Shown: positions 1-34,314 of the stretch, one piece after another
How positions within the stretch are numbered: the first letter of the stretch is position 1
How the letters are laid out: each line of letters begins with the position of its first letter
NCBI GenBank assembly: GCA_964404765.1
Contig: CAYOLL010000004.1
Location: 1 to 34,314 of the forward strand
Reading direction: 5' to 3'
Origin: an uncultured Gemmatimonadota bacterium
GTDB lineage: Bacteria > 4572-55
DNA: 34,314 nucleotides
The notes under the pieces: model-generated
What the model was told of the DNA's origin: nothing
Database searches by the model: none
The model's input: the letters and a program-made list of their open reading frames with translations, nothing else
Position numbers and translations under genes: made by a program

Positions 1-215
1 ATGGATTGTTCAAGTTCCAGCCGAAGAAATCCATTCAATTGCTGTTGAATTTTTTTCAACTCGCGCCGGTTGTGCGCGCCCTGCAATAACTCCATTTCAA
101 TAATTGCGTTGATGTACAGATCGAAACCCTGCATTCGCAGCTTGTTTAAGCGATCGCTATTCCCGTTAATGTCATCAATGATAACGCAGGTATCGCATAA
201 CAGCATGTTGCTCAT
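1..215 (-). CDS. PIN-domain toxin (VapC-like), partial. The C-terminal part runs off the left edge of the window.
   Basis: Manual minus-strand translation from the ATG at 215 gives MSNMLLCDTCVIIDDINGNSDRLNKLRMQGFDLYINAIIEMELLQGAHNRRELKKIQQQ..., in frame through position 1. The N-terminal hDT-V-IID and the later E-MELL acidic motif are typical of PIN/VapC. A GAGG RBS lies upstream. The start overlaps the upstream antitoxin stop by 4 bp (ATGA). Confidence 0.65.
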   Translation of the reverse strand, partial: MSNMLLCDTCVIIDDINGNSDRLNKLRMQGFDLYINAIIEMELLQGAHNRRELKKIQQQLNGFLRLELEQS

Positions 216-502
216 CGGTTACCTCTTTGCCAGGCGGCGGTACGCAGTTTTTTGGCATAGAGTGCACTATTTTTGACCCGGGCAAAGGGTCGGACATCAC
301 TCACATCCTCGTCAATCGGATACGCAATTTTTACGGAATGTTGCAGTGGATCAAGCCGCTTGATCTTTGATTTCTTGCGCTGCACAAATGTTTCCAGCGC
401 CTCTATGATGACTCGGCTCATGTCCTTACCTTCCATTTGGGCGATATCCATCAGGTTATCTCTCAAAGACACACTTTCCAAATGTAGCACAAAATCAGTC
501 AT
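212..502 (-). CDS. Putative ribbon-helix-helix (CopG/VapB-like) antitoxin
   Basis: The 97-aa product begins MTDFVLHLESVSLRDNLMDIAQMEGKDMSRVIIEALETFV..., a beta-strand followed by two helices, which is an RHH-like pattern. It lies immediately upstream of the PIN gene with a 4-bp overlap. A GAGG RBS sits 9 nt before the ATG at 502; the ORF-track start at 514 is a GTG. Confidence 0.5.
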   Translation of the reverse strand: MTDFVLHLESVSLRDNLMDIAQMEGKDMSRVIIEALETFVQRKKSKIKRLDPLQHSVKIAYPIDEDVSDVRPFARVKNSALYAKKLRTAAWQRGNR

Positions 503-606
503 TTTGAACCTCACTTTTGATAGATGGTTATTTTATTGCGCCAGGTGTTCATGTCCGCCGGGGTGTCGTTGGCGCAAAGTCGAGTTGGATGAAATCGGCT
601 GATCAT

Positions 607-2409
607 TTATCCGGTAAAACCCGCCGCTCGCAGCGCTTTCCACAAATTTGTGCGGCGCTGGTGGTCAATCCGCCAGCGAGCGATGAGGTTTTGGCAGCCA
701 ACGGGGTCAATTTCCTGAATAACCATCAGCCAACCGGCATGGGGCGTGTAATCGGATTTGTGATGCGCGTTAGGGTCCGGAGCCAGCAGAACGACGTGTT
801 TACGCCAGCATTCGCAAAGCGCGGCGCTGAATCGTCCGCCGTCCAATCGTCGCAGCCACTGCTGTCGCGCCGCGATCAGTTCATCGGTCCGATCCGGCCG
901 ACCCATAAGCGCTAAGAGACGCGGGAACGGCACATTATCGCCGGACAGGGCGGCCAGGTCACAGGTAAGCAAGCGAACGGTCTTTTGCTGATCCGAAAAA
1001 GCCACGCCATCCACGCGGAGTTGCGCCAGCCAACCCTCCATCTTCAACATAAACGCGCTTTTGTCATCGTTAAGTCCCGCCTGAAGCAGCCAATTGACCC
1101 ATGTATCTTTGGTTTCTTTTTTCCGTTCCCCAAAACCACCCGGCAACGAACGGTCATACATGATGTTGCGCCATTGCTCCGTCAAGGTCATGATCGGCGG
1201 TCGTTCCCGATGTTGCCGGTAAAAATCGGCAATGTTATCCCAGGCAAATGGCGTGGCATATAGCATTTTCTGGTAGCGCAGGCTTAGCGTGCGTTCACCC
1301 AAATTCAGCTTTTCGGCAACTGAAATCCAATCCGCAAGCAGGTCGGTGATAGTTGAGTTGGGCTCGCCGGAGCCGTAGATAGCGCCGGAAGTCAGCATTT
1401 TTTGCTCCGGCTGCCAATCTTCCACCCGGCTGTAGCCGCTGCTTTTGGCATAGCTGGCGATGGTCTGCATATACAGCTTGTTGACCTCCGGTAAGTTGCC
1501 TTTTTTCGTCAGGTCGGCGATCAACGGGGGACCGCATTGCCAGTTTTGGGCCAAATTCAGCCGGCACAGGTCCAGGTGGGCGTCTTGATCGAATTTTTGC
1601 GCATAGTCGCGATAGATTTCGTTCCAGCGACCATGGGCGGACGTCAACTTTTGCTTCCAGTCAGAAGAGTCCTGATTGGCTCGAATGTGCTCGAATATCT
1701 GTTGCTGTTGATCAGCCGGCAAAGTTGTGGTGAAAAACACATGGTAAGCTTGCCAATCCAGACTGCAATGGCTCAGCTCATTTTCAAGTTTCAACAGACG
1801 CTCCAGAAAAGTCAGGACGGATTCCTGACTATTTTGCGTCACCAACCATTCCCATTTTAACAAACATTCGGTAGTGATTCGCTCAAACGCGCAAGGTTCG
1901 GCATCGGCGCACATCCATTCGGGATAGCTGTCAATACTATCATTAATTGCTTGGAGTTCATCGGCAAAACAGTCGTCATCCTCTTGCTCCAGGGCAAACA
2001 CCTCTGCGAGCATGGGCGTCATTTTAGCGGCAATCTTCTCCAAATCCTCGGCCAGGGCACACGGGTCAAAATAGGGCTCTTCCCAGTCCGCCTCTTGCTG
2101 AACATAAGCGCCGTCCTCTTCACCCACTTCAGAAGCCACATTGCTCCATTGACGCCACAGGTCGCGCCATTCAGCAAAGAGCTTGTCATCCGAAACGACG
2201 CGCGTTTTGCTTGCGGTTACGGCCTGTGGCGTCAGTAGCCGTTTCAGGGTGAGGGAAATGTCCGGATTGAGCGATTCGAGCAATCGTTTGATTTGTTCAG
2301 GTTGCAGTAACTTAAAGGTCGCATTCAGAACCTCCCGGATTTGCTCATGGGTCAGGGCATTAAACAAATCGTCGGTTTTAGCGGTATTCGTTTTTTCATT
2401 TTGGGTCAT
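607..2409 (-). CDS. Hypothetical cytoplasmic protein (600 aa, acidic, Trp-rich), no recognisable domain
   Basis: A long ORF with an AAGGAAG RBS 6 nt before the ATG at 2409 (MTQNEKTNTAKTDD...). I found no TM segments and no known catalytic motifs. Confidence 0.55.
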   Translation of the reverse strand: MTQNEKTNTAKTDDLFNALTHEQIREVLNATFKLLQPEQIKRLLESLNPDISLTLKRLLTPQAVTASKTRVVSDDKLFAEWRDLWRQWSNVASEVGEEDGAYVQQEADWEEPYFDPCALAEDLEKIAAKMTPMLAEVFALEQEDDDCFADELQAINDSIDSYPEWMCADAEPCAFERITTECLLKWEWLVTQNSQESVLTFLERLLKLENELSHCSLDWQAYHVFFTTTLPADQQQQIFEHIRANQDSSDWKQKLTSAHGRWNEIYRDYAQKFDQDAHLDLCRLNLAQNWQCGPPLIADLTKKGNLPEVNKLYMQTIASYAKSSGYSRVEDWQPEQKMLTSGAIYGSGEPNSTITDLLADWISVAEKLNLGERTLSLRYQKMLYATPFAWDNIADFYRQHRERPPIMTLTEQWRNIMYDRSLPGGFGERKKETKDTWVNWLLQAGLNDDKSAFMLKMEGWLAQLRVDGVAFSDQQKTVRLLTCDLAALSGDNVPFPRLLALMGRPDRTDELIAARQQWLRRLDGGRFSAALCECWRKHVVLLAPDPNAHHKSDYTPHAGWLMVIQEIDPVGCQNLIARWRIDHQRRTNLWKALRAAGFTG

Positions 2410-2625
2410 AATGCTTCCTTTTTTATGAGGAGTGATCGCTTGTTCATGTTCAGCCAAGGGTAGCCTGACAGAATCTAAGCATAGATAGTGCAACAGGTCA
2501 AGAAGTTCCGATATAGAGAATGATTTTTCTTGAATTCAGGTTGGATAATGAAGCAGGCTGTGAGGAGGAAAAGAAAGCGGATTAAAAGAGGCGTCACCTT
2601 TTTCGTGCAAACCGGTCTATTAAAA

Positions 2626-3489
2626 TTAAAGCAGAAAAGAGTCGATAATCAGCGCAAAAAAAAGCCCGAGCAAATAAACAATAGAATAGCCGAACAACTG
2701 CCAATGCCGGGTCGGTGTGGGATTCTGCCAATCCCGATAGGTTTTGAAGATAAAAAACAGGCCGCACCCGACAGCAACCACCAGATAGAGCAAGCCCGCA
2801 GTCAGATAATAAAGCAGCAGGCTGACGACCACCGTCGCCACGGAATAAAGCCACATTTGGCGCAGAGTAGTTATGTCGCCCTTGATCAATGGCATCATCG
2901 GGTAGCCGACTTCGCGATAATCTTCTTTGTAATATAATGCCAGCGCCCAAAAATGGGGTGGCGTCCACAAAAATATAATAAGAAACAACAAAATTGCCGT
3001 CCAGCTCAATGAATTGGCCGCGGCAGCCCAGGCAATCACCGGACCCATGGCGCCGGCTGCTCCACCGATAACAATATTTTGCGGCGTCGTCGGTTTGAGC
3101 CATAAGGTATAAAAAAAGCTGTAAAACAAGATAGTTCCGACTGCCAACGCCGCGCTAAACCAGTTAAAAGCCATAGCAAAAATAAGTACGCCCGCTACAC
3201 CAATGCCAATCGAGAAAATCAGGGCTTCGTTCGGTAAAATACGCCCGGACGGCAGCGGTCGCTTTGTTCGTGTCCGGCTCATGCGCGCGTCCACGTTACG
3301 CTCAAAATATTGATTCATGGCATTGGCACAACCTCCGGTTAAATACAAGGCGAACAATGCGGCGAAAAACCGAGCCGGGTCGGCGAGCAGACTTTTTTCC
3401 AAAAATAAGGCCGTCATACCGGTTATCACTACCAGCAGCATAATGGACGGCTTGGTTAATTGGAAGCAGGCTTTAATTTTTTTCAACAT
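2626..3489 (-). CDS. ctaB: Protoheme IX farnesyltransferase (heme O synthase), UbiA family
   Basis: A polytopic membrane protein with CyoE/CtaB hallmarks: LTKPSI..LLVV, NQYFERNVDARMSRTRTKRPLPSGRI, and WTPPHFWALAL. Confidence 0.9.
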   Translation of the reverse strand: MLKKIKACFQLTKPSIMLLVVITGMTALFLEKSLLADPARFFAALFALYLTGGCANAMNQYFERNVDARMSRTRTKRPLPSGRILPNEALIFSIGIGVAGVLIFAMAFNWFSAALAVGTILFYSFFYTLWLKPTTPQNIVIGGAAGAMGPVIAWAAAANSLSWTAILLFLIIFLWTPPHFWALALYYKEDYREVGYPMMPLIKGDITTLRQMWLYSVATVVVSLLLYYLTAGLLYLVVAVGCGLFFIFKTYRDWQNPTPTRHWQLFGYSIVYLLGLFFALIIDSFLL

Positions 3490-3541
3490 AGACAGCTTCT
3501 TTCAGACCGGAGTCGCATGAGTCTTACAAATGGATGCGGGA

Positions 3542-3622
3542 AACCTTGCGAAGGTTACACTTGTTGCGGAGTCAATATTTTCAAGGCTCGCTGAACTTCT
3601 CAGCGTGAACCTTCGCAAGGTT
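3542..3622. promoter_or_regulatory. Two copies of a 15-bp perfect palindrome AACCTTGCGAAGGTT / AACCTTCGCAAGGTT (3542-3556 and 3608-3622) in the ctaB upstream region. An ATTTTGCAAAT element follows at 3624-3634.
   Basis: Read directly in the sequence: the two copies are reverse complements of each other, 66 bp apart, between the Rrf2 stop and the ctaB start. Confidence 0.3.
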
Positions 3623-3667
3623 ATTTTGCAAATGGACGTGAGATTTCCGAAATTTTTAGCGCTGAAA

Positions 3668-4120
3668 TTATTTCGCTGTTTCCGGTCTAAGCATAGGCCC
3701 GTAGCCCAGGGGCAGACCGCCTAATTCCCGCACATCTTTAAGCGTGTAGCGCTCCGCCCAATCTTTAAAATGCTCCTTTAAGACCGCCCAAAAGCCATGT
3801 AACGGGCATGGCTCGTCCTGATTGCACAGTCCCCAGCCAAACATACAGACCGTAGAGTCTACTTCATAATCCACTGCGTTTAGAATATCAATAAAGCGTA
3901 TCTTGTCTAACGGTTGAGCAAAGGTAAATCCCCCGCCGTGACCTTTCTGCGACAATAAAATACCGCCCGTTACCAACCGCCGCATGATCTTAGACAAGTA
4001 GTGCGACGGAATTTCCGCAATTTTTGACAAATCTTGCGTACGATGCGATACATCGTCCGGTTGCGAGGCCATATAGGCTACTGCCCGCATTGCGTATTCA
4101 GCCGTTTGTGTCAACCGCAT
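3668..4120 (-). CDS. Rrf2-family transcriptional regulator (NsrR/IscR-like, probably Fe-S-binding)
   Basis: MRLTQTAEYAMRAVAYMA is the N-terminal wHTH typical of Rrf2. The three-Cys cluster CMFGWGLCNQDEPCPLH matches the [Fe-S] ligand region of NsrR/IscR. A strong GGAG RBS sits 8 nt before the ATG at 4120. The ORF-track start at 4150 is a TTG; the MRLT start is typical for the family. Confidence 0.85.
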   Translation of the reverse strand: MRLTQTAEYAMRAVAYMASQPDDVSHRTQDLSKIAEIPSHYLSKIMRRLVTGGILLSQKGHGGGFTFAQPLDKIRFIDILNAVDYEVDSTVCMFGWGLCNQDEPCPLHGFWAVLKEHFKDWAERYTLKDVRELGGLPLGYGPMLRPETAK

Positions 4121-4280
4121 ATTGACTCCTTCATTCATTGCCCTCTTCAATTTTCGGCTTGCAGCATGGTGTCACTTTGGACTCCGACATACCGGCATAA
4201 TGGCTTAACCGAAACCCACGTTTTTTGAAAAGCATTGGTATCTTCAATAAAAATATAAAATTTTTTTTAAAAGTCAACTT

Positions 4281-4348
4281 AATAGACTTGACAATCTATT
4301 AAAAATATATAATTTTGGATTTACAAGTCCATAGACATTGAAATCTAT
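4281..4348. promoter_or_regulatory. Two dyad-symmetric sites ATAGA-N8-TCTAT: AATAGACTTGACAATCTATT at 4281-4300 and ATAGACATTGAAATCTAT at 4331-4348. They overlap candidate -35 elements (TTGACA at 4288-4293, TTTACA at 4320-4325).
   Basis: Inverted repeats read in the AT-rich divergent region between the Rrf2 gene and the HCO-like gene. They are positioned as operators over a plus-strand promoter. Confidence 0.4.
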
Positions 4349-4371
4349 TGAAATTTGAAAGGACGGCGACC

Positions 4372-5778
4372 ATGCAAACTTCAACCAAACTGACCGAACA
4401 ATGGCTGCGAATTGCCATCGGTTCCCTGATTCTGGCCGGATTGCTTTCGCTCATTCTGGTGATTGGGCGGATGCCGTATCTTAGCCAATTTATCACCGAC
4501 CCGCAGTTTGCCAAAAAATGCCTGGTGATCCATGTGAACCTGGCCATTTTTGTCTGGTTGTTCTCGTGCCTGACCGCGCTGTTCAACCTGATTCCGGCGG
4601 GCAAGCCGCTTGAGTTCAAAACACACACCGCGCCGGTGGCGATGCTGGGTATCGGTTGCTTTGTGATCAGCGCCGCCTGGCCGGAGGCGATGCCCATCCT
4701 GTCCAACTATATTCCGGCCATTGATCATCCGCTGTTTTTTATCGGCATTGCCCTATTTTCGCTGGCCGTGGCGATCAATTTGGTCGACCGCCGTTTATTT
4801 AGCGGCAGTAACGCCGGACTCCCGACGCATAACGCTACCGCAGGACAGATGAGCCTGAGTCCAGTGACCGTGGACGGTTTGCGCGGGGCGGGTTTGGCCG
4901 GATTACTGGCTTTCGCGGTTATCTTGATTACGGCCTGGCGGATTGACGCTAATTATACGCCAACGATGTACTACGATCTCGTCTTTTGGGGCGGCGGTCA
5001 TGTTATGCAATTTGCCAATATCCTGGGTATGCTGTCGGTCTGGTTGATTTTGCTGGAAGCATCCACCGGCCTGACGCCGATCTCGCAAAAAGCGGCGCGG
5101 GGACTTTTTGGCTGGCTGCTATTGCCGCTACTCTTCACGCCATTTCTGGCCTGGCAGGTTAACACGCCTTTTTATCAGAAAAGTTTTACCCGTCTGATGC
5201 AATGGGGCATATTTCCCGCCGTGTCCATCTTCCTGATCATCTGTCTATATACTGTATATCGCGCCTATCGCACCGGAAGAATAAGCCGCAGCGCCTTCCG
5301 TCATCCGGCGTTCATGGGCTTTGCTGCCAGCGCTGGCCTGACCTTGGTAGGGTTTGGGCTGGGGGCGATGATTCACCGTGTGGATACGCTGATCCCAGCG
5401 CATTATCATGCGGCGATTGGGGCTGTCACTGTGGCTTATATGGCAGTCGCGTATCGGGTGTGGGCGGCGCTGGGTTATCGGATTCAATCGCAGCGGCTGA
5501 CGCAGGCGGCCGGCTGGCAACCGGCGCTGTTTGGCATCGGCCAGGCCGTATTTGCGGTCGGCTTTGGGTTAGCCAAAATGGCCCGCAAGGTATATGGCGA
5601 CGAGCAGATTATACAAACCGCCACGCAACACGCCGGCCTGGTGTTGATGGGAATTGGCGGTTTTATTGCAATTGCCGGTGGAATTACATTTATCTGGATT
5701 ATTGCCGGCCTTATCTATCGCTATGAGCCTGCGACTTCGCATTTTAATTCGGAACTGAAAGTTGTCGTTAAGTCTTAA
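4372..5778 (+). CDS. Heme-copper oxidase subunit I-like membrane protein, a divergent paralog lacking the helix-VII His-His CuB ligands
   Basis: A polytopic TM protein that aligns with the downstream subunit I. It has a helix-II His (LVIHVNLAIFVW), WGGGHVMQF (compare WWGLGHVSQQ), G..MIHRVDTLIPAHYHAAIGAVT (compare GTEQINIIAHNTLRIPGHFHATVVGGS) and GLAKMARKVYGD (compare GSYGVPRRHYDV). It has no HH motif. The ATG is at 4372, after a GGA RBS. Confidence 0.6.
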   Translation: MQTSTKLTEQWLRIAIGSLILAGLLSLILVIGRMPYLSQFITDPQFAKKCLVIHVNLAIFVWLFSCLTALFNLIPAGKPLEFKTHTAPVAMLGIGCFVISAAWPEAMPILSNYIPAIDHPLFFIGIALFSLAVAINLVDRRLFSGSNAGLPTHNATAGQMSLSPVTVDGLRGAGLAGLLAFAVILITAWRIDANYTPTMYYDLVFWGGGHVMQFANILGMLSVWLILLEASTGLTPISQKAARGLFGWLLLPLLFTPFLAWQVNTPFYQKSFTRLMQWGIFPAVSIFLIICLYTVYRAYRTGRISRSAFRHPAFMGFAASAGLTLVGFGLGAMIHRVDTLIPAHYHAAIGAVTVAYMAVAYRVWAALGYRIQSQRLTQAAGWQPALFGIGQAVFAVGFGLAKMARKVYGDEQIIQTATQHAGLVLMGIGGFIAIAGGITFIWIIAGLIYRYEPATSHFNSELKVVVKS

Positions 5779-5800
5779 CATAATCTGGAGTATATCACCG

Positions 5801-5824
5801 GGAGTGCAAAATTTTAATTTTGCG
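5801..5824. promoter_or_regulatory. Palindromic motif GGAGTGCAAAATTTTAATTTTGCG (copy 1 of a repeated TGCAAAA-N-TTTTGCA element)
   Basis: An inverted repeat about 60 bp upstream of the small-TM gene start. Near-identical copies occur at 6643-6666, 8447-8473 and 8481-8506. Confidence 0.4.
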
Positions 5825-5882
5825 AAAATAAAGGATGTACGCGGAACTAAAATTTTCCTACTCCAAAAAAAAGGAGCGAACT

Positions 5883-6035
5883 ATGGATGAACGTGATGAA
5901 GAAAAAAATCCGCTGCATAAGCTGATGGATAATCCCTGGCTGTTGCTGGTGCTGGGATTAGTGGTGCCGATTTTGTCTTATACCGTCTGGGGTTTGATCG
6001 AGATTATGACAATGCCGCAGGCGCTTTTGCCATAA
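5883..6035 (+). CDS. Small single-TM protein (50 aa), candidate accessory subunit of the oxidase/NOR complex
   Basis: MDERDEEKNPLHKLMDNPWLLLVLGLVVPILSYTVWGLIEIM has one hydrophobic helix. A strong AAGGAG RBS precedes it. It sits between the subunit-I-like and subunit II genes. Confidence 0.5.
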   Translation: MDERDEEKNPLHKLMDNPWLLLVLGLVVPILSYTVWGLIEIMTMPQALLP

Positions 6036-6098
6036 CTTTAAGCTAATTCGCGGCTGCATGTCAGCCACGCTATCGCAATCTTAAAAAGGAGGAGACTC

Positions 6099-6623
6099 AT
6101 GAGTATTTACTCACCCGCGTCGGGCTGGTTTAAGGCGCCCGAAGGCGCCGAACGGCTGTGGATTGGCATCGCTTTAATTTGGTGCTTGATTATGTTTATC
6201 GCCATGCCTTATTGGCATTTTAAAGGGAAACAGAACAGTACCGGCGAGTCATATCGTGTTGATCCGAAAGCGTTTAATGAACGCATCGAAAAATATGTTC
6301 AGACGAATAAAGTTGGCGAAGAATTGGGCATTCCGGTCGTGGAAGCCGCGCCCGGCGGTGATGTTTATCTGCTCGGACAAATGTGGCGCTGGTATCCGAT
6401 TCTGAAGCTAAAAAAAGATCAGACCTATCGACTGCACATCTCGTCCATTGACTTGCAGCATGGCTTTTCGCTGATGCCAATGAACATGAATTTTCAAGTG
6501 CTGCCGGGTTATGACCATGTTTTGACCATCACGCCAACATCAACCGGCATCTTTCCGATTATTTGTAACGAGTTTTGCGGTATCGGTCATCACATGATGA
6601 CTGGCCGGATTATTGTAGAATAA
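6099..6623 (+). CDS. Heme-copper oxidase/NOR subunit II with cupredoxin domain and a complete CuA site
   Basis: An N-terminal TM is followed by a cupredoxin domain. The CuA ligand pattern is H(QHGFS)...C-N-E-F-C-G-I-G-H-H-M-M, i.e. C-x-E-x-C-G-x2-H-x2-M. The 174-aa size resembles ba3-type subunit II. An AGGAGG RBS precedes it. Confidence 0.85.
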   Translation: MSIYSPASGWFKAPEGAERLWIGIALIWCLIMFIAMPYWHFKGKQNSTGESYRVDPKAFNERIEKYVQTNKVGEELGIPVVEAAPGGDVYLLGQMWRWYPILKLKKDQTYRLHISSIDLQHGFSLMPMNMNFQVLPGYDHVLTITPTSTGIFPIICNEFCGIGHHMMTGRIIVE

Positions 6624-6642
6624 ACACAATTTTGCAAATAGC

Positions 6643-6666
6643 GGAGTGCAAAAATTTATTTTTGCA
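6643..6666. promoter_or_regulatory. Palindromic motif GGAGTGCAAAAATTTATTTTTGCA (copy 2), preceded by ATTTTGCAAAT at 6628-6638
   Basis: A near-perfect inverted repeat about 57 bp upstream of the subunit I ATG, positioned like a class-II activator site. Confidence 0.4.
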
Positions 6667-6722
6667 GCCTTTGTTTAGCGAGATTAAAAATTTCGCACCC
6701 CGACAATTCATTAGGAGGAAAT

Positions 6723-8435
6723 ATGGGAAATTTTTTACCAAATCAAATGCGTACGTGTGATACGACGCGGCTACCCGTTTGTCTGACGGCGCAGCTATTT
6801 ATCCGCGCTCATGCCGTATTTGCCGTTGTCTATTTACTGGTGGGCGCGATTGCCGCGCTACTATTGGCCTTGACGCGCTGGTCGGCGGTCCATCTGCTGC
6901 CTGCCGATTGGTACTATCGCATTTTGACTTTACACGGTATCAACATGCTGATTTTTTGGATGCTATTTATGGAAGTAGCGATTCTCTATTTTGCCAGCAC
7001 AACGCTGCTTAACTCACGCACTTTTTCCAAACCAATGGGTTGGGTCGGTTTTGTGCTGATGGTTGTAGGCTCGCTCATGACCGATTGGATGATTTTAACC
7101 GGCAAGGGCGATGTATTAATGACCTCATACGTGCCGCTCAAAGCGGATCCGATGTTCTATCTGGGCATCATTTTGGTAGCCGTCGGTGTCTTGCTGGGCA
7201 TTGTTAATTTTTTTGGAACACTCTATATCGCTAAACGGGATCATACTTATACCGGTTCGGTGCCATTAGTCACTTTTGGCGCATTGGCCGCGGCCATTAT
7301 CGGCGTGCTGACCATTTTGCATGGCGCGGCCATCTTGATCCCGACAATGCTCTGGTCAATGGGTTTGATGCCGGTCCCGGACGCGGGCGTTTATCGTCTG
7401 ATCTGGTGGGGACTGGGCCATGTTTCGCAGCAAGTAAATGTCTGTGCGATGGTTTCCGTGTGGTACTTTCTGGCCACGCTGACTGTCGGCGCGCGCCCGC
7501 TAAACGAAACCGTCTGTCGCACGGCTTTTATTCTCTATATTTTATTCATCAACTTAGCTTCGGCGCATCATTTATTGGTCGATCCCGGTGTTGGAGCTAC
7601 CTGGAAAATATGGAACACTTCCTACGCTATGTACCTGGCTGTATTAGCCTCGCTGATTCACGGCTTCACCGTGCCGGCATCGGTCGAAGTGGCCCAGCGC
7701 ATGAAAGGCTACACTCGCGGCATGTTCCAATGGCTGACTTCCGCGCCGTGGGGCGATCCGGGCTTTTCCAGCTTCTTCCTGTCGCTGACAATTTTTGGTT
7801 TTATTGGTGGTATTACCGGAGTGACGCTGGGCACTGAGCAAATTAATATCATTGCTCACAATACGTTGCGTATTCCCGGTCACTTCCATGCCACAGTGGT
7901 CGGCGGCTCAACGCTGGCTTTTATGGGTTTAGCCTACTATGTGGTTCCGCTGATTTTTCAGCGTGAGTTTTATTTAAAGGGCGTTGCTCGGGTGCAGCCG
8001 TACATTTTTGCCGCCGGTATTGTTATGCTGTCATTCGGGATGTCCTTTGCCGGTTCATACGGTGTGCCGCGCCGCCATTATGATGTTGATTTTACCGGGG
8101 CGAATATTCCGGCCGGTTTCGACTCTGCCGCACACTTTATGTTAGGGATTGTCGGTATTGGTGGAACTCTGGCTTTCATTGGGGCATTGATTTTTGTTCT
8201 GCTGGTGGTGGCGGCTGTCTTTTTTGGTAAATCCAATGTCGGTCAGCCCATGTCCGCCTGGCAATCTGCGGATAATCTGAAAATGAACGCCAACGTGCTG
8301 TCCCGGCCAATTGATGAGGCCATTGCGCATAAAGTTCCGGGTACTGTCACTTTAACGCTTGTCTTATTGGTATCTTTTGTGGTATACTATTTTGCTAACT
8401 GGAAAGCGTTGGCAGATGTCTGGTTTGTGCGGTAA
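6723..8435 (+). CDS. Heme-copper oxidase superfamily subunit I (B-family-like; putative NO reductase catalytic subunit)
   Basis: It has 12 or more TM helices with a helix-II His (LHGINMLIFWMLFMEVA), the helix-VI CuB His in WWGLGHVSQQVNV, the helix-VII HH in ASAHHLLVDPG, and the helix-X heme ligands in GHFHATVVGG. The 570-aa size is close to ba3 subunit I. Gln replaces the Tyr of the GHPxVY motif. An AGGAGG RBS precedes it. Confidence 0.9.
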   Translation: MGNFLPNQMRTCDTTRLPVCLTAQLFIRAHAVFAVVYLLVGAIAALLLALTRWSAVHLLPADWYYRILTLHGINMLIFWMLFMEVAILYFASTTLLNSRTFSKPMGWVGFVLMVVGSLMTDWMILTGKGDVLMTSYVPLKADPMFYLGIILVAVGVLLGIVNFFGTLYIAKRDHTYTGSVPLVTFGALAAAIIGVLTILHGAAILIPTMLWSMGLMPVPDAGVYRLIWWGLGHVSQQVNVCAMVSVWYFLATLTVGARPLNETVCRTAFILYILFINLASAHHLLVDPGVGATWKIWNTSYAMYLAVLASLIHGFTVPASVEVAQRMKGYTRGMFQWLTSAPWGDPGFSSFFLSLTIFGFIGGITGVTLGTEQINIIAHNTLRIPGHFHATVVGGSTLAFMGLAYYVVPLIFQREFYLKGVARVQPYIFAAGIVMLSFGMSFAGSYGVPRRHYDVDFTGANIPAGFDSAAHFMLGIVGIGGTLAFIGALIFVLLVVAAVFFGKSNVGQPMSAWQSADNLKMNANVLSRPIDEAIAHKVPGTVTLTLVLLVSFVVYYFANWKALADVWFVR

Positions 8436-8446
8436 ACTTCTAACAT

Positions 8447-8506
8447 GGAGTGCAAAAATAGATTTTTGCAGTGGGAAAAAAGTGCAAAATTAAAATTTTG
8501 CACTCC
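8447..8506. promoter_or_regulatory. Two adjacent copies of the palindromic motif: GGAGTGCAAAAATAGATTTTTGCAGTG at 8447-8473 and AGTGCAAAATTAAAATTTTGCACTCC at 8481-8506 (a perfect 26-bp palindrome)
   Basis: Inverted repeats read directly, 37 to 95 bp upstream of the HiPIP ATG at 8543. Confidence 0.4.
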
Positions 8507-8542
8507 GATACTTTAACCAATTTTAAATGGAGCGAACCAATC

Positions 8543-8893
8543 ATGGAAAACATGATTACCCGGAAAGAGTTTTTGAAAAAACTTGGCCTGATCGGCGTGG
8601 CCGCTTTTGGCGGCAGCACGCTATTAACGGCTTGCAGTAAAGGCGGCGAGCAAAGCGGGGGCGGCGCAGCGGCGGATCCTTGCGCGGATATCAGCGGCTT
8701 GAGCGATGCCGATAAGCAGACCCGCACCCAATTTCAATACGCTACAACGTCCGCCGATCCCAACAAGACCTGTGACAAATGCGCTTTGTGGCAAGGCGTA
8801 ACCGGCAGCGGCCCGTGCGGCGCCTGCCAGGTTGTCAAAGGCCCGATCGCCGTTTTAGGCACTTGCACGGCGTTTGCGGCCAAGCCGGCGTAA
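8543..8893 (+). CDS. High-potential iron-sulfur protein (HiPIP), lipoprotein-anchored
   Basis: The signal peptide has a lipobox (GSTLLTAC). The mature domain, TQFQYATTSADPNKTCDKCALWQG....GPCGACQVVKGPIAVLGTCTAF, matches the HiPIP four-Cys pattern C-x2-C...C...G-x-C with conserved aromatics. Confidence 0.7.
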   Translation: MENMITRKEFLKKLGLIGVAAFGGSTLLTACSKGGEQSGGGAAADPCADISGLSDADKQTRTQFQYATTSADPNKTCDKCALWQGVTGSGPCGACQVVKGPIAVLGTCTAFAAKPA

Positions 8894-8904
8894 TGTTATT
8901 TTTG

Positions 8905-8956
8905 AACCGGATCAACCCAAAGGATTTTGCGAGCCTTTTGGGTTGATCTTACCGGT
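8905..8956 (+). other. Long imperfect hairpin: AACCGGATCAACCCAAAGG-loop-CCTTTTGGGTTGATCTTACCGGTT (about 19-bp stem) between the HiPIP and sco genes. No adjacent U-tract.
   Basis: Read directly. The loop contains ATTTTGCGA, which resembles the TTTTGCA half-site. Confidence 0.35.
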
Positions 8957-9044
8957 TCTGTGAATTCGAGACTCGGTCAAAATTTTTTAATCAGTTTAGT
9001 GATAAATGGATATATTTTTCCTTTATCTGCAAAGCGAGGCTCCT

Positions 9045-9992
9045 ATGAAAATCATCGAAAATATACAGCAATTCCTGATTGGCTGGCGCTTTCCGGTGAT
9101 GATGGTGTCCATGCTGCTTTTTTTCAGCCTGGAGTTATTTATTGTCCTGTTGATTCCGGCTTCGAGCGGGGCGGCGGCACAGTTTGCCGAAGATTTTAAA
9201 ACCTGGTGTTTTGGCTATGACCCGGCTACGGGTAAACTGGAATGGGGTTATGTGATTATGTTTCTGATTCAGCCCTTGATGATGTGTGGCGTAATCATCA
9301 TGGTTTGGATCAAGCCGCTCAAGGAAGTCTGGCAAGATCGTCCGACTCAGACGGTGCCGTATCTGGTCAGTTCGGCTACGATTGTGCTGGCCCTGGGTGT
9401 AAGCCTGACGCTGATGGTTGGCGCGGATGCCCGCGCTGCCGATGAGCAATTGCCTTTTCCGGCTGAGGCGCTGCGCACGGAACTAAACCCGATCCCATTT
9501 TCGCTGATGAATCAGGATAGCGCCGTTGTGAGCCTGGAATCGTTAAAAGGCCGGGTGACGCTGATTACGGCAGTTTACGCCCGCTGTGGCTATACGTGCC
9601 CGATGATTTTGGCGCAAACGCGTCGGGTGATGAGCTCCCTGACGCCACAGGAATTGAAAGAGCTTTCGATTCTGGGCATCACGCTCGATCCGGAGCATGA
9701 CGATGTCGCCGTGCTGCGGGAAATGGCCGCCGGTCAACAAGTCAAGACGCCGCTGTTCCATTTTCTAACCGGCGAATCAGCCTATGTTAACCAAACCCTT
9801 GATATGTATGGTTTTGCCCGCAAGCGCAATCCGGAAACCGGGGTGATCGACCACGCCAATCTTTTTTTATTAATTGATCGGCAGGGCAAAATCGCTTATC
9901 GCTTTTCGATTGGCAAACGGCAGGAAGATTGGCTGGTTCACGCCATACGCATGTTGATTAAAGAAAAAAAGGGTTCGGGTGTCGCGGCATGA
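9045..9992 (+). CDS. SCO1/SenC-family copper chaperone with an N-terminal polytopic membrane extension
   Basis: The C-terminal thioredoxin-like domain carries YARCGYTCP (the CxxxC copper site) and a downstream DHANLFLLIDRQG (conserved His). The N-terminal 140 aa contains 3 to 4 hydrophobic helices. A GAGG RBS precedes it. Confidence 0.8.
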   Translation: MKIIENIQQFLIGWRFPVMMVSMLLFFSLELFIVLLIPASSGAAAQFAEDFKTWCFGYDPATGKLEWGYVIMFLIQPLMMCGVIIMVWIKPLKEVWQDRPTQTVPYLVSSATIVLALGVSLTLMVGADARAADEQLPFPAEALRTELNPIPFSLMNQDSAVVSLESLKGRVTLITAVYARCGYTCPMILAQTRRVMSSLTPQELKELSILGITLDPEHDDVAVLREMAAGQQVKTPLFHFLTGESAYVNQTLDMYGFARKRNPETGVIDHANLFLLIDRQGKIAYRFSIGKRQEDWLVHAIRMLIKEKKGSGVAA

Positions 9993-10053
9993 CCTGAAAA
10001 ACTCGTGACAGGCCACAAAGGCACGAAAACACTAAGTTTCACGAAGTTTGTTA

Positions 10054-12207
10054 ATGTTTTATGTCTTCAGCGCTTATGTTTGTGAACAATTCACCCGGAA
10101 AATTATGCGCCCACGCCCCATCATTACCCATGAGGATATACCACAACTAAATGCAACGCATGTGCGTGATGCCCGGTCCGAACCACCGGTGCGTGGCGAA
10201 GCTCTGCTGACCCAATTAGATATGCAGTTTACCCGGCTAAACCGATGGGTTAAGGCTGTCGTCCCTGATGCACTTAATCCGTTTACGCAGATGGGCGCCG
10301 TGGCGGATACGATGTTTATCGTTGCCATTATTAGTGGTATCTTGCTGTTGTTTTGGTATAAGGCCAGCGTGTTTCAGGCCTATGATTCGTTAGAAGCGAT
10401 GCGGCATAATTGGCCGGCGCAGTTAGTGCGCTCAATCCATCGTTATAGTTCGGACGGTTGTTTGCTCTTTGTCATTTTACATGCATTGCAAATTCTGGGA
10501 GCACGCAAGTTTGGCGGTGTGCGCTGGCTGGCCTGGGTTTCCGGTGTGGCGCTGGTCTGGCTGTTATGGGTAGATGGCTGGACGGGTTATTGGCTGGTTT
10601 GGGACGTGTCGGCGCAGCAAGTAGCGCTTGGCACCGCGAAATGGTTAGATGTGCTGCCGATTTTTGCCGACCCTTTATCACGTTCTTTTTTAACTGACGA
10701 CAGCGTCAATTCGTTATTCTTTTTTGTGGTGTTTTTTATCCACATGCTGCTGCCGCTGGTCATGGGTGTGGCGTTGTGGATTCACATTATGCGCTTAAAT
10801 GATTCGCATTTTCTGACCAATCGCAAGTTGACCGGCATTTTGCTTACGGCGCTGGTAATGGTTTCGCTTCTCTTTCCGGCTCTATCGGCTGAACAAGCGG
10901 CCATGCAAATCGCGCCACAATCTTTCAAGATGGATTGGTTTTATTTATTACCGCTGATTGTGACGGATCGTTTACATGGCGGTGGTTTGTGGTTAGTTAC
11001 CGTCATTTTTACGGTTGCTTTTTTTAGTGTGCCGTGGGCTATGGCCCGACAACGATCCGCGCCGGCAAAGGTCAATCCGGAACGCTGTCACGGCTGCACA
11101 CAGTGTTTTCAGGATTGTCCATTTAACGCGATTACGATGCGCCCGCGTGATGGTAAGCATCCGGTTGTATCCTATATTGATCCGGATAAGTGCGTGGGCT
11201 GCGGCGTGTGCGTCGGCTCGTGCGATCCCTGGGCAATTGAGTTTGATGCCCTGCGGCAGATGGATGTGCGCAAATGGATTCGTCAGCGGCTCAAGATCGA
11301 AACTGCTGATCCGCGTCACGTTGCTTTTGTTTGCGCCGATTCTGCCGGGGCGGATTTACAACTGAATGCCGCCGGGGAGTGCGCTGAATTGACTGGCTAT
11401 CGAATCGTGCCTGTGCCGTGTGTAAGCTGGCTGTTTGCGCCCATGATCGCGCAAGTATTGCGGGCCGGTGTGCCGGGGGTGATGGTTGTGGGTTGCGGAC
11501 CAAACGAAATTTGTCGTAAAGGCAACCGTTGGACGGCCGAACGTCTGGCTGGAACCCGCGAGCCTTATTTACTGATGACACCTTCTGCGGCCGCAGATCA
11601 TGATGAAAGTGATCTGGTTGGGCGGATTCGATATATACGCTACGATCGATCGCAGAAGGCGGAATTTATTGCCGACGCGCAGGATTTTCGGGCCGGAAAA
11701 GTGACTGCGCCAAAAGTGTCCGCCCGGCGTTGGGCAAACGTGGTGGTTATTTTTCTTATCTTAGCTGGGGCGATCATTACATTGAGTCGCATGCCCTATC
11801 GTCCGCCACAGTTGGAAACCGCGGAATTAGTGATCTCTTTCAAACATCCGGGGCAGTTGGTCGAGCAGGTTACGGCTTCCGCTGCCGATCAACAAAATAT
11901 ATTGCCGCACATGCGTGGCGGCGCCTCTAAAAAGAGGTTACGTACGGCGGTTCGTTTGCAGGTATTCGTCGATGGCGCAGAAAAAGTCAATCAAACACTG
12001 GCTCCACGCGGTCTATTTAGCGATGGCGCTAGCATTGCCATTGAAAAAATACCGCTATTGGAAGGTCGCCATCTGGTTAAAGTGCGAGTAGGCGATTCGG
12101 CTAATCCGGATGAATGGCAATTTTCTGATTCGCGCGAGCTGGATTTTAAAATAGCAACGCGACGTGTAGTTTTGTTCAGCAAATCGGCGGGATTTAAATG
12201 GTATTGA
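10054..12207 (+). CDS. Multi-domain membrane electron-transfer protein: di-heme cytochrome b (N-terminal), 2x[4Fe-4S] ferredoxin, an MvhD/FlpD-like domain, a TM helix and a C-terminal about 150-aa domain
   Basis: Two H-x13-H pairs in TM helices ([16 protein letters not shown] and [16 protein letters not shown]) match the cytochrome b heme bL/bH ligands, alongside an R..H..A...F motif. [12 protein letters not shown] and [12 protein letters not shown] are two 4Fe-4S motifs. [10 protein letters not shown] ... [37 protein letters not shown] resembles the methyl-viologen-reducing hydrogenase delta subunit domain. The start is uncertain: the ATG at 10054 and the ATG at 10105 both lack a clear SD, and the TTG at 10048 is also possible. 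Confidence 0.7.
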
Positions 12208-12359
12208 TCAAATAGATTTGCACAAGTTTCAAATTTTAGCGCACTTGCGTGCTAATAATGGACATGTAAGTCTATTATTATATTTTGTTTGCTACTTTAA
12301 TTCACAACGCGAGTTTGTGAGCTCGCACAATATCAATCTAAGGGAAGGAGTACGGGTTA

Positions 12360-13846
12360 TGGGAACAAAAAAGGGGTTGTTTTTCGGAACAGCGATGGTG
12401 ATTTTGACGCTTTCGTTATCGCTTATTTACTCATGTAATGAGCAGCAATCGGCACAATCAAAGTCAAGTGGGAGTAGCAGTAAAGCAGACAATGGGCTCG
12501 TTAAGTTGGAGCCGGTGGCCGTACAAGGCGAGGAAGTGGCAGTCTTAACCGATCCACCGATGGTGCCGCCACCGATTACGCGCACCAATGCGACAAAAGT
12601 GATTGTCAATCTGGAGGTTATTGAAAAAACAATGCGGATTGCCGACGGAGTGATGTATACTTTTTGGACATTCGGCGGGACGGTGCCTGGCAAGTTTATC
12701 CGCGTGCGTGAAGGCGATTTTGTAGAGTTTCACCTGAAAAATCATCCGGAAAATAAGTTGCCGCATAATATTGACTTACATGCGGTTACGGGACCTGGCG
12801 GCGGCGCAGCCTCCTCATTTACTGCCCCGGGGCACGAGTCGGTCTTTTCGTTTACGGCGATGAACCGCGGCTTGTATGTCTATCACTGCGCGACGGCGCC
12901 GGTAGGTATGCATGTGGCCAACGGCATGTATGGCTTGATCTATGTTCAGCCAAAGGAAGGCTTGCCGCCGGTTGACAAAGAATACTATGTTTTCCAAAGC
13001 GATTTTTACACCAAAGGCGCGTATGGCGCAGCCGGTCTGCAACCCTTCAGCATGGAGAAAGCTTTGCAGGAACTGCCGGATTATGTGGTTTTTAACGGCT
13101 CCGTCGGTTCGACAACCGGCGATAAGGCGATGACCGCCAAAGTCGGCGATAAAGTGCGCCTTTTTGTTGGCAATGGCGGCCCGAATATGGTCTCTTCCTT
13201 CCACGTTATTGGCGAAATTTTTGATAATGTTTATGAAGAAGGCGGCGATCGGGTTAATCATAACGTGCAGACAACAATGGTTCCGGCGGGCGGCTCGACG
13301 ATCACCGAATTTGTGTGTGAAGTGCCGGGCACGTTTATCCTGGTTGACCATTCCATTTTCCGGGCGTTTAACAAAGGCGCTATCGCGATGCTAAAAGTCG
13401 AAGGCGCTGAAAATAAAACGATCTACTCCGGTAAGCAGGATGATCGTATCTATCAAGGTGAAGGTTCTGCGGTGCAGGAAATGCCGGGGGGAGCTGTTGT
13501 CGAAGCGCCCGCAGCCAAGACCAAAGAGGAGCGTATGGAGCGCGGACAAAATGTGTATAAATCCATTTGCATTGCCTGCCATCAGGCCGAAGGTCAGGGT
13601 ATGCCGGGCGCATTCCCGCCATTGGCCGGTTCGGACTTCCTGAATGCTGACAAGAACCGCGCCATCAAGACGGTAATGAACGGCTTGGAAGGTAAGGTGA
13701 CGGTTAACGGCGCGGATTACAACGGCATCATGCCCAAGCTGAACCTGACAGATGAAGATATTGCCAATGTTGTTACCTATGTGCTGAATAGCTGGGGCAA
13801 TAGCGGCGGCGAGATTACGCGAGATGATGTGAAGAAACTGCGGTAG
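12360..13846 (+). CDS. nirK: Copper-containing nitrite reductase (NirK) with C-terminal mono-heme cytochrome c domain, lipoprotein
   Basis: The lipobox is LSLSLIYSC. The type-1/type-2 Cu ligand motifs are [13 protein letters not shown] and [18 protein letters not shown]. The two-cupredoxin length fits NirK. The C-terminal [19 protein letters not shown] is a CxxCH heme c site. A GGAAGGAG RBS precedes it. The ORF-track start at 12218 is a TTG far upstream. Confidence 0.9.
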
Positions 13847-13870
13847 TATTGTTAAAAATTAGTCGTGCTA

Positions 13871-13912
13871 CAGATACCCACTTTCTTCATGGAAAGTGGG
13901 TATCTGTGTTTG
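13871..13912 (+). terminator. Rho-independent terminator after nirK: CAGATACCCACTTTC-loop-GAAAGTGGGTATCTG followed by TGTTTGG
   Basis: A perfect 15-bp stem followed by a T-rich tract, read directly. Confidence 0.6.
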
Positions 13913-14141
13913 GTAGAGCCAGAATTGCTCTCGCCCTCTTTGAACGCCTTCGCAAACTGCTTCCGAATACACATTTCCTGACAAGTTAGACCGATCTTAT
14001 CATCCCATCCGAATTTTCAAGTGTATTAGCCAAAACGCTTGACAAGTTTTTGCCGCGTATGCTATACTTGAACGGTATTTAACTTTTCGTACAAATCGAC
14101 ATATTTTTTTATTCAGCGGGGCTAAAAATAAAGGACGCCAC

Positions 14142-17100
14142 ATGCAAGACCTTGAAAGTCTTAAAAGCAAGGCTGCTTCAGAGCTGACGCAAGCGCTGCC
14201 TTTGGTGGATAAATCTGTTGAAAAAAGCTCACCCAAAAGATTGGACGCAACGGCCTATAGCGCTATGCCGCCGGCGATTGCCGAAATGTGCCAGCGTTAT
14301 GGTCGCAAGAAAAATGCGGCGACTCGTCTGGAAGTTTTGCTGCAATGTTTTGACGCCCTACAGATTCATGTTACCTGCTTGCTGTTGGCTGATTATTTGA
14401 ATAGCGCCGGTGTTGATACCGACTTAAACGATTTACTAAGTGACTATCTGGCCGAGTCTGAAATCAGCGCTATTTTTTTCTATATACTGCTGGAACAATA
14501 CCGTGCCAGCAATAGTGGCCATTTCTTTGCCCGTCAGAAAAATCAACTAATGCCCGCCGTGCCATTTGAAGATTGGGAAATTGCTTATAAAAACATCAAT
14601 TTTTCGAATGCGCAACAATCCCTTGATCTTTTATTTCCCCGCATCAGCAAACAATTTGAGCTGTTTCGATTTTTAAACCAGTATCCTTTGTTTGTCGTGC
14701 GCGCCTATGATGAAGAGCGGGATGCCTATCAGGTGGATTGGTTACTGCAAAACAAAAGCGACTGGATTTCTTCAAAAAAAGATGAGCCGCTTATTCTCAA
14801 CCGACTTTATCTGGCAGACGAGGCGGGTTCCCTGTCGTTGCACCCGTTATTGATTACAGCCAAGTGTCCGAAGTGCCAGCAGGAGCACATTTTTTATTTT
14901 CAAAAAATTAATCGTGAAGCGCTTGTCTATTTCAATTTTGAAGATTTTCATACGCTCTCCATAACGGATGTCTCCGTTATGAGTGAACTGGGGAATACGC
15001 TGGCTCAGAAGAAAGCATACAGTCTGGCAGTACAATGCTTTGAAGTTATTTTGCGTATTCGACCCAATGACAAAACCGCCCGTTCGGGGTTGTTTGCGAC
15101 CCATAATCTGTATGGCGTGCAGCTTTTTGAGGCCAAAAAATTTGAGGAGTCCGGTGAGCAGTTTCGTTTAGCCTTAGTCTTGCGTGCCGATGTCAGCCAG
15201 GTTTATTTTAACCTGGCTACGGCGTATCGGAAGAGCAAAAATTTTAGCGGCGCACTGGAAACAATTGATCGACTATTGGAACGGCAGCCGAGTCTTACGA
15301 AAGCCTTGGAAGCCAAAGCGCAGATTCTGGAAGAGTACGGTCAGCATGACGAAGCCTTAAAAATCTATGAGACCGCCTTAAAATCCGATCTGGCATACAA
15401 ACGTATTTTTACTTCCTGGCGACGGTTAAGCGACCAAATTGCTATGCCGCAAGCTACGCCGGTTAAAAAAGACGACAAAAAAGCCGATAAAAAAACCGAC
15501 AAGCCGGAAAAGAAGGAAGATAAAAAATCGGCATTAGAAATTTTGACCCGTGATGTAATGGAATACGTTAAAAAAGAAGCCGTTGAGCCGATTTTTGGAC
15601 GGGAAAAAGAATTGGGCGAGATTATGGAAATTCTGACCTGCCATAATAAAAACAACGTCATACTGGTGGGTGAGTCCGGTGTTGGCAAATCGGCAATTGT
15701 CGAGGAGTTGGCCCGTCGGGTGATCCGCGAGGATGTGCCGCAGCGCCTCAAGGGTAAGCGCTTGCTGGAGCTTAGCACAACCACGCTGGTGGCCGGAACA
15801 AAGTTTCGCGGCGAATTGGAAGAGCGAATTCTAAGTTTAGTGGATGAAATTAAGAGTGATGGCAGTATTATTCTTTACATTGACGAGATATCCAGTATCG
15901 TTCACGGCGGTTCCTATCGCGGCAGTACTGTGGAAATTTCCGGTGTTTTAAAGCCCGCCCTGGCGCGTGGCGAAATCCAGTGCATCGGCACGGCGACACT
16001 CGACGAATATCGTCGCAATATCGAAAAAGATCAGGCACTGGAACGGCGCTTTCAAATTGTGCATGTTGACGAGCCAAGTGTTGATGAAACATTGTCGGTG
16101 CTAAAAATTACGGTTAACAAGTTTGAGACTTTCTACGGTGTGCATTTTGATGATGAAGCCATGCGTTTAGCAGCAGAGTTTGCCAAAAATTTTTTGCGGG
16201 ATCGGGCCTTGCCGGATAAAGCCCTGGACTTGCTTGATCGCGCCGGGGCAAGTGTGGCCTATGCCGCACAAAACGACCCAAATATTCCGCCCTATGTGAC
16301 GCCGGACGATATGATTCGGATTGTATCCAAGATCAGCGGTGTGCCGGTTAATAAAATCGACCAATCCAATGCTGAGCGCTACCAGAACATGGAGTCTATT
16401 TTGCGTCGCAAAATTGTCGGTCAGGATGCGGCAATTGATCAGGTTTGCCGTGTTATCCGTACGAATCGCATGAAGTTTAAGTTGAATCCCAGCCGTCCGG
16501 AGGGTGTTCTGCTTTTTCTTGGCCCTACCGGGGTAGGCAAGACCGAGCTGGCCAGAATGCTGGCTGAGTTTCTGTTTGGCAGTGTTGATGACATGATTCG
16601 GATTGATATGTCTGAGTTTTCTGATCGCATTGCCACGACCAAGTTGGTTGGCGCTGCGCCGGGTTATGTGGGTTACAATGATCCTAATCAATTGACGGAT
16701 CGGGTGCGAAACCACCCTTATACGCTTGTTTTATTAGATGAAATTGAAAAAGCTGATTCGCAGGTTCTCAATATTTTTCTGCAGGTTTTTGACGCCGGTC
16801 GCCTGACGGATTCCAAAGGCCGCGATGTGGCTTTTAATCACACAACCGTTGTGATGACATCCAATATTGGTTCCGAGTTGTTTTTTAAAACGACTATCGG
16901 TTATGGGGATAATCGCAACGGCGGTTCTTCCGGGAAGGCTGTGGCGGTTTCCACGCAGCAACTGATGCGGCAGCTTCAGAGCCGGTTGACCCCGGAATTT
17001 TTGGGTCGGATCGATGAAATTGTTGTCTTTAATCCGCTGATGCTGGACGACGCCAAAAAAATTGTTGAATTGCGGCTTAAGGCGATTCATGACCAATTGC

Positions 17101-17318
17101 ACTTGGAGGAAAAAACGCTTTTTCTGTATGATTCCGCGCTTGAATTTTTGGTGGAAGTCGGTTTTGATTCGGAATTTGGCGCGCGCAATTTGGACAAGAC
17201 AATTCGTCAATATTTGTTAGACCCGTTGGCGCGGAAAAAGCTGCAGCCGGATTGGATGTCCGTCCACGAAATCAGCGTCGCGCGGCAAGGGCAGAATTTA
17301 CAAATTATTATGAAGTGA
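14142..17318 (+). CDS. ClpA/ClpC-like double AAA+ unfoldase with a novel about 470-aa N-terminal TPR-containing domain and a Lys/Asp-rich linker
   Basis: D1 carries GESGVGKSAIVEELARRV, Walker B ILYIDEISSIV and TKFRGELEERI. D2 carries VGQDAAIDQV, LFLGPTGVGKTELARMLAEFLF, IRIDMSEFSD and LVLLDEIEKADSQVLNIFLQVFDAGRLTDSKGRDV. It has no long M-domain, so it is ClpA-like rather than ClpB-like. A possible ClpP-docking IGY tripeptide lies in D2. The N-terminal region has TPR-like repeats and a KKDDKKADKKTDKPEKKEDKK linker. An AAGGA RBS precedes it. Confidence 0.8.
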   Translation: MQDLESLKSKAASELTQALPLVDKSVEKSSPKRLDATAYSAMPPAIAEMCQRYGRKKNAATRLEVLLQCFDALQIHVTCLLLADYLNSAGVDTDLNDLLSDYLAESEISAIFFYILLEQYRASNSGHFFARQKNQLMPAVPFEDWEIAYKNINFSNAQQSLDLLFPRISKQFELFRFLNQYPLFVVRAYDEERDAYQVDWLLQNKSDWISSKKDEPLILNRLYLADEAGSLSLHPLLITAKCPKCQQEHIFYFQKINREALVYFNFEDFHTLSITDVSVMSELGNTLAQKKAYSLAVQCFEVILRIRPNDKTARSGLFATHNLYGVQLFEAKKFEESGEQFRLALVLRADVSQVYFNLATAYRKSKNFSGALETIDRLLERQPSLTKALEAKAQILEEYGQHDEALKIYETALKSDLAYKRIFTSWRRLSDQIAMPQATPVKKDDKKADKKTDKPEKKEDKKSALEILTRDVMEYVKKEAVEPIFGREKELGEIMEILTCHNKNNVILVGESGVGKSAIVEELARRVIREDVPQRLKGKRLLELSTTTLVAGTKFRGELEERILSLVDEIKSDGSIILYIDEISSIVHGGSYRGSTVEISGVLKPALARGEIQCIGTATLDEYRRNIEKDQALERRFQIVHVDEPSVDETLSVLKITVNKFETFYGVHFDDEAMRLAAEFAKNFLRDRALPDKALDLLDRAGASVAYAAQNDPNIPPYVTPDDMIRIVSKISGVPVNKIDQSNAERYQNMESILRRKIVGQDAAIDQVCRVIRTNRMKFKLNPSRPEGVLLFLGPTGVGKTELARMLAEFLFGSVDDMIRIDMSEFSDRIATTKLVGAAPGYVGYNDPNQLTDRVRNHPYTLVLLDEIEKADSQVLNIFLQVFDAGRLTDSKGRDVAFNHTTVVMTSNIGSELFFKTTIGYGDNRNGGSSGKAVAVSTQQLMRQLQSRLTPEFLGRIDEIVVFNPLMLDDAKKIVELRLKAIHDQLHLEEKTLFLYDSALEFLVEVGFDSEFGARNLDKTIRQYLLDPLARKKLQPDWMSVHEISVARQGQNLQIIMK

Positions 17319-17373
17319 TCGCATTTTTTTACGCTTTTGATTTCATACGACTCGATAAGTGGCGCAAAACTTA

Positions 17374-17402
17374 TTGACAACAAATCGAATAAGTATATAT
17401 TG
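17374..17402 (+). promoter_or_regulatory. Candidate sigma70-type promoter for rpsT: TTGACA at 17374-17379, a 16-bp spacer, then TATATT
   Basis: A consensus-like -35/-10 pair about 40 bp upstream of the rpsT TTG start. Confidence 0.4.
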
Positions 17403-17441
17403 CTTGCTCACTTATAAATTTTAACGAAAGGAGGTATCAAT

Positions 17442-17714
17442 TTGGCGCATCATAAATCCGCGACTAAGCGTATCAAGACAAATAAAGTTCGTAATTTGCG
17501 CAATCGTTATGAACGCAAGACGCTACGCACTTTAGTTAAAAAAGTGCGGCTGGCAGCAACCCAGGAAGAAGGAAGCAAGGCTTTAGGCCCGGCAATTTCC
17601 CGGTTGGATAAAGCGGCTCGCAAAGGCCTTATCCATAAAAAGAATGCTGCTCGCAACAAGTCCCGCTTGACTAAATTTGTTCGATCTCTTAGCGCAACCA
17701 AAGCTGCTATCTAA
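17442..17714 (+). CDS. rpsT: 30S ribosomal protein S20
   Basis: (M)AHHKSATKRIKTNKVRNLRNRYERKTLRTLVKK... is a characteristic S20 sequence. It uses a TTG start preceded by an AAAGGAGG RBS. Confidence 0.9.
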   Translation: MAHHKSATKRIKTNKVRNLRNRYERKTLRTLVKKVRLAATQEEGSKALGPAISRLDKAARKGLIHKKNAARNKSRLTKFVRSLSATKAAI

Positions 17715-17715
17715 T

Positions 17716-17761
17716 AAAAAAAGTCCGAAGCTGATTGCCAGTTCCGGACTTTTTTATTTTT
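17716..17761. terminator. Rho-independent terminator after rpsT: hairpin AGTCCGAAG...GTTCCGGACT followed by TTTTTATTTTT. It is likely bidirectional for the converging minus-strand gene.
   Basis: Read directly downstream of the rpsT TAA. Confidence 0.6.
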
Positions 17762-17794
17762 CTGTTCATTTCCCTGCAAGTACGCAAGCTTTTG

Positions 17795-19357
17795 CTACCA
17801 TTCCCGTTGCGGGTCATTCCAGTAAAAGCGCGTCGCCCCGCGATCCGTGCTAAACCACACATAGTTTCCATCAATAAACACATCTTTGACGAAATTGCTT
17901 GGCAGCCCGGCCGGAGTTACGGTATAGCTGCTTTTAATACTGCCGATCTGTTCCTGGGATATATACTTGTGCCAGGCATCCTGTTTTTTGGAATAGCGCC
18001 ACACGCCCAGATCCGTTGCTAACCAAAGATTTGATGAGTCTACCGCCATTTCCTGAATACGGGGCAGCCGTGTGTTGTAGACTTCCGGAATTTTGGTGAT
18101 AAATGGCCACCAATCCCATTCTTTATAAAGCAGATCGTAAATTACCAGGCCGTCCGGCGTAGCAAAATAGACCATCTCATCATCTTTATCGACACAAACG
18201 CTCAGGATTTCCCCCCGCAGTTGTCCCGCCGGAGCTGACATTGAGAGCCAGGCGGTATCACCCAATGTGTATTGATAAACGCCATCACGAGTGGCAGCCC
18301 AAATGGTTTTGCGGTGGACAGCCAGATCGTTGATTGTCAGGTAGCTTAGTTTGGAGTTCTCAACTTTGCCATGAGTCGCGACCTCGCCTTTGCTATTCAG
18401 CTTAAGCCAATTTAAGCCGGTGTCTAACCCAACCCAAATGTAATTTTCCACCAGGGCTAATGCGCGCACGTCGTTGCCGGTCAGGCCATTAAAAGTATTG
18501 AAAGTTTGCCAGCCGTTGCGAATTTTGTTGAAGCGAGCCAAGCCTTCCGGCGTGGCCAGCCAAACATCGTCTGCGCCATTGACCATATCAACTACGGTGG
18601 CGGTTGGAAATTTGCGCGTATGACGGGCTTCAACATACGTGAAAGTGTTTTTTATTTCATCATAAATGGTTAAACCACGATACTCATCCGATTTTTCGCC
18701 GGCGCCGCCAAACCAAAGTGTGTGATCTACCCGTATCATGCAGTTGACCTGATCATCCAGGAGACCAAAGCGCACTTTTTCGAACCATTTACTGAAGGTG
18801 TCATATTTAAAAATACCTTCGCCGTCGGTGCCAACCCATAAATATTGGCCACGCGTATCCTCGAGCCAGGCGGTTGCCTGATGGTTGCGTAAGTACTCAT
18901 CCATAAAACTAATGTCATGCACGAATGGATAGCGCAAAGCCAATTTGTTATTGTCGTAGTCGCCGCCAAACCAGCGCAGATTTTCAATTGGCAGATTGCC
19001 GTATTTCCATTCGTGTGTACTTTTTTCAAACCAGATATAGGGCAAATCGCCAGGCTGCAGTGTGCTTGGTTCAATTTCCAGATACAGCCAAAATGCGCCG
19101 ACGGCAATCCGCCGGATCGGTCGGGGCAGCCAAAACGCCTGCCAGTTTTCTTTAAGTTCGTCATAAACCGACAAACCGCCCCATGTGGTAAAGTACATGT
19201 AGTTGACTTCGGTGGCAATGGCCGTCACGTAGCGCTGATTATTGAAGACCTGCCAATCACGCGGCTTGTAGTATTCGAAATAAGTCTGGGCTGCAACGGA
19301 AGATACCGTGCAGGTCAATAAAGCGATATATAGCGTTAAACATTGCCTGATCTTCAT
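17795..19357 (-). CDS. Secreted beta-propeller protein with two-component-regulator-propeller (Reg_prop)-like repeats
   Basis: It has a signal peptide (MKIRQCLTLYIALLTCTVSSVAAQ). Repeated W-x-G/A-T-x-x-G-x-x-x-Y/F motifs occur: LWVGTDGEGIFKYD, VWLATPEGLARFN, IWVGLDTGLNWL, IWAATRDGVYQY, VYFATPDGLVIYD, LWLATDLGVWRY and VWFSTDRGATRFYW. An AAAGGA RBS precedes it. Confidence 0.7.
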   Translation of the reverse strand: MKIRQCLTLYIALLTCTVSSVAAQTYFEYYKPRDWQVFNNQRYVTAIATEVNYMYFTTWGGLSVYDELKENWQAFWLPRPIRRIAVGAFWLYLEIEPSTLQPGDLPYIWFEKSTHEWKYGNLPIENLRWFGGDYDNNKLALRYPFVHDISFMDEYLRNHQATAWLEDTRGQYLWVGTDGEGIFKYDTFSKWFEKVRFGLLDDQVNCMIRVDHTLWFGGAGEKSDEYRGLTIYDEIKNTFTYVEARHTRKFPTATVVDMVNGADDVWLATPEGLARFNKIRNGWQTFNTFNGLTGNDVRALALVENYIWVGLDTGLNWLKLNSKGEVATHGKVENSKLSYLTINDLAVHRKTIWAATRDGVYQYTLGDTAWLSMSAPAGQLRGEILSVCVDKDDEMVYFATPDGLVIYDLLYKEWDWWPFITKIPEVYNTRLPRIQEMAVDSSNLWLATDLGVWRYSKKQDAWHKYISQEQIGSIKSSYTVTPAGLPSNFVKDVFIDGNYVWFSTDRGATRFYWNDPQREW

Positions 19358-19374
19358 ACTAATCCTTTCGTAGA

Positions 19375-19433
19375 TTCCGGGAAAATAGGTTTGACGCGGA
19401 TAATACCAAAACTTGAGCGAAACATTCCCGGAA
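19375..19433. promoter_or_regulatory. Pair of palindromic TTCCGGGAA / TTCCCGGAA elements (19375-19383 and 19425-19433) upstream of the propeller gene
   Basis: Read directly; TTCC-N-GGAA dyads 50 bp apart in a minus-strand promoter region. Confidence 0.2.
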
Positions 19434-19470
19434 ATCCGTGCAATTTGCGCTCATCTTCCTTACAGTTGGC

Positions 19471-20358
19471 TTATGCGCTCATGGTCATGCCGGTCAGCAG
19501 ATAATGAACGGTCAGGTTGGTAAACTGGCCCCACTTTTCAGCAATTAACCGCGCCTCCAGTTCCGTGCAATCCTGTTCCGGCAGGTAAAAGAAGCGGATG
19601 GCTTTGCGAACAACCAGATCACCGGCGGCAATAGCATCTCCGCGTCCCAGCCCGCGCGCCAGCAACCAATCAATTGTCCAACGACCAATCCCGCGTATAG
19701 GCAGCAGCCGGGCGGCTATTTCCTCGTTCGATTGCGTGGCGATGTCGGATAGCTTCAGTTTACCGTTGCAGATAGCGCGGGCCAGATCAATGATGTACTC
19801 AGATTTTTTGGCGGTGAATTGCAATGCGCGTAAATCTGTGGGGTCCTGGGCGGCTAAATTTTCGGGAGAAGGGAACGCAAAGTAGGTTTTCCCGGCAATG
19901 TGAAGCTGCTCACCAAACTGCCGAATCAAGCGACTGCGGACCGCAAAAGCAAAGCGCAAGTTGATCTGCTGCGCCGTAATGGATGTCACCAGCATTTCAA
20001 ACAAATCCGGGCACAGTGTCGGGCGCAAGCCGCAGAATTGCCGGGTTAGACTGGTCAGGACGGGGTCTCTTTCTGCCCAGGCATAAAACGCGGCGACGGG
20101 GAAATCCAAACCCAAAATTTTGCGGGCAATGGTTTCGGCCTGTACCCACACCCGTGGGGAAGCCGGGGTTGGCTGAACGTCAAAGCCAATTCGGTCCTCT
20201 ACTGTTGATAGAATCAGCAAGTACAGCCGTTGATCGACGGTGAAAACTTTGCGGAATATCCCATCATCAAAATGGTTAGCGGAATCCTCACCGTAGGCTT
20301 GATAGCGGCGCAGGGTCAGGTTGAAGTCAAATGGGGGAGAGGGCGGGAAAAAACGCAT
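19471..20358 (-). CDS. alkA: DNA-3-methyladenine glycosylase II (AlkA-like), HhH-GPD superfamily
   Basis: LLPIRGIGRWTIDWLLARGLGRGDAIAAGDLVVRKA is the HhH-GPD motif with the catalytic Asp. The length and the N-terminal AlkA-type domain fit. Confidence 0.75.
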   Translation of the reverse strand: MRFFPPSPPFDFNLTLRRYQAYGEDSANHFDDGIFRKVFTVDQRLYLLILSTVEDRIGFDVQPTPASPRVWVQAETIARKILGLDFPVAAFYAWAERDPVLTSLTRQFCGLRPTLCPDLFEMLVTSITAQQINLRFAFAVRSRLIRQFGEQLHIAGKTYFAFPSPENLAAQDPTDLRALQFTAKKSEYIIDLARAICNGKLKLSDIATQSNEEIAARLLPIRGIGRWTIDWLLARGLGRGDAIAAGDLVVRKAIRFFYLPEQDCTELEARLIAEKWGQFTNLTVHYLLTGMTMSA

Positions 20359-20639
20359 TAGACCAAATCTTTTTTGATCTTGATGATCTCAATACGATCA
20401 TCTTTTTCGATGAATTTAATCACATTTTCCAACGAGTCCTGGGCGTGTTGAGCTGCTGATGAAACCGTGGCGATGCCTAAAACCGCACGCTGCCACTTAT
20501 CCTGCTCTTCTACTTCGGCAAAAGACACGTTGAACTTGTTTTTGACGCTATCGCGCAGGTGATTCAGAATCATGCGCTTACTTTTGAGTGAGTCGCTTTC
20601 GGGCAAAAAAATTTCCAGCTCGCAAATACTGACAAACAT
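20358..20639 (-). CDS. DUF503 (YlxP-like) family protein
   Basis: MFVSICELEIFLPESDSLKSKRMILNHLRDSVKNKFNVSFAEVEEQDKWQRAVLGIATVS matches the DUF503 pattern (CELEI.LP...SLK.KR...KFNVS.AEV..QD.WQRA.LG). Its stop overlaps the alkA start by 1 nt (TAATG). Confidence 0.7.
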   Translation of the reverse strand: MFVSICELEIFLPESDSLKSKRMILNHLRDSVKNKFNVSFAEVEEQDKWQRAVLGIATVSSAAQHAQDSLENVIKFIEKDDRIEIIKIKKDLV

Positions 20640-20650
20640 AGTAATATCCT

Positions 20651-21328
20651 TTATTTCAAGTGAATGGGCTGCCCCGATGATTTTTGCATATCCTCAAAAT
20701 TGTAGAGATCAATCACATCGTCACGCATTTGGGCGGCGTAAATGCCATGTCGGGTCAGATGGGTCATCAGGCTGGGATCTAAATACATGGAGGAAAAGAT
20801 GGGAATGAAGGCCAGATGGCTGTACTCAGGAAAATAGCCGTTAATGTCTTTGAGCAGATCAATAAAATCGGCAACGTATTCCGGGCGAGGATTGGATTTG
20901 GTCTCGTTGAGAAGCCACTTTGTCTCCCCGACGACGATGCCGTCAAACTCACGGGTTTGGCCGGTCTTTACATGGCGGATGGATGAACGCACCGTAAAGC
21001 GAAGCACGGGGTCAATCCCAAAATAACGCTTGGCAATACCCGGCAGACCGGGCGCCACAATATCCTCGGCAAATGTGCCCAACTTGTTGATTAAATCGCC
21101 CCATTGCTTGCGGGACTCGCGCCGTAGTTCGTCCCATTTACGCTGACTTTCGACGCGTGCTTCTTCCCATTTGTGCTGGCTTTCGGCCCATTTGATTTCG
21201 TTCTCGGCATGAAGCCGGCGGAATTCCTTCCACGCCGTTTCATTTTCGGCGCTTTGCTGGGCGACGCGCAACAGGATGTCTTCGACTTGCTGGAGCTTGT
21301 CGGTTTTGCCGTTGGATTTGATTTTCAT
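20651..21328 (-). CDS. Hypothetical protein: N-terminal Trp-containing coiled coil plus a C-terminal domain with a PD-(D/E)xK-like D...E-x-K signature
   Basis: The N-terminal repeats (KWAESQHKWEEARVESQRKWDELRRESRKQW) suggest a coiled coil. The EFDGIVVGETKWLLNETK segment has nuclease-like acidic/Lys spacing. The family assignment is uncertain. Confidence 0.45.
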   Translation of the reverse strand: MKIKSNGKTDKLQQVEDILLRVAQQSAENETAWKEFRRLHAENEIKWAESQHKWEEARVESQRKWDELRRESRKQWGDLINKLGTFAEDIVAPGLPGIAKRYFGIDPVLRFTVRSSIRHVKTGQTREFDGIVVGETKWLLNETKSNPRPEYVADFIDLLKDINGYFPEYSHLAFIPIFSSMYLDPSLMTHLTRHGIYAAQMRDDVIDLYNFEDMQKSSGQPIHLK

Positions 21329-21405
21329 AGCGACTACCTCCGTTCTGCTATAATATAAAAATTAATGGCAGTCAGGCCATAAAAAAACGGCGGTGGTAAG
21401 GCAGT

Positions 21406-23394
21406 TTAACGCAACAACACAGTTCGCGCAGTCATCAAGCCGGCGTTTGTTTGCAAGCTCCAAAAATAAATACCATTAGCCAGTTGACGATTATCCTGTG
21501 ACTGTCCATTCCAGGACAGATTATGCTCGCCGGGTGAAAGCAGTTCTTGGTCAAGAATCGTGCGCACCATGCGACCGGCGCTGTCATAAATCCGCACGGT
21601 TGCCGTTGAAGCCGCCGGCAAGTAAAAAGCCAGCGTGGTTTGATCGGAAAACGGATTCGGATGGCTTGCTTGCAAACTCGGGCGGGCGGCCGCATTTTCA
21701 ACAAATACATCGTGCTCGGGTGATTGCCAATTGCGTCCATCGGCAAAGAGCGCTTCTATAAAATAGCGATAGGCAAAGCCGGATGACGGGTGATCTTCAT
21801 ACATGACGGTTGTTGGCGCTAAAATCGGTGATATGCCAGAATAATCTGCCGCGGGACCAATGCCTTGCCGATGAACACGAATGCCGGTAATATGGGTCAA
21901 ATCCGACAACTGCCAGGCAAGCTTGACGCCCGGACCATTCATCTGCGCCTGAAAAGAGAGCAATGTTAAAGCGGCTACGCGCTGATAGTTTATCGCCGCC
22001 ACGACATCAATGATACCCCAGCCGAGCAGCGTATCCGGGTGGGTGGCCTGGCTGGCGGTCATCATCAGCGCTTCGCGGATTTGCATCATCGTCCAATCGG
22101 GATGGGCTTGCAAAAGCTGGGCGGCGCAGCCGGCCACTAACGGCGACGACAAAGACGTTCCGCTAAGATTATAATAGCCAATTGCACTGCGGGCGCGGGC
22201 GCAGCGCGTACTAACGCCACGAGCCATAACCTCCGGTTTAAGCCGGCCGTCGGCGGTTACCCCGTCAGAGTTGAAACTCGCCCTGGCGCCGGTTGCATCG
22301 ACCGCTCCAACGGTTAAGATGCTGTCGGCATCGGCCGGCGCGCCCAGAAACGGGTGGGTCGGGTCGCCGCCGCTATTACCCAGCGAGACGCAGATGACGA
22401 CGCCAAGACCGGCGGCAATATCGGCGGCGCGGGTGATCGGCGCAGTATCGCCGTCCATTTGCGCATAAGTATACCAGTCCAGGTAGCTCAACGAGCTATT
22501 GGCCACATCTGTGCCCAGGCCTTCCGCCCATTCAATGGCCGCAATCCAGTAATCTTCTTCAACCGGTGTTTCGTTGGGTAAGTCCTCGGTTTTGGCCAGA
22601 ATGAAGTGGGCTTTATAGGCCGGACCGATGAGCTTTCCGTCGGCATAACCACCCAAAGTTGACCAGGTCGCCGTGCCATGATCGTGTTGACCGCTCACAT
22701 CGTTGGCCTCATTTTGCACATTGCCGTCATTGAAAATAAAATCATGCTGCGCCAGTAAACGCCCTTCGCTGAGAATGGCGGCAAAGGATTCGTGGGTCAG
22801 ATTGTAGCCCGTATCAAGCATCGTAACAATCACCCCAGCGCCGTTATAACCAAGCCGATGGGCATTGACGGCATTGATCTGATTCAGTTGGTCAAATGAC
22901 AGGCCGTAGTTTAAATCTGCCGGCGTGGCCATGACTTCAGCAGGTGTTTCCACTAATTCCGGCCGTTTGAAGCCCAATACCGGCTGAATGCGGCTGACAA
23001 AGGGCAGAGCGGCGATTTGAGCCAATTGCTCCCGGGTTGTTACCAGGCTGATGGCATTTAACCACTTACTGGTTTGGACTATCCTTGCGCCGGTTCCAGC
23101 CAACCGTGCCGAATAATCCGCCGCCACCGGCAGGTCAAGCTGCGAAACACCCGGCTTTTGACCGCGTTTATGCCGTCGTTCAATCGCGCGATCAGTCAGA
23201 CCTAATTCGGCTAACGACATTGTGGCAGCGCTCGCTTGGGCATTTTCTGTGCTCTTGTCCGTTAAAAAAACCCAGACTTTCAGCTCTGACTGACCCGTCA
23301 GACGTTCATAAACCCGGCTGTCGATTTTTGACGCCATGCCGGATGAAACCCAGCCCAGAATGGCAATAAGAACGGCTGCTACTGTAATTCGCAT
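21406..23394 (-). CDS. Subtilisin-family (S8) serine peptidase with C-terminal T9SS sorting domain
   Basis: It has a signal peptide. The catalytic triad motifs are VIVTMLDTGYN (Asp), HDHGTATWS (His) and LSGTSLSSPLVAGCAA (Ser). The C-terminal NPFSDQTTLAFYLP...VRIYDSAGRMVRTI...WNGQ..ANGIYFWSL... is a T9SS type-A sorting domain. Confidence 0.85.
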   Translation of the reverse strand: MRITVAAVLIAILGWVSSGMASKIDSRVYERLTGQSELKVWVFLTDKSTENAQASAATMSLAELGLTDRAIERRHKRGQKPGVSQLDLPVAADYSARLAGTGARIVQTSKWLNAISLVTTREQLAQIAALPFVSRIQPVLGFKRPELVETPAEVMATPADLNYGLSFDQLNQINAVNAHRLGYNGAGVIVTMLDTGYNLTHESFAAILSEGRLLAQHDFIFNDGNVQNEANDVSGQHDHGTATWSTLGGYADGKLIGPAYKAHFILAKTEDLPNETPVEEDYWIAAIEWAEGLGTDVANSSLSYLDWYTYAQMDGDTAPITRAADIAAGLGVVICVSLGNSGGDPTHPFLGAPADADSILTVGAVDATGARASFNSDGVTADGRLKPEVMARGVSTRCARARSAIGYYNLSGTSLSSPLVAGCAAQLLQAHPDWTMMQIREALMMTASQATHPDTLLGWGIIDVVAAINYQRVAALTLLSFQAQMNGPGVKLAWQLSDLTHITGIRVHRQGIGPAADYSGISPILAPTTVMYEDHPSSGFAYRYFIEALFADGRNWQSPEHDVFVENAAARPSLQASHPNPFSDQTTLAFYLPAASTATVRIYDSAGRMVRTILDQELLSPGEHNLSWNGQSQDNRQLANGIYFWSLQTNAGLMTARTVLLR

Positions 23395-23436
23395 CGTGTT
23401 GACCTACCTTTTAACAACTTTGGGTGTCCCATTTCC

Positions 23437-26400
23437 TCATTTTGACTCATGAATTTGCGTTCGGCCGACTAAGCGCGTAGACTCACGGCTTAGTTTATTC
23501 AGGGTAAGTTGCTTATAAGCGCCGGCAATATTTTTTTGGGCGCGAATATTGGTTGGGTCATGCCGGACAATTTGCTTTAGGGTAGCGATATAGGCCGGCA
23601 AATTTTGCTGACGACAATAAGAAGCAGCTAACAGACTGAGAATTTCCGGATCGTCTTCGGCATCTTCCAGGCTAAGCGCTTTTTCGATCAGCAAATCATA
23701 ACGGCCTTGCGCCCGGTGAATATCCAATATCTGGGCGATTTGAATACGGTCATCCGGCGTTTGCAGGGCCTGAAGCGCTTCATCGTAGCGTCCCAGGCGC
23801 TTATACAGCTCGGCCAAACCGGCGGGATTATCCTCCTGATGCAGCAATTGGTTGTGCCAGCCGGCCTCGCGAATTTGACGAATTTTACGATAGGTGACTT
23901 GCTGTTGCGGATCAAATTTGAGTGATCGGGCAAATTCAATTTCGGCTTGCTTGTCATTGCCCATCAAACTATACGTGTAGCTTAAATCCAAATAGAGTTC
24001 AACCATGAGGTCGCCGCTATGCACCAATTTTAAACCGGCCACAAAATAATTTTTGGCTTTTTCATAATTCTCCAGTCGTAAATACAATTCGCCGATAAAG
24101 CTGTGCAAAACAGCGCTGCGCGGTTGAAATTGCAACAAATTCTCGAGCCGCCGGACAGCGTTTTCCACTAACCCCGCCCGCTGCCAGGCTACCGACCAAT
24201 AGGTTTCGCAAGCGCGCGGGTAATCACCGGCAAAAGTAAGCATATCCCCAAATGCAAACAAAAATGGCGGCGAATCCGTGTAGTCCTTCTCCATTTGCTC
24301 GAAGTACGTGATTACGTTGGTCACTTCTTTGCGATCAATTTCCACCAATTTTTGCAACTCTTGTAAAACAGCGGCCAGATTTAAAGTTACGCGGTAACAT
24401 TTTATCAAAGTCCAGTGTGGTTCCAATAGCTTATCGTCCCAGCTTAAAATAAGTCCGCATTTTTGGATGCAAAAGTTTACTTGCGTACTATCAAGGCTCA
24501 AAATTTCTTCGATAAGTCGGTTTGCGTCCAAAAAAGCTTTTTCATGGATAAAAATATTGAGCAGTCGCTGCCGCGCGTCGATATTGGTCTCTTCACGCTT
24601 GATGATGTGACGCAGCGCAGCGACGATAAAATGCTGCAATTGGATATCTAAAGCATAGGCCTGATCCAGCCGCTCCATCGCCCGATCAAATCGACTTAGC
24701 CGAATGAGCGTATCAGCATAGGCTAAATGAAGGCGGGCATTCTGATAATACATTGGCAATAGTTGTTCGTAGCGTGGCGGAATTTGCACGGCCAGCGCCA
24801 GGTTCAATTGGACGGCTTTGATGTAGCTCTGGATAGCGCGATCTATCTGGTCCAGGATTACATATAAATCGCCCAATGCTAACGCGACCTGAGCATCCGT
24901 CAAATTTGTCGCCTGCAAGTTTTCGAACAGCGGGCGCAGTTCCGCATGGCAGGCCGGATCCAGACGCGCCTGAAGCAAATATTCTTGCAAGGCCGTACTC
25001 AGATGGCCTTCTTTTAAATAAATATCGGCCAACAGTTTACGAGAGAGCGCGTGCGTTGGATTAATATCCAGCACTCGCTTTAACTGCGTAATAATATCCG
25101 GGGCAAATTCCGGCCGCAAGGCGTATACTTTTTGAAGGATCAAAGTCGCTTCGACAGTTTCGCTTTGTTCCAGCAGGCAATGCACCTTAATCAGATAAAA
25201 ATCGGCCTGATCATTTTCCGGCAAGGCGCGTATGGCCTCATCGCACGTTTGTGCCGCATGTTCCAGTAATTCATTGCGCTGATAGATTTTAGCAAATCTG
25301 ACGCGCAGAAATTTATTCGTAGGCTGTTTCTCCAAAATGGTATAAAAATATTGAATAACGTCCTTCAGCGGCATCAATTTTTGCAGTTCCAGGGCATCAA
25401 GGGTTTCAGCCGCTTTTTCGATTTGGCCAAATTCCAGATAAATATCCAGCATTTCTTTTAATACCGGCAGATAATTGGGCTTTTTGAGCAGGATATCGTT
25501 AAGTCGTCCCAAGACCATGTCAAGCTTTGAATCATCCAGATAAGCCACTTCTTTATAGACCAGGGCAGCTTCGTCAAAAGCCTGTTTGACCAGAAAAGCC
25601 TCGGCAATGGCTAGCCGGAGCAGGCTATCTTCCGGACGCGATTCCAGAAAGCCGTGATAAAAAGGAACAACCCAATCTGCTTGTTGCGGATGAGTTTGCA
25701 AATAGGCATCCAGCTCAGCCAGGATGGCGCCAAACTCATCCGGTTTTAAGCGTAGAACAGCAGCGGCATGATCCAACCCTTCTTCCAAATTCCCGGCGTC
25801 CAGATGAATTTGCATGATGCGTAAATTGACATCTGCGGCCACAGCTTCCTGTTTCGCCAGCGACCGAAGCTGATTGAGCACGTCTGGCAAAGTCGCCGGC
25901 GAAACCACGTATAAATGATGTAAAACAACTGCGGTTTCCGCAAATTTACCTTGCTTAAATAATAGGTAGGACACCGCATTATGGGCAGGGACACTTTCAC
26001 GGTTTTCGTGCAAAACTGTTTGTAGTTTTTCACTAATCGCATCCATTTGTAACGGGTCGCGGGTAAATATGATAGAGTAGGCGCGAATGGCACCTTCCAC
26101 CATCTTTTCGCGCACTAAGGCATCGCCAAGCGGATAGTTTAGCGCGGTGGCCTGGGGAAAGTCAATCTGCAAGCTGCGACAGGCCTCAATAACCAAAATG
26201 TTTTGATCCATGTGACGATTTAAAATGTCGGCTAATTCAGCGACCGCCTCATCGACTTGATTTTGGGCCAGATAAAGCCGGGTCAGCATGATATTTAAAC
26301 CGTGCCGATCCGGCAGAGCCGCCTTAATCTCCTGAAGCATTTGAATCGCAATAGGTCTGCCCTGGGGGAAAGTCTCGCCCAATTTCATTAGTAAATCTAT

Positions 26401-27225
26401 TGCTTCGTCATAGCTGCTATCGTTGATTAGCAGCCGGGCTTGCGCCTGAATAAGTTCCCAGCGGTTGGAATTTTGCTGAATACTTTGGGTAATTAACAGC
26501 CTAAATTCAGATGACAGCCGCGCACTGTCGGGAATTAAAATCGCCAATTCGGTAATAAAATTATCCCATTGCTGTTCCCGGGCAAAAAATTCTGCCCGTG
26601 CCTCATGCAGCCGGATATTGTCGGGAAATTCTTTTAGCAGGCGCTCCAGCTCGGTCTTTAGCAGATTTCGCTCACGATCGGCCAGGCGGCCAATCGTCTG
26701 CAATGTGGAAATGACCTTGTCCCATTCGTTTTTAATTTCGTGAATTGTGAACATGCCGTAAAAAGGCAACAGATCGTCACCGGCTACGCTGCCGGGAATC
26801 GCCGTGCGTTCGATCCGGAACACGCGGGTTTGAAAGTCACTGCGCAGCGCGTCCAACTGTTCTTCGCTAAAATAACGCACCAGTTCACGCGCGGCTTTAA
26901 GATTGCGCTGGGCCAGAAACTTGGTGACCAGATAAGCAGTGACCTTGTTTAAATCGGGGTAAATTTCTTTAATCTGCTGAAGATAACCTAAAATCTCTTC
27001 GCGTCGGGTAGGGTGCGCGCTCCACGCACGATCCAGAGCAGCTAAGGCCTCACGTTCCCGATTTTGGCTGAACAATATATCAACTTGTTCGTGCAGCAAT
27101 TCGTAAACGCGCGGCGCTTTTTTGATCTCATCCTGTAGCGCTTCCAAGGCTTTGTCGATTTTCCCGTCGGATTTAAGCTTGTAGATTTTGCGCAGTACTT
27201 TTTCGATTTCGGCGGATGTAGCCAT
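23437..27225 (-). CDS. Large tetratricopeptide-repeat (TPR) protein, 1263 aa
   Basis: It is all-helical with dozens of TPR-like A/L/Y-rich 34-residue repeats. A GAGGG RBS sits 5 nt before the ATG at 27225. The ORF-track start at 27294 is a TTG lying inside the upstream hairpin. Confidence 0.8.
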   Translation of the reverse strand: MATSAEIEKVLRKIYKLKSDGKIDKALEALQDEIKKAPRVYELLHEQVDILFSQNREREALAALDRAWSAHPTRREEILGYLQQIKEIYPDLNKVTAYLVTKFLAQRNLKAARELVRYFSEEQLDALRSDFQTRVFRIERTAIPGSVAGDDLLPFYGMFTIHEIKNEWDKVISTLQTIGRLADRERNLLKTELERLLKEFPDNIRLHEARAEFFAREQQWDNFITELAILIPDSARLSSEFRLLITQSIQQNSNRWELIQAQARLLINDSSYDEAIDLLMKLGETFPQGRPIAIQMLQEIKAALPDRHGLNIMLTRLYLAQNQVDEAVAELADILNRHMDQNILVIEACRSLQIDFPQATALNYPLGDALVREKMVEGAIRAYSIIFTRDPLQMDAISEKLQTVLHENRESVPAHNAVSYLLFKQGKFAETAVVLHHLYVVSPATLPDVLNQLRSLAKQEAVAADVNLRIMQIHLDAGNLEEGLDHAAAVLRLKPDEFGAILAELDAYLQTHPQQADWVVPFYHGFLESRPEDSLLRLAIAEAFLVKQAFDEAALVYKEVAYLDDSKLDMVLGRLNDILLKKPNYLPVLKEMLDIYLEFGQIEKAAETLDALELQKLMPLKDVIQYFYTILEKQPTNKFLRVRFAKIYQRNELLEHAAQTCDEAIRALPENDQADFYLIKVHCLLEQSETVEATLILQKVYALRPEFAPDIITQLKRVLDINPTHALSRKLLADIYLKEGHLSTALQEYLLQARLDPACHAELRPLFENLQATNLTDAQVALALGDLYVILDQIDRAIQSYIKAVQLNLALAVQIPPRYEQLLPMYYQNARLHLAYADTLIRLSRFDRAMERLDQAYALDIQLQHFIVAALRHIIKREETNIDARQRLLNIFIHEKAFLDANRLIEEILSLDSTQVNFCIQKCGLILSWDDKLLEPHWTLIKCYRVTLNLAAVLQELQKLVEIDRKEVTNVITYFEQMEKDYTDSPPFLFAFGDMLTFAGDYPRACETYWSVAWQRAGLVENAVRRLENLLQFQPRSAVLHSFIGELYLRLENYEKAKNYFVAGLKLVHSGDLMVELYLDLSYTYSLMGNDKQAEIEFARSLKFDPQQQVTYRKIRQIREAGWHNQLLHQEDNPAGLAELYKRLGRYDEALQALQTPDDRIQIAQILDIHRAQGRYDLLIEKALSLEDAEDDPEILSLLAASYCRQQNLPAYIATLKQIVRHDPTNIRAQKNIAGAYKQLTLNKLSRESTRLVGRTQIHESK

Positions 27226-27254
27226 GCGACCCTCGTTTAAAGTGTGACAGGAGT

Positions 27255-27307
27255 AGCAAACTTCAATTTGCAAGTAACCTGCCCGGACTTGCAAACTGAA
27301 GTTTGCT
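27255..27307. other. 21-bp inverted repeat AGCAAACTTCAATTTGCAAGT-N11-ACTTGCAAACTGAAGTTTGCT (one mismatch). It lies between the Uma2 gene stop and the TPR gene start and forms a strong stem-loop in the minus-strand transcript.
   Basis: Read directly. No U-tract follows it on the minus strand; the TPR RBS follows about 20 nt later. Confidence 0.5.
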
Positions 27308-27330
27308 GCCCCATGCGGTTTACCACTATG

Positions 27331-27987
27331 TTATGACAAAACATCTTCTACTTTGATTGAAAATCCTTCCAACAATTTCGATGGCACTGCCGGCTTGCCT
27401 GGACCGACCTGGCTTGCAAACAACTCATAAGCGCCGTCGGTCAGTGCATAAACTTCTATCGCCTGCCAAGCCGGATCGATAATCCAATATTCCTTGACGC
27501 CGAATTTCTGATACAAAGCCATCTTCGTGTTGCGATCTCGCTGGATGGATGACGGGGAAATAATTTCGACGATCAAATCCGGCGCACCGACAATGCCGTG
27601 CGGGGCAATAATCGAACGATTGGCTTCGGCGATAAACACAATGTCCGGCTGGATCGTGTTTTCGTCGGATAAGATTACGTCAATGGGCGCGTGAAACACT
27701 TGTCCCGATTTATTCATCCGCACTAATTGGGCGAGACGCAATAATACATTTAACGAGGCGTTTTGATGATCCGTTGATGGCGCAGACATAGCAATTAACT
27801 CCCCATTTATGATTTCATAACGCTTGTCATCCGGCAGGGTCAAATAGTCGGTGTACGTCCATCTTTTGGTGGGGACGAACGGCTTTGCCGGCGCAACAAC
27901 CGCAGGCTTATTGAGATATGGCGCGGGCGCTTTCTTTTTCCGTGCTTTTGCCGTCGGGGAAACGGCGGCTTGTTCCAAAATTGCCAT
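27331..27987 (-). CDS. Uma2-family (DUF820) putative PD-(D/E)xK endonuclease with Lys/Pro/Ala-rich N-terminal tail (copy A)
   Basis: YEIINGELIAMSAPSTDHQ...HAPIDVILSDENTIQPDIVFIAEAN...GAPDLIVEIISPSS...KMALYQKFGVKEYWIIDP...IEVYAL matches the Uma2 family. The N-terminal AKARKKKAPAPYLNKPAVVAPAKPFVPTKR tail is unusual. A GGAGG RBS precedes it. Confidence 0.8.
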   Translation of the reverse strand: MAILEQAAVSPTAKARKKKAPAPYLNKPAVVAPAKPFVPTKRWTYTDYLTLPDDKRYEIINGELIAMSAPSTDHQNASLNVLLRLAQLVRMNKSGQVFHAPIDVILSDENTIQPDIVFIAEANRSIIAPHGIVGAPDLIVEIISPSSIQRDRNTKMALYQKFGVKEYWIIDPAWQAIEVYALTDGAYELFASQVGPGKPAVPSKLLEGFSIKVEDVLS

Positions 27988-27996
27988 AACAACCTC

Positions 27997-28656
27997 CTAC
28001 ACCGTCAGAACATCTTCTACTTTGACTGAGAAACCGTCCAACAACTTCGACGGCACTGCCGGCTTGCCGGCACCGATCGCGCTTGCAAATAATGTATAAA
28101 CGCCGTCTGTCAACGCATAAATCTCGACGACCTGCCAGGCCGGATCGATGATCCAGTATTCCTTGACGCCAAATTTTTCGTACAAAGCCATTTTCGTGCG
28201 GTGATCGCGTTGAATCGATGATGGGGAAATAATTTCGACGATCAAATCCGGCGCGCCGACAATGCCATGCGGGGCAATAATCGACCGATTGGCCTCGGCA
28301 ATAAACACAATGTCCGGCTGCACGGTATTTTCGTCAGACAAAATTACGTCAGTTGGCGCGAGAAAACTTTCTCCGACAGGCTGATTCGCTAAATACTTAT
28401 CCATTACGCGGTGTAACTTTCCCAGACACCGTTGATGATCCGTTGATGGCGCAGCCATAGTCATTAACTCCCCGTTTATAATTTCATAACGCTTGTCATC
28501 CGGCAAAGTCAAATAGTCGGTATACGTCCATCTTTTGGTGGGGACGAACGGCTTTACCGGCGCAACAACCGCAGGCTTATTGAGATATGGCGCGGGCGCT
28601 TTCTTTTTCCGTGCTTTTGCCGTCGGGGAAACGGCGGCTTGTTCCAAAATTGCCAT
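27997..28656 (-). CDS. Uma2-family (DUF820) putative endonuclease with the same basic N-terminal tail (copy B, tandem paralog)
   Basis: It is nearly identical to copy A at the N and C termini (first 32 aa identical) and divergent in the central region (HQRCLGKLHRVMDKYLANQPVGESF versus HQNASLNVLLRLAQLVRMNKSGQVF). Its GGAGG RBS is identical. The two form a roughly 660-bp tandem duplication. Confidence 0.8.
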   Translation of the reverse strand: MAILEQAAVSPTAKARKKKAPAPYLNKPAVVAPVKPFVPTKRWTYTDYLTLPDDKRYEIINGELMTMAAPSTDHQRCLGKLHRVMDKYLANQPVGESFLAPTDVILSDENTVQPDIVFIAEANRSIIAPHGIVGAPDLIVEIISPSSIQRDHRTKMALYEKFGVKEYWIIDPAWQVVEIYALTDGVYTLFASAIGAGKPAVPSKLLDGFSVKVEDVLTV

Positions 28657-28682
28657 AACAACCTCCTGCTTTCTAGTGTAAT

Positions 28683-30863
28683 TTATCGTGCCAGTGAACC
28701 GGCCGGTTTATCGCCCCAGCCTTTGAGCAGCACAAAATCGCGCATCTCGCTGAGCAAATGCTTCGTATCGCCTTCACCAGCCTTGCCGATCAGTTGGGCC
28801 AGCAGCGCCGAAATGGTCAGATTCTTCAAATCTTCCGAGGTTAAACCAAACTTGTCAACATACTCGCGCAGTTTGTGAGCAAAAGCGTCCGGATCATTAA
28901 AAAATGCGTGCTTCACATCGCGCAAAACCTCGCTGCTGTGAACCAGCCGGTCCAGCGATTTGCCTTGTGTGACTGCACTGATAATGCGATCAAAGAACAT
29001 GGTGTCGCCACCGACAATGTCAATTTTAGCCGCCTTCAAGCCTTCAGCCATTGTATGCGCGGTAAAGTCGGCAATTTCCTGTTGCGCATGAATCTGGGCC
29101 AAAGTCACGTCTTTTTCCACGGCTAACCGCAGTTTAAATTCCTCATGTTCTTTGCCCGGGCCGTCCAGCTTGCGCATGGCATCGGCTTTTTGGGCCACGC
29201 CTTGCGCTTCGGCTTCATACTTCCTGGCCATGACAGTTGCTTCAGCCAGGCCTTGTTTTTCGATGGCGGAGGCGTTGGCTTCCATGCCGCGCGCTTCTGC
29301 CGTTGATTTTTGCTCGATGCCCAGCGCCTCGGCCTGAAATTTTTTGGCCATGACGTTGGCGTCAGCCGTGCCCTGTTTTTCCGTCGCTACCGCTTTGGCT
29401 TCCAGTCCATGCGCTTCGGCTAAGGCTTTCTTTTCCTGCACATTGGCTTCGGCAGTGCCTTGCTTTTCCAGCGCAGTCGCTTTGGCGTCAATCACTTGCG
29501 CTTCGGACATGCCCTTGACGGCTTCGTCTTTAATGCGGGCATCGGCCAATGTTCGAATCGCCGCCGCTTTACGCTCGGCCGAATTTTGCTCGGCTTCCGC
29601 GGCAATGATCGTCTGCTCGGCCCTGAATTTGGCGGCTTCCTTTTCCGCTTCCGCCGCCAGAACAACCGTAATTTTTTTCTGCTCGGCTTCTCTGGCCGCG
29701 CCCGTCACCGCCACTTGTTTCTGCCGGTCGGCTTCGGCAAAAGCGCGCACGTTTTTGATTTTTTCCTCTTCCTCAACCGTCGCTTTTTCGACAATGACCC
29801 GCTCGCGGATCACTTCCTGAATGCGCTTGTTTTCTTCTTCCACCGCCCGCTGCTTTTCGATCTGGGCCAGCGTCACCACGCGCTCGCGTTCGGTCGCCTC
29901 CAGCATCCGGTCTTTGGCCACGCGCTCGGTTTCCACACCTTCCGTGCGTTCTTTGCTTTTGGCCGCCACAATGATCTGCCGGTCTTTGTTCTGGGTGGCC
30001 ACGGCAATTTCTTCTTCGGTTTGGATGCGCGCTTGTTCCGATTTCCAACGCTCTTCCTGTTGGACTTTAGCTGTGGCGGATTCTTCACGGGCTTTGATTG
30101 AGCCTACTTCGCGCTTTTGCTTTTCCGTGGATTCGGCCAGGTGTCGATTCATTTCCAGAATCGCCTCCTGCGCGTCCACGTTTTGCTGAGTAATCGTCTT
30201 GGCGCGATTCTGCTCAATCTGATTGGCCAAAATCTTTTGGGTGGCCGTGATGCGGGTAATCTTCTCAATGCCCTGCGAGTCCAAAATATTGTTGGGATTC
30301 AGCGATTCCAAGGCCGTCTGCTCCAGATAGTCGATGGCGGCATCGTCCAGAATGTAGCCGTTCAAGTCCGTGCCGATGACTTCCAGCAATTCGGCTTTGA
30401 ATCGCTCGCGCGAATTATACAACTCTTCAAACTCAAAGCGCTTGCCGACCGTCTTCAAGCCTTCGGAAAACTTGGCGTCAAACAGACTGACCAGTGTTTC
30501 TAAATCGGAAGCGCGTACACAGCCGATGGATTGCGCCACCTTTAGCACTTCTTCCTCGGTCTTGTTGACCCGCACGAAGAAGACGACCTCGATGTCGGCG
30601 CGGATGTTGTCCTTGCAGATCAGGCCATCCTTGCCGGAGCGCTTGATTTCTACCCGTTTGAGTGAAATATCCATCAACTCCGAAAGATGGAAGATCGGAA
30701 TAACCAACATGCCGGAAAAGGTGACTTTCGGCCCGCCCATACCGTTGCGTACGAGCGCCTGGCCCTGATCAACTTTGCGATACATCTTGATGATCATAAC
30801 AAAAATACCGATGCCGATCAGCGTAGCTACAAAACCGCCGGCAGAGAGAAGAAGTTCGAACAT
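28683..30863 (-). CDS. Flotillin-family SPFH (band-7) domain protein, 726 aa
   Basis: An N-terminal TM (LLLSAGGFVATLIGIGIFVMII) is followed by an SPFH domain and then a very long Glu/Ala/Lys-rich coiled coil with flotillin-type EA repeats. An internal approximate 3x repeat reads KQGTAEANV..K..AEA.G.E.K. An AAAGGAA RBS precedes it. Confidence 0.85.
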   Translation of the reverse strand: MFELLLSAGGFVATLIGIGIFVMIIKMYRKVDQGQALVRNGMGGPKVTFSGMLVIPIFHLSELMDISLKRVEIKRSGKDGLICKDNIRADIEVVFFVRVNKTEEEVLKVAQSIGCVRASDLETLVSLFDAKFSEGLKTVGKRFEFEELYNSRERFKAELLEVIGTDLNGYILDDAAIDYLEQTALESLNPNNILDSQGIEKITRITATQKILANQIEQNRAKTITQQNVDAQEAILEMNRHLAESTEKQKREVGSIKAREESATAKVQQEERWKSEQARIQTEEEIAVATQNKDRQIIVAAKSKERTEGVETERVAKDRMLEATERERVVTLAQIEKQRAVEEENKRIQEVIRERVIVEKATVEEEEKIKNVRAFAEADRQKQVAVTGAAREAEQKKITVVLAAEAEKEAAKFRAEQTIIAAEAEQNSAERKAAAIRTLADARIKDEAVKGMSEAQVIDAKATALEKQGTAEANVQEKKALAEAHGLEAKAVATEKQGTADANVMAKKFQAEALGIEQKSTAEARGMEANASAIEKQGLAEATVMARKYEAEAQGVAQKADAMRKLDGPGKEHEEFKLRLAVEKDVTLAQIHAQQEIADFTAHTMAEGLKAAKIDIVGGDTMFFDRIISAVTQGKSLDRLVHSSEVLRDVKHAFFNDPDAFAHKLREYVDKFGLTSEDLKNLTISALLAQLIGKAGEGDTKHLLSEMRDFVLLKGWGDKPAGSLAR

Positions 30864-30946
30864 AGGAAATTCCTTTCGTTAATAAAATGATGGATGTTGA
30901 TCCTACGGCTACATGGCGTGATTCGTGTAAACTTTTCGACGATCAA

Positions 30947-30977
30947 GACCTGACGGGCTTTCAAAAACCGTCAGGTC
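30947..30977. other. Hairpin GACCTGACGG-loop(GCTTTCAAAAA)-CCGTCAGGTC between coaX and the flotillin gene. It could be a coaX terminator or a 5-prime-UTR structure.
   Basis: A perfect 10-bp stem read directly; no clear U-tract. Confidence 0.3.
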
Positions 30978-31047
30978 TGAGTCCACATAAATTTATGCCA
31001 AACAGTACTACAGTTAACGCGTTGATGCTACAACAAAAAGAAAATTT

Positions 31048-31803
31048 TCAGCACAAACGATCCGCTAATTTACGCAATCCCTGCAACGTCAACAGCGGCT
31101 GCACTTCATGGATTGTCTGCGAATAGGCCGCCAGCAGTGCGGCATTGCCGCCGGTGGCGATGACATGCGGCTGGGCATCCCATTCGTTGACAATTCGCGT
31201 GACAACGCCATCTACCAAGGCCACTGCGCCGTAGATCAGGCCGGATTGGATGCAGGCGCGCGTAGAGCGACCGATGACCTGCTCCGGCGCGACCAGGTCG
31301 GTCTTAAAAAGCTGGGCCGTGCGCGAGGCTAAGGCTTCGGCCATCATTTCCAGGCCGGCCACAATCACGCCGCCCAGGAATTCCCGCTCCCGCGTGACGG
31401 CGTCGATGGTGGTGGCGCTGCCGGTGTCGATAACGACACAATCGCGCCCGTAAAGTTCGGCGGCGGCAAAAGCGTCCACCAGCCGATCCACGCCGAGGGT
31501 GGTGGGCGTTTCGTAGCGAATGGTCAGGCCAAAATCCGAATCATGTTTAAGCAGGATGATGCGGTTGGGCAGATAGCGCTCAATGGCGTCCATGATCAAC
31601 GGCGTGACGTTGGGCACAACGGAACAGATGACAGTCTGGCGCGGAAATTCAATTTTGTGGATTTGGAAGAGTTGGAAGAGTTGGAGGCCAAACTCGTCCG
31701 GGGTGGCGTTGCGCGTTCGCAGCCGCCAGCGCTGAGCCAGCTCGTCGCCTTTAAACAGGCCGATGGAAATATGGGTGTTGCCGATGTCAATGGCCATCGT
31801 CAT
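31048..31803 (-). CDS. coaX: Type III pantothenate kinase (CoaX)
   Basis: MAIDIGNTHISIGLF is the N-terminal ASKHA phosphate-1 motif. GVDRLVDAFAA and VVIDTGSATTIDAV are also CoaX signatures. A GAGGG RBS precedes it. Confidence 0.85.
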   Translation of the reverse strand: MTMAIDIGNTHISIGLFKGDELAQRWRLRTRNATPDEFGLQLFQLFQIHKIEFPRQTVICSVVPNVTPLIMDAIERYLPNRIILLKHDSDFGLTIRYETPTTLGVDRLVDAFAAAELYGRDCVVIDTGSATTIDAVTREREFLGGVIVAGLEMMAEALASRTAQLFKTDLVAPEQVIGRSTRACIQSGLIYGAVALVDGVVTRIVNEWDAQPHVIATGGNAALLAAYSQTIHEVQPLLTLQGLRKLADRLC

Positions 31804-31840
31804 AGGCGGTTTCCCTCATGCGGCAGGAGAGTATAGAAAG

Positions 31841-32209
31841 TTATTCCAAACTTTTTTTCCAGTCAATCATGGCCGTCGTCAATTTTCCGGATATGATTGT
31901 AAACTCGCCGCCATAAGCCATCATTTTGTTGGCCTCGTCTTTTTTGCCGGCTAATGCCAGCTTCACAACTTTGACGGCGGCTTTGTGAAATTCGGTATGA
32001 ATCTGCTTCACGGCATTGTAGTGGGCGTCGGCTTTGTCGGTCGGGCTCAACGTCCGGCCAAACAGCCATTTGCCGAATTCACACCCGGTCTCGTCCGCAA
32101 TGCTTTCGACCGATCCTTCAAACGTACCGGTGTCAATGGCTTGTTTCAGGCGGACTTTCCACTTCCCGTGGGCGGCAATCGCCTTATCGATTTCGGCTTT
32201 GACGGCCAT
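31841..32209 (-). CDS. Standalone chemoreceptor zinc-binding (CZB) domain protein
   Basis: AHGKWKVRL...CEFGKWLF...HTEFH matches the CZB H-x3-W / C-x-F-G-K-W / H pattern. An AAGGAG RBS precedes it. Confidence 0.7.
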   Translation of the reverse strand: MAVKAEIDKAIAAHGKWKVRLKQAIDTGTFEGSVESIADETGCEFGKWLFGRTLSPTDKADAHYNAVKQIHTEFHKAAVKVVKLALAGKKDEANKMMAYGGEFTIISGKLTTAMIDWKKSLE

Positions 32210-32275
32210 GTTTTTTCTCCTTGCGTCTATGTGTGCTCATCACCGCACACGGCTGTTTTGCAGATAGAGCGCGTT

Positions 32276-33610
32276 TTAGCGCATCAATACCATACGTCGG
32301 GTTTCGATAGGTTTGCCATTAACCGACATTGCGTAGAAGTAGATGCCGCTGCCGGTTGGATCGCCCGCGTCATCCCGACCGTCCCAGGTTAGGCTATGCC
32401 GACCTTCCGCCAATGAATTGTCAACCAACGTGCGAATCCATTGACCGGCGGCATTATAAATGCGGATAACAACTTTTTGCGATTTTGGTAATGTCCAGGA
32501 AATGTTCGTCGATTGGGTAAAAGGGTTGGGATAGTTTTGGGTCAGTCGGGATGGCGAAGCCTGATTTTCCGGATCATCGGTTTCAATATTCAGCGGGTCG
32601 GCATAACGGAAGATGCGCCCGTTTTTGCAGCCAATCCAGAGCTGATCCGGGCCAAACACGGCAAAACCGGTCGCTTCCGCCGGCACAGTAAAGCGGCTTT
32701 GCCACGAGCGGCCCAAATCGCCGCTGAAATAAAATACAGTGCTGCCGTCAGTGACATGATACGCCCAACCGTTCCGGGCATTGTGAAATTGCCAGGAGCC
32801 GGGCAGAATAGCCGTGTCTGAAGTAATTTGAGTGGTGTCCCACGAAGCGCCGCCGTCTTGCGTTGTCAACAGCCAGATATTCGCTGCGCGTAAGAGGCCG
32901 GTTTGCTCGTCAAAAATATGGGCGTATTGGAAGGGTTCGAGCAATTTGTCAAGAAAATAACTGGCCATGAAAGTGATCCCCTTTGAGCTCCAAAGCCTAT
33001 CATTATTAAAGCGTGGGTCATTCGCATCCCAATATCGCTCGATTAACCAAATTAAATCCGGGGAACTGAAATCCCAGAAAGGAACATTCAAACCGGTATC
33101 AATGCCCCAATGATCTAAACCAAGCGAATAGTTCCAAGTTTTTCCTCCATCTCGTGTTTGGAGCAGGAACTCTATGCCACCGGGTTGACCGCCGCCGGCT
33201 CGTCCAATGCCAAACCAGCCGTTTTGCGCATCAAAAAATCGCGGCGGTTCTGCAAGATATTCTGTATAAACCTGGCTTGTATCCAGCAGATAGGAAGCAG
33301 TAGTCCAGGTTAAACCGTGGTCGGATGTGTAATTAAAGTAAACATTTGGACGGACATAATGCCAGATCCAGGCTTCGCTATCGGAAATTGCGTCAAAATC
33401 TCCTATCGCCAACGGCATCCAAGAAATGCCGGAATCGACGGTGTGATAGGTCTGATCGCTGCAAATCCAAACCGTTTGGGTCGAAAAGCCCTCAATTTTG
33501 GCAATATGGGCGGTGGTCGGCGATTGGATTTCCACCAGCGTGGGAACAGCCAATAAACAGGCCGGAAATTGGACAAACAGGCTGATGACAAGCATAAGCA
33601 AATTCTTCAT
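32276..33610 (-). CDS. Secreted BNR/Asp-box repeat protein with C-terminal T9SS sorting domain
   Basis: The signal peptide MKNLLMLVISLFVQFPACLLA is followed by four S/T-x-D-x-G-x-T/S-W Asp-box-like motifs (SDHGLTW, TRDGGKTW, TQDGGASW, SGDLGRSW). The C-terminal YPNPFTQSTNISW...VVIRIYNAAGQWIRTL...WDGRDDAGDPTGSGIYFYAM is a T9SS sorting domain. The ORF-track ATG at 33724 would overlap the upstream gene and lacks a signal peptide. Confidence 0.75.
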   Translation of the reverse strand: MKNLLMLVISLFVQFPACLLAVPTLVEIQSPTTAHIAKIEGFSTQTVWICSDQTYHTVDSGISWMPLAIGDFDAISDSEAWIWHYVRPNVYFNYTSDHGLTWTTASYLLDTSQVYTEYLAEPPRFFDAQNGWFGIGRAGGGQPGGIEFLLQTRDGGKTWNYSLGLDHWGIDTGLNVPFWDFSSPDLIWLIERYWDANDPRFNNDRLWSSKGITFMASYFLDKLLEPFQYAHIFDEQTGLLRAANIWLLTTQDGGASWDTTQITSDTAILPGSWQFHNARNGWAYHVTDGSTVFYFSGDLGRSWQSRFTVPAEATGFAVFGPDQLWIGCKNGRIFRYADPLNIETDDPENQASPSRLTQNYPNPFTQSTNISWTLPKSQKVVIRIYNAAGQWIRTLVDNSLAEGRHSLTWDGRDDAGDPTGSGIYFYAMSVNGKPIETRRMVLMR

Positions 33611-33677
33611 AAAAGCTCTTTCACTCCAAGATAGACCGACAAATATTCTATTCCTCCAAAACTCCACCACTCCGGCC

Positions 33678-34314
33678 CTAAAAACCATAAGCTTTGCGTC
33701 TTGCAACTCCCGCCGAAAAGCCATGTCCGCGCAACGTCATTTTGGGCAGTTTATCGGCTAATTCACGGTACGCGGCGCGGCTGACGGCGCGGCGTTCGCG
33801 GGTCAGGGTATGCCAGATGCCGGCTTCGTTACTCCAGGCTTGCGGCCACAGCGGCGTCGGATCGGGTTTGGGCGGCTGACGGCGCGGGGTGTAACGGCGC
33901 TGCTTCAGCGTCGTGGCCATTTCGCGGAAAATGCCGGGCCCGTAATGGTCATACCACAACAGCGTGTGGGCGGTGGACAGCGCGCCGGCCCAGGGATACC
34001 AGTGCAGCCACCAGCGGTCGCTCAGGCGGCCAAGTTCGTCGTCGATTCGGTCCCGCTCGCGGTCGGTTTTGGCCGGGCGTTGCTCGGTGTAAAATAAGCC
34101 GCTTTGGAAATCGTCACCGGCCACATGCCACGTTTCGCCGATGCCGTATTTTTCCGGGTGAAGGGCCACATCCGCACCGTGAGTCAGGCCGAATTGCCCG
34201 CAGATGAATAAGGCGATATGTTGATGATAATCGTGCAGAAATTGAATCGTGGCGCGCGCTTCTGCACAAGTTTCAGTCGGGAAGTCGGTAAAGCACATGG
34301 CTTCCACGGCAATG
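33678..34314 (-). CDS. Hypothetical protein, N-terminally truncated by the window edge (the listed start at 34307 is a GTG and the frame is open to the edge)
   Basis: A long minus-strand ORF with no recognised motifs: ...FLHDYHQHIALFICGQFGLTHGADVALHPEKYGIGETWHVAGDD... Confidence 0.45.
   Translation of the reverse strand, partial: IAVEAMCFTDFPTETCAEARATIQFLHDYHQHIALFICGQFGLTHGADVALHPEKYGIGETWHVAGDDFQSGLFYTEQRPAKTDRERDRIDDELGRLSDRWWLHWYPWAGALSTAHTLLWYDHYGPGIFREMATTLKQRRYTPRRQPPKPDPTPLWPQAWSNEAGIWHTLTRERRAVSRAAYRELADKLPKMTLRGHGFSAGVARRKAYGF

Follow-up and report, generated by a model that had tools for sequence, protein, structure and literature searches.

Does the heme-copper enzyme encoded beside nirK in this genome reduce oxygen or nitric oxide, and what do the genes around it contribute? 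The window, by which we mean the whole stretch of 34,314 nucleotides from an uncultured Gemmatimonadota bacterium, contains all ten gene products named in the initial annotation, as confirmed by Pfam and NCBIfam searches. The layout had to be corrected: the genes are ten and not eleven, they follow a different physical order from the one listed, and they are not co-linear, since the heme O synthase (CyoE/CtaB) gene (2626..3489) and the Rrf2 regulator gene (3668..4120) lie on the reverse strand, divergent from the others on the forward strand. Moreover, the heme O synthase gene lies 180 bp outside the range in which it had been placed. According to the sequence evidence presented below, the island is very probably a two-step nitrite-to-N2O module built around a nitric oxide reductase of the eNOR family. 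eNOR is a recently validated enzyme type, and its product, N2O, is a greenhouse gas.

The catalytic subunit I (6723..8435, forward strand; Pfam COX1, 217.9 bits) has 570 amino acids and 13 membrane helices. Its best matches among solved structures are ba3-type oxidases (E 6e-45 to 1e-40). The ba3 enzyme of Thermus thermophilus (PDB 1EHK, 3S8F) likewise has a subunit I with 13 helices, a CuA subunit II with one, and a small third subunit. It is an O2 reducer. In alignments to ba3, subunit I keeps all six canonical histidines, identical in both enzymes: H71 and H389 would bind the low-spin heme, H387 the high-spin heme, and H233, H282 and H283 metal B. The K-channel is also ba3-like, with Y248, S310, H313 and T316, so that Tyr248, Ser309 and Thr315 of ba3 are common to both (S310 is the Ser309 equivalent). 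The two enzymes differ at the active site, where GLGH233VSQQ237 aligns with GH233PIVY237 of ba3. O2 reductases carry a cross-linked Tyr at this position, which in subunit I is Gln237. Going from ba3 to subunit I, the replacements are Tyr237Gln, Val236Gln, Tyr244Val and Thr312His. In a neighbour-joining tree (482 columns; not maximum likelihood) subunit I falls in a Gln-type clade with 99% bootstrap, apart from the B-family clade containing ba3 (100% bootstrap), and Gln237 is invariant throughout the Gln-type clade. The proposal of a CuA-type NO reductase rather than an O2 reductase thus gains support from Gln237, the Ser309 equivalent, the metal-B histidines, an intact CuA site and the clade itself; in the tree, subunit I does not cluster among O2-reducing B-family enzymes.

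For subunit I to be an O2 reductase, it would have to be a divergent terminal oxidase of the B family or "K-family" whose cross-linked Tyr is functionally replaced by another residue, with the adjacency of nirK being incidental. Besides the similarity to ba3, two observations speak for this reading. The immediate sister sequences (P0243, P0246, P0248, P0269) retain Tyr at the cross-link site and also have the Gln236, His313 and Ser310 of subunit I, so O2-reducing relatives are close; and an invariant Tyr272, not found in ba3, is carried on helix VII throughout the clade. However, Tyr272 precedes the HH pair of helix VII by 10 residues, which by helix position puts it roughly 15 Å toward the cytoplasm, and it is not at the C-family cross-link position (-6, here Ile276). 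From its place on the helix, Tyr272 more likely substitutes for ba3 Tyr244 in the K-channel. The characterised eNOR showed no O2 reductase activity and its authors detected no migrated Tyr in these families (PMC11214002), and an operator common to the eNOR operon and nirK, described below, argues for a role in nitrogen oxide metabolism. Given the Gln for Tyr, invariant across a separate clade, we rejected assignment to the B-family oxidases and regard O2 reduction as highly improbable.

The initial annotation had left the choice open between eNOR, sNOR and gNOR, and this can now be narrowed to eNOR. Gln at the Tyr position is diagnostic for eNOR (PMC8756737, section 2.7.1 and Table A4), and the Ser309 equivalent is retained in eNOR and missing from sNOR (PMC11214002). 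The other families are plausible candidates in that sNOR, bNOR, gNOR and nNOR all descend from B-type oxidases and are without the cross-linked Tyr (PMC11214002), but each departs from subunit I in a defining feature. The active site is the same in sNOR and bNOR, where Asn stands in for the Tyr (PMC8756737 Table A4; PMC11214002); subunit I has Gln237 there, and the Ser309 equivalent missing in sNOR is present as Ser310. In gNOR, Asp takes the place of one metal-B His and the CuA ligands are missing, whereas subunit I retains H233, H282 and H283 and is paired with a complete CuA site. nNOR is marked by the Glu site of the cNOR type and by Met as a heme ligand, in place of which we find Gln and the pair His71 and His389. 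Membership in one of these four families is hence the least probable reading of all those we considered. bNOR (qCuANOR) of Bacillus azotoformans nevertheless resembles the window enzyme: it, too, is a CuA NO reductase that goes back to B-type oxidases, with a proton channel facing the cytoplasm, and its electrogenic activity has been demonstrated (PMC11214002). It differs in having the sNOR active site with Asn for Gln, in being restricted to Bacillales and in its independent origin.

Among the nearest known counterparts is Rmar_0161, the Rhodothermus marinus DSM 4252 eNOR (Murali et al. 2024, PMC11214002), which reduces NO and does not reduce O2. It is also derived from the B family, has CuA in its subunit II and lacks the cross-linked Tyr, with a K-channel-like proton path and a link to NirK-type denitrification. 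Rmar_0161 was compared through its published description, and eNOR membership of subunit I rests on the diagnostic residues, on proxy members and on operon similarity. Subunit I is 63-78% identical to its counterparts in the 80 closest genome loci; copies from the Rhodothermales MAGs L004 and L009 reach 70-77%. The R. marinus protein is not among these 80 matches, all at least 63% identical, and therefore probably belongs to another eNOR subclade. Members from haloarchaea (L087), Thermus, Thermomicrobium and Alphaproteobacteria also fall in the Gln-type clade. In the one from Thermus, Lys occupies the position of the low-spin heme ligand, which matches the His/Lys variant reported for some eNORs (PMC11214002) and was counted in favour of the family assignment.

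Subunit II (6099..6623, forward; Pfam COX2, 25.3 bits) consists of one membrane helix and a cupredoxin domain whose CuA site is complete. The nearest solved structures are those of ba3 subunit II (E 1.7e-11); in the alignment, HGF and CNEFCGIGHHMM (H..CNEFCGIGHHMM) fall on the ba3 CuA ligands. Upstream lies a small subunit with a single hydrophobic helix (5835..6035, forward, likely start 5883), which had no match in the Pfam search and whose position is analogous to that of ba3 subunit IIa. The Sco/SenC copper chaperone (9006..9992, forward; Pfam SCO1-SenC, 76.8 bits) has three N-terminal membrane helices and a CGYTCP motif, and presumably functions in CuA assembly. Heme O synthase (NCBIfam NF003349, 306.9 bits, cutoff 246; Pfam UbiA) may supply the farnesylated heme precursor for heme A-type cofactors. 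eNOR is reported to use heme As; heme A synthase (CtaA) was not found in the window. Within 10 kb, a CyoE homolog is present in 21/30 fully flanked related loci.

Two proteins could deliver electrons to this enzyme from the periplasm. NirK (12359..13846, ORF from 12218, forward) is a three-domain copper nitrite reductase (TIGR02376, 355.9 bits, cutoff 296.3) with a C-terminal cytochrome c domain (Pfam Cytochrom_C, 49 bits) and a lipoprotein-like signal peptide. Its ATG at 12359 is preceded by an AAGGAG ribosome-binding site, and it matches PDB 2ZOO (E 4e-198) and 3ZIY (E 3.5e-194) over its full length. The HiPIP (8543..8893, ORF from 8471, forward) scores 17.9 bits with Pfam HIPIP, under the cutoff of 22, and aligns with the solved HiPIP 3h31_A (E 3.8e-13) with all four cluster cysteines matched. 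Its N-terminus combines an RK-type Tat-like signal with a lipobox (LLTAC). R. marinus also respires through HiPIP. The view that HiPIP is the electron donor holds in part: its resemblance to a solved respiratory HiPIP makes it a plausible candidate for a periplasmic, membrane-tethered donor to CuA, but it occurs in the window locus only and in 0/87 related loci, so it cannot be the general donor or a conserved part of the system.

The regulator belongs to the Rrf2 family of Fe-S transcription factors (Pfam Rrf2, 93.6 bits; TIGR00738, 103.5 bits). Its ORF reaches 4150, and translation likely starts at the ATG at 4120, with GAAGGAG before it as ribosome-binding site. It had been called NsrR-like, which holds in part: it is an Rrf2 protein with a Cys3-His motif, and Cys92, Cys99, Cys105 and His108 align with the cluster ligands of IscR. 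We did not recognise it as an NsrR orthologue, since the NsrR model gives 38.9 bits, far under its cutoff of 182, and the regulator scores closer to IscR (72.9, cutoff 207), which is also the closest solved relative (E 3e-9). A palindrome, ATAGAC-N6-GTCTAT, precedes both the eNOR operon and nirK. Two 18-bp copies, ATAGACTTGACAATCTAT (4282-4299) and ATAGACATTGAAATCTAT (4331-4348), occupy the divergent Rrf2/eNOR promoter (4282..4348), and a third, ATGGACATGTAAGTCTAT (12258..12275), lies ~85 bp upstream of the nirK ATG. These three matches compare with 0.35 expected in the window (0/100 shuffles reach three) and are confined to the two promoter regions. Palindrome pairs recur at the equivalent position in loci L003, L004, L016, L023 and L024, with a single copy in L006. 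Pairs also lie directly ahead of nirK in L003, from Fodinibius halophilus (3948, 3964), and in L023, from Balneolaceae (3403, 3419); in Balneolaceae, too, the palindrome stands before both operons. The palindromes are candidate Rrf2 operators, and their conservation ahead of both units supports joint control of the eNOR operon and nirK by the adjacent regulator. The arrangement recalls the NsrR-controlled nirK/nor regulons of Nitrosomonas europaea and Neisseria, where the gene for an Rrf2-family Fe-S repressor adjoins those for nitrite and NO reductases, whose promoters carry palindromic operators (Rodionov et al. 2005, PMC1274295). The window differs from them in its regulator, no NsrR orthologue by model score and with an IscR-like Cys3-His motif. 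We take the palindrome to differ from the NsrR consensus as well.

The IscR-like regulator raises the question of whether the island serves NO detoxification or stress defence instead of respiratory denitrification, with Rrf2 sensing general Fe-S or redox damage. A detoxification role is also raised in a preprint on Ferrigenium straubiae (bioRxiv 10.64898/2026.01.22.701106); nirK is within 10 kb in just 10/30 fully flanked related loci, and neither nitrate reductase nor N2O reductase was found in the 34-kb window. However, nirK, which produces NO, belongs to this island and follows the same operator, and the conserved K-channel and the dedicated membrane electron-transfer partner suggest energy coupling. 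We consider a device for detoxification alone unlikely, and the two roles are not mutually exclusive.

As a respiratory module, the island could work as follows. Periplasmic NirK would reduce nitrite to NO, and eNOR would convert 2 NO to N2O, probably electrogenically, with protons taken from the cytoplasm via the K-channel and electrons reaching CuA from a carrier in the periplasm; in this island, that carrier would be the lipoprotein HiPIP and possibly also the cytochrome c domain of NirK. Sco would load CuA and CyoE would provide the precursor of the heme A-type cofactors. Rrf2 is predicted to bind ATAGAC-N6-GTCTAT and repress both promoters until a reaction of its Fe-S cluster, with NO as the most likely partner, releases them.

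The core module (paralog, small subunit, subunits II and I, Sco and cytochrome b fusion) recurs in 80 genomes of many phyla, and since its order is kept in these independent genomes the gene set is not a chance juxtaposition. Subunit II is present in 75/75 loci, with the small subunit immediately upstream in 70/75; Sco directly follows subunit I in 69/70, the fusion occurs in 60/60 evaluable loci and the paralog in 57/66, while a divergent Rrf2 gene accompanies 19/66. A similar logic is seen in the eNOR operon of F. straubiae KS, composed of eNOR II, eNOR I, heme O synthase, Sco1 and cytochrome b/Fe-S proteins, which is highly transcribed under denitrifying conditions, with all its products detected in the proteome apart from heme O synthase, which has no listed value (bioRxiv 10.64898/2026.01.22.701106). 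In contrast, the clade of the window fuses cytochrome b, ferredoxin, MvhD and C-terminal domains and has the paralog as first gene, and the window locus adds HiPIP and the adjacent nirK. The locus is thus a further example of a known system, with the paralog and the cytochrome b fusion as two conserved accessory proteins.

The subunit-I paralog (4372..5778, alternative start 4348, forward) is 25% identical to subunit I (E 4e-17). Its 12 membrane helices retain both heme sites and have lost the metal-B site: H62, H218, Q221, H352, Y353 and H354 are invariant in 119/119 homologs, and a helix-VII HH pair is absent. Its predicted structure (AlphaFold pLDDT 90.6) finds ba3 subunit I as best Foldseek match (TM 0.72-0.76). 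Such a two-heme protein may be an accessory subunit or an assembly factor. The cytochrome b/ferredoxin/MvhD fusion (10048..12207, forward; Pfam Cytochrome_B 63.2, Fer4 42.3 and FlpD 39.9 bits) begins with a six-helix di-heme cytochrome b (H-x13-H twice), followed in the predicted topology by a cytoplasmic 2x[4Fe-4S] ferredoxin and FlpD/MvhD, a seventh helix and a periplasmic domain of ~140 amino acids. Solved relatives are cytochrome b6 (E 3e-17) and HdrA (E 3e-9). It is a candidate for a conserved electron-transfer partner, perhaps obligatory in this eNOR subclade, which would most likely link eNOR either with the quinone pool or with a reductant in the cytoplasm. The F. straubiae protein has FAD and NADH domains, both missing here. 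The F. straubiae gene order is found in a Defluviimonas plasmid locus (L084), sister to the clade of the window with 89% bootstrap, and there the C-terminal part of the fusion is a stand-alone gene (E 2.5e-9).

The island is organized around eight genes that run in one orientation and end with the nitrite reductase. ORF listing and profile searches identified, on the forward strand, a heme-copper-oxidase subunit-I paralog (4372-5778), a small one-helix protein (5835-6035), a CuA subunit II (6099-6623), subunit I (6723-8435; Pfam COX1, 217.9 bits), a HiPIP (8543-8893), Sco (9006-9992), a cytochrome b/2x[4Fe-4S]/FlpD(MvhD) fusion (10048-12207) and NirK fused to cytochrome c (12359-13846). The Rrf2 regulator (3668-4120/4150) and heme O synthase (2626-3489) lie on the reverse strand, divergent from those eight. 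Every product named in the initial annotation is present, but the genes number ten instead of eleven and only eight of them are co-linear. The heme O synthase falls just beyond the range of 3668-13846 that had been assigned to the island. NirK is a standard three-domain enzyme (TIGR02376, 355.9 bits; cutoff 296.3) with a C-terminal CxxCH cytochrome c domain, and its residues 57-495 match PDB 2ZOO and 3ZIY with E-values of ~1e-194 to 1e-198. As had been proposed, classical norBC, qnorB and bc1 genes are missing, none being found among the remaining large ORFs of the window. Profile searches detected no heme A synthase (CtaA) among the ORFs of the 34-kb window, and an Rfam scan of the window returned zero RNA families.

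The closest solved structures to subunit I are B-family oxidases, namely those from Aquifex (E 6e-45) and Thermus thermophilus (ba3, E ~1e-41). Its residues were read from the structure-match alignments and from a 51-sequence MAFFT alignment. The six canonical histidines (two low-spin heme ligands, one high-spin heme ligand and three metal-B ligands) are kept: H71, H389, H387, H233, H282 and H283 correspond to ba3 H72, H386, H384, H233, H282 and H283. The cross-linked Tyr237 of ba3 (GH233PIVY237) is replaced by Gln237 (GH233VSQQ237), preceded by Gln236, and all 21 aligned members of the clade have Gln237. In the K-channel, Y248, S310 and T316 match ba3 Y248, S309 and T315, a pattern conserved across the clade, with H313 in the place of T312 and Val244 in that of Tyr244. 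Judging by helix position, helix-VII Tyr272, which is invariant in the clade and lies 10 residues ahead of the HH pair, plausibly compensates for the lost K-channel Tyr244. The same reasoning discards Tyr272 as a C-family-type substitute for the cross-linked Tyr, as it lies too deep; the C-family position is -6, occupied here by Ile276. In subunit II, all CuA ligands (His, Cys-x3-Cys, His and Met) align with those of ba3 subunit II.

The families eNOR, sNOR, gNOR and nNOR lack the active-site Tyr and descend from B-type oxidases (Murali et al. 2024, PMC11214002). In R. marinus, eNOR works with heme As and reduces NO but does not reduce O2 (PMC11214002). The residue at the Tyr position is Y in oxidases, E in cNOR and qNOR, N in sNOR and Q in eNOR (PMC8756737, Table A4), so that Gln at this site has been given as an eNOR diagnostic (PMC8756737, section 2.7.1 and Table A4). 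Both eNOR and bNOR retain a B-like K-channel including Ser309, which sNOR lacks (PMC11214002). For an sNOR or bNOR, Asn would be expected at the Tyr position and, in sNOR, no Ser309, while subunit I carries Gln237 and Ser310 (PMC8756737; PMC11214002). gNOR has one His changed to Asp and no CuA (PMC11214002), and here H233, H282 and H283 are kept and the CuA site is complete. nNOR combines a cNOR-type site with a Met heme ligand (PMC11214002); a Glu as fourth FeB ligand, as in nNOR, cNOR and qNOR, or a heme Met is incompatible with Gln237, His71 and His389. cNOR and qNOR structures appeared only as distant matches, in a comparison made with the model of the paralog and not with subunit I. A ba3-type O2 reductase, to which the structural matches come closest, would carry Tyr four residues past the helix-VI His; Gln237 is found there, and the protein falls outside the B clade.

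This last point comes from a distance-based neighbour-joining tree (482 columns, 100 bootstraps) of sequences from an exhaustive representative search plus plasmid hits, in which one reference sequence is one residue short; neither the R. marinus (Rmar_0161) nor the M. magnetotacticum enzyme turned up in the homolog, genome and plasmid searches. Subunit I groups with the other H-x-x-Q-Q (Q-Q) sequences with 99% bootstrap, and the B family, including two PDB references, forms a separate clade with 100% bootstrap. With the window protein in the Q-Q clade and the B family apart, the robust clustering inside an O2-reducing B clade that would speak for an oxidase is not seen. The Q-Q clade contains the window's own subclade, megaplasmid genes of T. 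thermophilus and T. roseum, and a haloarchaeal protein (P0244). The alphaproteobacterial sister of the window subclade is a Defluviimonas plasmid protein (50% identity, 89% support); a homolog search seeded with it retrieved only relatives from Rhodobacterales and Hyphomicrobium, with at least 80% identity. The Thermus member of the clade has Lys at the position of ba3 His386. Since a His/Lys low-spin heme has been reported for some eNORs (PMC11214002), this residue ties the Q-Q clade to the published family. The preference of the initial annotation for a CuA-type NO reductase over an O2 reductase is thus upheld and narrowed to eNOR by active-site residues, CuA, K-channel and the 99% clade. 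The assignment as eNOR is supported by diagnostic residues and by a distance tree in which proxy members represent the family. A heme O synthase beside the operon is consistent with heme As in the eNOR heme sites. The Thermus gene (L085:9004-10689, on the T. thermophilus megaplasmid NZ_AP025614.1), which encodes the eNOR-type subunit I with the low-spin heme His changed to Lys, is surrounded by genes for a NirK-like multicopper oxidase, a cytochrome c, a cytochrome P460 and its own Rrf2 protein.

Sister to the Q-Q clade in the neighbour-joining tree is a grade of H-x-x-Q-Y (Q-Y) sequences that retain the cross-link Tyr. Four of them (P0243, P0246, P0248 and P0269) have Gln236, Ser310 and His313 in common with eNOR. 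'K family' oxidases have been described to cluster with eNOR (bioRxiv 592808), and the Q-Y grade probably corresponds to them; its sequences are presumably O2 reductases. Given these shared residues, the switch from O2 to NO chemistry in this lineage may need very few changes. A further heme-copper-oxidase group (P0290, P0291, P0312, P0369 and P0375) shows H-x-x-H-Y in helix VI, Y-H for H-H in helix VII and Y-x-H for H-x-H in helix X. Two positions usually taken by His, one of metal B and that of the high-spin heme, are therefore Tyr in this group, which could not be placed in a named family.

A genome scan with one genome per species yielded 557 relatives of subunit I. The best 80 of these 557 are all from MAGs, have 63-77% identity, and span Rhodothermales, Balneolaceae, Calditrichota, Leptospiraceae, Myxococcota, Planctomycetota and Verrucomicrobiota, among others. 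Conservation of the locus was counted by tblastn of the window proteins against related loci, with the evaluable loci as denominators. Subunit II is present in 75/75 loci and the small subunit in 70/75; the paralog lies directly upstream in 57/66 and Sco directly downstream in 69 of 70, and the cytochrome b fusion is found in all 60 evaluable loci. Heme O synthase occurs within 10 kb in 21/30 loci, nirK within 10 kb in 10/30, and a divergent Rrf2 gene in 19/66. Metagenome contigs and the isolate Fodinibius halophilus (locus L003) show this gene order too. The locus is a new member of a known family that was validated recently, and its gene arrangement is widespread in metagenomes. The eNOR operon of F. 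straubiae comprises heme O synthase, Sco1, cytochrome b/Fe-S proteins and a 'scaffold protein'; its transcripts are high when denitrifying and its proteins appear in the proteome, with no value listed for heme O synthase (bioRxiv 10.64898/2026.01.22.701106). Heme O synthase, Sco and cytochrome b/Fe-S proteins are shared with the window.

The potentially novel part of the system is the function of two conserved accessory proteins, the paralog and the cytochrome b fusion. The paralog shares 25% identity with subunit I (E 4e-17), and its confident AlphaFold model (pLDDT 90.6) overlays ba3 subunit I at a TM-score of 0.72-0.76. It has 12 helices. Invariant in 119 homologs (P0122-P0240) are a His in helix II, a His in helix VI with Gln at +3, and the H-Y-H of helix X; all of these homologs lack the helix-VII HH metal-B pair. 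The four invariant His account for both heme sites and for one His of the active site. With the heme ligands kept and the HH pair missing, the paralog should bind two hemes and no metal B, and we regard it as a probable accessory heme protein. The neighbour-joining tree gives the paralogs a separate clade with 100% bootstrap, as sister to the enzymes with Q-Q and Q-Y. The family is populous and provides the first gene of the operon in 57 of 66 loci of this eNOR subclade; it is missing from the eNOR loci of Alphaproteobacteria, Thermus, Thermomicrobium and haloarchaea, and a literature search found no description of it. Among loci without the paralog, CtaA takes its place only in L054, a verrucomicrobial locus in which CtaA (7343-8341, reverse strand) lies upstream of the eNOR genes and beside heme O synthase; the seven others have no CtaA there. 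T. roseum has a CtaA-CtaB fusion and lacks both the paralog and the cytochrome b fusion. These cases at most hint that the paralog or the cytochrome b fusion might stand in for CtaA.

The N-terminal part of the fusion has six helices and two H-x13-H pairs, as in a di-heme cytochrome b. Next come a cytoplasmic ferredoxin and a domain of the MvhD type that resembles the HdrA2 C-terminus, and finally a seventh helix with a periplasmic domain of ~140 residues. This last helix and domain are encoded by a separate gene in Defluviimonas (E 2.5e-9). The universal presence of the fusion argues for a required role in electron transfer, and it could link eNOR to either quinol or a cytoplasmic reductant.

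In the HiPIP, a Tat-like RK signal is accompanied by a lipobox. The protein matches the solved HiPIP 3h31_A (E 3.8e-13) with the cluster Cys of the four-Cys [4Fe-4S] fold aligned, and its Pfam score is 17.9 bits, under the cutoff of 22. We take 3h31_A to be the respiratory HiPIP of R. marinus. The gene lies between subunit I and Sco in this window only, and is missing in all 87 related loci. Other candidate donors are encoded nearby elsewhere, such as a cupredoxin adjoining nirK in locus L003 and a cytochrome c in L012. A HiPIP found only here and different donors at other loci suggest that periplasmic donor genes have been swapped between lineages.

The regulator had been described as NsrR-like. 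Its Cys92, Cys99, Cys105 and His108 align with the cluster ligands of IscR, and it scores 38.9 bits with the NsrR model NF008240 (cutoff 182) and 72.9 bits with the IscR model TIGR02010 (cutoff 207); among solved structures it matches IscR (E 3e-9) and NsrR (E 8.6e-6). The three-Cys motif and the palindromes before NO genes agree with that description, but the protein stays far below the NsrR and IscR cutoffs and is closer to IscR. The divergent promoter between Rrf2 and the eNOR operon contains two 18-bp palindromes, ATAGAC-N6-(A/G)TCTAT, and ~85 bp before the start codon of nirK there is a third copy; the whole 34 kb contains 3 matches, compared with 0.35 expected by chance. Palindrome pairs also precede the eNOR operon in five related loci (L003, L004, L016, L023 and L024), with a single copy in L006, and the motif lies directly before nirK in L003 and L023. 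At the sequence level, this distribution supports a shared regulon of nirK and eNOR under the adjacent Rrf2, with the palindrome as candidate operator. Rrf2 would bind to it, and NO is the obvious candidate for its effector. Scans of the window for sigma-70 promoters and terminators gave no excess over the shuffled expectation.

Taking gene content, ligand sets, family placement, conserved synteny and the conserved candidate operator as our basis, we propose that NirK would produce NO, and that either the tethered HiPIP or the cytochrome c domain of NirK may pass electrons to the CuA of eNOR. The enzyme would draw protons via the K-channel and release N2O, probably electrogenically, and Sco and CyoE would be responsible for its maturation. 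One tentative and rather doubtful possibility is that the paralog and the cytochrome b fusion form an undescribed module of one large eNOR subclade, devoted to electron entry or to heme As maturation. For electron entry, electrons from quinol or a cytoplasmic reductant might reach eNOR by a private route through the module, bypassing bc1-type complexes. For maturation, the module might serve to handle heme for the unusual cofactor heme As, in operons without CtaA. If this is true, the paralog would be the first protein derived from heme-copper oxidases with a non-catalytic or new catalytic role. Studies of electron and cofactor supply to eNOR have concrete targets in the obligatory fusion and the two-heme paralog, which may also reveal whether eNOR conserves energy. 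N2O-producing potential has been overlooked in Bacteroidota-like, Myxococcota, Verrucomicrobiota and Planctomycetota genomes, and this locus is a clean example with nirK attached. It provides a usable residue signature (H-x-x-Q-Q, Ser310 and His313), a conserved six-gene module, and a candidate operator through which one Rrf2 regulator would be joined to both nirK and eNOR.

The other large ORFs of the window are unrelated to the island and encode a TPR-ClpB-like ATPase, T9SS-sorted proteases, Uma2 nucleases, a flotillin-like protein and pantothenate kinase. The FCB group is indicated as the source by T9SS sorting domains encoded nearby. The gene at 607-2493, which lies downstream of heme O synthase on the same strand, encodes a soluble protein of 628 aa that gave no Pfam match even at E 1 and lacks homologs in all 86 related loci. 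The ClpB-like double-AAA+ ATPase (14142-17318, forward strand) has an N-terminal extension of ~480 residues, containing TPR repeats and a Lys/Asp/Glu-rich linker, which replaces the usual Clp N-domain. At 27331-28656 and 28683-30863, both on the reverse strand, two tandem genes for putative endonucleases of the Uma2 family adjoin that of the flotillin-like protein (726 aa). The long Ala/Glu/Lys coiled coil of this protein, and not a tandem DNA repeat, accounts for the strong AT skew and the high GC at 29-30 kb.

Follow-up and report, generated by a model that had tools for sequence, protein, structure and literature searches.

Candidate operators of an Rrf2-family regulator shared by an eNOR-type operon and nirK in an uncultured Gemmatimonadota bacterium

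The window, i.e. the whole analysed stretch of 34,314 bp from an uncultured Gemmatimonadota bacterium, carries a respiratory island in which the gene of an Rrf2-family regulator stands back to back with an operon for an eNOR-type heme-copper enzyme, followed by nirK (Table 1). The first operon gene, with AAAGGA at 4358-4363 ahead of its ATG at 4372, encodes an HCO-like membrane protein that matched no family in Pfam or NCBIfam; its homologs show weak PF00115 matches, and the closest of them (46-47% identical) come from Calditrichota. The protein is a paralog of the downstream subunit I (25% identical) and retains the His of helix II, a single CuB His (GGGHV), and the HxH heme ligands. It is also the conserved first gene of eNOR-type operons in related loci from many phyla (L001-L080). 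The 66-aa ORF behind it can be regarded as a real small gene because it is conserved in most of these 80 loci. The best PDB matches of subunit I are B-type oxidases, and its GHVSQQ stretch aligns with GHPVVY of 7DEG. Replacement of the cross-link Tyr by Gln is a recognition criterion for eNORs (PMC8756737), and subunit I, as far as its sequence tells, carries the eNOR signature, i.e. this Tyr-to-Gln exchange together with an adjacent cupredoxin subunit II. The eNOR of Rhodothermus marinus is a demonstrated NO reductase (PMC11214002). At the operon end lies a 719-aa fusion protein with two 4Fe-4S ferredoxin motifs and a FlpD part resembling a hydrogenase delta subunit, which may feed electrons into the eNOR-type enzyme. 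For nirK, the ribosome binding site and a lipoprotein signal peptide mark 12359 as the true start. With NirK and the eNOR-type enzyme in one island, the route from nitrite to NO to N2O is thus encoded.

Table 1. Genes and candidate regulatory elements of the island, with positions in the window.
Feature	Position	Strand	Evidence and remarks
Rrf2-family regulator gene, 150 aa	3668..4120 (ATG at 4120)	-	PF02082, TIGR00738; divergent from the operon
Candidate operator O1, ATAGACTTGACAATCTAT	4282..4299; extended palindrome 4279-4302		28.1 bits; around the -35 hexamer
Predicted -35 hexamer TTGACA of the operon promoter	4288..4293	+	N6 spacer of O1; alignment with relatives
Candidate operator O2, TTGGATTTACAAGTCCAT	4315..4332		19.1 bits; 33 bp from O1; -10/TSS region
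Candidate operator O3, ATAGACATTGAAATCTAT	4331..4348		24.3 bits; at about +17
HCO-like membrane protein, 468 aa, first operon gene	4372..5778	+	divergent from the regulator gene; without the His-His CuB pair
Small ORF, 66 aa	5835..6035	+	tblastn 44-67% identity, same position in most of 80 loci
Heme-copper subunit II, COX2/cupredoxin domain	6099..6623	+	PF00116, partial TIGR02866; 55-78% identity across phyla
Heme-copper subunit I, 570 aa, B-family-derived	6723..8435	+	PF00115 at 3e-64
SCO1/SenC copper chaperone	9006..9992	+	PF02630 at 2e-21; conserved in the operon
Cytochrome b / 4Fe-4S ferredoxin / FlpD fusion	10048..12207	+	PF00033, PF00037, PF02662; conserved position
Candidate operator O-nirK, ATGGACATGTAAGTCTAT	12258..12275		29.5 bits, top score in the window
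NirK with C-terminal cytochrome c fusion, lipoprotein	12359..13846	+	TIGR02376 at 355.9 bits (cut-off 296.3); PF00034

Several other genes surround the island. Beside the regulator gene lies a minus-strand gene for a UbiA-family prenyltransferase (2626-3489), probably a heme O synthase, which would fit the heme a-type cofactor of eNOR; UbiA genes linked to the operon or to rrf2 were also seen in L030, L057, L081, L088, L094, L100, and L162. It is followed by an ORF of 628 aa without a family match (607-2493, minus strand). Directly after nirK, a protein of 1058 aa (14142-17318, plus strand) combines N-terminal TPR repeats with a ClpB-like double AAA+ module, an unusual architecture. Further along, the minus strand carries a subtilase with a Por_Secre_tail (type IX secretion) sorting domain (21406-23394) and two tandem genes for Uma2-family putative endonucleases (27331-27987 and 27997-28656). 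The sorting domain of the subtilase suggests a host from the FCB group, in agreement with best hits of Calditrichota type.

The regulator scores 93.8 bits with PF02082 (cut-off 30; 1.2e-26) and 103.7 bits with TIGR00738, the Rrf2 superfamily model (cut-off 73.3). An original prediction, made from the DNA letters of this stretch, had described it as an NsrR/IscR-type Fe-S protein. The Fe-S part of that description stands: all 37 adjacent homologs have the pattern Cys92-x6-Cys99-x5-Cys105, which shows no change across 16 aligned orthologs, and three such Cys, placed in the linker behind the wing, point to an Fe-S-type Rrf2 protein. The family assignment has to be changed, however, as the protein reaches 39.2 bits with the NsrR equivalog NF008240 (cut-off 182) and 73.1 and 52.1 bits with the IscR equivalogs TIGR02010 (cut-off 207.55) and NF008110 (cut-off 275), lies far under the RirA and CymR equivalog cut-offs, and has a different operator. 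Judged by these scores, it is the ortholog of neither NsrR nor IscR. The best-scoring solved relative in the PDB is IscR (3e-9), followed by NsrR (8.6e-6), both of them distant. Moreover, His108 is invariant across orthologs and aligns with IscR His107, and the recognition helix PxHYLSKxxR is invariant or nearly so. Position 8 corresponds to NsrR Asp8, the fourth [4Fe-4S] ligand, which comes from the partner subunit; it is occupied by Glu, also a carboxylate, in the window protein and in most, not all, orthologs. Ser43 takes the place of IscR Glu43.

The original prediction started from two ATAGA-N8-TCTAT dyads in the divergent intergenic region, and both are exact: AATAGACTTGACAATCTATT at 4281-4300 holds the core at 4282-4299 with no mismatch, and the dyad at 4331-4348 likewise has none. 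Their distance is 49 bp from start to start (with a gap of 31 bp between them) instead of the 50 bp claimed, while the placement of the second dyad just upstream of the 4372 start was right, its end lying 23 nt 5' of the ATG. The claimed overlap of the first dyad with a TTGACA -35 hexamer also holds, since the hexamer forms its N6 spacer. Allowing up to one mismatch, the pattern occurs three times in the 34,314 bp against 0.35 expected, and none of 100 dinucleotide shuffles of the window reached three matches. The third match lies upstream of nirK, one of the promoters suggested in the original prediction as places to look for further sites.

A wider comparison was based on a scan with an alignment of the HCO-like protein as query and one genome per species, which gave 80 loci from many phyla with the same operon order in about 70. 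In 37 of them a homolog of the window Rrf2 protein (mostly 41-60% identity) is encoded divergently and directly upstream; these pairs occur in Calditrichota, Balneolaceae, Myxococcota, Planctomycetota, and Verrucomicrobiota. An unbiased enumeration of every k-mer/gap/reverse-complement dyad in the 37 Rrf2/HCO-like intergenic regions ranked (A)ATAGA-N8-TCTAT(T) top, with 8 sequences against at most 2 in shuffles, and ATGGA-N8-TCCAT appeared as a variant. With up to one mismatch, ATRGAC-N6-GTCYAT was found 50 times in 664 kb, and 36 of these sites fell inside the 9.6 kb of the 37 intergenic regions. These 36 sites, all from other genomes, were used for a 24-nt symmetric matrix (TyAATRGAC-N6-GTCYATTrA), in which the flanks outside the selected core are conserved too (T at -2, 0.76; A at 0, 0.85).

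At a threshold of 12 bits or more, the 37 intergenic regions contain 50 sites against 0.03 in dinucleotide shuffles, and a site is present in 29 of the 37 Rrf2-positive loci versus 10 of the 39 Rrf2-negative loci with enough upstream sequence (Fisher p = 4e-6), counts that are partly circular because the matrix was built from 36 of the same sites. Elsewhere in the Rrf2-positive loci only five more sites were found, among them two before a second rrf2 paralog and two upstream of nirK in Fodinibius halophilus (L045). In two 21-kb loci, matrix matches were confined to the Rrf2/HCO-like gap. As a refutation check, the original prediction had named a lack of conservation in orthologous intergenic regions; the check was run, and the dyads proved to be conserved across phyla, in favour of their role as operators of the adjacent Rrf2 protein. 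Regulator gene and site are not strictly coupled, given that 8 of the 37 Rrf2-positive loci have no site at the 12-bit threshold and the 10 Rrf2-negative loci have one; in the latter, the regulator could be encoded elsewhere in the genome. A nirK-proximal site was seen in the window and in L045 only, and in the extended loci L161 and L162 nirK was not found within 10 kb of the operon.

A variant operator, AnAGAT-N6-ATCTnT, occurs in L022, L025, L035, and L062, which are deltaproteobacterial/Spirochaetales-labelled MAGs, in the form of long overlapped palindromes (e.g. ACAGATAAACAGATCTTTAGATCCGTTTATCTGT) about 120-170 bp upstream of the HCO-like gene. In L035, a canonical-type site (ATAGACGTCAAAGTCGAT) lies closer to the rrf2 start, and L022 and L025 are similar. 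The Rrf2 proteins of L022, L025, and L035 have Ser/Pro in place of the recognition-helix His40, with L062 as the exception.

Because the matrix holds no window sequence, the window serves as an independent test. It contains exactly four sites, all in the two regulatory gaps of the island (O1 to O3 and O-nirK), and its next-best score of 11.5 bits is within the range of window shuffles (maximum 15.5). None of 2000 dinucleotide shuffles of the AT-rich intergenic region upstream of 4372 reached 19 bits, compared with the observed 28.1, 24.3, and 19.1, and the same number of shuffles of the AT-rich gap before nirK likewise gave no score of 19 bits. A chance origin of the dyads is thus ruled out by dinucleotide shuffles for both pattern count and matrix scores. 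O2 and O-nirK had been absent from the original prediction, and its pairing of the two dyads needs revision: both are real, but the conserved partner of the first is O2, and the dyad at 4331 is an extra third operator. O3 starts 16 bp after O2 and shares 2 bp with it, and O-nirK is found in the gap of 151 bp that precedes nirK, at a distance of 84 nt from the ATG. O2 shares its left arm, TTGGA, with site 2 in three Calditrichota loci (L003, L007, and L009). At and upstream of the rrf2 start there is also a direct repeat, CATTGCCCTCTTCAAT (4136-4151) and CATTGGTATCTTCAAT (4233-4248), 81% identical and 97 bp apart, which may be due to chance.

Promoter hexamers were assigned by match, through an alignment of 20 loci on site 1. 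All 20 keep the positional equivalent of O1, and its N6 spacer reads TTGACA or TTGnnn. In these relatives a -10-like hexamer (TATAAT, TATATT, GATTAT, or TAAATT) follows 17 bp after the -35, and its final two nucleotides are the first two of site 2, which explains the modal spacing of 33 bp between adjacent sites (11 of 21 pairs). Consequently, site 1 covers the -35 with its centre near -33, and site 2 covers the -10/start region with its centre near +1. O1 and O2 of the window retain this geometry, with a -10 that is weak or oddly placed, either AATTTT at 4311-4316 (17-bp spacer) or TATAAT at 4308-4313 (14-bp spacer). A sigma-70 consensus scan did not call a plus-strand operon promoter in the window because this TATAAT is only 14 bp from TTGACA. 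A Bacteroidota-type promoter, TTG-N19-TAATTTTG at 4310-4317, is a candidate fit by eye, and around the nirK site a convincing -35/-10 pair was not found. Further, two promoter-like matches on the minus strand (4277 to 4250 and 4331 to 4304) abut or lie inside operators; as consensus matches only, they are compatible with autoregulation of rrf2. The overlapped 16-bp tandem of O2 and O3 recurs in L072, L005, and L045, and among looser 2-mismatch pattern matches (not PWM hits) also in L035 and L022, there in the form AnAGAT-N6-ATCTnT. Sites spaced by 33 bp, about three helical turns, would share one face of the DNA and those spaced by 16 bp would lie on opposite faces, so that joint occupancy of the latter seems sterically plausible.

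In a second scan, metagenomes were searched with the Rrf2 protein as anchor, and the loci fell into orthologs of at least 45% identity (L081-L106) and distant Rrf2 proteins (L107-L160). For 23 orthologs the upstream sequence was 120 bp or longer, and 13 of them have a site within 300 bp upstream, compared with 5 of 54 distant Rrf2 loci, in which the sites are weak. The site-bearing orthologs include loci without any HCO-like gene, and the dyads hence go with this Rrf2 subfamily whether or not that gene is there. In L099, two sites are again 33 bp apart. Neighbours of the orthologs include NnrS (L091, L102) and, in L083, L091, and L104, heme d1 biosynthesis genes (for a NirE-like methylase, a radical-SAM NirJ-like protein, a cytochrome d1-domain protein, and NirDL); a hypF gene adjoins the ortholog in one locus. 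No site was found in L026 and L027, whose adjacent homologs have a different recognition helix (AAFLAKILR). Comparing the recognition helix by eye with the operator variants (ATAGAC, ATGGAC, AGAT) revealed no clean co-variation. Two Rrf2 paralogs of the window subfamily are present in each of L011, L021, and L091, with a site upstream of each; in L091, nnrS comes after one paralog, and the other is oriented divergently to the gene for the NirE-like methylase. From these patterns, the Rrf2 regulator encoded next to the dyads very likely uses them as its operators.

The reading we favour, at a probability of roughly 0.6, is that O1-O3 and O-nirK are operators of the divergent Fe-S Rrf2 protein acting as a repressor, with the holo-form occluding the promoter and NO as the likely releasing signal. 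The 24-bp palindrome has a size that would fit one Rrf2 dimer, and by analogy with NsrR, IscR, and RsrR a cluster-bearing dimer would occupy each of the four sites; DNA binding and repression are known from the holo forms of Fe-S Rrf2 proteins (PMC11672702). With O1 around the -35, O2 over the -10/start, and O3 at about +17, RNA polymerase would then have no access to the operon, whose products are the eNOR-type NO reductase together with the HCO-like protein, SCO1, and the cytochrome b/ferredoxin protein. The single site O-nirK would put nirK under the same regulator, which probably also limits its own synthesis, given that the sites lie in the shared divergent region. Modification of the cluster would release the protein from the DNA and turn the genes on, and this modification would most likely be nitrosylation by NO. 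We infer physical binding, repression over activation, the cluster type, and the signal, with NO suggested by regulon content only, as the regulon makes and consumes this gas. NO sensing is not implied by the protein itself, where His108 is IscR-like and the Asp8 position is Glu, and sensing of O2 or redox state would agree with the data just as well.

These two residues, together with the fact that expression of the R. marinus eNOR needed microoxic conditions and that its heme a cofactor is O2-dependent (PMC11214002), make oxygen, redox state, or Fe-S cluster status the main rival signal, with the same regulator and operators timing eNOR and NirK expression to microoxia. We regard this as rather unlikely but by far the weightiest of the alternatives. 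The Cys3+His ligand set aligns with that of IscR, IscR and RsrR use [2Fe-2S] clusters to sense Fe-S status and redox (PMC11672702), and the hypF gene beside one ortholog would suit such a role. On the other hand, all other conserved neighbours and site-bearing genes deal with nitrite or NO (NirK, NnrS, the eNOR-type enzyme, and the synthesis of heme d1 for NirS), and no isc or suf genes were nearby in any locus examined.

The other two alternatives concern the mode of action and the identity of the binding protein. IscR can activate transcription (PMC11672702), and the poor -10 of the window would be typical of an activator-dependent promoter, at which the Rrf2 protein might bring in RNA polymerase or shift its position, as is known of apo-IscR at certain promoters; yet sites over the -35, the -10/start, and +17 have the geometry of steric repression, and in the relatives they overlap near-consensus -35/-10 pairs with 17-bp spacers that need no activator, which leaves activation improbable. 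Still less credible is a different transcription factor, e.g. a CRP/FNR-type NO or O2 sensor, with the Rrf2 gene as a merely frequent neighbour. The Rrf2-negative loci with a site upstream of the HCO-like gene would agree with it, and TTGAC in site 1 superficially recalls FNR/HcpR half-sites. The FNR and HcpR boxes were nevertheless rejected as a match, since their consensus scores below zero with the matrix and their arms are spaced by N4 versus N6 here (GAC to GTC). Besides, the sites accompany Rrf2 orthologs into loci without the HCO-like operon and are largely absent beside distant Rrf2 genes, and no other regulator gene is consistently adjacent.

Returning to the favoured repressor reading, a bolder version of it would see here a switch that responds to NO (or NO/O2) and is dedicated to eNOR-based aerobic denitrification across five or more phyla, consisting of a previously undefined Rrf2 subfamily with IscR-type Cys3His ligands, an NsrR-type regulon, its own operator AATRGAC-N6-GTCYATT, and a fixed dual-operator promoter. 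This we put forward only tentatively. If true, the eNOR family would thereby gain its first assigned regulator, and Rrf2 proteins would have converged on NO sensing in a second way. eNOR-type reductases have only recently been shown to reduce NO and are estimated to make up a large share of environmental NO reductases (PMC11214002). Our literature searches found no description of eNOR regulation, and nothing relevant came up when Rrf2 was combined with either the motif string or eNOR. The operator/regulator pair thus offers a direct handle on eNOR regulation, and the matrix allows a prediction of the genes that switch together with eNOR in uncultured Calditrichota, Balneolaceae, Myxococcota, and others. 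F. halophilus is a cultured carrier in which such a regulon prediction is testable. Because the arrangement is mechanistically that of an ordinary Rrf2 repressor, i.e. a conserved, conventional on/off switch for genes of nitrite and nitric-oxide respiration, its value lies in annotation and regulon prediction and not in a new principle.

In Bacteroidota and marine Alphaproteobacteria, Rrf2 genes have been described as neighbours of nod and of clade II nosZ (10.1101/2023.11.21.568154; PMC6264515). The likeness is that N-oxide respiration genes outside the classical model Proteobacteria have an adjacent Rrf2 gene; the difference is that only gene adjacency was reported there, and operator, promoter architecture, and subfamily definition were not given. 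With IscR, the [2Fe-2S] Cys3His Rrf2 regulator of Fe-S biogenesis, the window protein shares the ligand pattern, as Cys92/99/105 and His108 align with IscR Cys92/98/104 and His107. Neither the window nor the 160 related loci examined contained isc or suf genes, and the IscR type 1 operator consensus scored negative with the matrix and was rejected as a match.

The closest parallel in regulon and logic is NsrR, the NO-sensing [4Fe-4S] Rrf2 repressor of hmp, nirK, nor, and nnrS in Nitrosomonas, E. coli, Neisseria, and Streptomyces. Both regulators belong to the same superfamily, have three equivalently spaced Cys, adjoin their targets, and share a palindromic operator of about 20 bp overlapping promoters, a regulon of nirK, NO reductase, and nnrS, and the predicted logic of a holo-repressor released by cluster chemistry. 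They differ in the operator, which in NsrR is gATGyAT-N5-ATrCATc (PMC1274295) and was rejected as a match here (the NsrR consensus scores -18 and -16 bits with the matrix, against 30 for the consensus of the motif described here), in the Glu at the Asp8 position, and in the invariant IscR-like His108. The window-type regulator is found in Calditrichota, Balneolaceae, Myxococcota, Planctomycetota, and Verrucomicrobiota and stands over an eNOR-type operon. The Rrf2 subfamily and its operator are new, and the kind of switch is one that is already well understood.

Follow-up and report, generated by a model that had tools for sequence, protein, structure and literature searches.

Closest described systems

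The superfamily of haem-copper oxidoreductases (HCOs) is usually defined by a binuclear centre of haem and CuB (or FeB). According to the latest classification, the active-site histidines are conserved in all HCO families except gNOR; the same work characterised the eNOR-type NO reductase of Rhodothermus marinus (Murali et al. 2024, PMC11214002). A glutamine at the position of the active-site tyrosine is diagnostic of eNOR (Table A4, PMC8756737). The present analysis concerns a 468-aa membrane protein, hereafter Q468, encoded in the window, i.e. the whole stretch of 34,314 nucleotides analysed here from contig CAYOLL010000004.1 of an uncultured Gemmatimonadota bacterium.

With eNOR subunit I, which is encoded next to it in the same operon (6723..8435, +), Q468 shares the 12-helix fold, the haem ligands of helices II and X, the pattern GHV.Q in helix VI and a basic residue pair. 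The two proteins are 23% identical and differ in several respects: Q468 has no His-His pair in helix VII, its family carries Phe, Leu or Val instead of Gln at the tyrosine position, a Met replaces the K-channel Thr, and the chain is about 100 aa shorter and ends without the C-terminal extension. Subunit I of the B-family ba3 oxidase from Thermus thermophilus (PDB: 1XME, 3EH3; 18% identity) differs from Q468 by a full CuB site, a cross-linked tyrosine (Y237) and a thirteenth helix.

A 2026 preprint on Ferrigenium straubiae is the only probable earlier description of the family that we found in the literature; the operon figure of Murali et al. 2024 may also depict the gene. The 'eNOR scaffold protein' of the preprint (IMG gene 2878407321) is annotated as a hypothetical protein with KEGG assignment K02274 (cytochrome c oxidase subunit I), and the preprint presents it as a scaffold protein of unknown function, with no ligand analysis (bioRxiv 10.64898/2026.01.22.701106). 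The eNOR operon to which the gene belongs also encodes heme o synthase, Sco1 and cytochrome b/Fe-S/FlpD proteins; this is the gene set of our window, and the gene order matches that of the divergent half of the Q468 family. Going by annotation and operon content alone, this protein is probably a member of the Q468 family.

Functional analogues are found among proteins of another kind. Surf1/Shy1 and CbaX are haem a insertion factors; like the pair CtaA-CtaB, they occur in oxidase operons next to CtaB or CtaA, and together these proteins do the job proposed below for Q468, namely to bring haem from the synthases to subunit I. They have no kinship to Q468 in sequence or fold, and none of the assembly factors in the review that covers them (PMC9145763) is a subunit I paralog. 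NnrS, a haem protein with several membrane spans, is regulated together with the genes of denitrification; its family (PF05940) has no match in Q468.

A paralog of subunit I beyond the reach of single-sequence searches

The gene of Q468 lies on the forward strand at 4372..5778, from an ATG at 4372 to a TAA ending at 5778, and its product has 12 transmembrane helices. A longer alternative with a TTG start at 4348 finds no backing in the N-termini of homologues. Searches of Pfam, NCBIfam and PDB with the single sequence returned zero matches – PF00115 (COX1) gave none at E<=0.01 – and only profile searches succeeded. A profile of 34 family sequences had a sole match in PDB, the ba3 subunit I of T. 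thermophilus (E 8e-12; query 16-462 against chain 26-505). Alignment of the Q468 family with the family of the neighbouring subunit I by hhalign gave a probability of 99.8% and an E value of 2e-30 over 415 columns. Unlike Q468 alone, about half of the homologue matches pass the PF00115 cut-off of 34.8 bits, e.g. P0240 at 50.2 bits. The best catalytic relative is the eNOR-type subunit I, with 85-130 bits versus 47 for ba3, while A-family COX1 gave no match in the same comparison.

At the level of sequence, homology to subunit I is thus far beyond chance, and the 12-helix fold places Q468 in the HCO superfamily. The original prediction had recognised a second subunit I-like protein from a His in helix II (in LVIHVNLA) and the motifs WGGGHVMQF, PAHYHAAIG and RKVYGD, all of which are found in Q468. 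It also noted that the protein is about 100 aa shorter than subunit I, and the lengths are indeed 468 and 570 aa. The profile comparison that it proposed recovers the oxidase fold and excludes an unrelated transporter.

Two predicted haem sites without a partner metal

Residue conservation was counted in a family alignment of 253 sequences. Helix II contains the motif LVIHVNLA (residues 51-58; 4522..4545, +) with H54, the predicted low-spin haem ligand, which is invariant (253/253) and aligns with H72 of ba3 (LTLHGVL). The helix X motif PAHYHAAIG (residues 342-350; 5395..5421, +) aligns with PGHFHLQV of ba3 and PGHFHATV of eNOR. It provides H344 as predicted high-spin haem ligand (253/253) and H346 as predicted second low-spin ligand (252/253), with Y345 between them kept in 251 sequences. 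In the loop between helices XI and XII, RKVYGD (residues 405-410; 5584..5601, +) aligns with VPRRAY of ba3 and VPRRHY of eNOR; its residues R405 (252/253) and K406 (251/253) correspond to the Arg-Arg pair responsible for binding the haem propionates. With H54, H346 and H344, Q468 possesses the haem ligands that HCOs carry in helices II and X, and haem binding is predicted.

The second metal site presents a different picture. In the helix VI motif WGGGHVMQF (residues 206-214; 4987..5013, +), H210 is strictly conserved (253/253) and is the only one of the three CuB/FeB-type His ligands that remains; W206 and Q213 are kept in 252 and 248 sequences, respectively. Four residues past H210, at the tyrosine position, Q468 has F214, and this site varies within the family (93 F, 76 L, 43 V, 9 A and 9 H among the 253). 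The helix VII segment LLLPLLFTPFLA (residues 249-260; 5116..5151, +) contains no His, and the sequences FHHQF of ba3, whose CuB ligands are H233, H282 and H283, and SAHHLL of eNOR are matched in the alignments either by this His-free stretch or by a gap. A helix VII His-His pair was found in none of the 253 sequences. The alignment does include seven HH dipeptides, which lie at scattered, non-homologous positions and mostly outside helix VII, and a single helix VII His (motif PHL) occurs in 26 members, about 10%, where Q468 has Leu. Helix VIII, which aligns with its ba3 equivalent, carries the motif FTRLMQWGIFP (5185..5217, +) with T273 (237/253) and M276 (252/253), which align to what are presumably S309 and T312 of the K-channel analogue in ba3. 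No conserved Cys was found in the 253-sequence alignment.

Judged by this alignment, the loss of the His-His pair is a family-wide trait and not a misalignment. The view of Q468 as a CuB-degenerate protein that keeps its haem ligands has therefore held up in its details: the absence of the helix VII pair, with a hidden pair now excluded, the Phe at the tyrosine position, the lone helix VI His and the retained Arg/Lys pair for the propionates. Without the His-His pair, Q468 cannot hold FeB or CuB. It has neither the cross-linked tyrosine of the oxygen-reducing A, B and C families nor the Gln and HH of the eNOR catalytic subunit. Lacking both a non-haem metal site and the Thr/Tyr chemistry of the proton channel, it cannot work catalytically as an oxidase or as an NO reductase.

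We presume that Q468 originated as a diverged duplicate of the catalytic subunit of an eNOR-type NO reductase, in which two haem pockets may have been kept: a bis-His site formed by H54 and H346, and a second site with H344, with R405/K406 serving the propionates. A large and widespread family has discarded two of the three histidines while both predicted haem sites stayed under strict selection. In metagenomic surveys, its members will be miscounted as oxidases or NO reductases.

The operon in the window

Q468 is the first gene of an NO-reductase operon, as originally predicted, and stands beside a divergent Rrf2 gene. The Rrf2-family regulator (3668..4150, -; PF02082, 93.6 bits) scores 38.9 bits against the NsrR equivalog, below its cut-off of 182. 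Downstream of it follows the heme o synthase gene ctaB (2626..3489, -; NF003349, 306.9 bits, cut-off 246). Two operator-like dyads occupy 4281..4349 (unstranded) between the Rrf2 gene and Q468, namely AATAGACTTGACAATCTATT (4281-4300), within which TTGACA occurs, and CATAGACATTGAAATCTATT (4330-4349). The pattern AATAGAC-N6/7-GTCTATT is also found as a pair upstream of homologues in Calditrichota, Balneolaceae, Planctomycetota and Verrucomicrobiota; this conserved Rrf2 operator probably switches the operon on.

Between Q468 and subunit II, a 50-aa membrane ORF with a single helix (5883..6035, +) is preceded by the ribosome-binding site AAGGAG; it belongs to no Pfam family. The CuA-type subunit II (6099..6623, +; 174 aa, PF00116) has the ligands H121 and C156-x-E-x-C-G-x-x-H-x-x-M. 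The catalytic subunit I (PF00115, 217.9 bits) starts 1 kb downstream of Q468 and displays GH233VSQQ237, with Gln at the tyrosine position, H282H283 and H387/H389. With its GHVSQQ motif, its HH pair and its CuA subunit II partner, it carries the features of an eNOR catalytic subunit.

Further downstream are SCO1/SenC (9006..9992, +; PF02630) with an N-terminal membrane domain of about 160 aa, and a large fusion protein (10048..12207, +; Pfam and NCBIfam matches) composed of cytochrome b, two [4Fe-4S] domains, FlpD (MvhD-like) and an unassigned C-terminal domain of about 170 aa. The latter domain is encoded in 40 metagenome loci as a separate ORF just before the Q468-like gene. A copper nitrite reductase NirK fused to cytochrome c follows (12218..13846, +; TIGR02376, 355.9 bits, cut-off 296.3).

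Family distribution and gene contexts

The Q468 family comprises about 700 clusters at 50% identity (E<=1e-30) and is present in at least 252 of 185,579 species genomes, among them Calditrichota, Acidobacteriota, Myxococcota, Verrucomicrobiota, Planctomycetota, Balneolaceae and Methylomirabilota. Gene contexts were compared in two scans, one of 80 genome loci of the window's subfamily and one of 80 loci of the divergent half of the family; each consists of the 80 loci most similar to its query, so that percentages are biased, and MAGs and short metagenome contigs account for most contexts. One carrier of the cluster that can be cultured is Fodinibius halophilus 2W32 (L045).

In 74 of the 80 genome loci, Q468 heads a cluster with the 50-aa membrane ORF (recovered by tblastn in 74 loci with 45-72% identity), CuA subunit II, eNOR subunit I, SCO1 and the cytochrome b/Fe-S fusion. 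SCO1 was counted in 65 loci, which also conserve its N-terminal domain, the cytochrome b/Fe-S fusion in 62, CtaB in 24 and the divergent upstream Rrf2 gene in 41. The gene set reported around the Ferrigenium 'scaffold' gene is thereby found in the window, in these 74 loci and in the divergent subfamily. In the scan of the divergent half, CtaB likewise occurs in 24 loci, an SCO1-type protein in about 40, an adjacent CtaA (PF02628) in 11 and DUF420 in 14; DUF420 corresponds to CtaM (PMC4958251).

Other members of the family are found where an NO reductase is absent. Two loci (L001 and L013) have the order Q468-SCO1-COX1(A family)-COX3-COX2c-CtaB, and nine show multihaem cytochrome c-ResB-CcsA-Q468-thioredoxin; in one ResB-CcsA cluster (L089), the Q468 and thioredoxin genes overlap by 1 nt. 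Some members occur alone. Gene fusions were also detected: P0230 joins Q468 to a heme o synthase (TIGR01473, 250 bits, cut-off 210.3) within an eNOR-like operon, P0225 joins cytochrome b to Q468 and adjoins NirS, and in a third fusion Q468 is linked to TPR repeats, whose matches to the CcmH/CycH type are weak. In a further locus (L086), CtaB starts 4 nt after Q468.

Functional interpretation

The A-type oxidase and cytochrome c maturation contexts, the fusions with heme o synthase, cytochrome b and TPR, and the proximity of CtaA and CtaM favour a maturation factor. We therefore tentatively regard Q468 as an accessory haem-handling factor in the maturation of haem-copper enzymes, a reading that we hold somewhat less likely than not, albeit likelier than any other. 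According to this model, Q468 would receive new haem O or A(s) from CtaB (and CtaA), or haem destined for proteins that face the periplasm, and would hold or present it so that it can be inserted into the genuine subunit I. It may act beside thioredoxin-fold proteins of the SCO1 type and, in eNOR clusters, could be redox-coupled to the cytochrome b/Fe-S membrane protein.

Two observations speak against such a role. A cytochrome b/Fe-S partner, present in most eNOR clusters and fused to the protein in P0225, is no obvious requirement of a passive chaperone and points to real electron transfer through Q468. Moreover, the near-strict retention of both haem sites together with H210, Q213, T273 and M276 is suggestive of an active site rather than of a mere holding site.

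One explanation for the tight linkage to eNOR could be that Q468 is a stoichiometric, non-catalytic partner of the enzyme, either as the 'scaffold' half of a pseudo-dimer or as a relay that, by way of its haems, supplies the catalytic subunit with electrons from the cytochrome b/Fe-S protein. The original prediction, too, had named a scaffold pseudo-subunit as one alternative. Its genes share an operon with eNOR subunits II and I in 74 of 80 loci and also in the divergent subfamily, eNOR subunit I is its nearest homologue, and a fusion to cytochrome b exists. The term scaffold protein was chosen by the authors of the Ferrigenium preprint, and the probable homologue was detected in the proteome together with eNOR. 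Its transcripts, however, reach only about 0.3k TPM, similar to CtaB and Sco1 (0.3-0.6k), versus 2-15k for eNOR I/II, i.e. a level 7- to 40-fold lower (bioRxiv 10.64898/2026.01.22.701106); the match to CtaB and Sco1 also counts in favour of a maturation factor. Equally at odds with this explanation are the family members that accompany an A-family oxidase, belong to a cytochrome c maturation cluster or occur alone. The eNOR-type haemoprotein purified from Magnetospirillum is reportedly a two-subunit protein, which would also argue against a third partner; the literature yielded nothing usable on the subunit composition of that enzyme. We consider a partner subunit unlikely, and on our evidence a maturation factor present in sub-stoichiometric amounts is somewhat more plausible than a structural component.

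Q468 is also associated with heme o synthase, through the fusion in P0230 and the tight adjacency in L086. This would fit a previously unrecognised haem-modifying enzyme on an oxidase scaffold, formed by Q468 and the cytochrome b/Fe-S protein, e.g. a second type of heme A(s) synthase, possibly one that needs no O2, or a kindred oxidoreductase acting on haem O. eNOR contains heme As in both sites and the canonical CtaA requires O2 (PMC11214002), and the supply of heme A under anoxia has already been raised as a puzzle for eNOR. There is an obligatory redox partner in the eNOR clusters, the family has a conserved polar/Met pocket (H210, Q213, T273, M276), and none of the 80 loci of the window's subfamily has CtaA within 8 kb, though CtaB occurs there. 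In the other subfamily, by contrast, CtaA adjoins the Q468-like gene in 11 of 80 loci, which weakens a simple replacement of CtaA by Q468, and two Cox15 genes are present in F. straubiae. Heme A has no part in the context of cytochrome c maturation, and Q468 has no sequence relation to CtaA, with no match to PF02628 (CtaA/Cox15). Such an enzyme therefore seems improbable to us, and we give just as little weight to its corollary that a haem O substrate would sit in the former high-spin site. If it did exist, denitrifiers would have a way to provide eNOR with heme A when oxygen is absent.

In all three types of context, Q468 has a neighbour with a thioredoxin fold, either SCO1 or a redoxin. This would agree with a transmembrane route for metal reduction or delivery, in which electrons from a cytoplasmic donor pass through Fe-S/cytochrome b and the haems of Q468 to Cu(II)/Fe(III) or to SCO/TlpA-type proteins. 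Cu(I) is typically bound by His, Met and Gln; by analogy to CcoG, a [4Fe-4S] cupric reductase of the membrane with a role in cbb3 oxidase assembly, H210, Q213 and M276 might form a transient Cu(I)/Fe(II) site. ResB-CcsA clusters, furthermore, often carry a membrane reductant transporter roughly at the place that Q468 takes in L089. Nevertheless, Q468 has no conserved Cys, and the cytochrome b/Fe-S partner is missing from the A-type oxidase and System II contexts. There is only a slim chance that this route exists, and the analogy to CcoG with its transient metal site deserves no more confidence.

The original prediction had also proposed that Q468 binds, senses or scavenges NO. As a haem-only sensor, buffer or scavenger of NO (or O2), it would protect or regulate the NO reductase. 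The denitrification setting – NirK, NirS and a divergent Rrf2 regulator with conserved operators – is compatible with this idea, and NO would bind to a five-coordinate haem that has a His on its distal side. Yet the family also occurs in A-type oxidase operons and ResB-CcsA clusters that lack an NO reductase, and as a fusion with heme o synthase. As these contexts and fusions have nothing to do with NO, NO sensing is left unsupported. Q468 has no output or signalling domain, its conserved partners are cofactor-maturation genes, and near the cluster of one locus (L011) a genuine NnrS is encoded as a separate gene (357 bits), so that Q468 was also rejected as an NnrS. Of the roles discussed, that of an NO sensor or scavenger appears to us highly improbable.

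The ties of the Q468 family to eNOR operons and to haem/copper maturation gene sets are directly relevant to the assembly of NO reductases with heme A when O2 is scarce or absent. Should Q468 prove to act in maturation, it would represent the first paralog of a catalytic subunit recruited for building its own enzyme family, and it would take the place of the Surf1- and Cox11-type factors that B-type and eNOR enzymes lack.

Additional open reading frames

Some ORFs were set aside during the analysis. In one locus (L016), the cytochrome b gene is followed by a 454-aa ORF that has a faint COX1 match and is unrelated to Q468 (hhalign probability 0.1%). In the window, a 628-aa ORF (607-2493, -) has no family match, looks soluble and was considered unrelated. 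Peptidases with T9SS sorting tails, also encoded in the window, hint at an origin in the FCB group. Between eNOR subunit I and SCO1, the window encodes a possible HiPIP-like lipoprotein with a Tat-like signal (8543..8893, +; PF01355, E 0.003, 18.2 bits, under the cut-off of 22); a homologue is absent from the 160 related loci, and the ORF is present in the window only.

The operon and its products

The gene of interest lies at window 4372-5778(+), at the head of an NO-reductase operon, and encodes Q468, a paralog of subunit I of the heme-copper oxidoreductases (HCO). Its ORF is intact, with 468 codons and an ATG start; a longer alternative beginning with TTG at 4348 finds no support in the N-termini of homologues. 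Upstream are the genes for heme o synthase CtaB (2626-3489(-)) and an Rrf2 regulator (3668-4150(-)); downstream of CtaB, an ORF of 628 aa (607-2493(-)) encodes an apparently soluble protein with no Pfam or NCBIfam match. On the strand of Q468, a 50-aa single-helix ORF (MDERDEEKNPLHKLMDNPWLLLVLGLVVPILSYTVWGLIEIMTMPQALLP; 5883-6035(+)) with its own AAGGAG ribosome-binding site just precedes the gene for CuA subunit II (6099-6623(+)), followed by subunit I with the motifs GHVSQQ, HH and HFH (6723-8435(+)), SCO1, which bears a membrane domain at its N-terminus (9006-9992(+)), a protein that fuses cytochrome b with two [4Fe-4S] domains, FlpD and a C-terminal domain (10048-12207(+)), and a NirK-cytochrome c fusion (12218-13846(+)). 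According to its motif signature, this subunit I is probably of the eNOR type: eNORs are diagnosed by Gln in place of the Tyr (Table A4, PMC8756737), and for the eNOR of Rhodothermus marinus, which carries heme As in both sites, NO reduction is proven (PMC11214002). The NirK-cytochrome c gene begins 10 nt past the cytochrome b/Fe-S gene, and nitrite and NO reduction are therefore probably co-transcribed. NirK occurs within 8 kb in just 7 of 80 related loci; in the other subfamily, 12 of 80 loci have NirS close by.

Some products of the operon belong to no described family. The 50-aa ORF, for which there is no Pfam family, is retained at 45-72% identity in 74 of the 80 related loci, and by analogy its product could be a third eNOR subunit resembling subunit IIa of ba3. 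The same lack of a Pfam family applies to the membrane domain of SCO1 (~160 aa, 9006-9500(+)), kept in 65 of 80 related genome loci, and the C-terminal part of the cytochrome b fusion (~170 aa, ~11550-12204) likewise resembles no known family. Between eNOR subunit I and SCO1 lies a weakly HiPIP-like ORF (8543-8893(+); HiPIP E 0.003, below the cut-off) with a Tat-like signal, a lipobox Cys and a four-Cys pattern. Its homologue is absent from 160 of 160 related loci; the product may donate electrons locally to CuA.

Fold and descent of Q468

Single-sequence searches with Q468 matched no Pfam model, NCBIfam model or PDB chain. A profile of 34 family members has one match in the PDB, subunit I of Thermus thermophilus ba3 (E 8e-12; 16-462 versus 26-505), and hhalign relates the family to that of the neighbouring subunit I with a probability of 99.8% (E 2e-30). 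The oxidase fold that the original prediction had read from single motifs is thereby borne out, and an unrelated transporter fold is excluded; all motifs quoted for it are present (LVIHVNLA 51-58, WGGGHVMQF 206-214, PAHYHAAIG 342-350, RKVYGD 405-410). Because the family profile favours the co-encoded subunit I (85-130 bits) over ba3 (47 bits) and does not match A-family COX1 at all, Q468 is a paralog from the eNOR/B-family lineage. Fold and descent place it in the HCO superfamily, but it lacks the defining binuclear centre, and it does not qualify as an eNOR catalytic subunit, NnrS or CtaA.

Residues kept and lost

In an alignment of 253 family members, with representatives down to 27% identity, H54, H210 and H344 are invariant; H346, R405, W206 and M276 are found in 252 members, K406 in 251, Q213 in 248 and T273 in 237. 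By alignment to ba3 and eNOR, H54 and H346 are predicted ligands of the low-spin haem and H344 of the high-spin haem, while H210 corresponds to the helix-VI CuB ligand and R405 with K406 to the haem-propionate pair. T273 and M276 align with residues of ba3 helix VIII, presumably S309 and T312 of the K-channel analogue.

Helix VII of Q468 (LLLPLLFTPFLA) is free of histidine, and the canonical HH of ba3 and eNOR aligns with a His-free stretch or a gap. Helix VII contains HH in none of the 253 members; where HH occurs at all (seven dipeptides), it occupies scattered, non-homologous positions, mostly outside this helix. The absence of the pair, originally noticed in Q468 alone, is hence family-wide and no artefact of misalignment. 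The Tyr position varies (F/L/V/A/H), and conserved cysteines are absent from the 253-member alignment. According to Murali et al. 2024 (PMC11214002), the active-site histidines are conserved across all HCO families except gNOR. We regard the loss of the metal site as an ancient, selected trait of the entire family rather than the decay of a single gene. A subclade of about 10% (26 of 253) carries a single helix-VII His in the motif PHL (Q468 position 253), about one turn before the expected HH position, and might retain a two-His metal site.

Conservation of the gene cluster

The order Q468, 50-aa ORF, CuA subunit II, subunit I, SCO1 and cytochrome b/Fe-S on a single strand is conserved in 74 of 80 genome loci; of the 80, 41 have a divergent Rrf2 gene upstream and 24 have CtaB close by. 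Members of the family's divergent half, scanned in metagenomes, share the invariant residues at ~28% identity to Q468. A second arrangement is found here: (small ORF), subunit II, eNOR I, CtaB, SCO1, cytochrome b/Fe-S/FlpD, 170-aa ORF and Q468-like gene. The 170-aa ORF, homologous to the C-terminal domain of the cytochrome b fusion in the window, directly precedes the Q468-like gene in 40 metagenome loci (e.g. L158:5718-6236). The eNOR operon of Ferrigenium straubiae (bioRxiv 10.64898/2026.01.22.701106) has the gene set of this second arrangement, but its order differs downstream of Sco1; from annotation and operon content we infer that its 'eNOR scaffold protein' is a member of the Q468 family.

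Two dyads separate the Rrf2 gene from Q468 (AATAGACTTGACAATCTATT, 4281-4300, which contains TTGACA, and CATAGACATTGAAATCTATT, 4330-4349). The operator-like character ascribed to them gains weight from the recurrence of the pair AATAGAC-N6/7-GTCTATT upstream of homologues in Calditrichota, Balneolaceae, Planctomycetota and Verrucomicrobiota loci, which supports a putative Rrf2 operator; Myxococcota and other deltaproteobacterial loci have a different palindrome, AGATCT..AGATCT. Since the regulator of the window scores below the NsrR equivalog cut-off, its responsiveness to NO is only presumed.

Other contexts, fusions and proposed function

In two Calditrichota-like genomes (L001:8001-15227 and L013), an A-family cytochrome c oxidase operon begins with a Q468 homologue, in the order Q468, SCO1, COX1 (487 bits), COX3, COX2-cytochrome c, CtaB. 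In six metagenome loci the Q468-like gene adjoins an A-family-like COX1 (35-42% identity to the COX1 of the Calditrichota-like operon), with CtaB in most and SCO1 also in one. Nine further metagenome loci (L087-L093, L097, L139), in which no NO reductase was detected, contain a CcsA-like gene immediately 5' of the Q468-like gene. The one examined in full (L089:2741-9976) encodes an NHL protein, a 774-aa multihaem cytochrome c, and ResB-like, CcsA-like, Q468-like and thioredoxin-like proteins, the genes for the last two sharing one base. Maturation genes also adjoin Q468-like genes, namely CtaA in 11 loci and DUF420, which is CtaM (PMC4958251), in 14; in L086, CtaB begins 4 nt past Q468. P0230 (L081:2629-4875), within an eNOR-like operon and followed by SCO1, fuses Q468 to a genuine heme o synthase, P0225 (L082:2-2287) fuses cytochrome b to Q468 beside NirS, and three members (P0226, P0257, P0260) bear C-terminal TPR domains. 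A small number of copies are orphans.

The common thread of these contexts and fusions is the supply of haem and copper cofactors to periplasm-facing membrane enzymes, and not NO. An NO sensor or scavenger, as first proposed from the position beside an NO reductase, is hence very improbable. We also give little credence to a CcoG-like route of metal reduction or delivery. Our preferred, still tentative reading, which we hold at somewhat below an even chance, is a haem-handling maturation factor: a former subunit I whose haem pockets are retained would receive either haem O/A(s) supplied by CtaB and CtaA or haem in transit, and offer it to the genuine subunit I, with SCO/TlpA-type proteins as partners. 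Fold, ligand pattern, conservation, synteny and fusions are established, while the binding of haem and each step of the function are predicted. The Ferrigenium 'scaffold protein' is transcribed at the level of CtaB and Sco1, 7- to 40-fold under eNOR I/II (bioRxiv 10.64898/2026.01.22.701106), which fits a sub-stoichiometric factor. Against a maturation factor, eNOR clusters almost always include the cytochrome b/Fe-S partner, which, like the cytochrome b fusion, implies that electrons do flow through Q468. Furthermore, the near-invariant pocket of H210, Q213, T273 and M276 looks catalytic. A stoichiometric scaffold or electron-relay subunit is a rather unlikely alternative, and we consider an alternative heme A synthase or another haem-modifying enzyme improbable.

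Abundance and distribution of the family

Among 1.84 billion cluster representatives, searched exhaustively with an HMM, 697 match the family at E<=1e-30 and 1192 at E<=1e-10. This is a real and abundant family that has been mis-annotated. A review of oxidase assembly factors names no subunit-I paralog (PMC9145763), and the sole earlier mention found is the 'scaffold protein' to which the 2026 Ferrigenium preprint assigns no function (bioRxiv 10.64898/2026.01.22.701106). By a stringent pattern scan, 252 of 185,579 species genomes contain relatives; almost all of these genomes are MAGs, from Calditrichota, Acidobacteriota/Holophagae, Myxococcota, Verrucomicrobiota, Planctomycetota, Balneolaceae and Methylomirabilota; Fodinibius halophilus 2W32 is an isolate that carries one. 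Elsewhere in the window, and unrelated to Q468, are genes for two proteins with T9SS C-terminal sorting tails, one an S8 peptidase, whose tails point to a member of the FCB group as host, and two tandem Uma2-family endonuclease genes (21406-23394, 32276-33724 and 27331-28656, all (-)).

Follow-up and report, generated by a model that had tools for sequence, protein, structure and literature searches.

Nitric oxide reductases (NORs) of the heme-copper kind are told apart by the residue at the position of the oxidase tyrosine, as a sequence-only reading of the present locus had supposed. This residue is Tyr in O2 reductases, Glu in cNOR and qNOR, Asn in sNOR and bNOR, Asp in gNOR, and Gln in eNOR (PMC8756737 Table A4, after Hemp & Gennis 2008; Fig. 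6 legend for Gln). Murali et al. (PNAS 2024) trace eNOR to the B family and describe for it a CuA subunit and a K-type channel that includes Ser309; sNOR is without Ser309, and bNOR is reported only in Bacillales. They found no migrated tyrosine in these NOR families and report that the eNOR of Rhodothermus marinus DSM 4252, the only one with measured activity, reduces NO at a low turnover of 0.68 NO per second and gave no O2 reduction with any donor tried. In some eNORs, the low-spin heme is reported to be ligated by His and Lys. [quoted passage not shown]

Here, we analyzed a stretch of DNA of 34,314 nucleotides (the window). We conclude, with a probability of about 0.87, that the open reading frame (ORF) at 6723..8435 on the + strand encodes subunit I of a nitric oxide reductase of the eNOR family, a branch derived from the B-type (ba3-like) oxygen reductases. 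The glutamine that it carries at the oxidase tyrosine column has already been described as the eNOR hallmark, and the gene is an ordinary, mis-annotated member of a known family, its product being labelled cytochrome c oxidase in public records. For the residues, the fold, the conservation across the family, the clade, and the gene context, we rely on results of the present analysis.

RESULTS

Subunit I has the fold of ba3 oxidases and a glutamine at the tyrosine column

The ORF runs from ATG to stop over 570 amino acids, and its product is a heme-copper oxidoreductase subunit I (Pfam COX1, E = 3e-64), the catalytic heme/non-heme-metal subunit. Its nearest solved relatives by sequence are the B-family ba3 oxidases (E 6e-45 to 1e-40); in a search of solved structures ba3 matched at E 1e-41 and the A family at 7e-6, and no match was obtained to cNOR, qNOR (E <= 0.01 for both), or cbb3. 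In accordance, Foldseek placed ba3 at the top of the matches (TM 0.77-0.79) to the AlphaFold2 model (pLDDT 86.3, pTM 0.89), in which residues 221-255 form a single unbroken helix. Neither the sequence search nor Foldseek with subunit I retrieved an eNOR structure from the PDB.

The helix VI signature H233-V-S-Q236-Q237-V-N239 is located at 7419..7439 on the + strand, within the segment WGLGHVSQQVNVC translated from 7407-7445 (codons at 7419-7421 for H233, 7428-7430 for Q236, 7431-7433 for Q237, and 7437-7439 for N239). In the HMMER pairwise alignment with the Thermus thermophilus ba3 oxidase, helix VI is gap-free (wwtGHPIVYFwllpay in ba3 and wwglGHVSQQVnvcam in the window), and Q237 occupies the column of the cross-linked Tyr237 (GHVSQQV versus GHPIVYF, ungapped). 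Q236 stands in place of ba3 V236, and N239 aligns to ba3 W239. The column assignment was repeated in a MAFFT alignment of 46 sequences; the two alignments thus agree with the initial claim that Gln replaces, four residues after the histidine, the cross-linked Tyr of A- and B-family enzymes. That claim had been made subject to the helix VI register, which is fixed by neighbouring sequences that carry GHxxQY, and Gln stays at the tyrosine column.

The pairwise alignment also maps ba3 residues H72, H233, Y237, H282, H283, H384, and H386 to H71, H233, Q237, H282, H283, H387, and H389 of the window. By this mapping, the low-spin heme has H71 and H389 as ligands, the high-spin heme has H387, and the B-site metal is bound by H233, H282, and H283. 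All metal-binding histidines are therefore present, as had been proposed, but the set comprises six (three B-site and three heme) and not three CuB and two heme ligands. Since all of them are kept, a gNOR-like loss of His to Asp is excluded, in agreement with the same reading. E322 was considered as a possible additional ligand and was dropped because it is also conserved in B-family oxidases (46-sequence alignment).

The Gln-Gln motif is the signature of a family

A genome scan with subunit I provided the best 80 loci, with identities from 77% (top) to approximately 64% (weakest). The motif GHx[S/A]QQ[V/I]N was found in every close homolog with a readable motif (~150); the Gln pair was present in 120 of the 120 closest homologs and in all 144 readable motifs from a set of 151. 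H233, Q236, Q237, and N239 are invariant in an alignment of 35 sequences, and the active-site residues are identical throughout the Gln-Gln clade in the 46-sequence alignment. In neighbour-joining trees the Gln-Gln group was monophyletic in 198 of 200 bootstraps. Its closest neighbours read GHxxQY in the same columns, and the GHPxVYFW B-family stands apart. Gln237 is thus a family signature and not a one-off.

The sub-clade of the window is approximately 46-50% identical to the thermophile members of the Gln-Gln clade. One of these, encoded on T. thermophilus plasmids, has GHFK; such a His/Lys variant has been reported for eNOR, and it supports the eNOR reading. R. marinus was absent from the best 80 genome loci and from the best 120 hits of a profile made from Rhodothermales and Balneolales sequences. 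A tblastn search of plasmids for sNOR-type references retrieved only Tyr-bearing B-type oxidases, except for eNOR-like genes of Defluviimonas, Thermomicrobium, and Thermus.

Alternative tyrosines and the proton path

The sequence-only reading had also left room for a C-family-type tyrosine in helix VII. From the Pseudomonas stutzeri structure, we take the C-family tyrosine of cbb3 to sit six residues before the His-His pair. At this position no tyrosine was found in subunit I or its homologs, as judged from sequence; the residue was Ile in 150 of 150 homologs. Two other tyrosines, Y248 and Y272, are invariant in the 35-sequence alignment. Y248 has a ba3 counterpart, which is a channel residue, and Y272, ten residues ahead of H282, aligns to a ba3 Phe. 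Comparison with ba3 revealed that Y248, S310, and T316 of the K-path are retained, and all three are invariant in the 35 sequences; S310 is the residue at the Ser309 channel position. Three other K-path positions are changed (T312 to H313, S261 to N261, and Y244 to V244). The heme-propionate arginine pair R450/R451 is kept as in ba3.

Assignment by published family traits

The traits published for each family were compared with subunit I. The gNOR traits, namely a B-site His replaced by Asp and a subunit II devoid of CuA ligands, are contradicted by three histidines and a full CuA site. At the column where sNOR and bNOR have Asn there is Gln, the invariant Asn being two residues further on, and the Ser309 position lost in sNOR is filled by invariant S310. 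The Gln at this column, the low-spin ligands H71/H389, and the lack of a sequence match to cNOR or qNOR set the protein apart from nNOR, cNOR, and qNOR, and the motif GHVSQQV from the His-Tyr pair (GHPxVY) of B-family O2 reductases. Of the eNOR traits, the following were observed: Gln at the column, all B-site and heme histidines, no migrated tyrosine at the sequence level, B-family kinship with a CuA subunit, and K-channel-like residues including a serine at the Ser309 position. The proposed assignment rests on these published signature residues, on elimination, and on operon similarity.

Operon partners and neighbouring genes

Subunit II (6099..6623, + strand) is a membrane-anchored cupredoxin of 174 amino acids (Pfam COX2) with a full CuA site, H...C-x3-C-x3-H-x2-M. 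Its match in the PDB was subunit II of ba3 (1.7e-11), in an alignment that pairs HGF and CnxfCgxgHxxM and has all CuA ligands in place, and it adjoins subunit I in 79 of the 80 related loci. Upstream of it, an ORF for a single-helix peptide of 66 amino acids (5835..6035, + strand) produced no family match in Pfam or NCBIfam, and tblastn found a counterpart at the same position in 69 of the 80 loci; by analogy with subunit IIa of ba3, it may be a small extra subunit.

Downstream of subunit I lies a gene for a HiPIP-type [4Fe-4S] protein (8543..8893, + strand) with a signal peptide and the lipobox LLTAC. Its product matched the HiPIP of PDB entry 3h31 at 5.6e-13, and Pfam HIPIP remained below cutoff; in the periplasm, it is a candidate for the donation of electrons to CuA. 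Its gene, placed between those for subunit I and SCO, is an insertion specific to the window, with no counterpart in any of the 80 related loci. The following SCO1/SenC copper chaperone (9006..9992, + strand; Pfam SCO1-SenC 2e-21), which has an N-terminal membrane extension and probably assembles CuA, is found downstream of subunit I in 77 of the 80 loci. The next gene (10048..12207, + strand), kept in 76 of 80, encodes a fusion of cytochrome b (Pfam Cytochrome_B 3.9e-17), two [4Fe-4S] ferredoxin motifs (Fer4), an FlpD/MvhD-like domain (FlpD), and a C-terminal domain with no assigned function, and is a candidate quinol-linked electron module.

Directly 3' of the operon is nirK (12218..13846, + strand), which encodes a copper nitrite reductase (TIGR02376, 355.9 bits; cutoff 296.3) fused at its C terminus to a cytochrome c (Pfam Cytochrom_C, residues 441-526). 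Heme o synthase, CyoE/CtaB, is encoded at 2626..3489 on the - strand (NF003349, 306.9 bits; cutoff 246). It was near subunit I in 28 of the 80 related loci and also within the eNOR clusters of Defluviimonas and Thermomicrobium; no CtaA homolog was found within the window. The content of the operon matches that of the Ferrigenium eNOR operon, which supports the eNOR assignment.

A divergent regulator and a candidate operator

An Rrf2-family regulator with a C-x6-C-x5-C-x2-H cluster motif is encoded divergently at 3668..4150 on the - strand (Pfam Rrf2 1.5e-26; TIGR00738 above cutoff), and roughly half of the 80 related loci have its gene in the same divergent place. By analogy, the regulator is a candidate for an NsrR-type repressor that responds to NO. 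The intergenic region between this gene and M476 (4282..4348) contains two copies of the palindrome ATAGA-N8-TCTAT (4282-4299 and 4331-4348), the only two matches in the window, against 0.00 expected. Paired boxes occur at the equivalent spot in Balneolales and Rhodothermales loci, and a third copy precedes the nirK ATG of Fodinibius halophilus L045 by 27 bp. Given this distribution, the boxes are a candidate operator. Together with the adjoining nirK, a box shared by the operon and the Fodinibius nirK means that the context supports the reading as NO reductase.

A second oxidase-fold protein

The gene at 4348..5778 on the + strand, whose true start is likely the ATG at 4372, encodes a second protein with the subunit I fold, M476 (BLASTP against subunit I 6e-16, 23% identity over 490 amino acids). 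M476 did not match any Pfam, NCBIfam, or PDB sequence; its AF2 model (pLDDT 90.4) had ba3 as the top Foldseek match (TM 0.72-0.74). It keeps the three heme-ligand histidines and one B-site histidine, and the helix VII His-His pair is missing. Its gene is upstream of those for subunits II and I in 77 of the 80 loci, and H62, H218, Q221, H352, H354, R413, and K414 are conserved in at least 95% of 59 sequences. Because the oxidase fold and the heme ligands are kept, M476 could bind two hemes. We consider this conserved oxidase-fold protein without the His-His pair more interesting than the main observation. Conceivably, although this is rather unlikely, the functional unit of the sub-clade is not a two-subunit eNOR but a conserved six-gene module (M476, the 66-amino-acid peptide, subunits II and I, SCO, and the cytochrome b/2x[4Fe-4S]/MvhD-like fusion), in which M476 and the fusion could form either an undescribed quinol- or ferredoxin-linked NO-reducing supercomplex or a dedicated heme-insertion scaffold. 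If true, each of these roles would be a first for a protein of the heme-copper fold.

DISCUSSION

Proposed mechanism

NO reductase activity would be taken over from the family, for one member of which (R. marinus) it has been demonstrated. A periplasmic carrier, either the HiPIP lipoprotein or a c-type cytochrome, would reduce CuA of subunit II, from which the low-spin heme (H71/H389) and then the binuclear site would receive the electrons. This site is predicted to consist of the high-spin heme (H387) and a non-heme metal on H233, H282, and H283, and the reaction 2 NO + 2 e- + 2 H+ -> N2O + H2O would take place there. Because NO reduction takes only two electrons, the His-Tyr cofactor would be dispensable, and its loss through Gln237 would remove the fourth electron donor that O2 splitting requires. 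Probably, the side-chain amides of both Q236 and Q237 face the pocket and hydrogen-bond or protonate bound NO or hyponitrite; they would be at the top of the retained K-type proton path (Y248, S310, H313, T316, and N261), and proton uptake from the cytoplasm would make NO reduction electrogenic. SCO would load CuA, NirK would supply NO, and heme o synthase would carry out the first step towards the heme a derivative of eNOR, feeding the synthesis of a heme a-type cofactor. The divergent Rrf2 regulator would act on the operon through the ATAGA-N8-TCTAT boxes.

Alternative readings

The enzyme might belong to the sNOR or bNOR type, with invariant N239 as the family residue. The gene order (II, I, senC) gave this as the first hypothesis, since an SCO gene downstream of subunit I recalls the norSY-senC arrangement of ammonia oxidisers. 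However, SCO is also a stated component of eNOR operons, and N239 pairs with ba3 W239, off the tyrosine column, which in two independent alignments, with the register fixed by the GHxxQY neighbours, holds Gln and not Asn. An sNOR of the ammonia-oxidiser kind was rejected on this column and on the Ser309 position, which is S310 in the window and is reportedly lost in sNOR. As for bNOR, it is confined to Bacillales, whereas the window encodes sorting domains for type IX secretion, which typify the Bacteroidota group. Membership of either type is hence extremely improbable. We attach equally little credence to an oxygen reductase, that is, an odd B-type oxidase that either works without the His-Tyr cofactor or recruits Y272 of helix VII or Y248 of helix VI. 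The B-family-like sequence and fold, the CuA subunit, the invariance of both tyrosines, and the public annotation as cytochrome c oxidase are in its favour, but the C-family tyrosine position is Ile in all 150 homologs, Y248 is a channel residue in ba3 too, Y272 is ten residues away from H282 and is Phe in ba3, and the gene adjoins nirK and the Rrf2 regulator. Furthermore, Murali et al. (PNAS 2024) report no migrated tyrosine and no O2 reduction by the R. marinus enzyme.

It is also very improbable that this Gln-Gln member performs another chemistry (NO dismutation, N2O reduction, or NO sensing) or is active only in a larger complex with M476 and the cytochrome b/Fe-S fusion. Such a divergence would be compatible with the assay of a single eNOR of low turnover, with the identity of only ~46-50% between the sub-clade and thermophile members, and with M476 and the cytochrome b fusion, which mark the sub-clade, unlike the Thermus and Thermomicrobium loci. 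Nevertheless, the active-site residues are identical over the whole Gln-Gln clade, the published eNOR assignment spans the entire family, and the link to nirK is what an NO consumer would show. The eNOR reading is thus preferred. The initial reading had asked whether a Gln-bearing variant belongs to a described clade or marks a distinct one; Gln as the eNOR diagnostic, the position of the protein deep within a very large and highly conserved Gln-Gln clade, and the Ferrigenium-like operon speak for a described clade, and a distinct one found no support.

Significance

Enzymes of the eNOR type produce the greenhouse gas N2O. Metagenomes commonly contain them, and their annotation as cytochrome oxidases is a routine error, so that their recognition corrects predictions of denitrifying organisms. 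The locus brings no new principle; it is a clean example of an operon that unites nirK and HiPIP with a second oxidase-fold protein and a candidate operator responsive to NO, and it could help to direct the expression and structural study of a family without a solved structure.

Comparison with known systems

The closest system is the eNOR family, to which the enzymes of R. marinus DSM 4252 and M. magnetotacticum MS-1 belong. Common to both are the Gln column, the three B-site and three heme histidines, the descent from the B family, a CuA subunit II encoded just upstream, the K-type channel with the Ser309 position, an operon with SCO, heme o synthase, and cytochrome b/Fe-S genes, and the public mislabelling as cytochrome oxidase. 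No defining feature differs; the window adds the HiPIP gene and the adjacent nirK-cytochrome c fusion. The family has heme As in both heme sites; beside the operon of the window, only a heme o synthase is encoded. With the B-family oxidases (T. thermophilus ba3, PDB 1EHK/3S8F; Aquifex aeolicus, 7DEG), subunit I shares the fold, the six metal-binding histidines, R450/R451, a CuA subunit II, and Y248/S310/T316. It differs from them by Tyr237 to Gln, V236 to Gln, W239 to Asn, T312 to His, and S261 to Asn, at an identity of ~23-26%. The sNOR and bNOR (qCuANOR) enzymes are likewise B-family-derived NO reductases with CuA subunits that have lost the tyrosine, and sNOR gene clusters also contain senC/SCO; they differ in having Asn at the active-site column, in the lack of Ser309 (sNOR), and in the restriction to Bacillales (bNOR). 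More distant are cNOR and qNOR (PDB 3O0R, 3AYF class), which catalyse the same net reaction and likewise carry a polar residue at H+4 instead of Tyr. In these enzymes, however, this residue is Glu, a fourth FeB ligand, the origin is in the C family, there is no cytoplasmic proton channel, and a cytochrome c subunit or a fused quinol domain is present.

Active site and fold of subunit I

Subunit I, a 570-amino-acid heme-copper oxidoreductase protein encoded at 6723-8435 (+), matches Pfam COX1 (E = 3e-64). A sequence search of the PDB retrieved B-family oxidases as its closest solved relatives (Aquifex 7DEG, 6e-45; Thermus ba3, ~6e-41); A-family chains reached no better than 7e-6, and no cbb3, cNOR or qNOR chain was found at E <= 0.01. 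The sequence-only reading had placed a Gln at the position of the His-Tyr cross-link and had considered all three CuB His and both heme His retained, and both claims were borne out by HMMER alignment to ba3. Helix VI aligned without gaps, with Q237 over ba3 Y237, and ba3 ligands H72, H233, H282, H283, H384 and H386 correspond to H71, H233, H282, H283, H387 and H389; R449/R450 correspond to R450/R451. The segment concerned, WGLGHVSQQVNVC (translation of 7407-7445), contains H233, Q236, Q237 and N239, with codons at 7419, 7428, 7431 and 7437 (+). An error in the helix VI register had been named beforehand as a possibility; the register holds, as calibrated independently by neighboring GHxxQY proteins, whose Tyr stands at the column of the second Gln. 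The alternative tyrosine of cbb3 enzymes lies, as in the Pseudomonas stutzeri structure, six residues ahead of the HH pair. At the sequence level, all 150 homologs compared have Ile at this position; the helix VII Tyr of C-family type, whose presence that reading had named as counter-evidence, is absent there. The AlphaFold2 model (pLDDT 86.3, pTM 0.89) shows residues 221-255 as a single unbroken helix and has ba3 oxidases as top structural matches (TM 0.77-0.79). Among the K-channel positions, S310 occupies the ba3 Ser309 column, and Y248 and T316 are also present, whereas ba3 T312, S261 and Y244 are replaced by His, Asn and Val, respectively.

Gln-Gln as a family signature

The protein search with subunit I returned at least 7,970 clusters at E < 1e-10. 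GHx[S/A]QQ[V/I]N, the HH pair and GHFH were found in all 120 best matches (68-78% identity), and QQ-x-N was present in each of the 144 readable motifs from these and 31 more homologs. H233, Q236, Q237 and N239 did not vary among 35 aligned sequences. An identical protein (100%) is already present at NCBI on an 85.8-kb contig. When the representatives of a clustering at 50% identity were searched exhaustively, the cluster of subunit I itself had one representative (69% identity), followed by more Gln-Gln proteins (42-46%), a GHxxQY set (41-45%) and ordinary GHPxVYFW B-type enzymes (~30%). Plasmid-borne relatives with GH..QQ.N occur in Defluviimonas, Thermomicrobium roseum and Thermus thermophilus, and helix X of the Thermus protein reads GHFK, the variant reported for some eNORs, in which His and Lys ligate the low-spin heme (PMC11214002). 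This eNOR-like gene (GHGAQQVN, GHFK) is located on T. thermophilus plasmid pTthSNM6-6b (locus L083, 7004-8689) and nine other Thermus plasmids; on these megaplasmids it adjoins genes for a multicopper oxidase, cytochrome P460 and Rrf2.

Probable assignment to the eNOR family

The active-site residue is Tyr in O2 reductases, Glu in cNOR and qNOR, Asn in sNOR and CuANOR (bNOR), Gln in eNOR and Asp in gNOR (PMC8756737, Table A4, after Hemp & Gennis 2008), and Gln at the Tyr column was the criterion used to pick out eNOR sequences (PMC8756737). According to Murali et al. [quoted passage not shown] Taking together the diagnostic Gln, the feature-by-feature elimination of other families, the Ser309 criterion and the agreement of the operon, we consider it highly probable (about 0.87) that subunit I belongs to the eNOR family. 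Membership is based on these published features and not on direct phylogenetic placement, since the R. marinus eNOR, the sNOR, bNOR, gNOR and nNOR references and the authors' HMMs were outside the comparison. Whether the Gln variant falls into a described clade or marks a distinct one had been left open; the evidence favors the former alternative, and the latter is not supported. The Gln at the cross-link column is an already known eNOR mark and subunit I an ordinary family member. In public records, it is misannotated as "cbb3-type cytochrome c oxidase subunit I."

In a neighbor-joining tree of 46 sequences (200 bootstraps; R. marinus eNOR and sNOR, bNOR, gNOR and nNOR references absent), the Gln-Gln group was monophyletic in 198 replicates, and the close relatives of subunit I clustered together in all 200. 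The GHxxQY sequences adjoin this group, the joint grouping appearing in just 113 of 200 replicates, and formed no supported clade by themselves in this tree. Four of these neighbors (P0123, P0126, P0128 and P0149, encoded outside the window) still have the Tyr, alongside the first Gln and the Asn of the Gln-Gln motif. They may represent O2-reducing relatives that gave rise to eNOR, possibly the "K family," which is said to group with it. Five oxidase-like proteins of 550 amino acids, also from outside the window (P0170, P0171, P0192, P0249 and P0255), show H-x-x-H-Y in the aligned helix VI, Y-H for HH and Y-x-H for H-x-H in helix X, which may be either an alignment artifact or a separate family.

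A CuA-dependent NO reductase is the best-supported reading of the subunit I complex. A periplasmic carrier would supply CuA with electrons, which would then reach the low-spin heme and, after it, the high-spin heme with its three-His metal site, where two NO would be coupled to N2O; what Q236 and Q237 do, the uptake of protons via the retained channel and which metal occupies the B site are all inferred. By established oxidase chemistry, loss of the Tyr means loss of the fourth electron required for O2 cleavage (summarized in PMC11214002). The family dates from a proposal of 2008, and its biochemical validation followed in 2024, when purified R. marinus eNOR reduced NO at 0.68 per second and did not reduce O2 (PMC11214002).

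Operon and neighboring genes

On the plus strand, the genes follow the order M476 (a 476-amino-acid membrane protein with an oxidase fold), a 66-amino-acid ORF, subunit II, subunit I, a high-potential iron-sulfur protein (HiPIP), SCO, a cytochrome b fusion and a NirK-cytochrome c fusion; a divergent Rrf2 regulator gene lies upstream, with a heme o synthase gene further out. The core order is maintained across the best 80 related loci among the species representatives searched (best match 77%), which span about a dozen phyla, with subunit II in 79, M476 and SCO in 77 each and the cytochrome b fusion in 76; the small ORF is present in 69, Rrf2 in 41, heme o synthase in 28 and nirK in 5. Subunit II (6099-6623, +) has all CuA ligands aligned with those of its ba3 counterpart. 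The 66-amino-acid ORF (5835-6035, +), between M476 and subunit II, has one predicted membrane helix and no family match. Between subunit I and SCO, 8543-8893 (+) encodes an iron-sulfur lipoprotein of HiPIP type, which matches PDB 3h31, the R. marinus HiPIP (E = 5.6e-13). The HiPIP gene is absent from all 80 loci; its product could be the electron donor to CuA in this organism. The 719-amino-acid fusion after SCO (10048-12207, +) combines cytochrome b, two [4Fe-4S] motifs and an FlpD/MvhD-like domain with a C-terminal domain of ~200 amino acids that contains one membrane helix and has no assignment. Lacking a signal peptide, the Fe-S part should face the cytoplasm, which would be an odd location if the protein donates electrons to CuA in the periplasm. 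Directly 3' of the eNOR operon, 12218-13846 (+) encodes NirK, a copper nitrite reductase that carries a fused cytochrome c at its C terminus (TIGR02376, 356 bits, above cutoff).

Elsewhere in the window, a 628-amino-acid acidic, apparently soluble protein (607-2493, -) is encoded 3' of the heme o synthase gene and in its orientation; searches of Pfam and NCBIfam gave no match, and none of the related loci showed this protein. Two proteins with type IX secretion C-terminal sorting domains (21406-23394 and 32276-33724, both -), a feature that points to a host from the Bacteroidota/FCB group, and two tandem Uma2-family endonuclease genes (27331-28656, -) were also noted.

The spacer between Rrf2 and M476 contains two copies of the palindrome ATAGA-N8-TCTAT (4282-4299 and 4331-4348; 0.00 expected by chance). 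Pairs occur at the matching site in Balneolales and Rhodothermales loci, and the palindrome is also found in loci L025, L049, L053, L056, L061, L063, L066, L073, L001 and L031. Fodinibius halophilus (L045: 1940-1957, 5727-5744 and 5760-5777) has a third copy 27 bp before the nirK start, and one Balneolaceae MAG likewise carries the palindrome directly upstream of nirK. This recurrence, including that before nirK, suggests a shared nitrogen-oxide regulon, with the palindrome as the candidate operator of an NsrR-like regulon.

M476 and comparison with the Ferrigenium operon

M476 (4348-5778, +; likely start 4372), at the head of the operon, has a heme-copper subunit I fold. It is paralogous to subunit I over its full length (E = 6e-16), and its predicted structure (pLDDT 90.4) matches ba3 with TM 0.72-0.74. 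Across 59 sequences, the three His that ligate heme and one His of the B site are retained and the helix VII His-His pair is absent; the residues kept are H62, H218 (in GGGHVMQF), H352-Y-H354 and R413/K414. Public records label it hypothetical or, wrongly, cytochrome oxidase. M476 is a less ordinary item of this locus than the Gln of subunit I. The Ferrigenium eNOR operon comprises subunits II and I, heme o synthase, sco1 and a protein whose function is unknown, and Ferrigenium also has cytochrome b/Fe-S proteins (2026 preprint); M476 may correspond to what that preprint calls a "scaffold protein of unknown function."

Follow-up and report, generated by a model that had tools for sequence, protein, structure and literature searches.

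Gene organization of the locus

The DNA analysed here, a stretch of 34,314 nucleotides from an uncultured Gemmatimonadota bacterium (referred to below as the window), carries a gene cluster built around the two subunits of a heme-copper enzyme (HCO) of predicted eNOR type (Table 1). Within this cluster lies a short gene encoding a HiPIP (high-potential iron-sulfur protein) precursor, which starts 107 nt past the stop codon of HCO subunit I. The initial annotation had placed the gene directly after a NOR-type catalytic subunit, and this position holds. Genes for a copper chaperone, a cytochrome b/iron-sulfur fusion and a copper nitrite reductase follow on the same strand, while a regulator gene stands in divergent orientation on the other side of the cluster. 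T9SS sorting domains occur in neighbouring genes; taken with the nearest relatives, they suggest an affiliation to the Bacteroidota/Rhodothermota-like (FCB) group.

The HiPIP precursor reads MENMITRKEFLKKLGLIGVAAFGGSTLLTAC-SKGGEQSGGGAAADP-C...AKPA. A GTG codon at 8471 was considered as an alternative start of this ORF and set aside: the reading would cross the upstream palindromes, and homologues give no support for it.

Table 1. Features of the eNOR cluster and of the HiPIP gene (positions in the window; residue numbers refer to the HiPIP precursor)
Feature	Position	Strand	Basis or remark
Rrf2-family regulator gene, divergent from the cluster	3668..4150	-	same position in about 30/80 loci
Palindrome, third copy, 2 mismatches	5804..5825	+	upstream of the small ORF
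Small ORF, membrane-type in relatives	5835-6035		palindrome copy upstream
HCO subunit II	6099..6623	+	all CuA ligands, H...CNEFCGIGHHM; alignment to ba3 subunit II; presumed carrier acceptor site
Palindrome, fourth copy, 1 mismatch	6646..6667	+	between subunit II and subunit I
HCO subunit I, predicted eNOR type	6723..8435	+	Pfam COX1 218 bits; alignment to 7deg_A
Palindrome GTGCAAAA-N6-TTTTGCAC, two copies (8450-8471 and 8482-8503)	8447..8506	+	between subunit I stop and HiPIP start
HiPIP precursor gene	8543..8893	+	116 codons and TAA
Tat-like motif T-R-K-E-F-L-K, residues 6-12	8558..8578	+	read from sequence
Lipobox L-T-A-C, residues 28-31	8624..8635	+	read from sequence; Cys31 is the predicted lipidated mature N-terminus
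Gly/Ser/Ala-rich flexible linker, residues 32-45	8636..8677	+	pLDDT <50 for residues 32-42
HiPIP domain, residues 46-116	8678..8890	+	alignments to 3h31, 1hlq, 1isu; conservation in 149 sequences; pLDDT
Extra conserved Cys, C47	8681-8683	+	147/149 relatives; also in 3h31
Cluster ligand C77	8771-8773	+	aligns with ligand Cys of 3h31, 1hlq, 1isu
Cluster ligand C80	8780-8782	+	aligns with ligand Cys of 3h31, 1hlq, 1isu
Extra conserved Cys, C92	8816-8818	+	149/149 relatives; also in 3h31
Cluster ligand C95	8825-8827	+	aligns with ligand Cys of 3h31, 1hlq, 1isu
Cluster ligand C108	8864-8866	+	aligns with ligand Cys of 3h31, 1hlq, 1isu
Stem-loop just 3' of the HiPIP stop, no T-run behind	8904..8958	+	z -2.6; missed by terminator scan
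SCO1/SenC copper chaperone, N-terminal membrane extension	9045..9992	+	Pfam, synteny
Fusion of di-heme cytochrome b, two [4Fe-4S] ferredoxin motifs and FlpD/MvhD-like domain	10048..12207	+	Pfam
NirK (copper nitrite reductase) with a fused class I cytochrome c domain	12218..13846	+	TIGR02376 356 bits; Cytochrom_C

The neighbouring heme-copper enzyme

Which type of enzyme does the HiPIP gene stand next to? In the alignment of subunit I to 7deg_A, a solved B-family oxidase, Gln237 stands four residues after the CuB ligand His233 and takes the place of the cross-link Tyr. Q237 is invariant in 24 subunit I relatives, and the Asn two residues beyond it, N239, is likewise invariant. In Table A4 of PMC8756737, which is adapted from Hemp and Gennis, eNOR is diagnosed by Q and sNOR by N. 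We treat the enzyme as an eNOR, an assignment that rests on this signature residue and on relatedness. The named relatives closest to subunit I are Rhodothermales, Balneolaceae and Fodinibius, in agreement with reports that eNOR is abundant in hypersaline settings and with the characterization of the enzyme in Rhodothermus marinus (PMC11214002). Similar clusters are found in plasmid relatives from Defluviimonas, Thermus and Thermomicrobium, at 46-50% identity. An sNOR reading (norSY-senC-orf1), suggested by the presence of SCO in the cluster, was set aside, because the residue at the Tyr position is Gln, the eNOR signature; with N239 invariant, it keeps a formal probability.

Since the CuA site in subunit II is complete, the enzyme would need a periplasmic one-electron donor.

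The clusters of related organisms were compared over the 80 closest eNOR loci, taken from other species at one per species, with up to 10 kb on each side where the contig allowed. Their common gene order begins with a divergent Rrf2 gene (in about 30 loci), a 476-aa paralogue of subunit I and the small membrane ORF, and continues with subunit II, subunit I, SCO/SenC and the cytochrome b/FeS/FlpD-like fusion. The SCO gene comes directly after subunit I in all relatives, and the cytochrome b/FeS fusion is present in every one of the 75 loci whose contig reaches far enough. The last gene of the related clusters is often a UbiA-type prenyltransferase or nirK; NirK is linked to the eNOR cluster in about 10 of the 80 loci.

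Identity of the HiPIP

The closest sequence match of the small protein in the PDB is 3h31_A, the HiPIP of R. marinus (E 3.8e-13, residues 46-114), followed by 1hlq, 1isu and 1eyt. The structure of 3h31 was described by Stelter et al. (2010), as cited in PMC5439954. A word-indexed search with the single protein returned only the protein itself and one relative, and an exhaustive search of 1.8 billion representatives was needed; it gave 654 cluster representatives at E<=1e-3. The score of the protein against the Pfam model HIPIP (PF01355) is 18.2 bits (E 0.0032), below the gathering cut-off of 22. This sub-threshold score is offset by the phmmer match to a solved HiPIP and by the homologues, most of which carry the PF01355 tag in a family-profile search; some are named high-potential iron-sulfur protein in their source. 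The Pfam model under-represents the R. marinus-type subfamily.

The only close homologue, P0002, is encoded on a 1.4-kb metagenome contig (L001); its identity to the window protein is 66% when the two are aligned globally, and the BLASTP figure is 61%. Between the two genes, the differences at the three codon positions number 34, 22 and 57, and 34 aligned codons differ by synonymous changes only. The substitutions are thus of the coding type, which indicates that the gene is real. Base composition was considered as a sign of recent transfer and dropped: GC3 is 0.67 in the HiPIP gene and 0.52-0.63 in its neighbours, a difference that is too weak for a gene of 351 nt.

The four cluster ligands (C77, C80, C95 and C108) are kept in 148-149 of 149 relatives by column conservation. 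The four-Cys and aromatic pattern on which the initial annotation had based its identification is correct, and the best homology of the protein in HMM and sequence comparisons is to HiPIPs, so the identification stands. The pattern was incomplete, since six cysteines are conserved. The two extra ones, C47 and C92, are missing from classical HiPIPs and may form a disulfide with each other. The domain also carries the subfamily motifs C-x-D-x-S-G-L and C-G-x-C-x-V-K-G-P-I. R61, Y66 and G100 are invariant across the 149 relatives; Y66 probably corresponds to Tyr19 of Chromatium HiPIP. Position 83 is W, Y or F and position 111 is F or W in all 149 sequences. At position 107, where the usual residue is Y or W, the window protein has Thr, as do 24 of the 149.

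An AlphaFold2 model, made with 89 homologues as input, has a pLDDT of about 89-96 over the domain. The best Foldseek match of this predicted domain in the PDB is again 3h31 (target-normalised TM 0.84, rmsd 1.6 Å), and the top 16 PDB matches are all HiPIPs. The protein is an ordinary HiPIP of the R. marinus subfamily; the family is a known one, and electron transfer from HiPIP to HCO is already known as well.

Export signal, lipobox and linker

How would this protein reach its place of action? The N-terminus of the precursor does not strictly follow the Tat consensus S/T-R-R-x-F-L-K, the second Arg being replaced by Lys, and none of the Tat-signal models of Pfam and TIGR is matched by the precursor. 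The cofactor of HiPIPs is inserted in the cytoplasm, and Tat export is therefore likely despite the RK variant. The hydrophobic stretch LGLIGVAAFGGSTL precedes L-T-A-C31, a sequence that agrees with the lipobox criterion [LVI][ASTVI][GAS]C, and Cys31 is invariant in two HiPIP alignments (A2 and A4). The lipobox noted in the initial annotation is thus confirmed. The residue at +2 is Ser, which is uninformative as to the membrane that holds the predicted anchor. From these motifs, the window HiPIP is probably exported by Tat and lipidated.

The same signals are found across the family. Among 253 family members, the export motif contains RR in 177 and RK in 53, a lipobox Cys stands ahead of the HiPIP domain in 217, and an RR or RK motif is combined with a lipobox in 201. 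Two members that are 86% identical to mature R. marinus HiPIP (P0295 and P0297) carry RR and LLSAC. The linker varies in length and sequence across the family. As the Tat-like motif and the lipobox are family-wide, they do not represent a special adaptation of the eNOR locus.

Linkage of HiPIP and eNOR genes

Are HiPIP genes found with eNOR in other organisms? An HMM of the HiPIP domain was run against all six-frame ORFs of the 80 eNOR loci. No HiPIP was found within about 10 kb of eNOR in any of them, the sole match being the positive control, contig L001. A search of the same 80 loci at E<=50 with filters off returned only noise (best E 0.75). The two closest metagenomic full-length relatives of subunit I, at 78% identity, have no HiPIP, and subunit I leads straight to SCO. 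In one of these two (L119), the 72-nt spacer between subunit I and SCO contains a canonical terminator, and the few apparent gaps between these two genes in relatives hold no small redox-protein ORF. Class I cytochrome c domains in the eNOR loci occur only as NirK fusions (8/80).

The converse comparison started from HiPIP genes. A scan of metagenomes, using an alignment of five close sequences, gave 28 HiPIP loci in which no homologue of the window HCO I, HCO II, SCO, cytochrome b/FeS fusion or NirK was found. Four further HiPIP loci have annotated neighbours, namely radical SAM enzymes, a P-type ATPase, a two-component system and an efflux system; none of the four is near an HCO. The arrangement of HCO subunit I followed by HiPIP recurs only on the contig that encodes P0002, an independent contig.

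Thus, eNOR clusters are normally without a carrier gene, and HiPIP genes of the R. marinus-type family are normally solitary. The segment 8436-9044 is a lineage-specific insertion of roughly 610 bp at an operon boundary, common only to the window and contig L001. The initial annotation had proposed the HiPIP as a candidate dedicated donor of this HCO type. At the level of the locus, co-occurrence across genomes is negative and the proposal in that form is not upheld. As a gene for a soluble carrier is absent from the other eNOR clusters, the donor would normally be encoded elsewhere, and this makes the insertion informative. It should also be noted that a neutral insertion at the operon boundary could explain why the genes stand side by side in the two related contigs, which counts against a donor role.

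Palindromes and hairpins around the HiPIP gene

According to the initial annotation, the HiPIP gene carries two copies of a palindromic operator. Two copies do precede the gene, outside 8543-8893, and together they make up one 60-nt inverted repeat (8447-8506). Their function as an operator was assumed; the palindrome is unconserved, can fold as RNA and is not the motif associated with Rrf2. When up to three mismatches are allowed, it has exactly four matches in the 34 kb, all of them in intergenic DNA of the eNOR cluster. The chance expectation is about 0.5 matches, and one of 100 shuffles also reached four. The exact palindrome is absent from 81 relative loci. With up to three mismatches, relatives (including contig L001 and the loci at 78% identity) give scattered matches, none at equivalent positions. 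A different palindrome, ATAGAC-N6-NTCTAT, forms a tandem pair at 4282 and 4331 in the divergent region between Rrf2 and the cluster, and is found in the same place in six relatives. Because it is kept beside Rrf2 in relatives, this pair is a better candidate for the Rrf2 site than GTGCAAAA-N6-TTTTGCAC.

Instead of an operator, the palindromes might be a processing, stabilising or attenuating hairpin at the RNA level, or a short dispersed repeat; if so, they would say nothing on co-regulation. As RNA, the two upstream copies fold into one 60-nt hairpin (-26.7 kcal/mol, z -3.8), and another copy lies between subunit II and subunit I, within the presumed operon. The absence of the motif from all relatives and the different conserved motif beside Rrf2 also favour an explanation of this kind. 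However, palindromic arms of 7+7 nt around an AT-rich spacer of 6 nt are typical of a dimeric repressor site, all four copies are located just upstream of start codons, and the palindrome region has no match in Rfam. We regard an RNA element or a repeat as possible, yet on the unlikely side.

A scan for sigma-70 promoters before the HiPIP gene gave nothing convincing, although the consensus may not apply to this organism. The same reservation concerns the terminator consensus, by which no canonical terminator was found after the gene. A hairpin is found behind the HiPIP gene of contig L001 at a position equivalent to that of the stem-loop in the window, with a different sequence. Preceded by the palindromes and followed by a hairpin, the HiPIP gene looks like a self-contained unit.

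Comparison with known electron carriers

The window HiPIP most closely resembles that of R. marinus: the two are about 42-46% identical along the entire domain of 70 residues and have all six cysteines and the predicted fold in common. Two proteins closely related to R. marinus HiPIP (P0295 and P0297) share the precursor layout of Tat motif, lipobox and linker. The initial annotation had named HiPIPs as donors to caa3-type oxidases, which is documented in R. marinus (Pereira 1999, cited in PMC11214002 and PMC11730185). In this organism, HiPIP is the carrier between alternative complex III (ACIII) and an HCO, the caa3 oxidase; the potential quoted for the acceptor of ACIII is about +250 mV (PMC5928083). 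A potential near this value would suit CuA. The window protein differs from the R. marinus protein in having RK in place of RR, Thr in place of Tyr/Trp before the last ligand Cys, and a shorter linker. Whereas R. marinus-type HiPIP genes are normally solitary, the window gene stands inside an eNOR cluster, and its proposed acceptor is an NO reductase and not a caa3 oxidase.

The classical soluble HiPIPs of purple bacteria are periplasmic proteins exported via Tat. Those of Allochromatium, Rhodoferax and Rhodocyclus (1hip, 1hlq, 1isu) share with the window protein the four Cys ligands, the conserved Tyr and a small fold lined with aromatic residues. In contrast to the window protein, they lack the lipobox, the linker and the extra Cys pair; the sequence similarity is weak (E 1e-3 to 0.6), and they have photosynthetic reaction centres and bc1 as partners.

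Carriers encoded in denitrification clusters, such as the cytochrome c551 NirM by nirS (PMC8756737), likewise are small periplasmic one-electron carriers, encoded beside the reductase that they presumably serve. However, these carriers are c-type cytochromes or cupredoxins whose linkage is kept across many genomes, whereas the window encodes an iron-sulfur protein that is linked in one lineage. The enzyme itself resembles the eNOR of R. marinus (PMC11214002) in the Gln at the Tyr position, in the CuA-containing subunit II and in a heme-O-synthase-like gene nearby, and among named relatives it is closest to Rhodothermales and Balneolaceae. It differs in its gene neighbourhood, as no carrier gene is described for eNOR clusters in the literature searched.

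Which protein delivers electrons to eNOR? No native electron donor is named in the eNOR literature surveyed. In the assay described for the R. marinus enzyme, only ascorbate/TMPD served this purpose (bioRxiv 10.1101/2021.10.15.464467), and in the PNAS paper on eNOR, HiPIP appears in the reference list only. In the literature searched, we found neither a title or abstract that joins HiPIP and nitric oxide reductase nor a HiPIP gene linked to a NOR-type HCO.

Proposed role of the HiPIP and alternatives

The course of events that we propose as the most likely is as follows. The precursor would receive its [4Fe-4S] cluster in the cytoplasm and be exported in folded form by Tat, via the RK variant of the twin-arginine motif. 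After cleavage and acylation at Cys31, the 70-residue redox domain would be held by a flexible linker of roughly 15 residues at the periplasmic face of a membrane. There it would shuttle single electrons from a quinol-oxidising complex to CuA of eNOR subunit II, with two such deliveries for each N2O formed, and possibly also feed the neighbouring NirK through its cytochrome c domain. The gene was inserted in one lineage as a small unit of its own, between the unit of small ORF, subunit II and subunit I and that of SCO and the cytochrome b/FeS fusion. A lineage-specific palindrome is common to the HiPIP gene and to promoter-proximal regions of the eNOR structural genes.

We see an even chance that the HiPIP is a denitrification-linked electron carrier and donor of this organism, not a universal partner of eNOR. 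The narrower proposal, that the lipid-anchored HiPIP is the physiological, co-regulated donor to the CuA of eNOR, amounting to a HiPIP:NO oxidoreductase pairing in this lineage, is tentative and in our view has somewhat less than even prospects. Both its co-regulation with the eNOR genes and the identity of its acceptor are points that we infer from the arrangement of the locus.

What else might the HiPIP do? It could be a general-purpose respiratory carrier that takes electrons from an ACIII or bc-type complex to any terminal oxidase, its gene having landed behind eNOR subunit I by chance. The solitary family members in unrelated neighbourhoods and the 80 other eNOR loci without HiPIP are in keeping with such a role, as are the insertion point, where a close relative carries a boundary with a terminator, and the service of R. 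marinus HiPIP in an aerobic chain (PMC5928083). However, the arrangement persists in a second contig even though the HiPIPs have diverged to 66% identity, and the palindrome that stands twice upstream is otherwise found only before eNOR genes. A general role with chance adjacency is possible, but we consider it rather unlikely. 

The nitrite reductase offers another acceptor, since NirK with its fused cytochrome c is encoded on the same strand, 3.3 kb further downstream, and is linked to a minority of eNOR clusters elsewhere. Denitrification enzymes commonly share small carriers. The HiPIP might then serve NirK or the whole denitrification chain, with eNOR not being the specific acceptor; yet its gene is directly behind eNOR subunit I and not beside nirK, no copy of the palindrome lies upstream of nirK, and NirK-bearing relatives have no HiPIP, all of which makes this improbable. 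More distant still is a function as periplasmic partner of the cytochrome b/[4Fe-4S]/FlpD fusion, or as an Iro-like input of electrons from Fe(II), in a private eNOR branch. The fusion is an invariant companion of eNOR, and eNOR occurs in nitrate-reducing Fe(II) oxidisers, according to PMC11214002. However, the fusion operates in every other lineage with no HiPIP linked to it, the window holds no Fe(II)-oxidation genes, and either function is a purely inferential proposal that we judge very improbable.

Implications for electron transfer to eNOR

Enzymes of the eNOR type are among the commonest NO reductases in environmental data, and the only characterised one, that of R. marinus, has been studied with artificial donors. 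The locus described here is a pointer to a donor and not evidence of a conserved system; if the pairing of HiPIP and eNOR is non-functional, the gene is one more HiPIP gene. For the HiPIPs themselves, the family-wide occurrence of a Tat-like motif and a lipobox predicts that those of the R. marinus type are Tat-exported lipoproteins. R. marinus makes a HiPIP of the same subfamily, and the locus therefore points to an eNOR donor that can be tested. If the pairing proposed for this lineage is true, a HiPIP encoded elsewhere in the genome would, in Rhodothermus and related bacteria, be a candidate for the native electron donor of eNOR.

Putative regulatory region and head of the cluster

Which genes travel with the eNOR structural genes, and how are they controlled? 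Features of the cluster and of the region divergent from it are listed in the table. Between the Rrf2 regulator gene and the cluster lies a palindrome that is kept at the same position beside Rrf2 genes in six relatives (loci L002, L020, L034, L036, L047 and L049). The two copies are 33 bp apart in five of these, while L002 has one copy only. This palindrome is a better candidate for the Rrf2 operator than the four-copy TGCAAAA palindrome, two copies of which lie upstream of the HiPIP gene.

Features of the eNOR-type cluster and its upstream region
Feature	Position	Strand	Remark
Palindrome ATAGAC-N6-NTCTAT	4282-4299 and 4331-4348		Tandem pair, divergent region between Rrf2 gene and cluster
476-aa membrane protein	4348-5778	+	First gene of cluster; divergent HCO subunit I paralogue
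66-aa single-helix ORF	5835-6035	+	Immediately 5' of subunit II
SCO/SenC protein	9045-9992	+	N-terminal membrane extension of ~140 residues
719-aa fusion protein	10048-12207	+	Domain content from Pfam search

The first gene of the cluster is conserved in most of the 80 related eNOR loci compared. Its product aligns with HCO subunit I over ~450 residues (BLASTP E 4e-17, 25% identity) and retains the first CuB histidine, in the motif GGGH, as well as the helix X H-x-H, in PAHYH. The HH pair is missing, and without it the predicted protein cannot bind CuB in the normal manner. The 66-aa ORF is kept in nearly all related loci and may encode an extra small subunit akin to subunit IIa of ba3 oxidase.

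A related HCO I/II pair (46% identical) adjoins an Rrf2 gene on the Thermus thermophilus plasmid pTthSNM6-6b (L083). Although the enzyme is related, its accessory gene set differs from that of the window: on the plasmid the neighbours are a cytochrome c, a cytochrome P460 and a protein that has a multicopper oxidase domain and may be a nitrite reductase of the NirK type. Elsewhere in the window there are two tandem genes for Uma2-family endonucleases (27331-27987 and 27997-28656, both on the minus strand), and two secreted proteins (21406-23394 and 32276-33724, minus strand) carry type IX secretion sorting domains. These sorting domains are indicative of a Bacteroidota-like host, from the FCB group.

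Predicted HiPIP export and the operon boundary

The HiPIP of R. marinus is membrane-associated. An RR/RK motif and a lipobox occur together in 201 of the 253 members of its family (P0123-P0381), including P0295 and P0297, with RK replacing RR in about one fifth of the family. R. marinus-type HiPIPs are thus predicted to be Tat-exported lipoproteins, which would account for this membrane association.

In the close relative L119, a canonical Rho-independent terminator (8722-8795) separates subunit I from SCO, so that in this locus the structural genes of eNOR form one transcription unit and the genes for SCO and cytochrome b another. In the window, the HiPIP gene falls at precisely this boundary.

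SCO and the cytochrome b fusion

The extension of the SCO/SenC protein contains the motif FAEDFKxWCFGYDPATG, which is conserved across relatives. The fusion protein contains a bc-type di-heme cytochrome b, with two His pairs spaced by 14 residues, along with two [4Fe-4S] ferredoxin motifs, an FlpD/MvhD-like domain, an extra membrane helix and a C-terminal domain devoid of Cys. We know of no characterisation of such a fusion beside eNOR. It comes after SCO in all 75 related loci with a long enough contig; the cytochrome b fusion is a conserved companion of eNOR and is possibly its electron-input module.

Follow-up and report, generated by a model that had tools for sequence, protein, structure and literature searches.

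A cytochrome b/iron-sulfur fusion protein is the near-obligatory companion of one eNOR clade

Cytochromes b that are joined to a 4Fe-4S domain and to MvhD were described as the 'PDWF-FeS' clade by Kao and Hunte (2014, Genome Biol Evol, PMC4122944), in whose gene cluster no Rieske protein was found, and PDWF is recognised in the same work as a variant of the Qo motif. That description covers few genomes, with Magnetospirillum magneticum AMB-1 reported to carry the fusion, and gives neither a function nor a gene context, and it lacks the C-terminal transmembrane (TM) helix with its beta-sandwich and the linkage to eNOR, both of which are seen in the family studied here. A related case is the eNOR operon of Ferrigenium straubiae, which encodes one protein combining cytochrome b with FeS and another combining cytochrome b, FeS, FAD and NADH (bioRxiv 10.64898/2026.01.22.701106). 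Both proteins were detected in the proteome, they are encoded with eNOR II, eNOR I, heme o synthase, sco1 and a 'scaffold', and the authors propose an eNOR supercomplex and a coupling of NO reduction to NAD+ reduction. The preprint regards as 'rather unusual' what is the rule in the eNOR clade treated here. eNOR itself has been purified and assayed with TMPD/ascorbate, and the main text of that study names no physiological electron donor (PMC11214002); the purified R. marinus enzyme is reported to carry heme A at both heme sites, with no b heme described, and was active without a partner of the type described below.

In this study, we examine a gene of this kind from an uncultured Gemmatimonadota bacterium (GTDB lineage Bacteria; 4572-55), in a stretch of 34,314 nucleotides (GenBank assembly GCA_964404765.1, contig CAYOLL010000004.1, positions 1 to 34,314, forward strand) that is called the window throughout. 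The coordinates of the gene, referred to as the target, of its domains and of its neighbours are collected in Table 1. An earlier sequence-only reading had proposed that one polypeptide joins a di-heme cytochrome b, two [4Fe-4S] ferredoxin motifs, an MvhD-like domain, a further TM helix and a periplasmic domain. Pfam, a PDB profile search and AlphaFold recovered every one of these parts in the proposed order, and the domain HMM searches matched Cytochrome_B, Fer4 and FlpD alike.

Table 1. Features of the target gene and its neighbourhood in the window
Feature	Coordinates	Strand	Evidence
Heme o synthase CtaB	2626..3489	-	NF003349, E 1.5e-91
Rrf2-family regulator, NsrR-like, divergently transcribed	3668..4150	-	Pfam Rrf2, E 1.5e-26
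Divergent HCO subunit I paralog, first gene of the conserved cluster	4348..5778	+	BLASTP vs eNOR I, E 4e-17
eNOR subunit II, cupredoxin	6099..6623	+	full CuA motif
eNOR subunit I	6723..8435	+	GH233-V-S-Q-Q237, HH282/283, H387/H389
Probable Tat-exported lipoprotein HiPIP, between eNOR I and SCO	8471..8893	+	Pfam HIPIP, weak, E 0.0039
SCO1/SenC-like copper chaperone, directly upstream of target	9006..9992	+	Pfam
Target: cytochrome b / 2x[4Fe-4S] / MvhD-like / TM / beta-sandwich gene	10105..12207	+	ORF, Pfam, AlphaFold
Target: cytochrome b6-type four-helix bundle, helices A-D	10255..10800	+	PF00033, PDB profile, Foldseek
Target: helices E + F, periplasmic ef-loop motif M-D-W-F	10822..11043	+	AlphaFold, Foldseek, conservation
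Target: predicted cytoplasmic 2x[4Fe-4S] ferredoxin domain	11065..11226	+	Fer4 Pfam families, invariant Cys
Target: MvhD/FlpD-like domain	11320..11556	+	PF02662, NCBIfam HdrA2
Target: seventh TM helix, residues 542-561 (700-aa), cytoplasm to periplasm	11728..11787	+	hydropathy, AlphaFold
Target: periplasmic beta-sandwich, about 139 aa	11788..12204	+	no Pfam family matched
NirK with C-terminal cytochrome c domain, immediately downstream of target	12218..13846	+	TIGR02376, E 2e-106; Pfam Cytochrom_C

The window ORF analysis gives a single unbroken frame from 10048 to 12207 on the forward strand. The public gene call for this protein (P0001) has 700 amino acids, is 100% identical to the window protein and starts at Met18, that is at 10105; the upstream start candidates are TTG 10048 and ATG 10054, the latter giving 717 amino acids. 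Residues are numbered below in the 700-residue scheme of the public start unless the 717-residue scheme (ATG 10054; offset 17) is named. AlphaFold modelled the whole chain with a pLDDT of 92.8 and a pTM of 0.89, with the inter-domain packing fixed, and the same architecture of about 700 residues recurs in more than 100 homologues from many phyla.

The membrane part of the target is closest to the cytochromes b of b6f and bc1 complexes. Pfam Cytochrome_B (PF00033) matches residues 68-249 of the 717-residue scheme (E 3.9e-17; 63.2 bits against a cut-off of 27.2), the family profile finds cytochrome b6 chains among the PDB entries (E 6.6e-29), and the top 50 Foldseek hits are all b6 or bc1 cytochromes b, with alignments to the long cytochromes b extending over 277-365 columns. 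The predicted heme ligands are His112 and His126 in helix B and His213 and His227 in helix D (His129/His143 and His230/His244 in the 717-residue scheme); 13 residues separate the members of each pair, the AlphaFold helices 103-132 and 203-229 hold the pairs, and all four His are invariant in 120 homologues. The spacing and the cytochrome b character of these pairs were thus read correctly from the sequence, but not their placement in consecutive helices, since the pairs lie in helices B and D. Judged by sequence and model, this b6-like bundle spans the membrane and should bind two b hemes.

The cd-loop holds an invariant motif of ten residues that aligns to GYSLPWDQ of cytochrome b6 in the PDB profile alignment, and further helices are modelled at 240-256, 278-289 and 292-313, of which helix F takes the chain back to the cytoplasm. 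Asp277 of the x-D-W-F motif is present in 120 of 120 sequences, and the first position of the motif is Met or Ile in this family, not Pro. Motif, fold and the published description (PMC4122944) together point to M-D-W-F as the probable counterpart of the Qo motif PEWY/PDWF. When helices E-F were aligned pairwise with PetD of spinach, MDWF fell on PEWY, but the score of 38 was not significant against shuffles (32.8 +/- 6.4). By its domains, its x-D-W-F motif and the published description, the target is assigned to the PDWF-FeS clade. On the other side of the membrane, the heme-cn Cys is absent (FYCLGG/YCLGG of b6 aligns to QMGA in the PDB profile alignment), and beyond helix D the 120 homologues do not conserve a His of the Qi type, residue 235 being variable; with both features missing, the classical n-side quinone site looks replaced in the target family. 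The target has in common with b6f and bc1 cytochrome b the di-heme bundle with its two His pairs (helices B and D), the cd-loop motif, helices E-F and, probably, the Qo-type motif, but differs from them in that it has no Rieske and no cytochrome c1/f partner, lacks the heme-cn Cys and the conserved Qi His, and keeps six cytochrome-b-type helices only, with the Fe-S domains fused where helix G would come.

Two canonical ferredoxin motifs follow, C328-C331-C334-C338-P and C363-C366-C369-C373-D, and the eight Cys, which had been picked out in the sequence-only reading, are all invariant in the 120 homologues. Several Fer4 Pfam families match here, the two motifs falling in residues 338-390 of the 717-residue scheme (E 5e-11). 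In the PDB, the family profile matches the C-terminal ferredoxin domain of HdrA (HdrA 575-650; E 1.2e-15), which stands alongside the FwdF polyferredoxin among the closest solved relatives. The next domain matches FlpD (PF02662; residues 423-501 of the 717-residue scheme, E 5e-10, 39.9 bits against a cut-off of 22.3), and residues 570-728 of the NCBIfam HdrA2 model match the ferredoxin and MvhD-like part as a whole (E 1.5e-19); in the PDB, MvhD chains are the sole and weak matches to the MvhD-like segment (E 0.14-0.6). The window protein has five Cys in this domain (410, 426, 439, 464 and 470). Among the 120 homologues, only Cys410, Cys439 and Cys464 are invariant, an invariant Ser413 stands at the second Cys of the MvhD CxxC, the last Cys of MvhD is not conserved, and 27 of the 120 have no candidate fourth Cys at all. 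With three invariant Cys, the cluster of this domain is uncertain at the level of the family. The earlier identification of an MvhD-like Cys-rich domain thus stands; its fourth Cys is found in the window protein itself but is not conserved across the family.

A ferredoxin domain with two [4Fe-4S] motifs followed directly by an MvhD-like domain is also the arrangement of HdrA2, and of HdrA with MvhD (PDB 5ODC). Unlike those systems, the target lacks the FAD-binding core of HdrA and goes without HdrBC or a hydrogenase, and its module is anchored in the membrane; the one HdrA-like element present is the C-terminal ferredoxin-like domain, fused in the same chain. Neither the window nor any of 168 related loci encodes an HdrA-type protein with which the MvhD-like domain could pair, and a hydrogenase partner is absent from the window and not conserved in the related loci.

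Topology prediction places the Fe-S domains in the cytoplasm, given the six preceding helices, the positive residues that flank the cytoplasmic loops and the lack of a Tat signal. The last TM helix brings the C-terminal domain to the outside in the model, as the sequence-only reading had supposed; the domain has about 139 residues, rather than the 150 or so first estimated. His602-Met603-Arg604 are invariant and His656 is near-invariant in this beta-sandwich, some orthologues carry a Cys pair in it, and short-form relatives have a gene of its own for it further downstream. With the Fe-S domains placed directly after helix F, sequence and model predict one linear wire that would link a quinol pocket on the periplasmic side with the cytoplasm.

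The genes that precede the target encode an eNOR. In subunit I the cross-link Tyr is replaced by Gln237 and three CuB-type His are kept, and subunit II carries the complete CuA motif H121...C156-x3-C160-x3-H164-x2-M167; a Gln in place of that Tyr is the diagnostic published for eNOR (PMC8756737; criteria also in PMC11214002). An assignment to sNOR, with the target as 'orf1' of norSY-senC-orf1, was dropped, the residue at the Tyr site being Gln and not Asn: sNOR/bNOR have Asn there, and the fourth gene in Bacillus encodes a 190-residue protein with six TM helices (PMC3475470). We found no description in the literature of orf1 in the norSY-senC-orf1 cluster of ammonia oxidisers. An assignment to gNOR was rejected, since none of the three CuB-type His is missing and the CuA motif is complete. 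The HCO-like paralog at the head of the cluster still has the His ligands of the heme and a single CuB His, but is missing the HH pair, and has no Pfam or NCBIfam match; it is probably the 'eNOR scaffold protein of unknown function' of the Ferrigenium preprint. The SCO-like protein has an unusual N-terminal domain with three TM helices, and the HiPIP gene is an insertion specific to the window, absent from all 80 related loci. The cluster had been said to offer no c-type donor, which does not hold, given the cytochrome c domain of NirK (with CIACH at 13568) and the gene for a probable HiPIP. No Rieske motif turned up when the window was scanned in six frames, and the operon ORFs have no Rieske Pfam match. 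Elsewhere in the window, the ORF at 607-2493, downstream of ctaB, encodes a soluble protein without family matches that appears unrelated, and neighbouring genes carry T9SS sorting domains, a feature that points to the FCB group.

The functional tie to the NOR chain that had been suggested from the window was strongly supported by synteny across orthologous loci. The genes [HCO-like paralog]-CuA subunit-HCO subunit I-SCO precede the target at 73 of 74 informative genome loci. Counted over all 80 loci, SCO lies upstream in 79 (with its CxxxC in 78), eNOR I is found in 73, six of the seven exceptions being contig ends, and the HCO-like paralog in 58; CtaB occurs in 27, in many of them directly downstream of the target, the Rrf2 regulator in 17, and NirK near the target in only 12. 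Every eNOR I orthologue at target loci has the Gln signature (69 of 69), and every adjoining eNOR II orthologue has the CuA motif (64 of 64). The reverse search, starting from eNOR, recovered the target in 40 of 42 informative loci. Clustering of conserved neighbours over the 80 loci recovered only the genes of the eNOR operon, NirK, CtaB and Rrf2. The target is thus a dedicated, near-obligatory companion of one eNOR clade.

This link is kept at about 30% identity in two rearranged denitrification islands, L081 (NirS/CtaA/SCO/COX1) and L087. In the latter, a NuoF-like NADH module lies between two target paralogs and is translationally coupled, an arrangement comparable to that of the Ferrigenium fusions, which we liken to the target by their description; unlike Ferrigenium, the clade of the window shows NAD(H) binding neither as a domain of the target nor in a gene beside it. 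The archaeal member L085 is followed by a ferredoxin gene, and the distant members L083, L085 and L086 have no HCO nearby. As to a conserved cytoplasmic partner, the NuoF-like gene was found in 1 of 168 loci and the ferredoxin gene likewise in one locus only, and a cytoplasmic terminal reductase is encoded in none of the 168.

The family itself is large. Clusters built at 50% identity numbered 3726 representatives at E<=1e-3 and 396 at E<=1e-30, and at least 185 GTDB species genomes carry a member. These counts, together with the publication of the domain combination in 2014 (PMC4122944), overturn the earlier impression that the combination is rare. Targets linked to eNOR occur in Rhodothermales, Myxococcota, Verrucomicrobiota, Planctomycetota, Acidobacteriota, Spirochaetota and Methylomirabilota; an orthologue from Leptospiraceae shares 39% identity with the target along its entire length.

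We favour the reading, at a probability of roughly 0.45, that the target is a Rieske-less, complex-III-like partner of eNOR that oxidises quinol. (Mena)quinol would be oxidised at the Qo-like pocket with release of protons to the outside, and reducing power would reach CuA of eNOR through periplasmic carriers, a part that the HiPIP or NirK's cytochrome c domain would play here. The other electron would pass over the b hemes across the membrane into the Fe-S module and from there to a cytoplasmic acceptor (ferredoxin or NAD(P)+) or back to quinone, a scheme equivalent to bc1-type bifurcation with Fe-S clusters in place of the Qi site. The invariant ligands, the b6/bc1 fold, the conserved cd-loop and Asp277 on the periplasmic side, the synteny with eNOR in both directions, the NsrR-like regulator and NirK in the window, and the NuoF-like and ferredoxin neighbours in other branches argue for this reading. 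Against it stand the lack of a nearby gene for a cytoplasmic acceptor in the clade of the window, where the single NuoF-like gene among 168 loci does not help, the PetD alignment of x-D-W-F, which does not rise above shuffles, the three invariant Cys of the MvhD-like domain, and the distant members without an HCO. As purified eNOR is active alone (PMC11214002), any complex of the two would not be tight, nor would it be needed for catalysis in vitro.

A more specific form of quinol oxidation, which we consider unlikely, would make the target a Rieske-less bifurcating enzyme of the Qo type. NO reduction by eNOR, with its very high potential, would pull one quinol electron outward, and this would drive the second, in opposition to the membrane potential, over bL and bH to the ferredoxin and MvhD-like clusters, where it would yield low-potential ferredoxin or NAD(P)H. 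eNOR, cytochrome b and FeS would form a single supercomplex, and the TM-anchored beta-sandwich with its invariant His-Met-Arg would serve as docking site and proton acceptor in the manner of a Rieske head.

The direction of flow could also be reversed, with a low-potential donor in the cytoplasm, either ferredoxin or, by way of a partner whose gene lies elsewhere, NAD(P)H, feeding the MvhD-like domain and the [4Fe-4S] clusters, then bH and bL, and finally periplasmic carriers or CuA of eNOR, so that the quinone pool is bypassed. This is a doubtful proposition, yet one with several points in its favour: the cofactors line up between the cytoplasm and the periplasmic side, an HdrA2-like ferredoxin and MvhD module is a typical entry point for electrons, NuoF-like and ferredoxin genes adjoin the distant members L087 and L085, and there is no Rieske-type acceptor for bc1-like quinol oxidation at Qo. 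A pure wire, however, needs none of the Qo-type elements that are so strongly conserved here; outward electrons would dissipate the membrane potential, which is wasteful in a respiratory chain, and the clade of the window encodes no partner that would bind a donor.

Still less likely is a role in the assembly of eNOR rather than in its turnover. The target would then supply reductant that keeps the CxxxC/Cu of SCO or the active-site metal reduced at the periplasmic face, as a transmembrane metalloreductase like cytochrome b561/STEAP or MsrQ, or would provide electrons for the synthesis of heme O or heme A. The position directly after the SCO-like gene in 79 of 80 loci, the heme o synthase gene that often follows, and the CtaA gene that adjoins the distant homologue in L081 are consistent with such a role, as are the heme A in both sites of eNOR, the CtaA carried in many eNOR operons and the activity of the purified enzyme without a target-type protein (PMC11214002). 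In one further gene call, P0152, SCO1 and cytochrome b with Fer4 stand in one polypeptide, but this may be a read-through call. A 700-residue protein with five cofactors and a conserved Qo-type pocket is also elaborate for a chaperone's helper, its order relative to SCO is lost in L087 and L081, and metal or thiol reduction is not known among cytochrome b6-type proteins.

QmoC, HdrE/HdrD, DsrMK and NarI/NarH likewise combine a di-heme membrane cytochrome b and a periplasmic-side quinol site with cytoplasmic [4Fe-4S] clusters, but their NarI-type fold is unrelated to that of the target, and they have defined cytoplasmic catalytic partners; the resemblance would be one of working logic, not of membership. 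A redox loop of this type, in which both quinol electrons would pass over the b hemes and the cytoplasmic Fe-S clusters to a cytoplasmic acceptor, eNOR would not be fed directly and the operon would reflect co-regulation only, is improbable. Its architecture is analogous, and distant members (L083, L085 and L086) lack an HCO nearby, but the linkage within the eNOR clade is very tight in both directions, none of the 168 loci encodes a cytoplasmic terminal reductase, and electrons would have to move uphill against the membrane potential into low-potential ferredoxin-type clusters with no obvious acceptor to drive them. Finally, the idea that two or more genes were joined through a frameshift or an assembly error can be dismissed, as no point in its support was found and it is refuted by the continuous frame, by the more than 100 full-length homologues of equal size in many phyla and by the confident full-length model.

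The domain combination was already described in 2014; the main result here is the strength of its gene linkage to eNOR. Members of the family are systematically mis-annotated as 'hydrogenase iron-sulfur subunit'. According to published work, few nitric-oxide reductases in nature are as widespread as eNOR, which also gives rise to N2O and may conserve energy; the near-exceptionless companionship with eNOR makes the target a candidate for the missing link that connects the quinone pool or the cytoplasm to this enzyme. If the target served in assembly, it would represent a new class of assembly reductase for heme-copper enzymes. If bifurcation proved true, denitrification would be coupled directly to reverse electron transport, a new route to low-potential reductant.

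The cytochrome b/Fe-S gene occupies a single ORF without interruption, and its product carries, in sequence, a Cytochrome_B domain (Pfam E 3.9e-17, 63.2 bits; cut-off 27.2), a pair of Fer4 motifs, and an FlpD/MvhD domain (E 5e-10, 39.9 bits versus 22.3). These are the domains proposed by the sequence-only reading, and the HMM search, with the Cytochrome_B and FlpD/MvhD matches above their Pfam cut-offs, upholds them. From ATG 10054, the start used in that reading, the protein is 717 aa; an identical public protein (P0001) of 700 aa starts at Met18 of this form, and residue numbers here follow the 700-aa form. The heme histidines, His112/His126 and His213/His227, fall in predicted helices B and D, with 13 residues between the members of each pair. 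Helices E and F come after the four-helix bundle, with M-D-W-F in the E-F loop, and beyond helix F lie the Fe-S domains, with CxxCxxCxxxC motifs at C328-C338 and C363-C373. A last TM helix, the seventh (542-561), leads into a beta-rich domain of ~139 aa.

A profile of 71 homologues searched against the PDB matched cytochrome b6 chains (E 6.6e-29), the C-terminal ferredoxin domain of HdrA (E 1.2e-15), and bc1 cytochrome b (about 1e-13), and aligned an invariant ten-residue motif with b6 GYSLPWDQ. In NCBIfam, residues 319-482 align with the ferredoxin and MvhD end of HdrA2 (E 1.5e-19). A whole-chain AlphaFold2 model, for which an alignment was supplied, reached pLDDT 92.8 and pTM 0.89; Foldseek returned cytochrome b of the b6 or bc1 type as each of its 50 best PDB matches, and the alignments, at up to 365 columns, extend beyond the four-helix core. 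The original observation is thereby confirmed as real and as more than chance. A frameshift or mis-fusion was excluded because more than 100 full-length homologues have the same size.

The architecture is not new, nor is it rare, as had been supposed. A word-indexed search returned at least 647 homologues, the best 120 of which all share the architecture at 636-784 aa; when 50%-identity representatives were searched exhaustively, 3726 matched at E<=1e-3 and 396 of them at E<=1e-30, and relatives are encoded in no fewer than 185 GTDB species genomes. The kind is already known, if uncharacterised: source databases name the homologues 'hydrogenase iron-sulfur subunit' or 'cytochrome b N-terminal domain-containing protein', and a literature search found no experimental study of any family member. 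The PDWF-FeS branch of cytochrome b takes its name from the Qo motif and lacks a Rieske protein in its cluster (PMC4122944). In the M-D-W-F of the target, Asp is kept in 120/120 homologues and Trp in 75/120.

Six helices precede the Fe-S domains, the cytoplasmic loops are flanked by positive residues, and an export signal is absent from the target, which places the Fe-S domains in the cytoplasm and the C-terminal domain in the periplasm, in agreement with the topology first proposed. A Cys pair in the C-terminal domain of Myxococcota-type orthologues fits an oxidising compartment. Short-form members of ~500 aa (related loci L083 and L088) lack the last TM helix and periplasmic domain, which are encoded there as a separate next gene. 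That the periplasmic cap is a separable subunit is among the additions of the present analysis.

The HCO encoded in the window is, by its residues, an eNOR. In the G-H233-V-S-Q-Q237 stretch of subunit I, Gln stands where the cross-linked Tyr would be, the published mark of an eNOR (PMC8756737, after Hemp & Gennis 2008), and the two heme ligands are retained along with all three of the CuB-type His; subunit II has a complete CuA motif. Across orthologous loci, the Gln was present in 69/69 subunits I and the CuA motif in 64/64 subunits II.

With the proteins neighbouring the target in the window as tblastn queries, 80 related genome loci were searched. The SCO-like gene was directly upstream of the target in 79, and near the target were HCO subunit I in 73, the CuA subunit in 64, the 476-aa first gene in 58, heme o synthase in 27 (often directly downstream), an Rrf2 regulator in 17, NirK in 12, and the HiPIP-like gene in 0/80. 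At 6 of the 7 loci without HCO subunit I the sequence ends too soon; L031 is the sole locus among the 80 at which it is absent from 10 kb of upstream sequence. In reverse, 80 metagenome loci were collected with an eNOR I profile, and of these, 42 extend 2.5 kb or more downstream; the target was present at 40 of the 42. Beside the eNORs of lowest identity in the sample (55-59%), its position can be upstream on the opposite strand. The link is still seen at ~30% identity in rearranged islands: L081 (CRP/FNR, target, CtaA, cupredoxin, NirS, SCO, CtaB, COX1) and L087 (NirK, eNOR II, eNOR I, paralog, NuoF-like gene, second paralog, HCO-like paralog, CtaB, SCO). The suspected tie to the NOR chain thus holds from both sides, and this quantitative two-way linkage across phyla is new here. 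The remote members L083, L085, and L086 have no HCO within the available sequence, and therefore the family extends beyond the clade that is linked to eNOR. A redox loop of the NarI/HdrE-like kind, with no relation to eNOR, is improbable for a gene tied in this way to eNOR operons.

Purified Rhodothermus marinus eNOR reduces NO with TMPD/ascorbate; it was reported to have a modified heme A in both heme sites, a b heme is not among the cofactors described, and the main text names no physiological donor (PMC11214002). A May 2026 preprint on Ferrigenium straubiae (10.64898/2026.01.22.701106) gives a common operon of eNOR II, eNOR I, heme o synthase, sco1, and an 'eNOR scaffold protein of unknown function', with two extra genes called 'rather unusual' (cytochrome b + [Fe-S] + FAD + NADH; cytochrome b + [Fe-S]). 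The cytochrome b/[Fe-S] proteins were seen in the proteome, and a supercomplex coupling NO reduction to NAD+ reduction was proposed.

Conserved on the periplasmic side of the target are the cd-loop motif, an invariant Asp277 in the Qo-type motif, and several invariant ef-loop Pro/Ala/Met. On the n side, the classical quinone site appears to have been lost: the b6 heme-cn Cys position is Gln, the family has no conserved His beyond the second helix-D ligand, and the Fe-S domains begin directly after helix F. The MvhD-like domain is atypical, and its unusual ligand set is a further addition of the present analysis. Only Cys410, Cys439, and Cys464 are invariant; Cys426 occurs in 72/120 sequences, Cys470 in 40/120, and Cys468 in 28/120, a candidate fourth Cys is absent in 27/120, and an invariant Ser413 takes the position of the second Cys in the MvhD CxxC. 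The window protein has five Cys and could therefore bind a [2Fe-2S] cluster, which for the family as a whole is only a putative feature. Docking of this domain to HdrA-type flavoproteins, as first envisaged, found no support.

The cofactor-binding residues trace a linear chain that begins at a Qo-type pocket on the periplasmic side, continues over two b hemes, and ends in the cytoplasm with two [4Fe-4S] clusters and an MvhD-like site. We tentatively infer, at a little under even odds (about 0.45), a Rieske-less, complex-III-like quinol oxidase module serving eNOR. Quinol would be oxidised by the target with protons set free outside, periplasmic carriers (in the window, the HiPIP and the cytochrome c domain of NirK) would pass reducing power to CuA, and the second electron would go through the b hemes into the Fe-S module, with ferredoxin, NAD(P)+, or quinone as the next acceptor. 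Weaknesses of this reading are that no first acceptor is identified in place of the Rieske cluster, that no cytoplasmic acceptor is encoded in cis in the target's clade, that the cluster of the MvhD-like domain is uncertain, and that purified eNOR is active without the target protein.

Cytoplasmic partners occur in other branches only: two target paralogs (704 and 706 aa) of L087 flank a NuoF-like FMN/NADH module (Complex1_51K, SLBB, NADH_4Fe-4S) with overlapping start/stop codons, between eNOR I and the HCO-like paralog/CtaB/SCO; in L085 a ferredoxin gene follows an archaeal family member. Neither partner gene was seen again among 168 loci. A separate Rieske/cytochrome b pair lies nearby in L087 on the other strand. 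The target may instead carry electrons outward, from a donor in the cytoplasm to the periplasm, which we consider unlikely. Somewhat less likely still is a maturation reductase for SCO, CuA, the metal site, or heme A synthesis, in favour of which are the adjoining SCO-like gene, CtaA/CtaB as neighbours, and P0152, a 676-aa database protein with SCO1 domain, cytochrome b, and Fer4 in one chain (either genuinely fused or the product of a read-through gene call).

Coordinates of the target, of other features of the window, and of genes at related loci
Feature	Coordinates	Strand	Observations
First gene of conserved cluster	4348-5778	+	No Pfam or NCBIfam family; divergent HCO subunit I paralog (BLASTP vs eNOR I E 4e-17, 25% over 456 aa); heme His H62, H352, H354 (low-spin, high-spin) and one CuB-type His (GGGH218) kept, HH pair gone; orthologues also in L087, L088; probably the preprint's scaffold protein
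eNOR subunit II	6099-6623		
eNOR subunit I	6723-8435		
HiPIP-like ORF, 140 aa	8471-8893	+	Between eNOR I and SCO; twin-arginine-like signal, lipobox Cys, C-terminal four-Cys motif; Pfam HIPIP E 0.0039, below cut-off
SCO1/SenC-like gene	9006-9992	+	N-terminal part of ~140 residues has three TM helices by prediction vs usual single anchor; extended form conserved along with operon
Target ORF	10048-12207	+	
Target, 700-aa form	10105-12207	+	
NirK	12218-13846	+	TIGR02376, E 2e-106; C-terminal class I cytochrome c domain (CIACH), N-terminal lipoprotein-like signal; a start at Met48 (about 12359) seems likelier than TTG 12218, which probably lies too far upstream
TPR/NTPase protein, 1058 aa	14142-17318	+	Directly follows denitrification cluster; N-terminal TPR repeats, STAND/AAA_16-like NTPase region, ClpB-type AAA_2 and D2-small; unusual architecture
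Secreted proteins, two	21406-23394; 32276-33724	-	Por_Secre_tail (T9SS) sorting domains, which suggest an origin of the window in the Bacteroidota/FCB group
Tandem Uma2 genes	27331-27987; 27997-28656	-	PF05685, putative restriction endonuclease; adjoin 1285-aa TPR protein and 726-aa ORF
726-aa ORF	28683-30863	-	No family matches
Composition outlier	29001-30000		Inside 726-aa ORF; GC 0.568, AT skew -0.42, GC skew -0.14; several long overlapping ORFs on opposite strand
Paralogs and NuoF-like gene	L087:3617-9121		
Separate cap gene, 166 aa	L083:3463-3963		HMR motif and Cys pair kept
Separate cap gene, 174 aa	L088:6260-6784		HMR motif and Cys pair kept

The target is a well-defined candidate, open to testing, for the electron-transfer partner that eNOR, a globally important N2O-forming enzyme, has so far been missing.

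Follow-up and report, generated by a model that had tools for sequence, protein, structure and literature searches.

A rare Clp/Hsp100 protein with a HEPN-like, β/CxxC and TPR module in place of the usual N-terminal domain

A single gene in the 34,314-nt window (the whole stretch of DNA that was analysed) encodes a known machine, the two-ring Clp/Hsp100 motor, with a new part, a very rare N-terminal module. We consider it moderately probable that the product is a functional, hexamer-forming class-I unfoldase of a rare, deep-branching subfamily, coupled to ClpP, recognizing its substrates in cis and working independently of adaptors; of these attributes, hexamer formation, ClpP coupling and substrate recognition by the N-terminal module are what we infer from sequence. 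In the proposed mechanism, a motor of ClpA-like topology (D1–D2, no M-domain) would thread substrates through the KFRG pore loops of D1 and the GYVG loops of D2, with ATP hydrolysis in both rings, and would pass the unfolded polypeptide to ClpP, docked by six IGY loops. Substrates would be chosen in cis by the N-terminal module, which would replace the ClpS/MecA-binding Clp_N domain. This module would join a catalytically dead HEPN-like bundle to a small OB-like β-domain, in which CxxC would form a knuckle, and to a four-TPR peptide-binding solenoid, and would hang over the D1 pore on a disordered charged tether of ~28 residues. Adaptor independence is predicted because the protein lacks both the N- and the M-domain of ClpC, through which adaptors dock and the resting state is controlled.

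Specificity in Clp/Hsp100 proteins comes mainly from N-domains and separate adaptors, and earlier N-terminal solutions (the ClpX zinc domain, the ClpE zinc finger, ClpV and the N1 domain of ClpG) each revealed a new targeting principle. The architecture described here would add a further solution, a multi-part predicted recognition module (HEPN-like, β/CxxC and TPR) carried in cis by a motor without the ClpC regulatory domains. With the module fused in cis and both of those domains lost, the protein may give mechanistic studies and engineering a naturally occurring unfoldase that needs no adaptor and possibly works with ClpP. Its extreme rarity, with three full-length members, gives it small general biological weight.

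Table 1. Features of the Clp gene, its upstream region and the encoded protein
Feature	Residues (aa)	Position (nt)	Strand	Basis or detail
Perfect 16-bp hairpin (ACAGATACCCACTTTC / GAAAGTGGGTATCTGT)		13870..13907	+	6-nt loop; read from sequence
Sigma-70-like promoter, TTGACA-18-TATACT		14039..14068	+	extended -10 TG; consensus match only, 11/12 hexamer positions
Shine-Dalgarno, AAGGA		~14131-14135	+	
Complete CDS, 1058 aa		14142..17318	+	single ORF, frame open throughout, no stop or frame change
N-terminal tail, mostly disordered	1-35	14142..14246	+	AF2 pLDDT 28-34; short predicted helix aa 3-13
HEPN-like helical bundle	36-182	14247..14687	+	
β-rich OB-like subdomain	183-275	14688..14966	+	9 strands (aa 1-480 model)
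CPKC in β-subdomain	242-245	14865-14876	+	
Four TPR motifs with C-terminal capping helix (nine helices)	276-434	14967..15443	+	Pfam, AF2
Charged tether (11 K, 5 D, 2 E, 3 P)	435-462	15444..15527	+	predicted disordered, pLDDT ~30
12-nt tandem repeat AAAAAAGCCGAC x3.2		15465-15502	+	within tether; encodes KKxD x3
AAA+ D1 with lid	463-716	15528..16289	+	Pfam; alignments with ClpA, ClpB, ClpC
D1 Walker A, GESGVGKS	510	15669-15692	+	read from sequence
D1 pore loop, KFRG	554		+	read from sequence
D1 Walker B, ILYIDE	577	15870-15887	+	read from sequence
D1 Arg finger, ERRF	634		+	read from sequence
AAA+ D2 with D2-small domain	717-1058	16290..17315	+	Pfam; alignments with ClpA, ClpB, ClpC
D2 Walker A, GPTGVGKT	794	16521-16544	+	read from sequence
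D2 pore loop, GYVG	841		+	read from sequence
D2 Walker B, LVLLDE	862	16725-16742	+	read from sequence
IGY tripeptide, D2 surface loop	919-921	16896..16904	+	alignment position of ClpP-docking motif
D2 sensor 1, TSN; Arg finger, GRID; sensor 2, GAR	1013 (sensor 2)		+	read from sequence

The AAA+ motor and the ClpP question

Both AAA+ modules are intact, as a sequence-only reading of this DNA had held: the Walker A/B pairs, pore loops, arginine fingers and sensor 2 are all present (Table 1). Pfam matches above the cut-offs cover AAA (D1) at residues 506–612, AAA_lid_9 at 646–714, AAA_2 (D2) at 785–960 and ClpB_D2-small at 968–1038; with two AAA+ modules, all motifs, AAA_lid_9 and D2-small, the protein belongs to the class-I Clp/Hsp100 ATPases. 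The catalytic motifs are kept across the three family members, except that the D1 Walker B of the orthologue P0003 reads IDD instead of IDE, a hint that D1 hydrolysis is perhaps dispensable.

The closest match of the AAA+ body is ClpC. Alignments spanning both rings reach E 3e-150 against ClpC structures (S. aureus ClpC) and 1e-111 against ClpA; identity to ClpC is ~39%. All next-best database matches beyond the family are ClpC, the ClpP loop is of similar length and a neighbour-joining tree puts the family beside the ClpC set; ClpA, ClpB and ClpC are nonetheless closer to one another than the family is to any of them. ClpC carries Clp_N and a UVR/M-domain coiled coil (nearly all top ClpC matches have both PF02861 and PF02151), whereas the window protein has neither, and the equivalent of ClpC 414–466 is missing. 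ClpC of the Firmicutes/Bacteroidota type is MecA-dependent, with Clp_N and the M-domain serving MecA/McsB docking and the resting state.

ClpA shares the two AAA+ rings without an M-domain, and its NCBIfam model (TIGR02639) matches residues 440–1032 in one stretch. Identity to ClpA is only 32–35%, however, and the score of 590.6 bits lies below the equivalog cut-off of 993. The ClpP loop of the window protein is ~11 residues longer, and its N-terminal region spans 462 residues against ~165 in ClpA, which has Clp_N; without that domain there is no ClpS-binding site. The statement that no ClpB M-domain is present is borne out. D1 directly joins D2 (query residues 716/715 align to S. aureus ClpC 413/467), and the junction between flanking columns measures 15–17 residues in the family, against 14 in ClpA, 43 in ClpC and 104 in ClpB, whose alignment with the query leaves a gap of ~87–125 residues at the long M-domain.

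The possible link to ClpP lies in a D2 surface loop. Alignment, which had been proposed as a way to look for a ClpP-binding loop, places the tripeptide IGY opposite IGL of E. coli ClpA, AGF of S. aureus ClpC and [VLIYF]GF in 114 of 115 ClpC relatives ([VLI]GF being the usual ClpC form), at a site where ClpB is gapped. IGY is kept in all three family members. The published ClpP-docking consensus is (L/I/V)-G-(F/L) (PMC8745299), and the Tyr at the third position falls outside it. The Clp motor is likely to work together with the ClpP protease. Genes for ClpP, ClpS or any further Clp protein are absent from the window and from the orthologue contigs, so the partnership draws no support from gene context.

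A rather unlikely alternative, though the strongest, would make the protein a remodeller or stand-alone disaggregase that works without ClpP and resembles ClpG, ClpL or ClpV; aggregates or one particular complex would be bound by the N-terminal module and dismantled by the motor without degradation. Stand-alone Hsp100s with extra N-terminal domains are generally known (ClpG, ClpK and ClpV), those of ClpG binding substrates. The missing clpP neighbour and the non-consensus Tyr are consistent with such a role, as are sizeable NCBIfam scores for ClpB, ClpV, ClpG and ClpK, all of them sub-threshold. ClpB, with which the class-I double-ring body is shared, gives the highest raw score, 638 bits in two stretches against a TIGR03346 cut-off of 1232. 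ClpV (TssH) reaches 530.6 bits against 885 (TIGR03345), with no T6SS genes in the window or the orthologue loci, and ClpG and ClpK reach 501 and 476 bits against 1900 (NF033607 and NF033606), far too low for membership. The conserved I-G-aromatic tripeptide, deleted in ClpB, also argues against a remodeller, as does the absence of an M-domain; ClpB, ClpG and ClpL carry M-domains that are used in disaggregase function. The gene had been read as a specialised disaggregase or degradation factor: the IGY at the ClpP-loop site and the missing M-domain favour the second half of that description.

The N-terminal module and its relatives

The sequence-only reading had the usual N-domain replaced by about 470 residues with TPR repeats and a K/D-rich linker. 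The replacement itself stands: Pfam finds no Clp_N (PF02861) or UVR (PF02151) match anywhere in the protein, TPRs are present and residues 435–462 are highly charged. The TPRs are limited to residues 276–434, and the TPR-like label does not suit the first ~275 residues, which hold a HEPN-like bundle and a β-domain instead and have no Pfam match at all over residues 1–265. A divergent Clp_N domain was also considered and is rejected, with no match to that N-domain family by sequence or structure.

The TPR region exceeds the Pfam cut-offs (TPR_2 56.8, TPR_1 47.4 and TPR_8 38.2 bits over residues ~278–415), and AF2 models its helices at 277–434 with pLDDT ~90. The tail (residues 1–35) shares 21–26% identity with the orthologues. 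The tether is 64% K/R/D/E and occupies the alignment position of the N–D1 linker of ClpA, whose own N-terminal module is likewise flexibly linked. Orthologue linkers are shorter and K/E-rich; the K/D composition seen here is a lineage-specific 12-nt repeat expansion and not a conserved feature.

The N-terminus and its predicted role are most economically read as a built-in adaptor or recognition module, because it is flexibly tethered where ClpA and ClpC have their N-domain and because TPRs are peptide-binding scaffolds. TPR scaffolds recruit substrates to proteases elsewhere, as in NlpI-Prc, where the TPR protein is an adaptor; here the TPRs are fused in cis to the Clp ATPase, and the parallel is one of analogy only. 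Proteasomal ATPases (PAN/Mpa) carry OB domains over their pore. In the window protein the OB-like domain is set off from the ring by the TPRs and the disordered tether, so a PAN-like OB ring collar is not possible.

Residues 36–275 constitute a module of their own, in two parts and not described before. An exhaustive phmmer search with residues 1–270 revealed distant relatives (~10 proteins) in which the module is fused to Ser/Thr kinase, receiver, cNMP-binding or STAND/ORC-like ATPase domains, or stands alone. These relatives retain an Rx4-6H motif, in the form R-[ND]-x3-5-H (RN...H or RD...H) where the last long helix begins, and in several of them Ex3[KR] lies upstream of it; both elements belong to the published HEPN signature (PMC3710099). 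A β-domain with CxxC invariably comes after the HEPN-like bundle, and the combination is not described in Pfam, NCBIfam, PADLOC or PDB. What comes to light is an undescribed HEPN-like/β-barrel module, and those versions of it that look catalytic are coupled to kinases, receivers, cNMP sensors and STAND ATPases.

The Clp-fused members differ from these relatives and from the HEPN superfamily at large in lacking both R and H. At the Rx4-6H position the query reads PFEDWEIAY, and the aligned stretch in the query and both orthologues has the form (F/Y)(E/D)(E/D)W(E/D) in place of the catalytic motif. If residues 36–182 are a HEPN domain, they would form a non-catalytic one. At E<=10, Pfam gives no HEPN model for any module member, only spurious zinc-ribbon matches at the CxxC, which in the query is CPKC with a semi-conserved His/Cys downstream. 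Foldseek searches of PDB and viral structures gave no significant match (the weak fold matches of the β-domain include the OB domains of PAN and Mpa), and a module profile searched against PDB sequences gave a best E of 1.2. The AF2 models were built on 5–6 sequences, with pLDDT 50–64 in four of five models of the isolated module. A word-index search with residues 1–470 returned only generic TPR proteins, TPR and low-complexity words dominating it.

A second alternative is a signal-gated or conflict-related protease in which the former HEPN plus OB-like module senses a nucleic acid, a nucleotide or an invader cue, and the unfoldase acts as effector or destroys a specific RNA-binding or toxin protein. 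We regard it as improbable. The fused relatives of residues 36–275 do carry signalling- or conflict-type domains and retain the RNase-type motif, and HEPN domains are typical effectors of conflict systems (PMC3710099). Nucleic-acid binding, suggested by the OB-like and CxxC features, is something we infer purely from them, and the loss of Rx4-6H excludes an RNase role for the Clp-fused module. In the distant relatives, PADLOC matches were confined to the kinase, receiver and cNMP parts and never fell on the module, and the gene contexts of those relatives are uninformative. No defence genes adjoin any of the three orthologues, whose neighbours, of housekeeping or respiratory function, vary from locus to locus.

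As doubtful, in our view, is the related proposal that a ClpP-coupled unfoldase is gated or targeted by the ex-HEPN and OB-like/CxxC module, which would sense a ligand (RNA, a nucleotide or a modified protein) and would have come down from a family of kinase-, receiver-, cNMP- and STAND-coupled HEPN effectors. If true, the protein would be an AAA+ protease activated by a signal or directed at an RNP, and regulation of that kind has to our knowledge not been described for any Clp ATPase.

Family, authenticity and locus

The favoured reading of an adaptor-independent, ClpP-coupled unfoldase concerns a very small family. Only three full-length members, all from uncultured bacteria, occur among the 5.8 billion protein clusters searched: the window protein (P0014 in the protein collection), P0015 (57% identity) and P0003 (52% over 1020 aa), all with the same collinear domain order. 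Scores within the family exceed 1150 bits, and the next matches, ordinary ClpC at ~500 bits, fall below half of that. A single-protein scan of GTDB genomes found none, and an alignment scan found only a contig of Ca. Cloacimonetes bacterium 4572_55, which is P0003. That label, together with the proteins bearing T9SS sorting domains (Por_Secre_tail) that are encoded in the window, suggests an FCB-group bacterium as the source. Among metagenome contigs, an N-half alignment gave no match and a TPR-end alignment only two generic TPR matches at 35% identity. No TPR-Clp or HEPN-Clp fusion was found in the literature.

An assembly artefact, in which a TPR protein gene and a truncated ClpA/C gene were joined by a frameshift in the A-rich linker (15.45–15.53 kb), is effectively refuted and scarcely credible: that DNA does contain error-prone A6–A7 runs and the 12-nt repeat, but the frame is open throughout, and two orthologues from unrelated samples and assemblers (independent contigs in ENA, JGI, NCBI and Logan, with P0003 on three independently assembled ones) have the same continuous architecture, with conserved sequence flanking the linker in all members (RIF(T/N)(S/A)WRR ... 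KKE(E/D)KK(S/A) ... LT(R/L)D). The suspicion of a fusion of two ORFs, raised earlier as a reason for caution, can be set aside. The start codon is backed by an N-terminal peptide, M-x-[DE]-[LY]-[ED]-x-L-K-x-K, kept in the orthologues.

A conserved gene neighbourhood is ruled out: comparing context among relatives, as had been suggested, showed that the neighbours of the three orthologues are unrelated to one another. Architecture kept at 52–57% identity beside differing neighbours indicates that selection targets the fusion as such and not a partner in an operon. The Clp gene is predicted to be stand-alone, with its own putative promoter ~75 nt 5' of the ATG and a flanking hairpin directly 3' of the upstream nirK-cytochrome c gene. 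This hairpin is a possible terminator between the two genes; a terminator scan did not call it, because its T-run is weak.

Architecture and family of the Clp fusion

The architecture of the Clp fusion is observed: an N-terminal part of 462 aa precedes two AAA+ rings, D1 and D2. Pfam recognizes the motor domains and TPR repeats (see table) and finds neither Clp_N nor UVR, nor any match in aa 1–265; the sequence-only reading of a ClpA-like unfoldase with its usual Clp N-domain replaced is thus correct by both Pfam and alignments. Aligned with ClpA and ClpB of E. coli (from NC_000913.3), the protein shows the full catalytic set: Walker A (GESGVGKS, GPTGVGKT), Walker B (ILYIDE, LVLLDE), pore loops (KFRG, GYVG), Arg fingers (ERRF, GRID), sensor 1 (TSN) and sensor 2 (GAR). 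Both AAA+ modules are therefore intact, as had been read. The D1–D2 junction carries no insertion: between flanking columns the family has 15–17 residues, vs 14 in ClpA, 43 in ClpC and 104 in ClpB, and ClpC residues 414–466 and ~87–125 ClpB residues lack a counterpart, which bears out the reported absence of a ClpB M-domain.

Features of the Clp fusion and of other genes in the window
Feature	Position	Strand	Details
Perfect hairpin	13870–13907		16 bp; between upstream nirK-cytochrome c gene and Clp fusion gene
Promoter, strong	14039–14068	+	sigma-70-like, TTGACA-18-TATACT; consensus match; serves Clp fusion gene
Ribosome-binding site			AAGGA; Clp fusion gene
Clp fusion gene	14142–17318	+	1058 codons, one open frame
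Tandem repeat, 12 nt	15465–15502		AAAAAAGCCGAC x3.2; encodes KKxD x3 core of charged linker
Disordered tail	aa 1–~35		AF2
Helical bundle	aa ~36–182		AF2
β-rich subdomain	aa 183–275		AF2; invariant Cys in CPKC/CKRC/CEKC
Nine TPR-type helices	aa 277–434		AF2, pLDDT ~90; four repeats plus cap
TPR repeats	between aa ~278 and 415		Pfam
Disordered stretch	aa 435–462		AF2; first D1 helix next
AAA (D1)	aa 506–612		Pfam
AAA_lid_9	aa 646–714		Pfam
AAA_2 (D2)	aa 785–960		Pfam
ClpB_D2-small	aa 968–1038		Pfam
Rrf2 regulator	3668–4150
COX1	6723–8435
SCO1/SenC	9006–9992
719-aa fusion	10048–12207	+	cytochrome b N-terminal domain, two 4Fe-4S motifs, FlpD/MvhD-like domain
nirK-type multicopper protein	12218–13846		fused to cytochrome c
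Reg_prop β-propeller	17795–19357	-
T9SS C-terminal sorting domain proteins	21406–23394, 32276–33724	-	two; one subtilase
All-TPR protein	23437–27294	-	1285 aa
Tandem Uma2-family paralogues	27331–27987, 27997–28656	-	putative, restriction endonuclease-like
726-aa protein	28683–30863	-	N-terminal membrane helix, long Ala/Glu/Lys-rich coiled coil

Searching 5.8 billion clustered proteins with the full-length sequence yielded the window's own protein (P0014, in NCBI on an 85.8-kb contig) and, counting those that match it in length and in the order of their parts, just two relatives: P0015 (1043 aa, 57% identity) and P0003 (1049 aa, 52% identity over 1020 aa; OQY28151.1, 'Candidatus Cloacimonetes bacterium 4572_55'). 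With one fragment, the family thus has three full-length members. In the Cloacimonetes-labelled P0003 (loci L003/L004/L005), the D1 Walker B reads IDD, not IDE, and Walker A reads GDPGAGKS; judging from these motifs, D1 may hydrolyse ATP less well in this lineage.

Among PDB sequences, ClpC hexamers come closest (E 3e-150), followed by ClpB, Hsp104 and ClpA. The family's AAA+ body forms a long, deep branch, monophyletic in 50/50 bootstraps, with identities of 32% to ClpA, 37% to ClpB and 39% to ClpC (for scale, ClpB–ClpC 50%, ClpA–ClpC 43%), and the protein scores beneath the curated NCBIfam cut-offs of all named Hsp100 families. It resembles ClpA in topology and ClpC in sequence but is a member of neither; the N- and M-domains of ClpC (adaptor docking, resting state) are both missing.

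The N-terminal module and its distant relatives

Two AF2 models (aa 1–480, mean pLDDT 74.9; aa 30–272, pLDDT 81.8, pTM 0.82) concur on the predicted N-terminal layout, and a conserved short N-terminal peptide backs the annotated start. The earlier description as TPR plus a KD-rich linker holds for aa 276–462 and fails for aa 36–275, modelled as a HEPN-like bundle and an OB-like β-subdomain. The linker (64% charged residues; 11 K, 5 D) aligns with the N–D1 linker of ClpA. Given the repeat DNA, and the shorter K/E linkers of the orthologues without the 12-nt expansion, it is read as a flexible tether that has expanded specifically in this lineage.

An exhaustive phmmer search with aa 1–270 against 1.84 billion representatives returned eight matches only: P0003, P0004 (a fragment, 195 aa long, of a fourth family member) and six weak ones (E ~1e-4). 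Profile search added three proteins, and cluster look-up P0133, a longer form of P0012. In distant proteins the ~230-aa module stands alone or C-terminal to another domain: a Ser/Thr kinase (P0005, P0010, P0011), a receiver domain (P0006), a cNMP-binding domain (P0009) or a STAND/ORC-like ATPase (P0133). The relatives P0005, P0006, P0008–P0013 and P0133 (loci L011–L014) come from other metagenomes.

The module falls outside all Pfam, NCBIfam and PADLOC models. Its members share 'P-x-P-I-A' and 'LADY' helices and, in the C-terminal β-segment, the pattern 'vYL.D...LsL.PL.i...CPxC...f...Y.sf..(G)H'. In distant members R-(N/D)-x3-5-H opens the last long helix, with Ex3(K/R) upstream in several, matching the published HEPN signature (PMC3710099); the three Clp fusions have (F/Y)(E/D)(E/D)W(E/D) in place of R and H. 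HEPN proteins are listed with the figures HI0074 7.5, HEPN toxin 6.9, TTHA0636 6.9, Csm6 6.8, Sacsin HEPN 6.5, AbiA 6.2 and LsoA 5.8. By analogy, the kinase-plus-HEPN-like arrangement would echo Ire1 and RNase L.

N-domain swapping is a familiar theme among AAA+ unfoldases, so the Clp fusion is no new kind. Unusual are its module make-up (HEPN-like, β/CxxC and TPR), the joint loss of both ClpC regulatory domains and its extreme rarity; literature searches turned up no account of a Clp ATPase that carries TPR or HEPN domains. The protein, which comes from uncultured bacteria, is very probably a functional Hsp100 whose N-terminal module is genuinely new. It offers a clean, testable natural case of predicted cis-encoded targeting and points to a HEPN-like module not described before.

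Probable ClpP coupling, proposed mechanism and gene context

The alignment search for an IGF/L-like ClpP-binding loop, suggested earlier, finds IGY on a D2 surface loop. This column is IGL in ClpA, a deletion in ClpB, AGF in S. aureus ClpC and [VLIYF]GF in 114 of 115 ClpC relatives; IGY is unchanged in all three family members. The docking consensus is (L/I/V)-G-(F/L) (PMC8745299), of which the Tyr, by sequence comparison, appears to be a conservative variant. Coupling to ClpP is probable.

Partner, ligand and activity we infer as follows. The protein would be a hexameric unfoldase, adaptor-independent because the ClpC N- and M-domains are both absent. Clients would be recognized by its own tethered module, threaded through D1 and D2, and most probably handed to ClpP through the IGY loops. 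The TPR groove would be the likeliest peptide-binding site, and the ex-HEPN/OB part may serve to bind another determinant, protein or nucleic acid. As a whole, this statement is slightly more plausible than implausible. A ClpP-independent remodeller or disaggregase would fit the non-canonical Tyr and the lack of a nearby clpP gene, but the conservation of the tripeptide and the absence of an M-domain make it unlikely.

The gene has its own expression signals (see table), and a separate promoter serves rpsT downstream. Comparing gene context in relatives, as had been proposed, reveals no common neighbours: nirK and rpsT flank the window gene, accA and a PatA_N gene lie upstream of P0003, and P0015 is preceded by an RnfC-like gene and one for a BMC shell protein. 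Since the neighbours are unrelated among all three orthologues and the gene carries its own signals, selection acts on the fusion protein itself. A signal-gated or conflict-related protease, which the module's domain partners in other proteins would suggest, draws no support from gene context or PADLOC and is quite improbable. An artefact joining two ORFs, envisaged in the sequence-only reading, has a negligible chance, being refuted by orthologues with the same order of parts. A frameshift at 15.4–15.6 kb is likewise excluded, because sequence is conserved on both sides of the linker (RIF(T/N)(S/A)WRR ... KKE(E/D)KK ... LT(R/L)D) and the orthologues lie on independently assembled contigs (three for P0003, two for P0015).

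Other genes in the window

COX1, SCO1/SenC, the nirK-type protein, the Rrf2 regulator and the 719-aa fusion form a respiratory cluster. The all-TPR protein, the two T9SS-sorted proteins and the Reg_prop β-propeller, taken with the Cloacimonetes label of P0003, suggest that the DNA stems from a member of the FCB group. The 726-aa protein is SPFH/flotillin-like by eye, Pfam giving no match at E<=0.01, and the marked AT skew (-0.42) at 29–30 kb is due to its gene.
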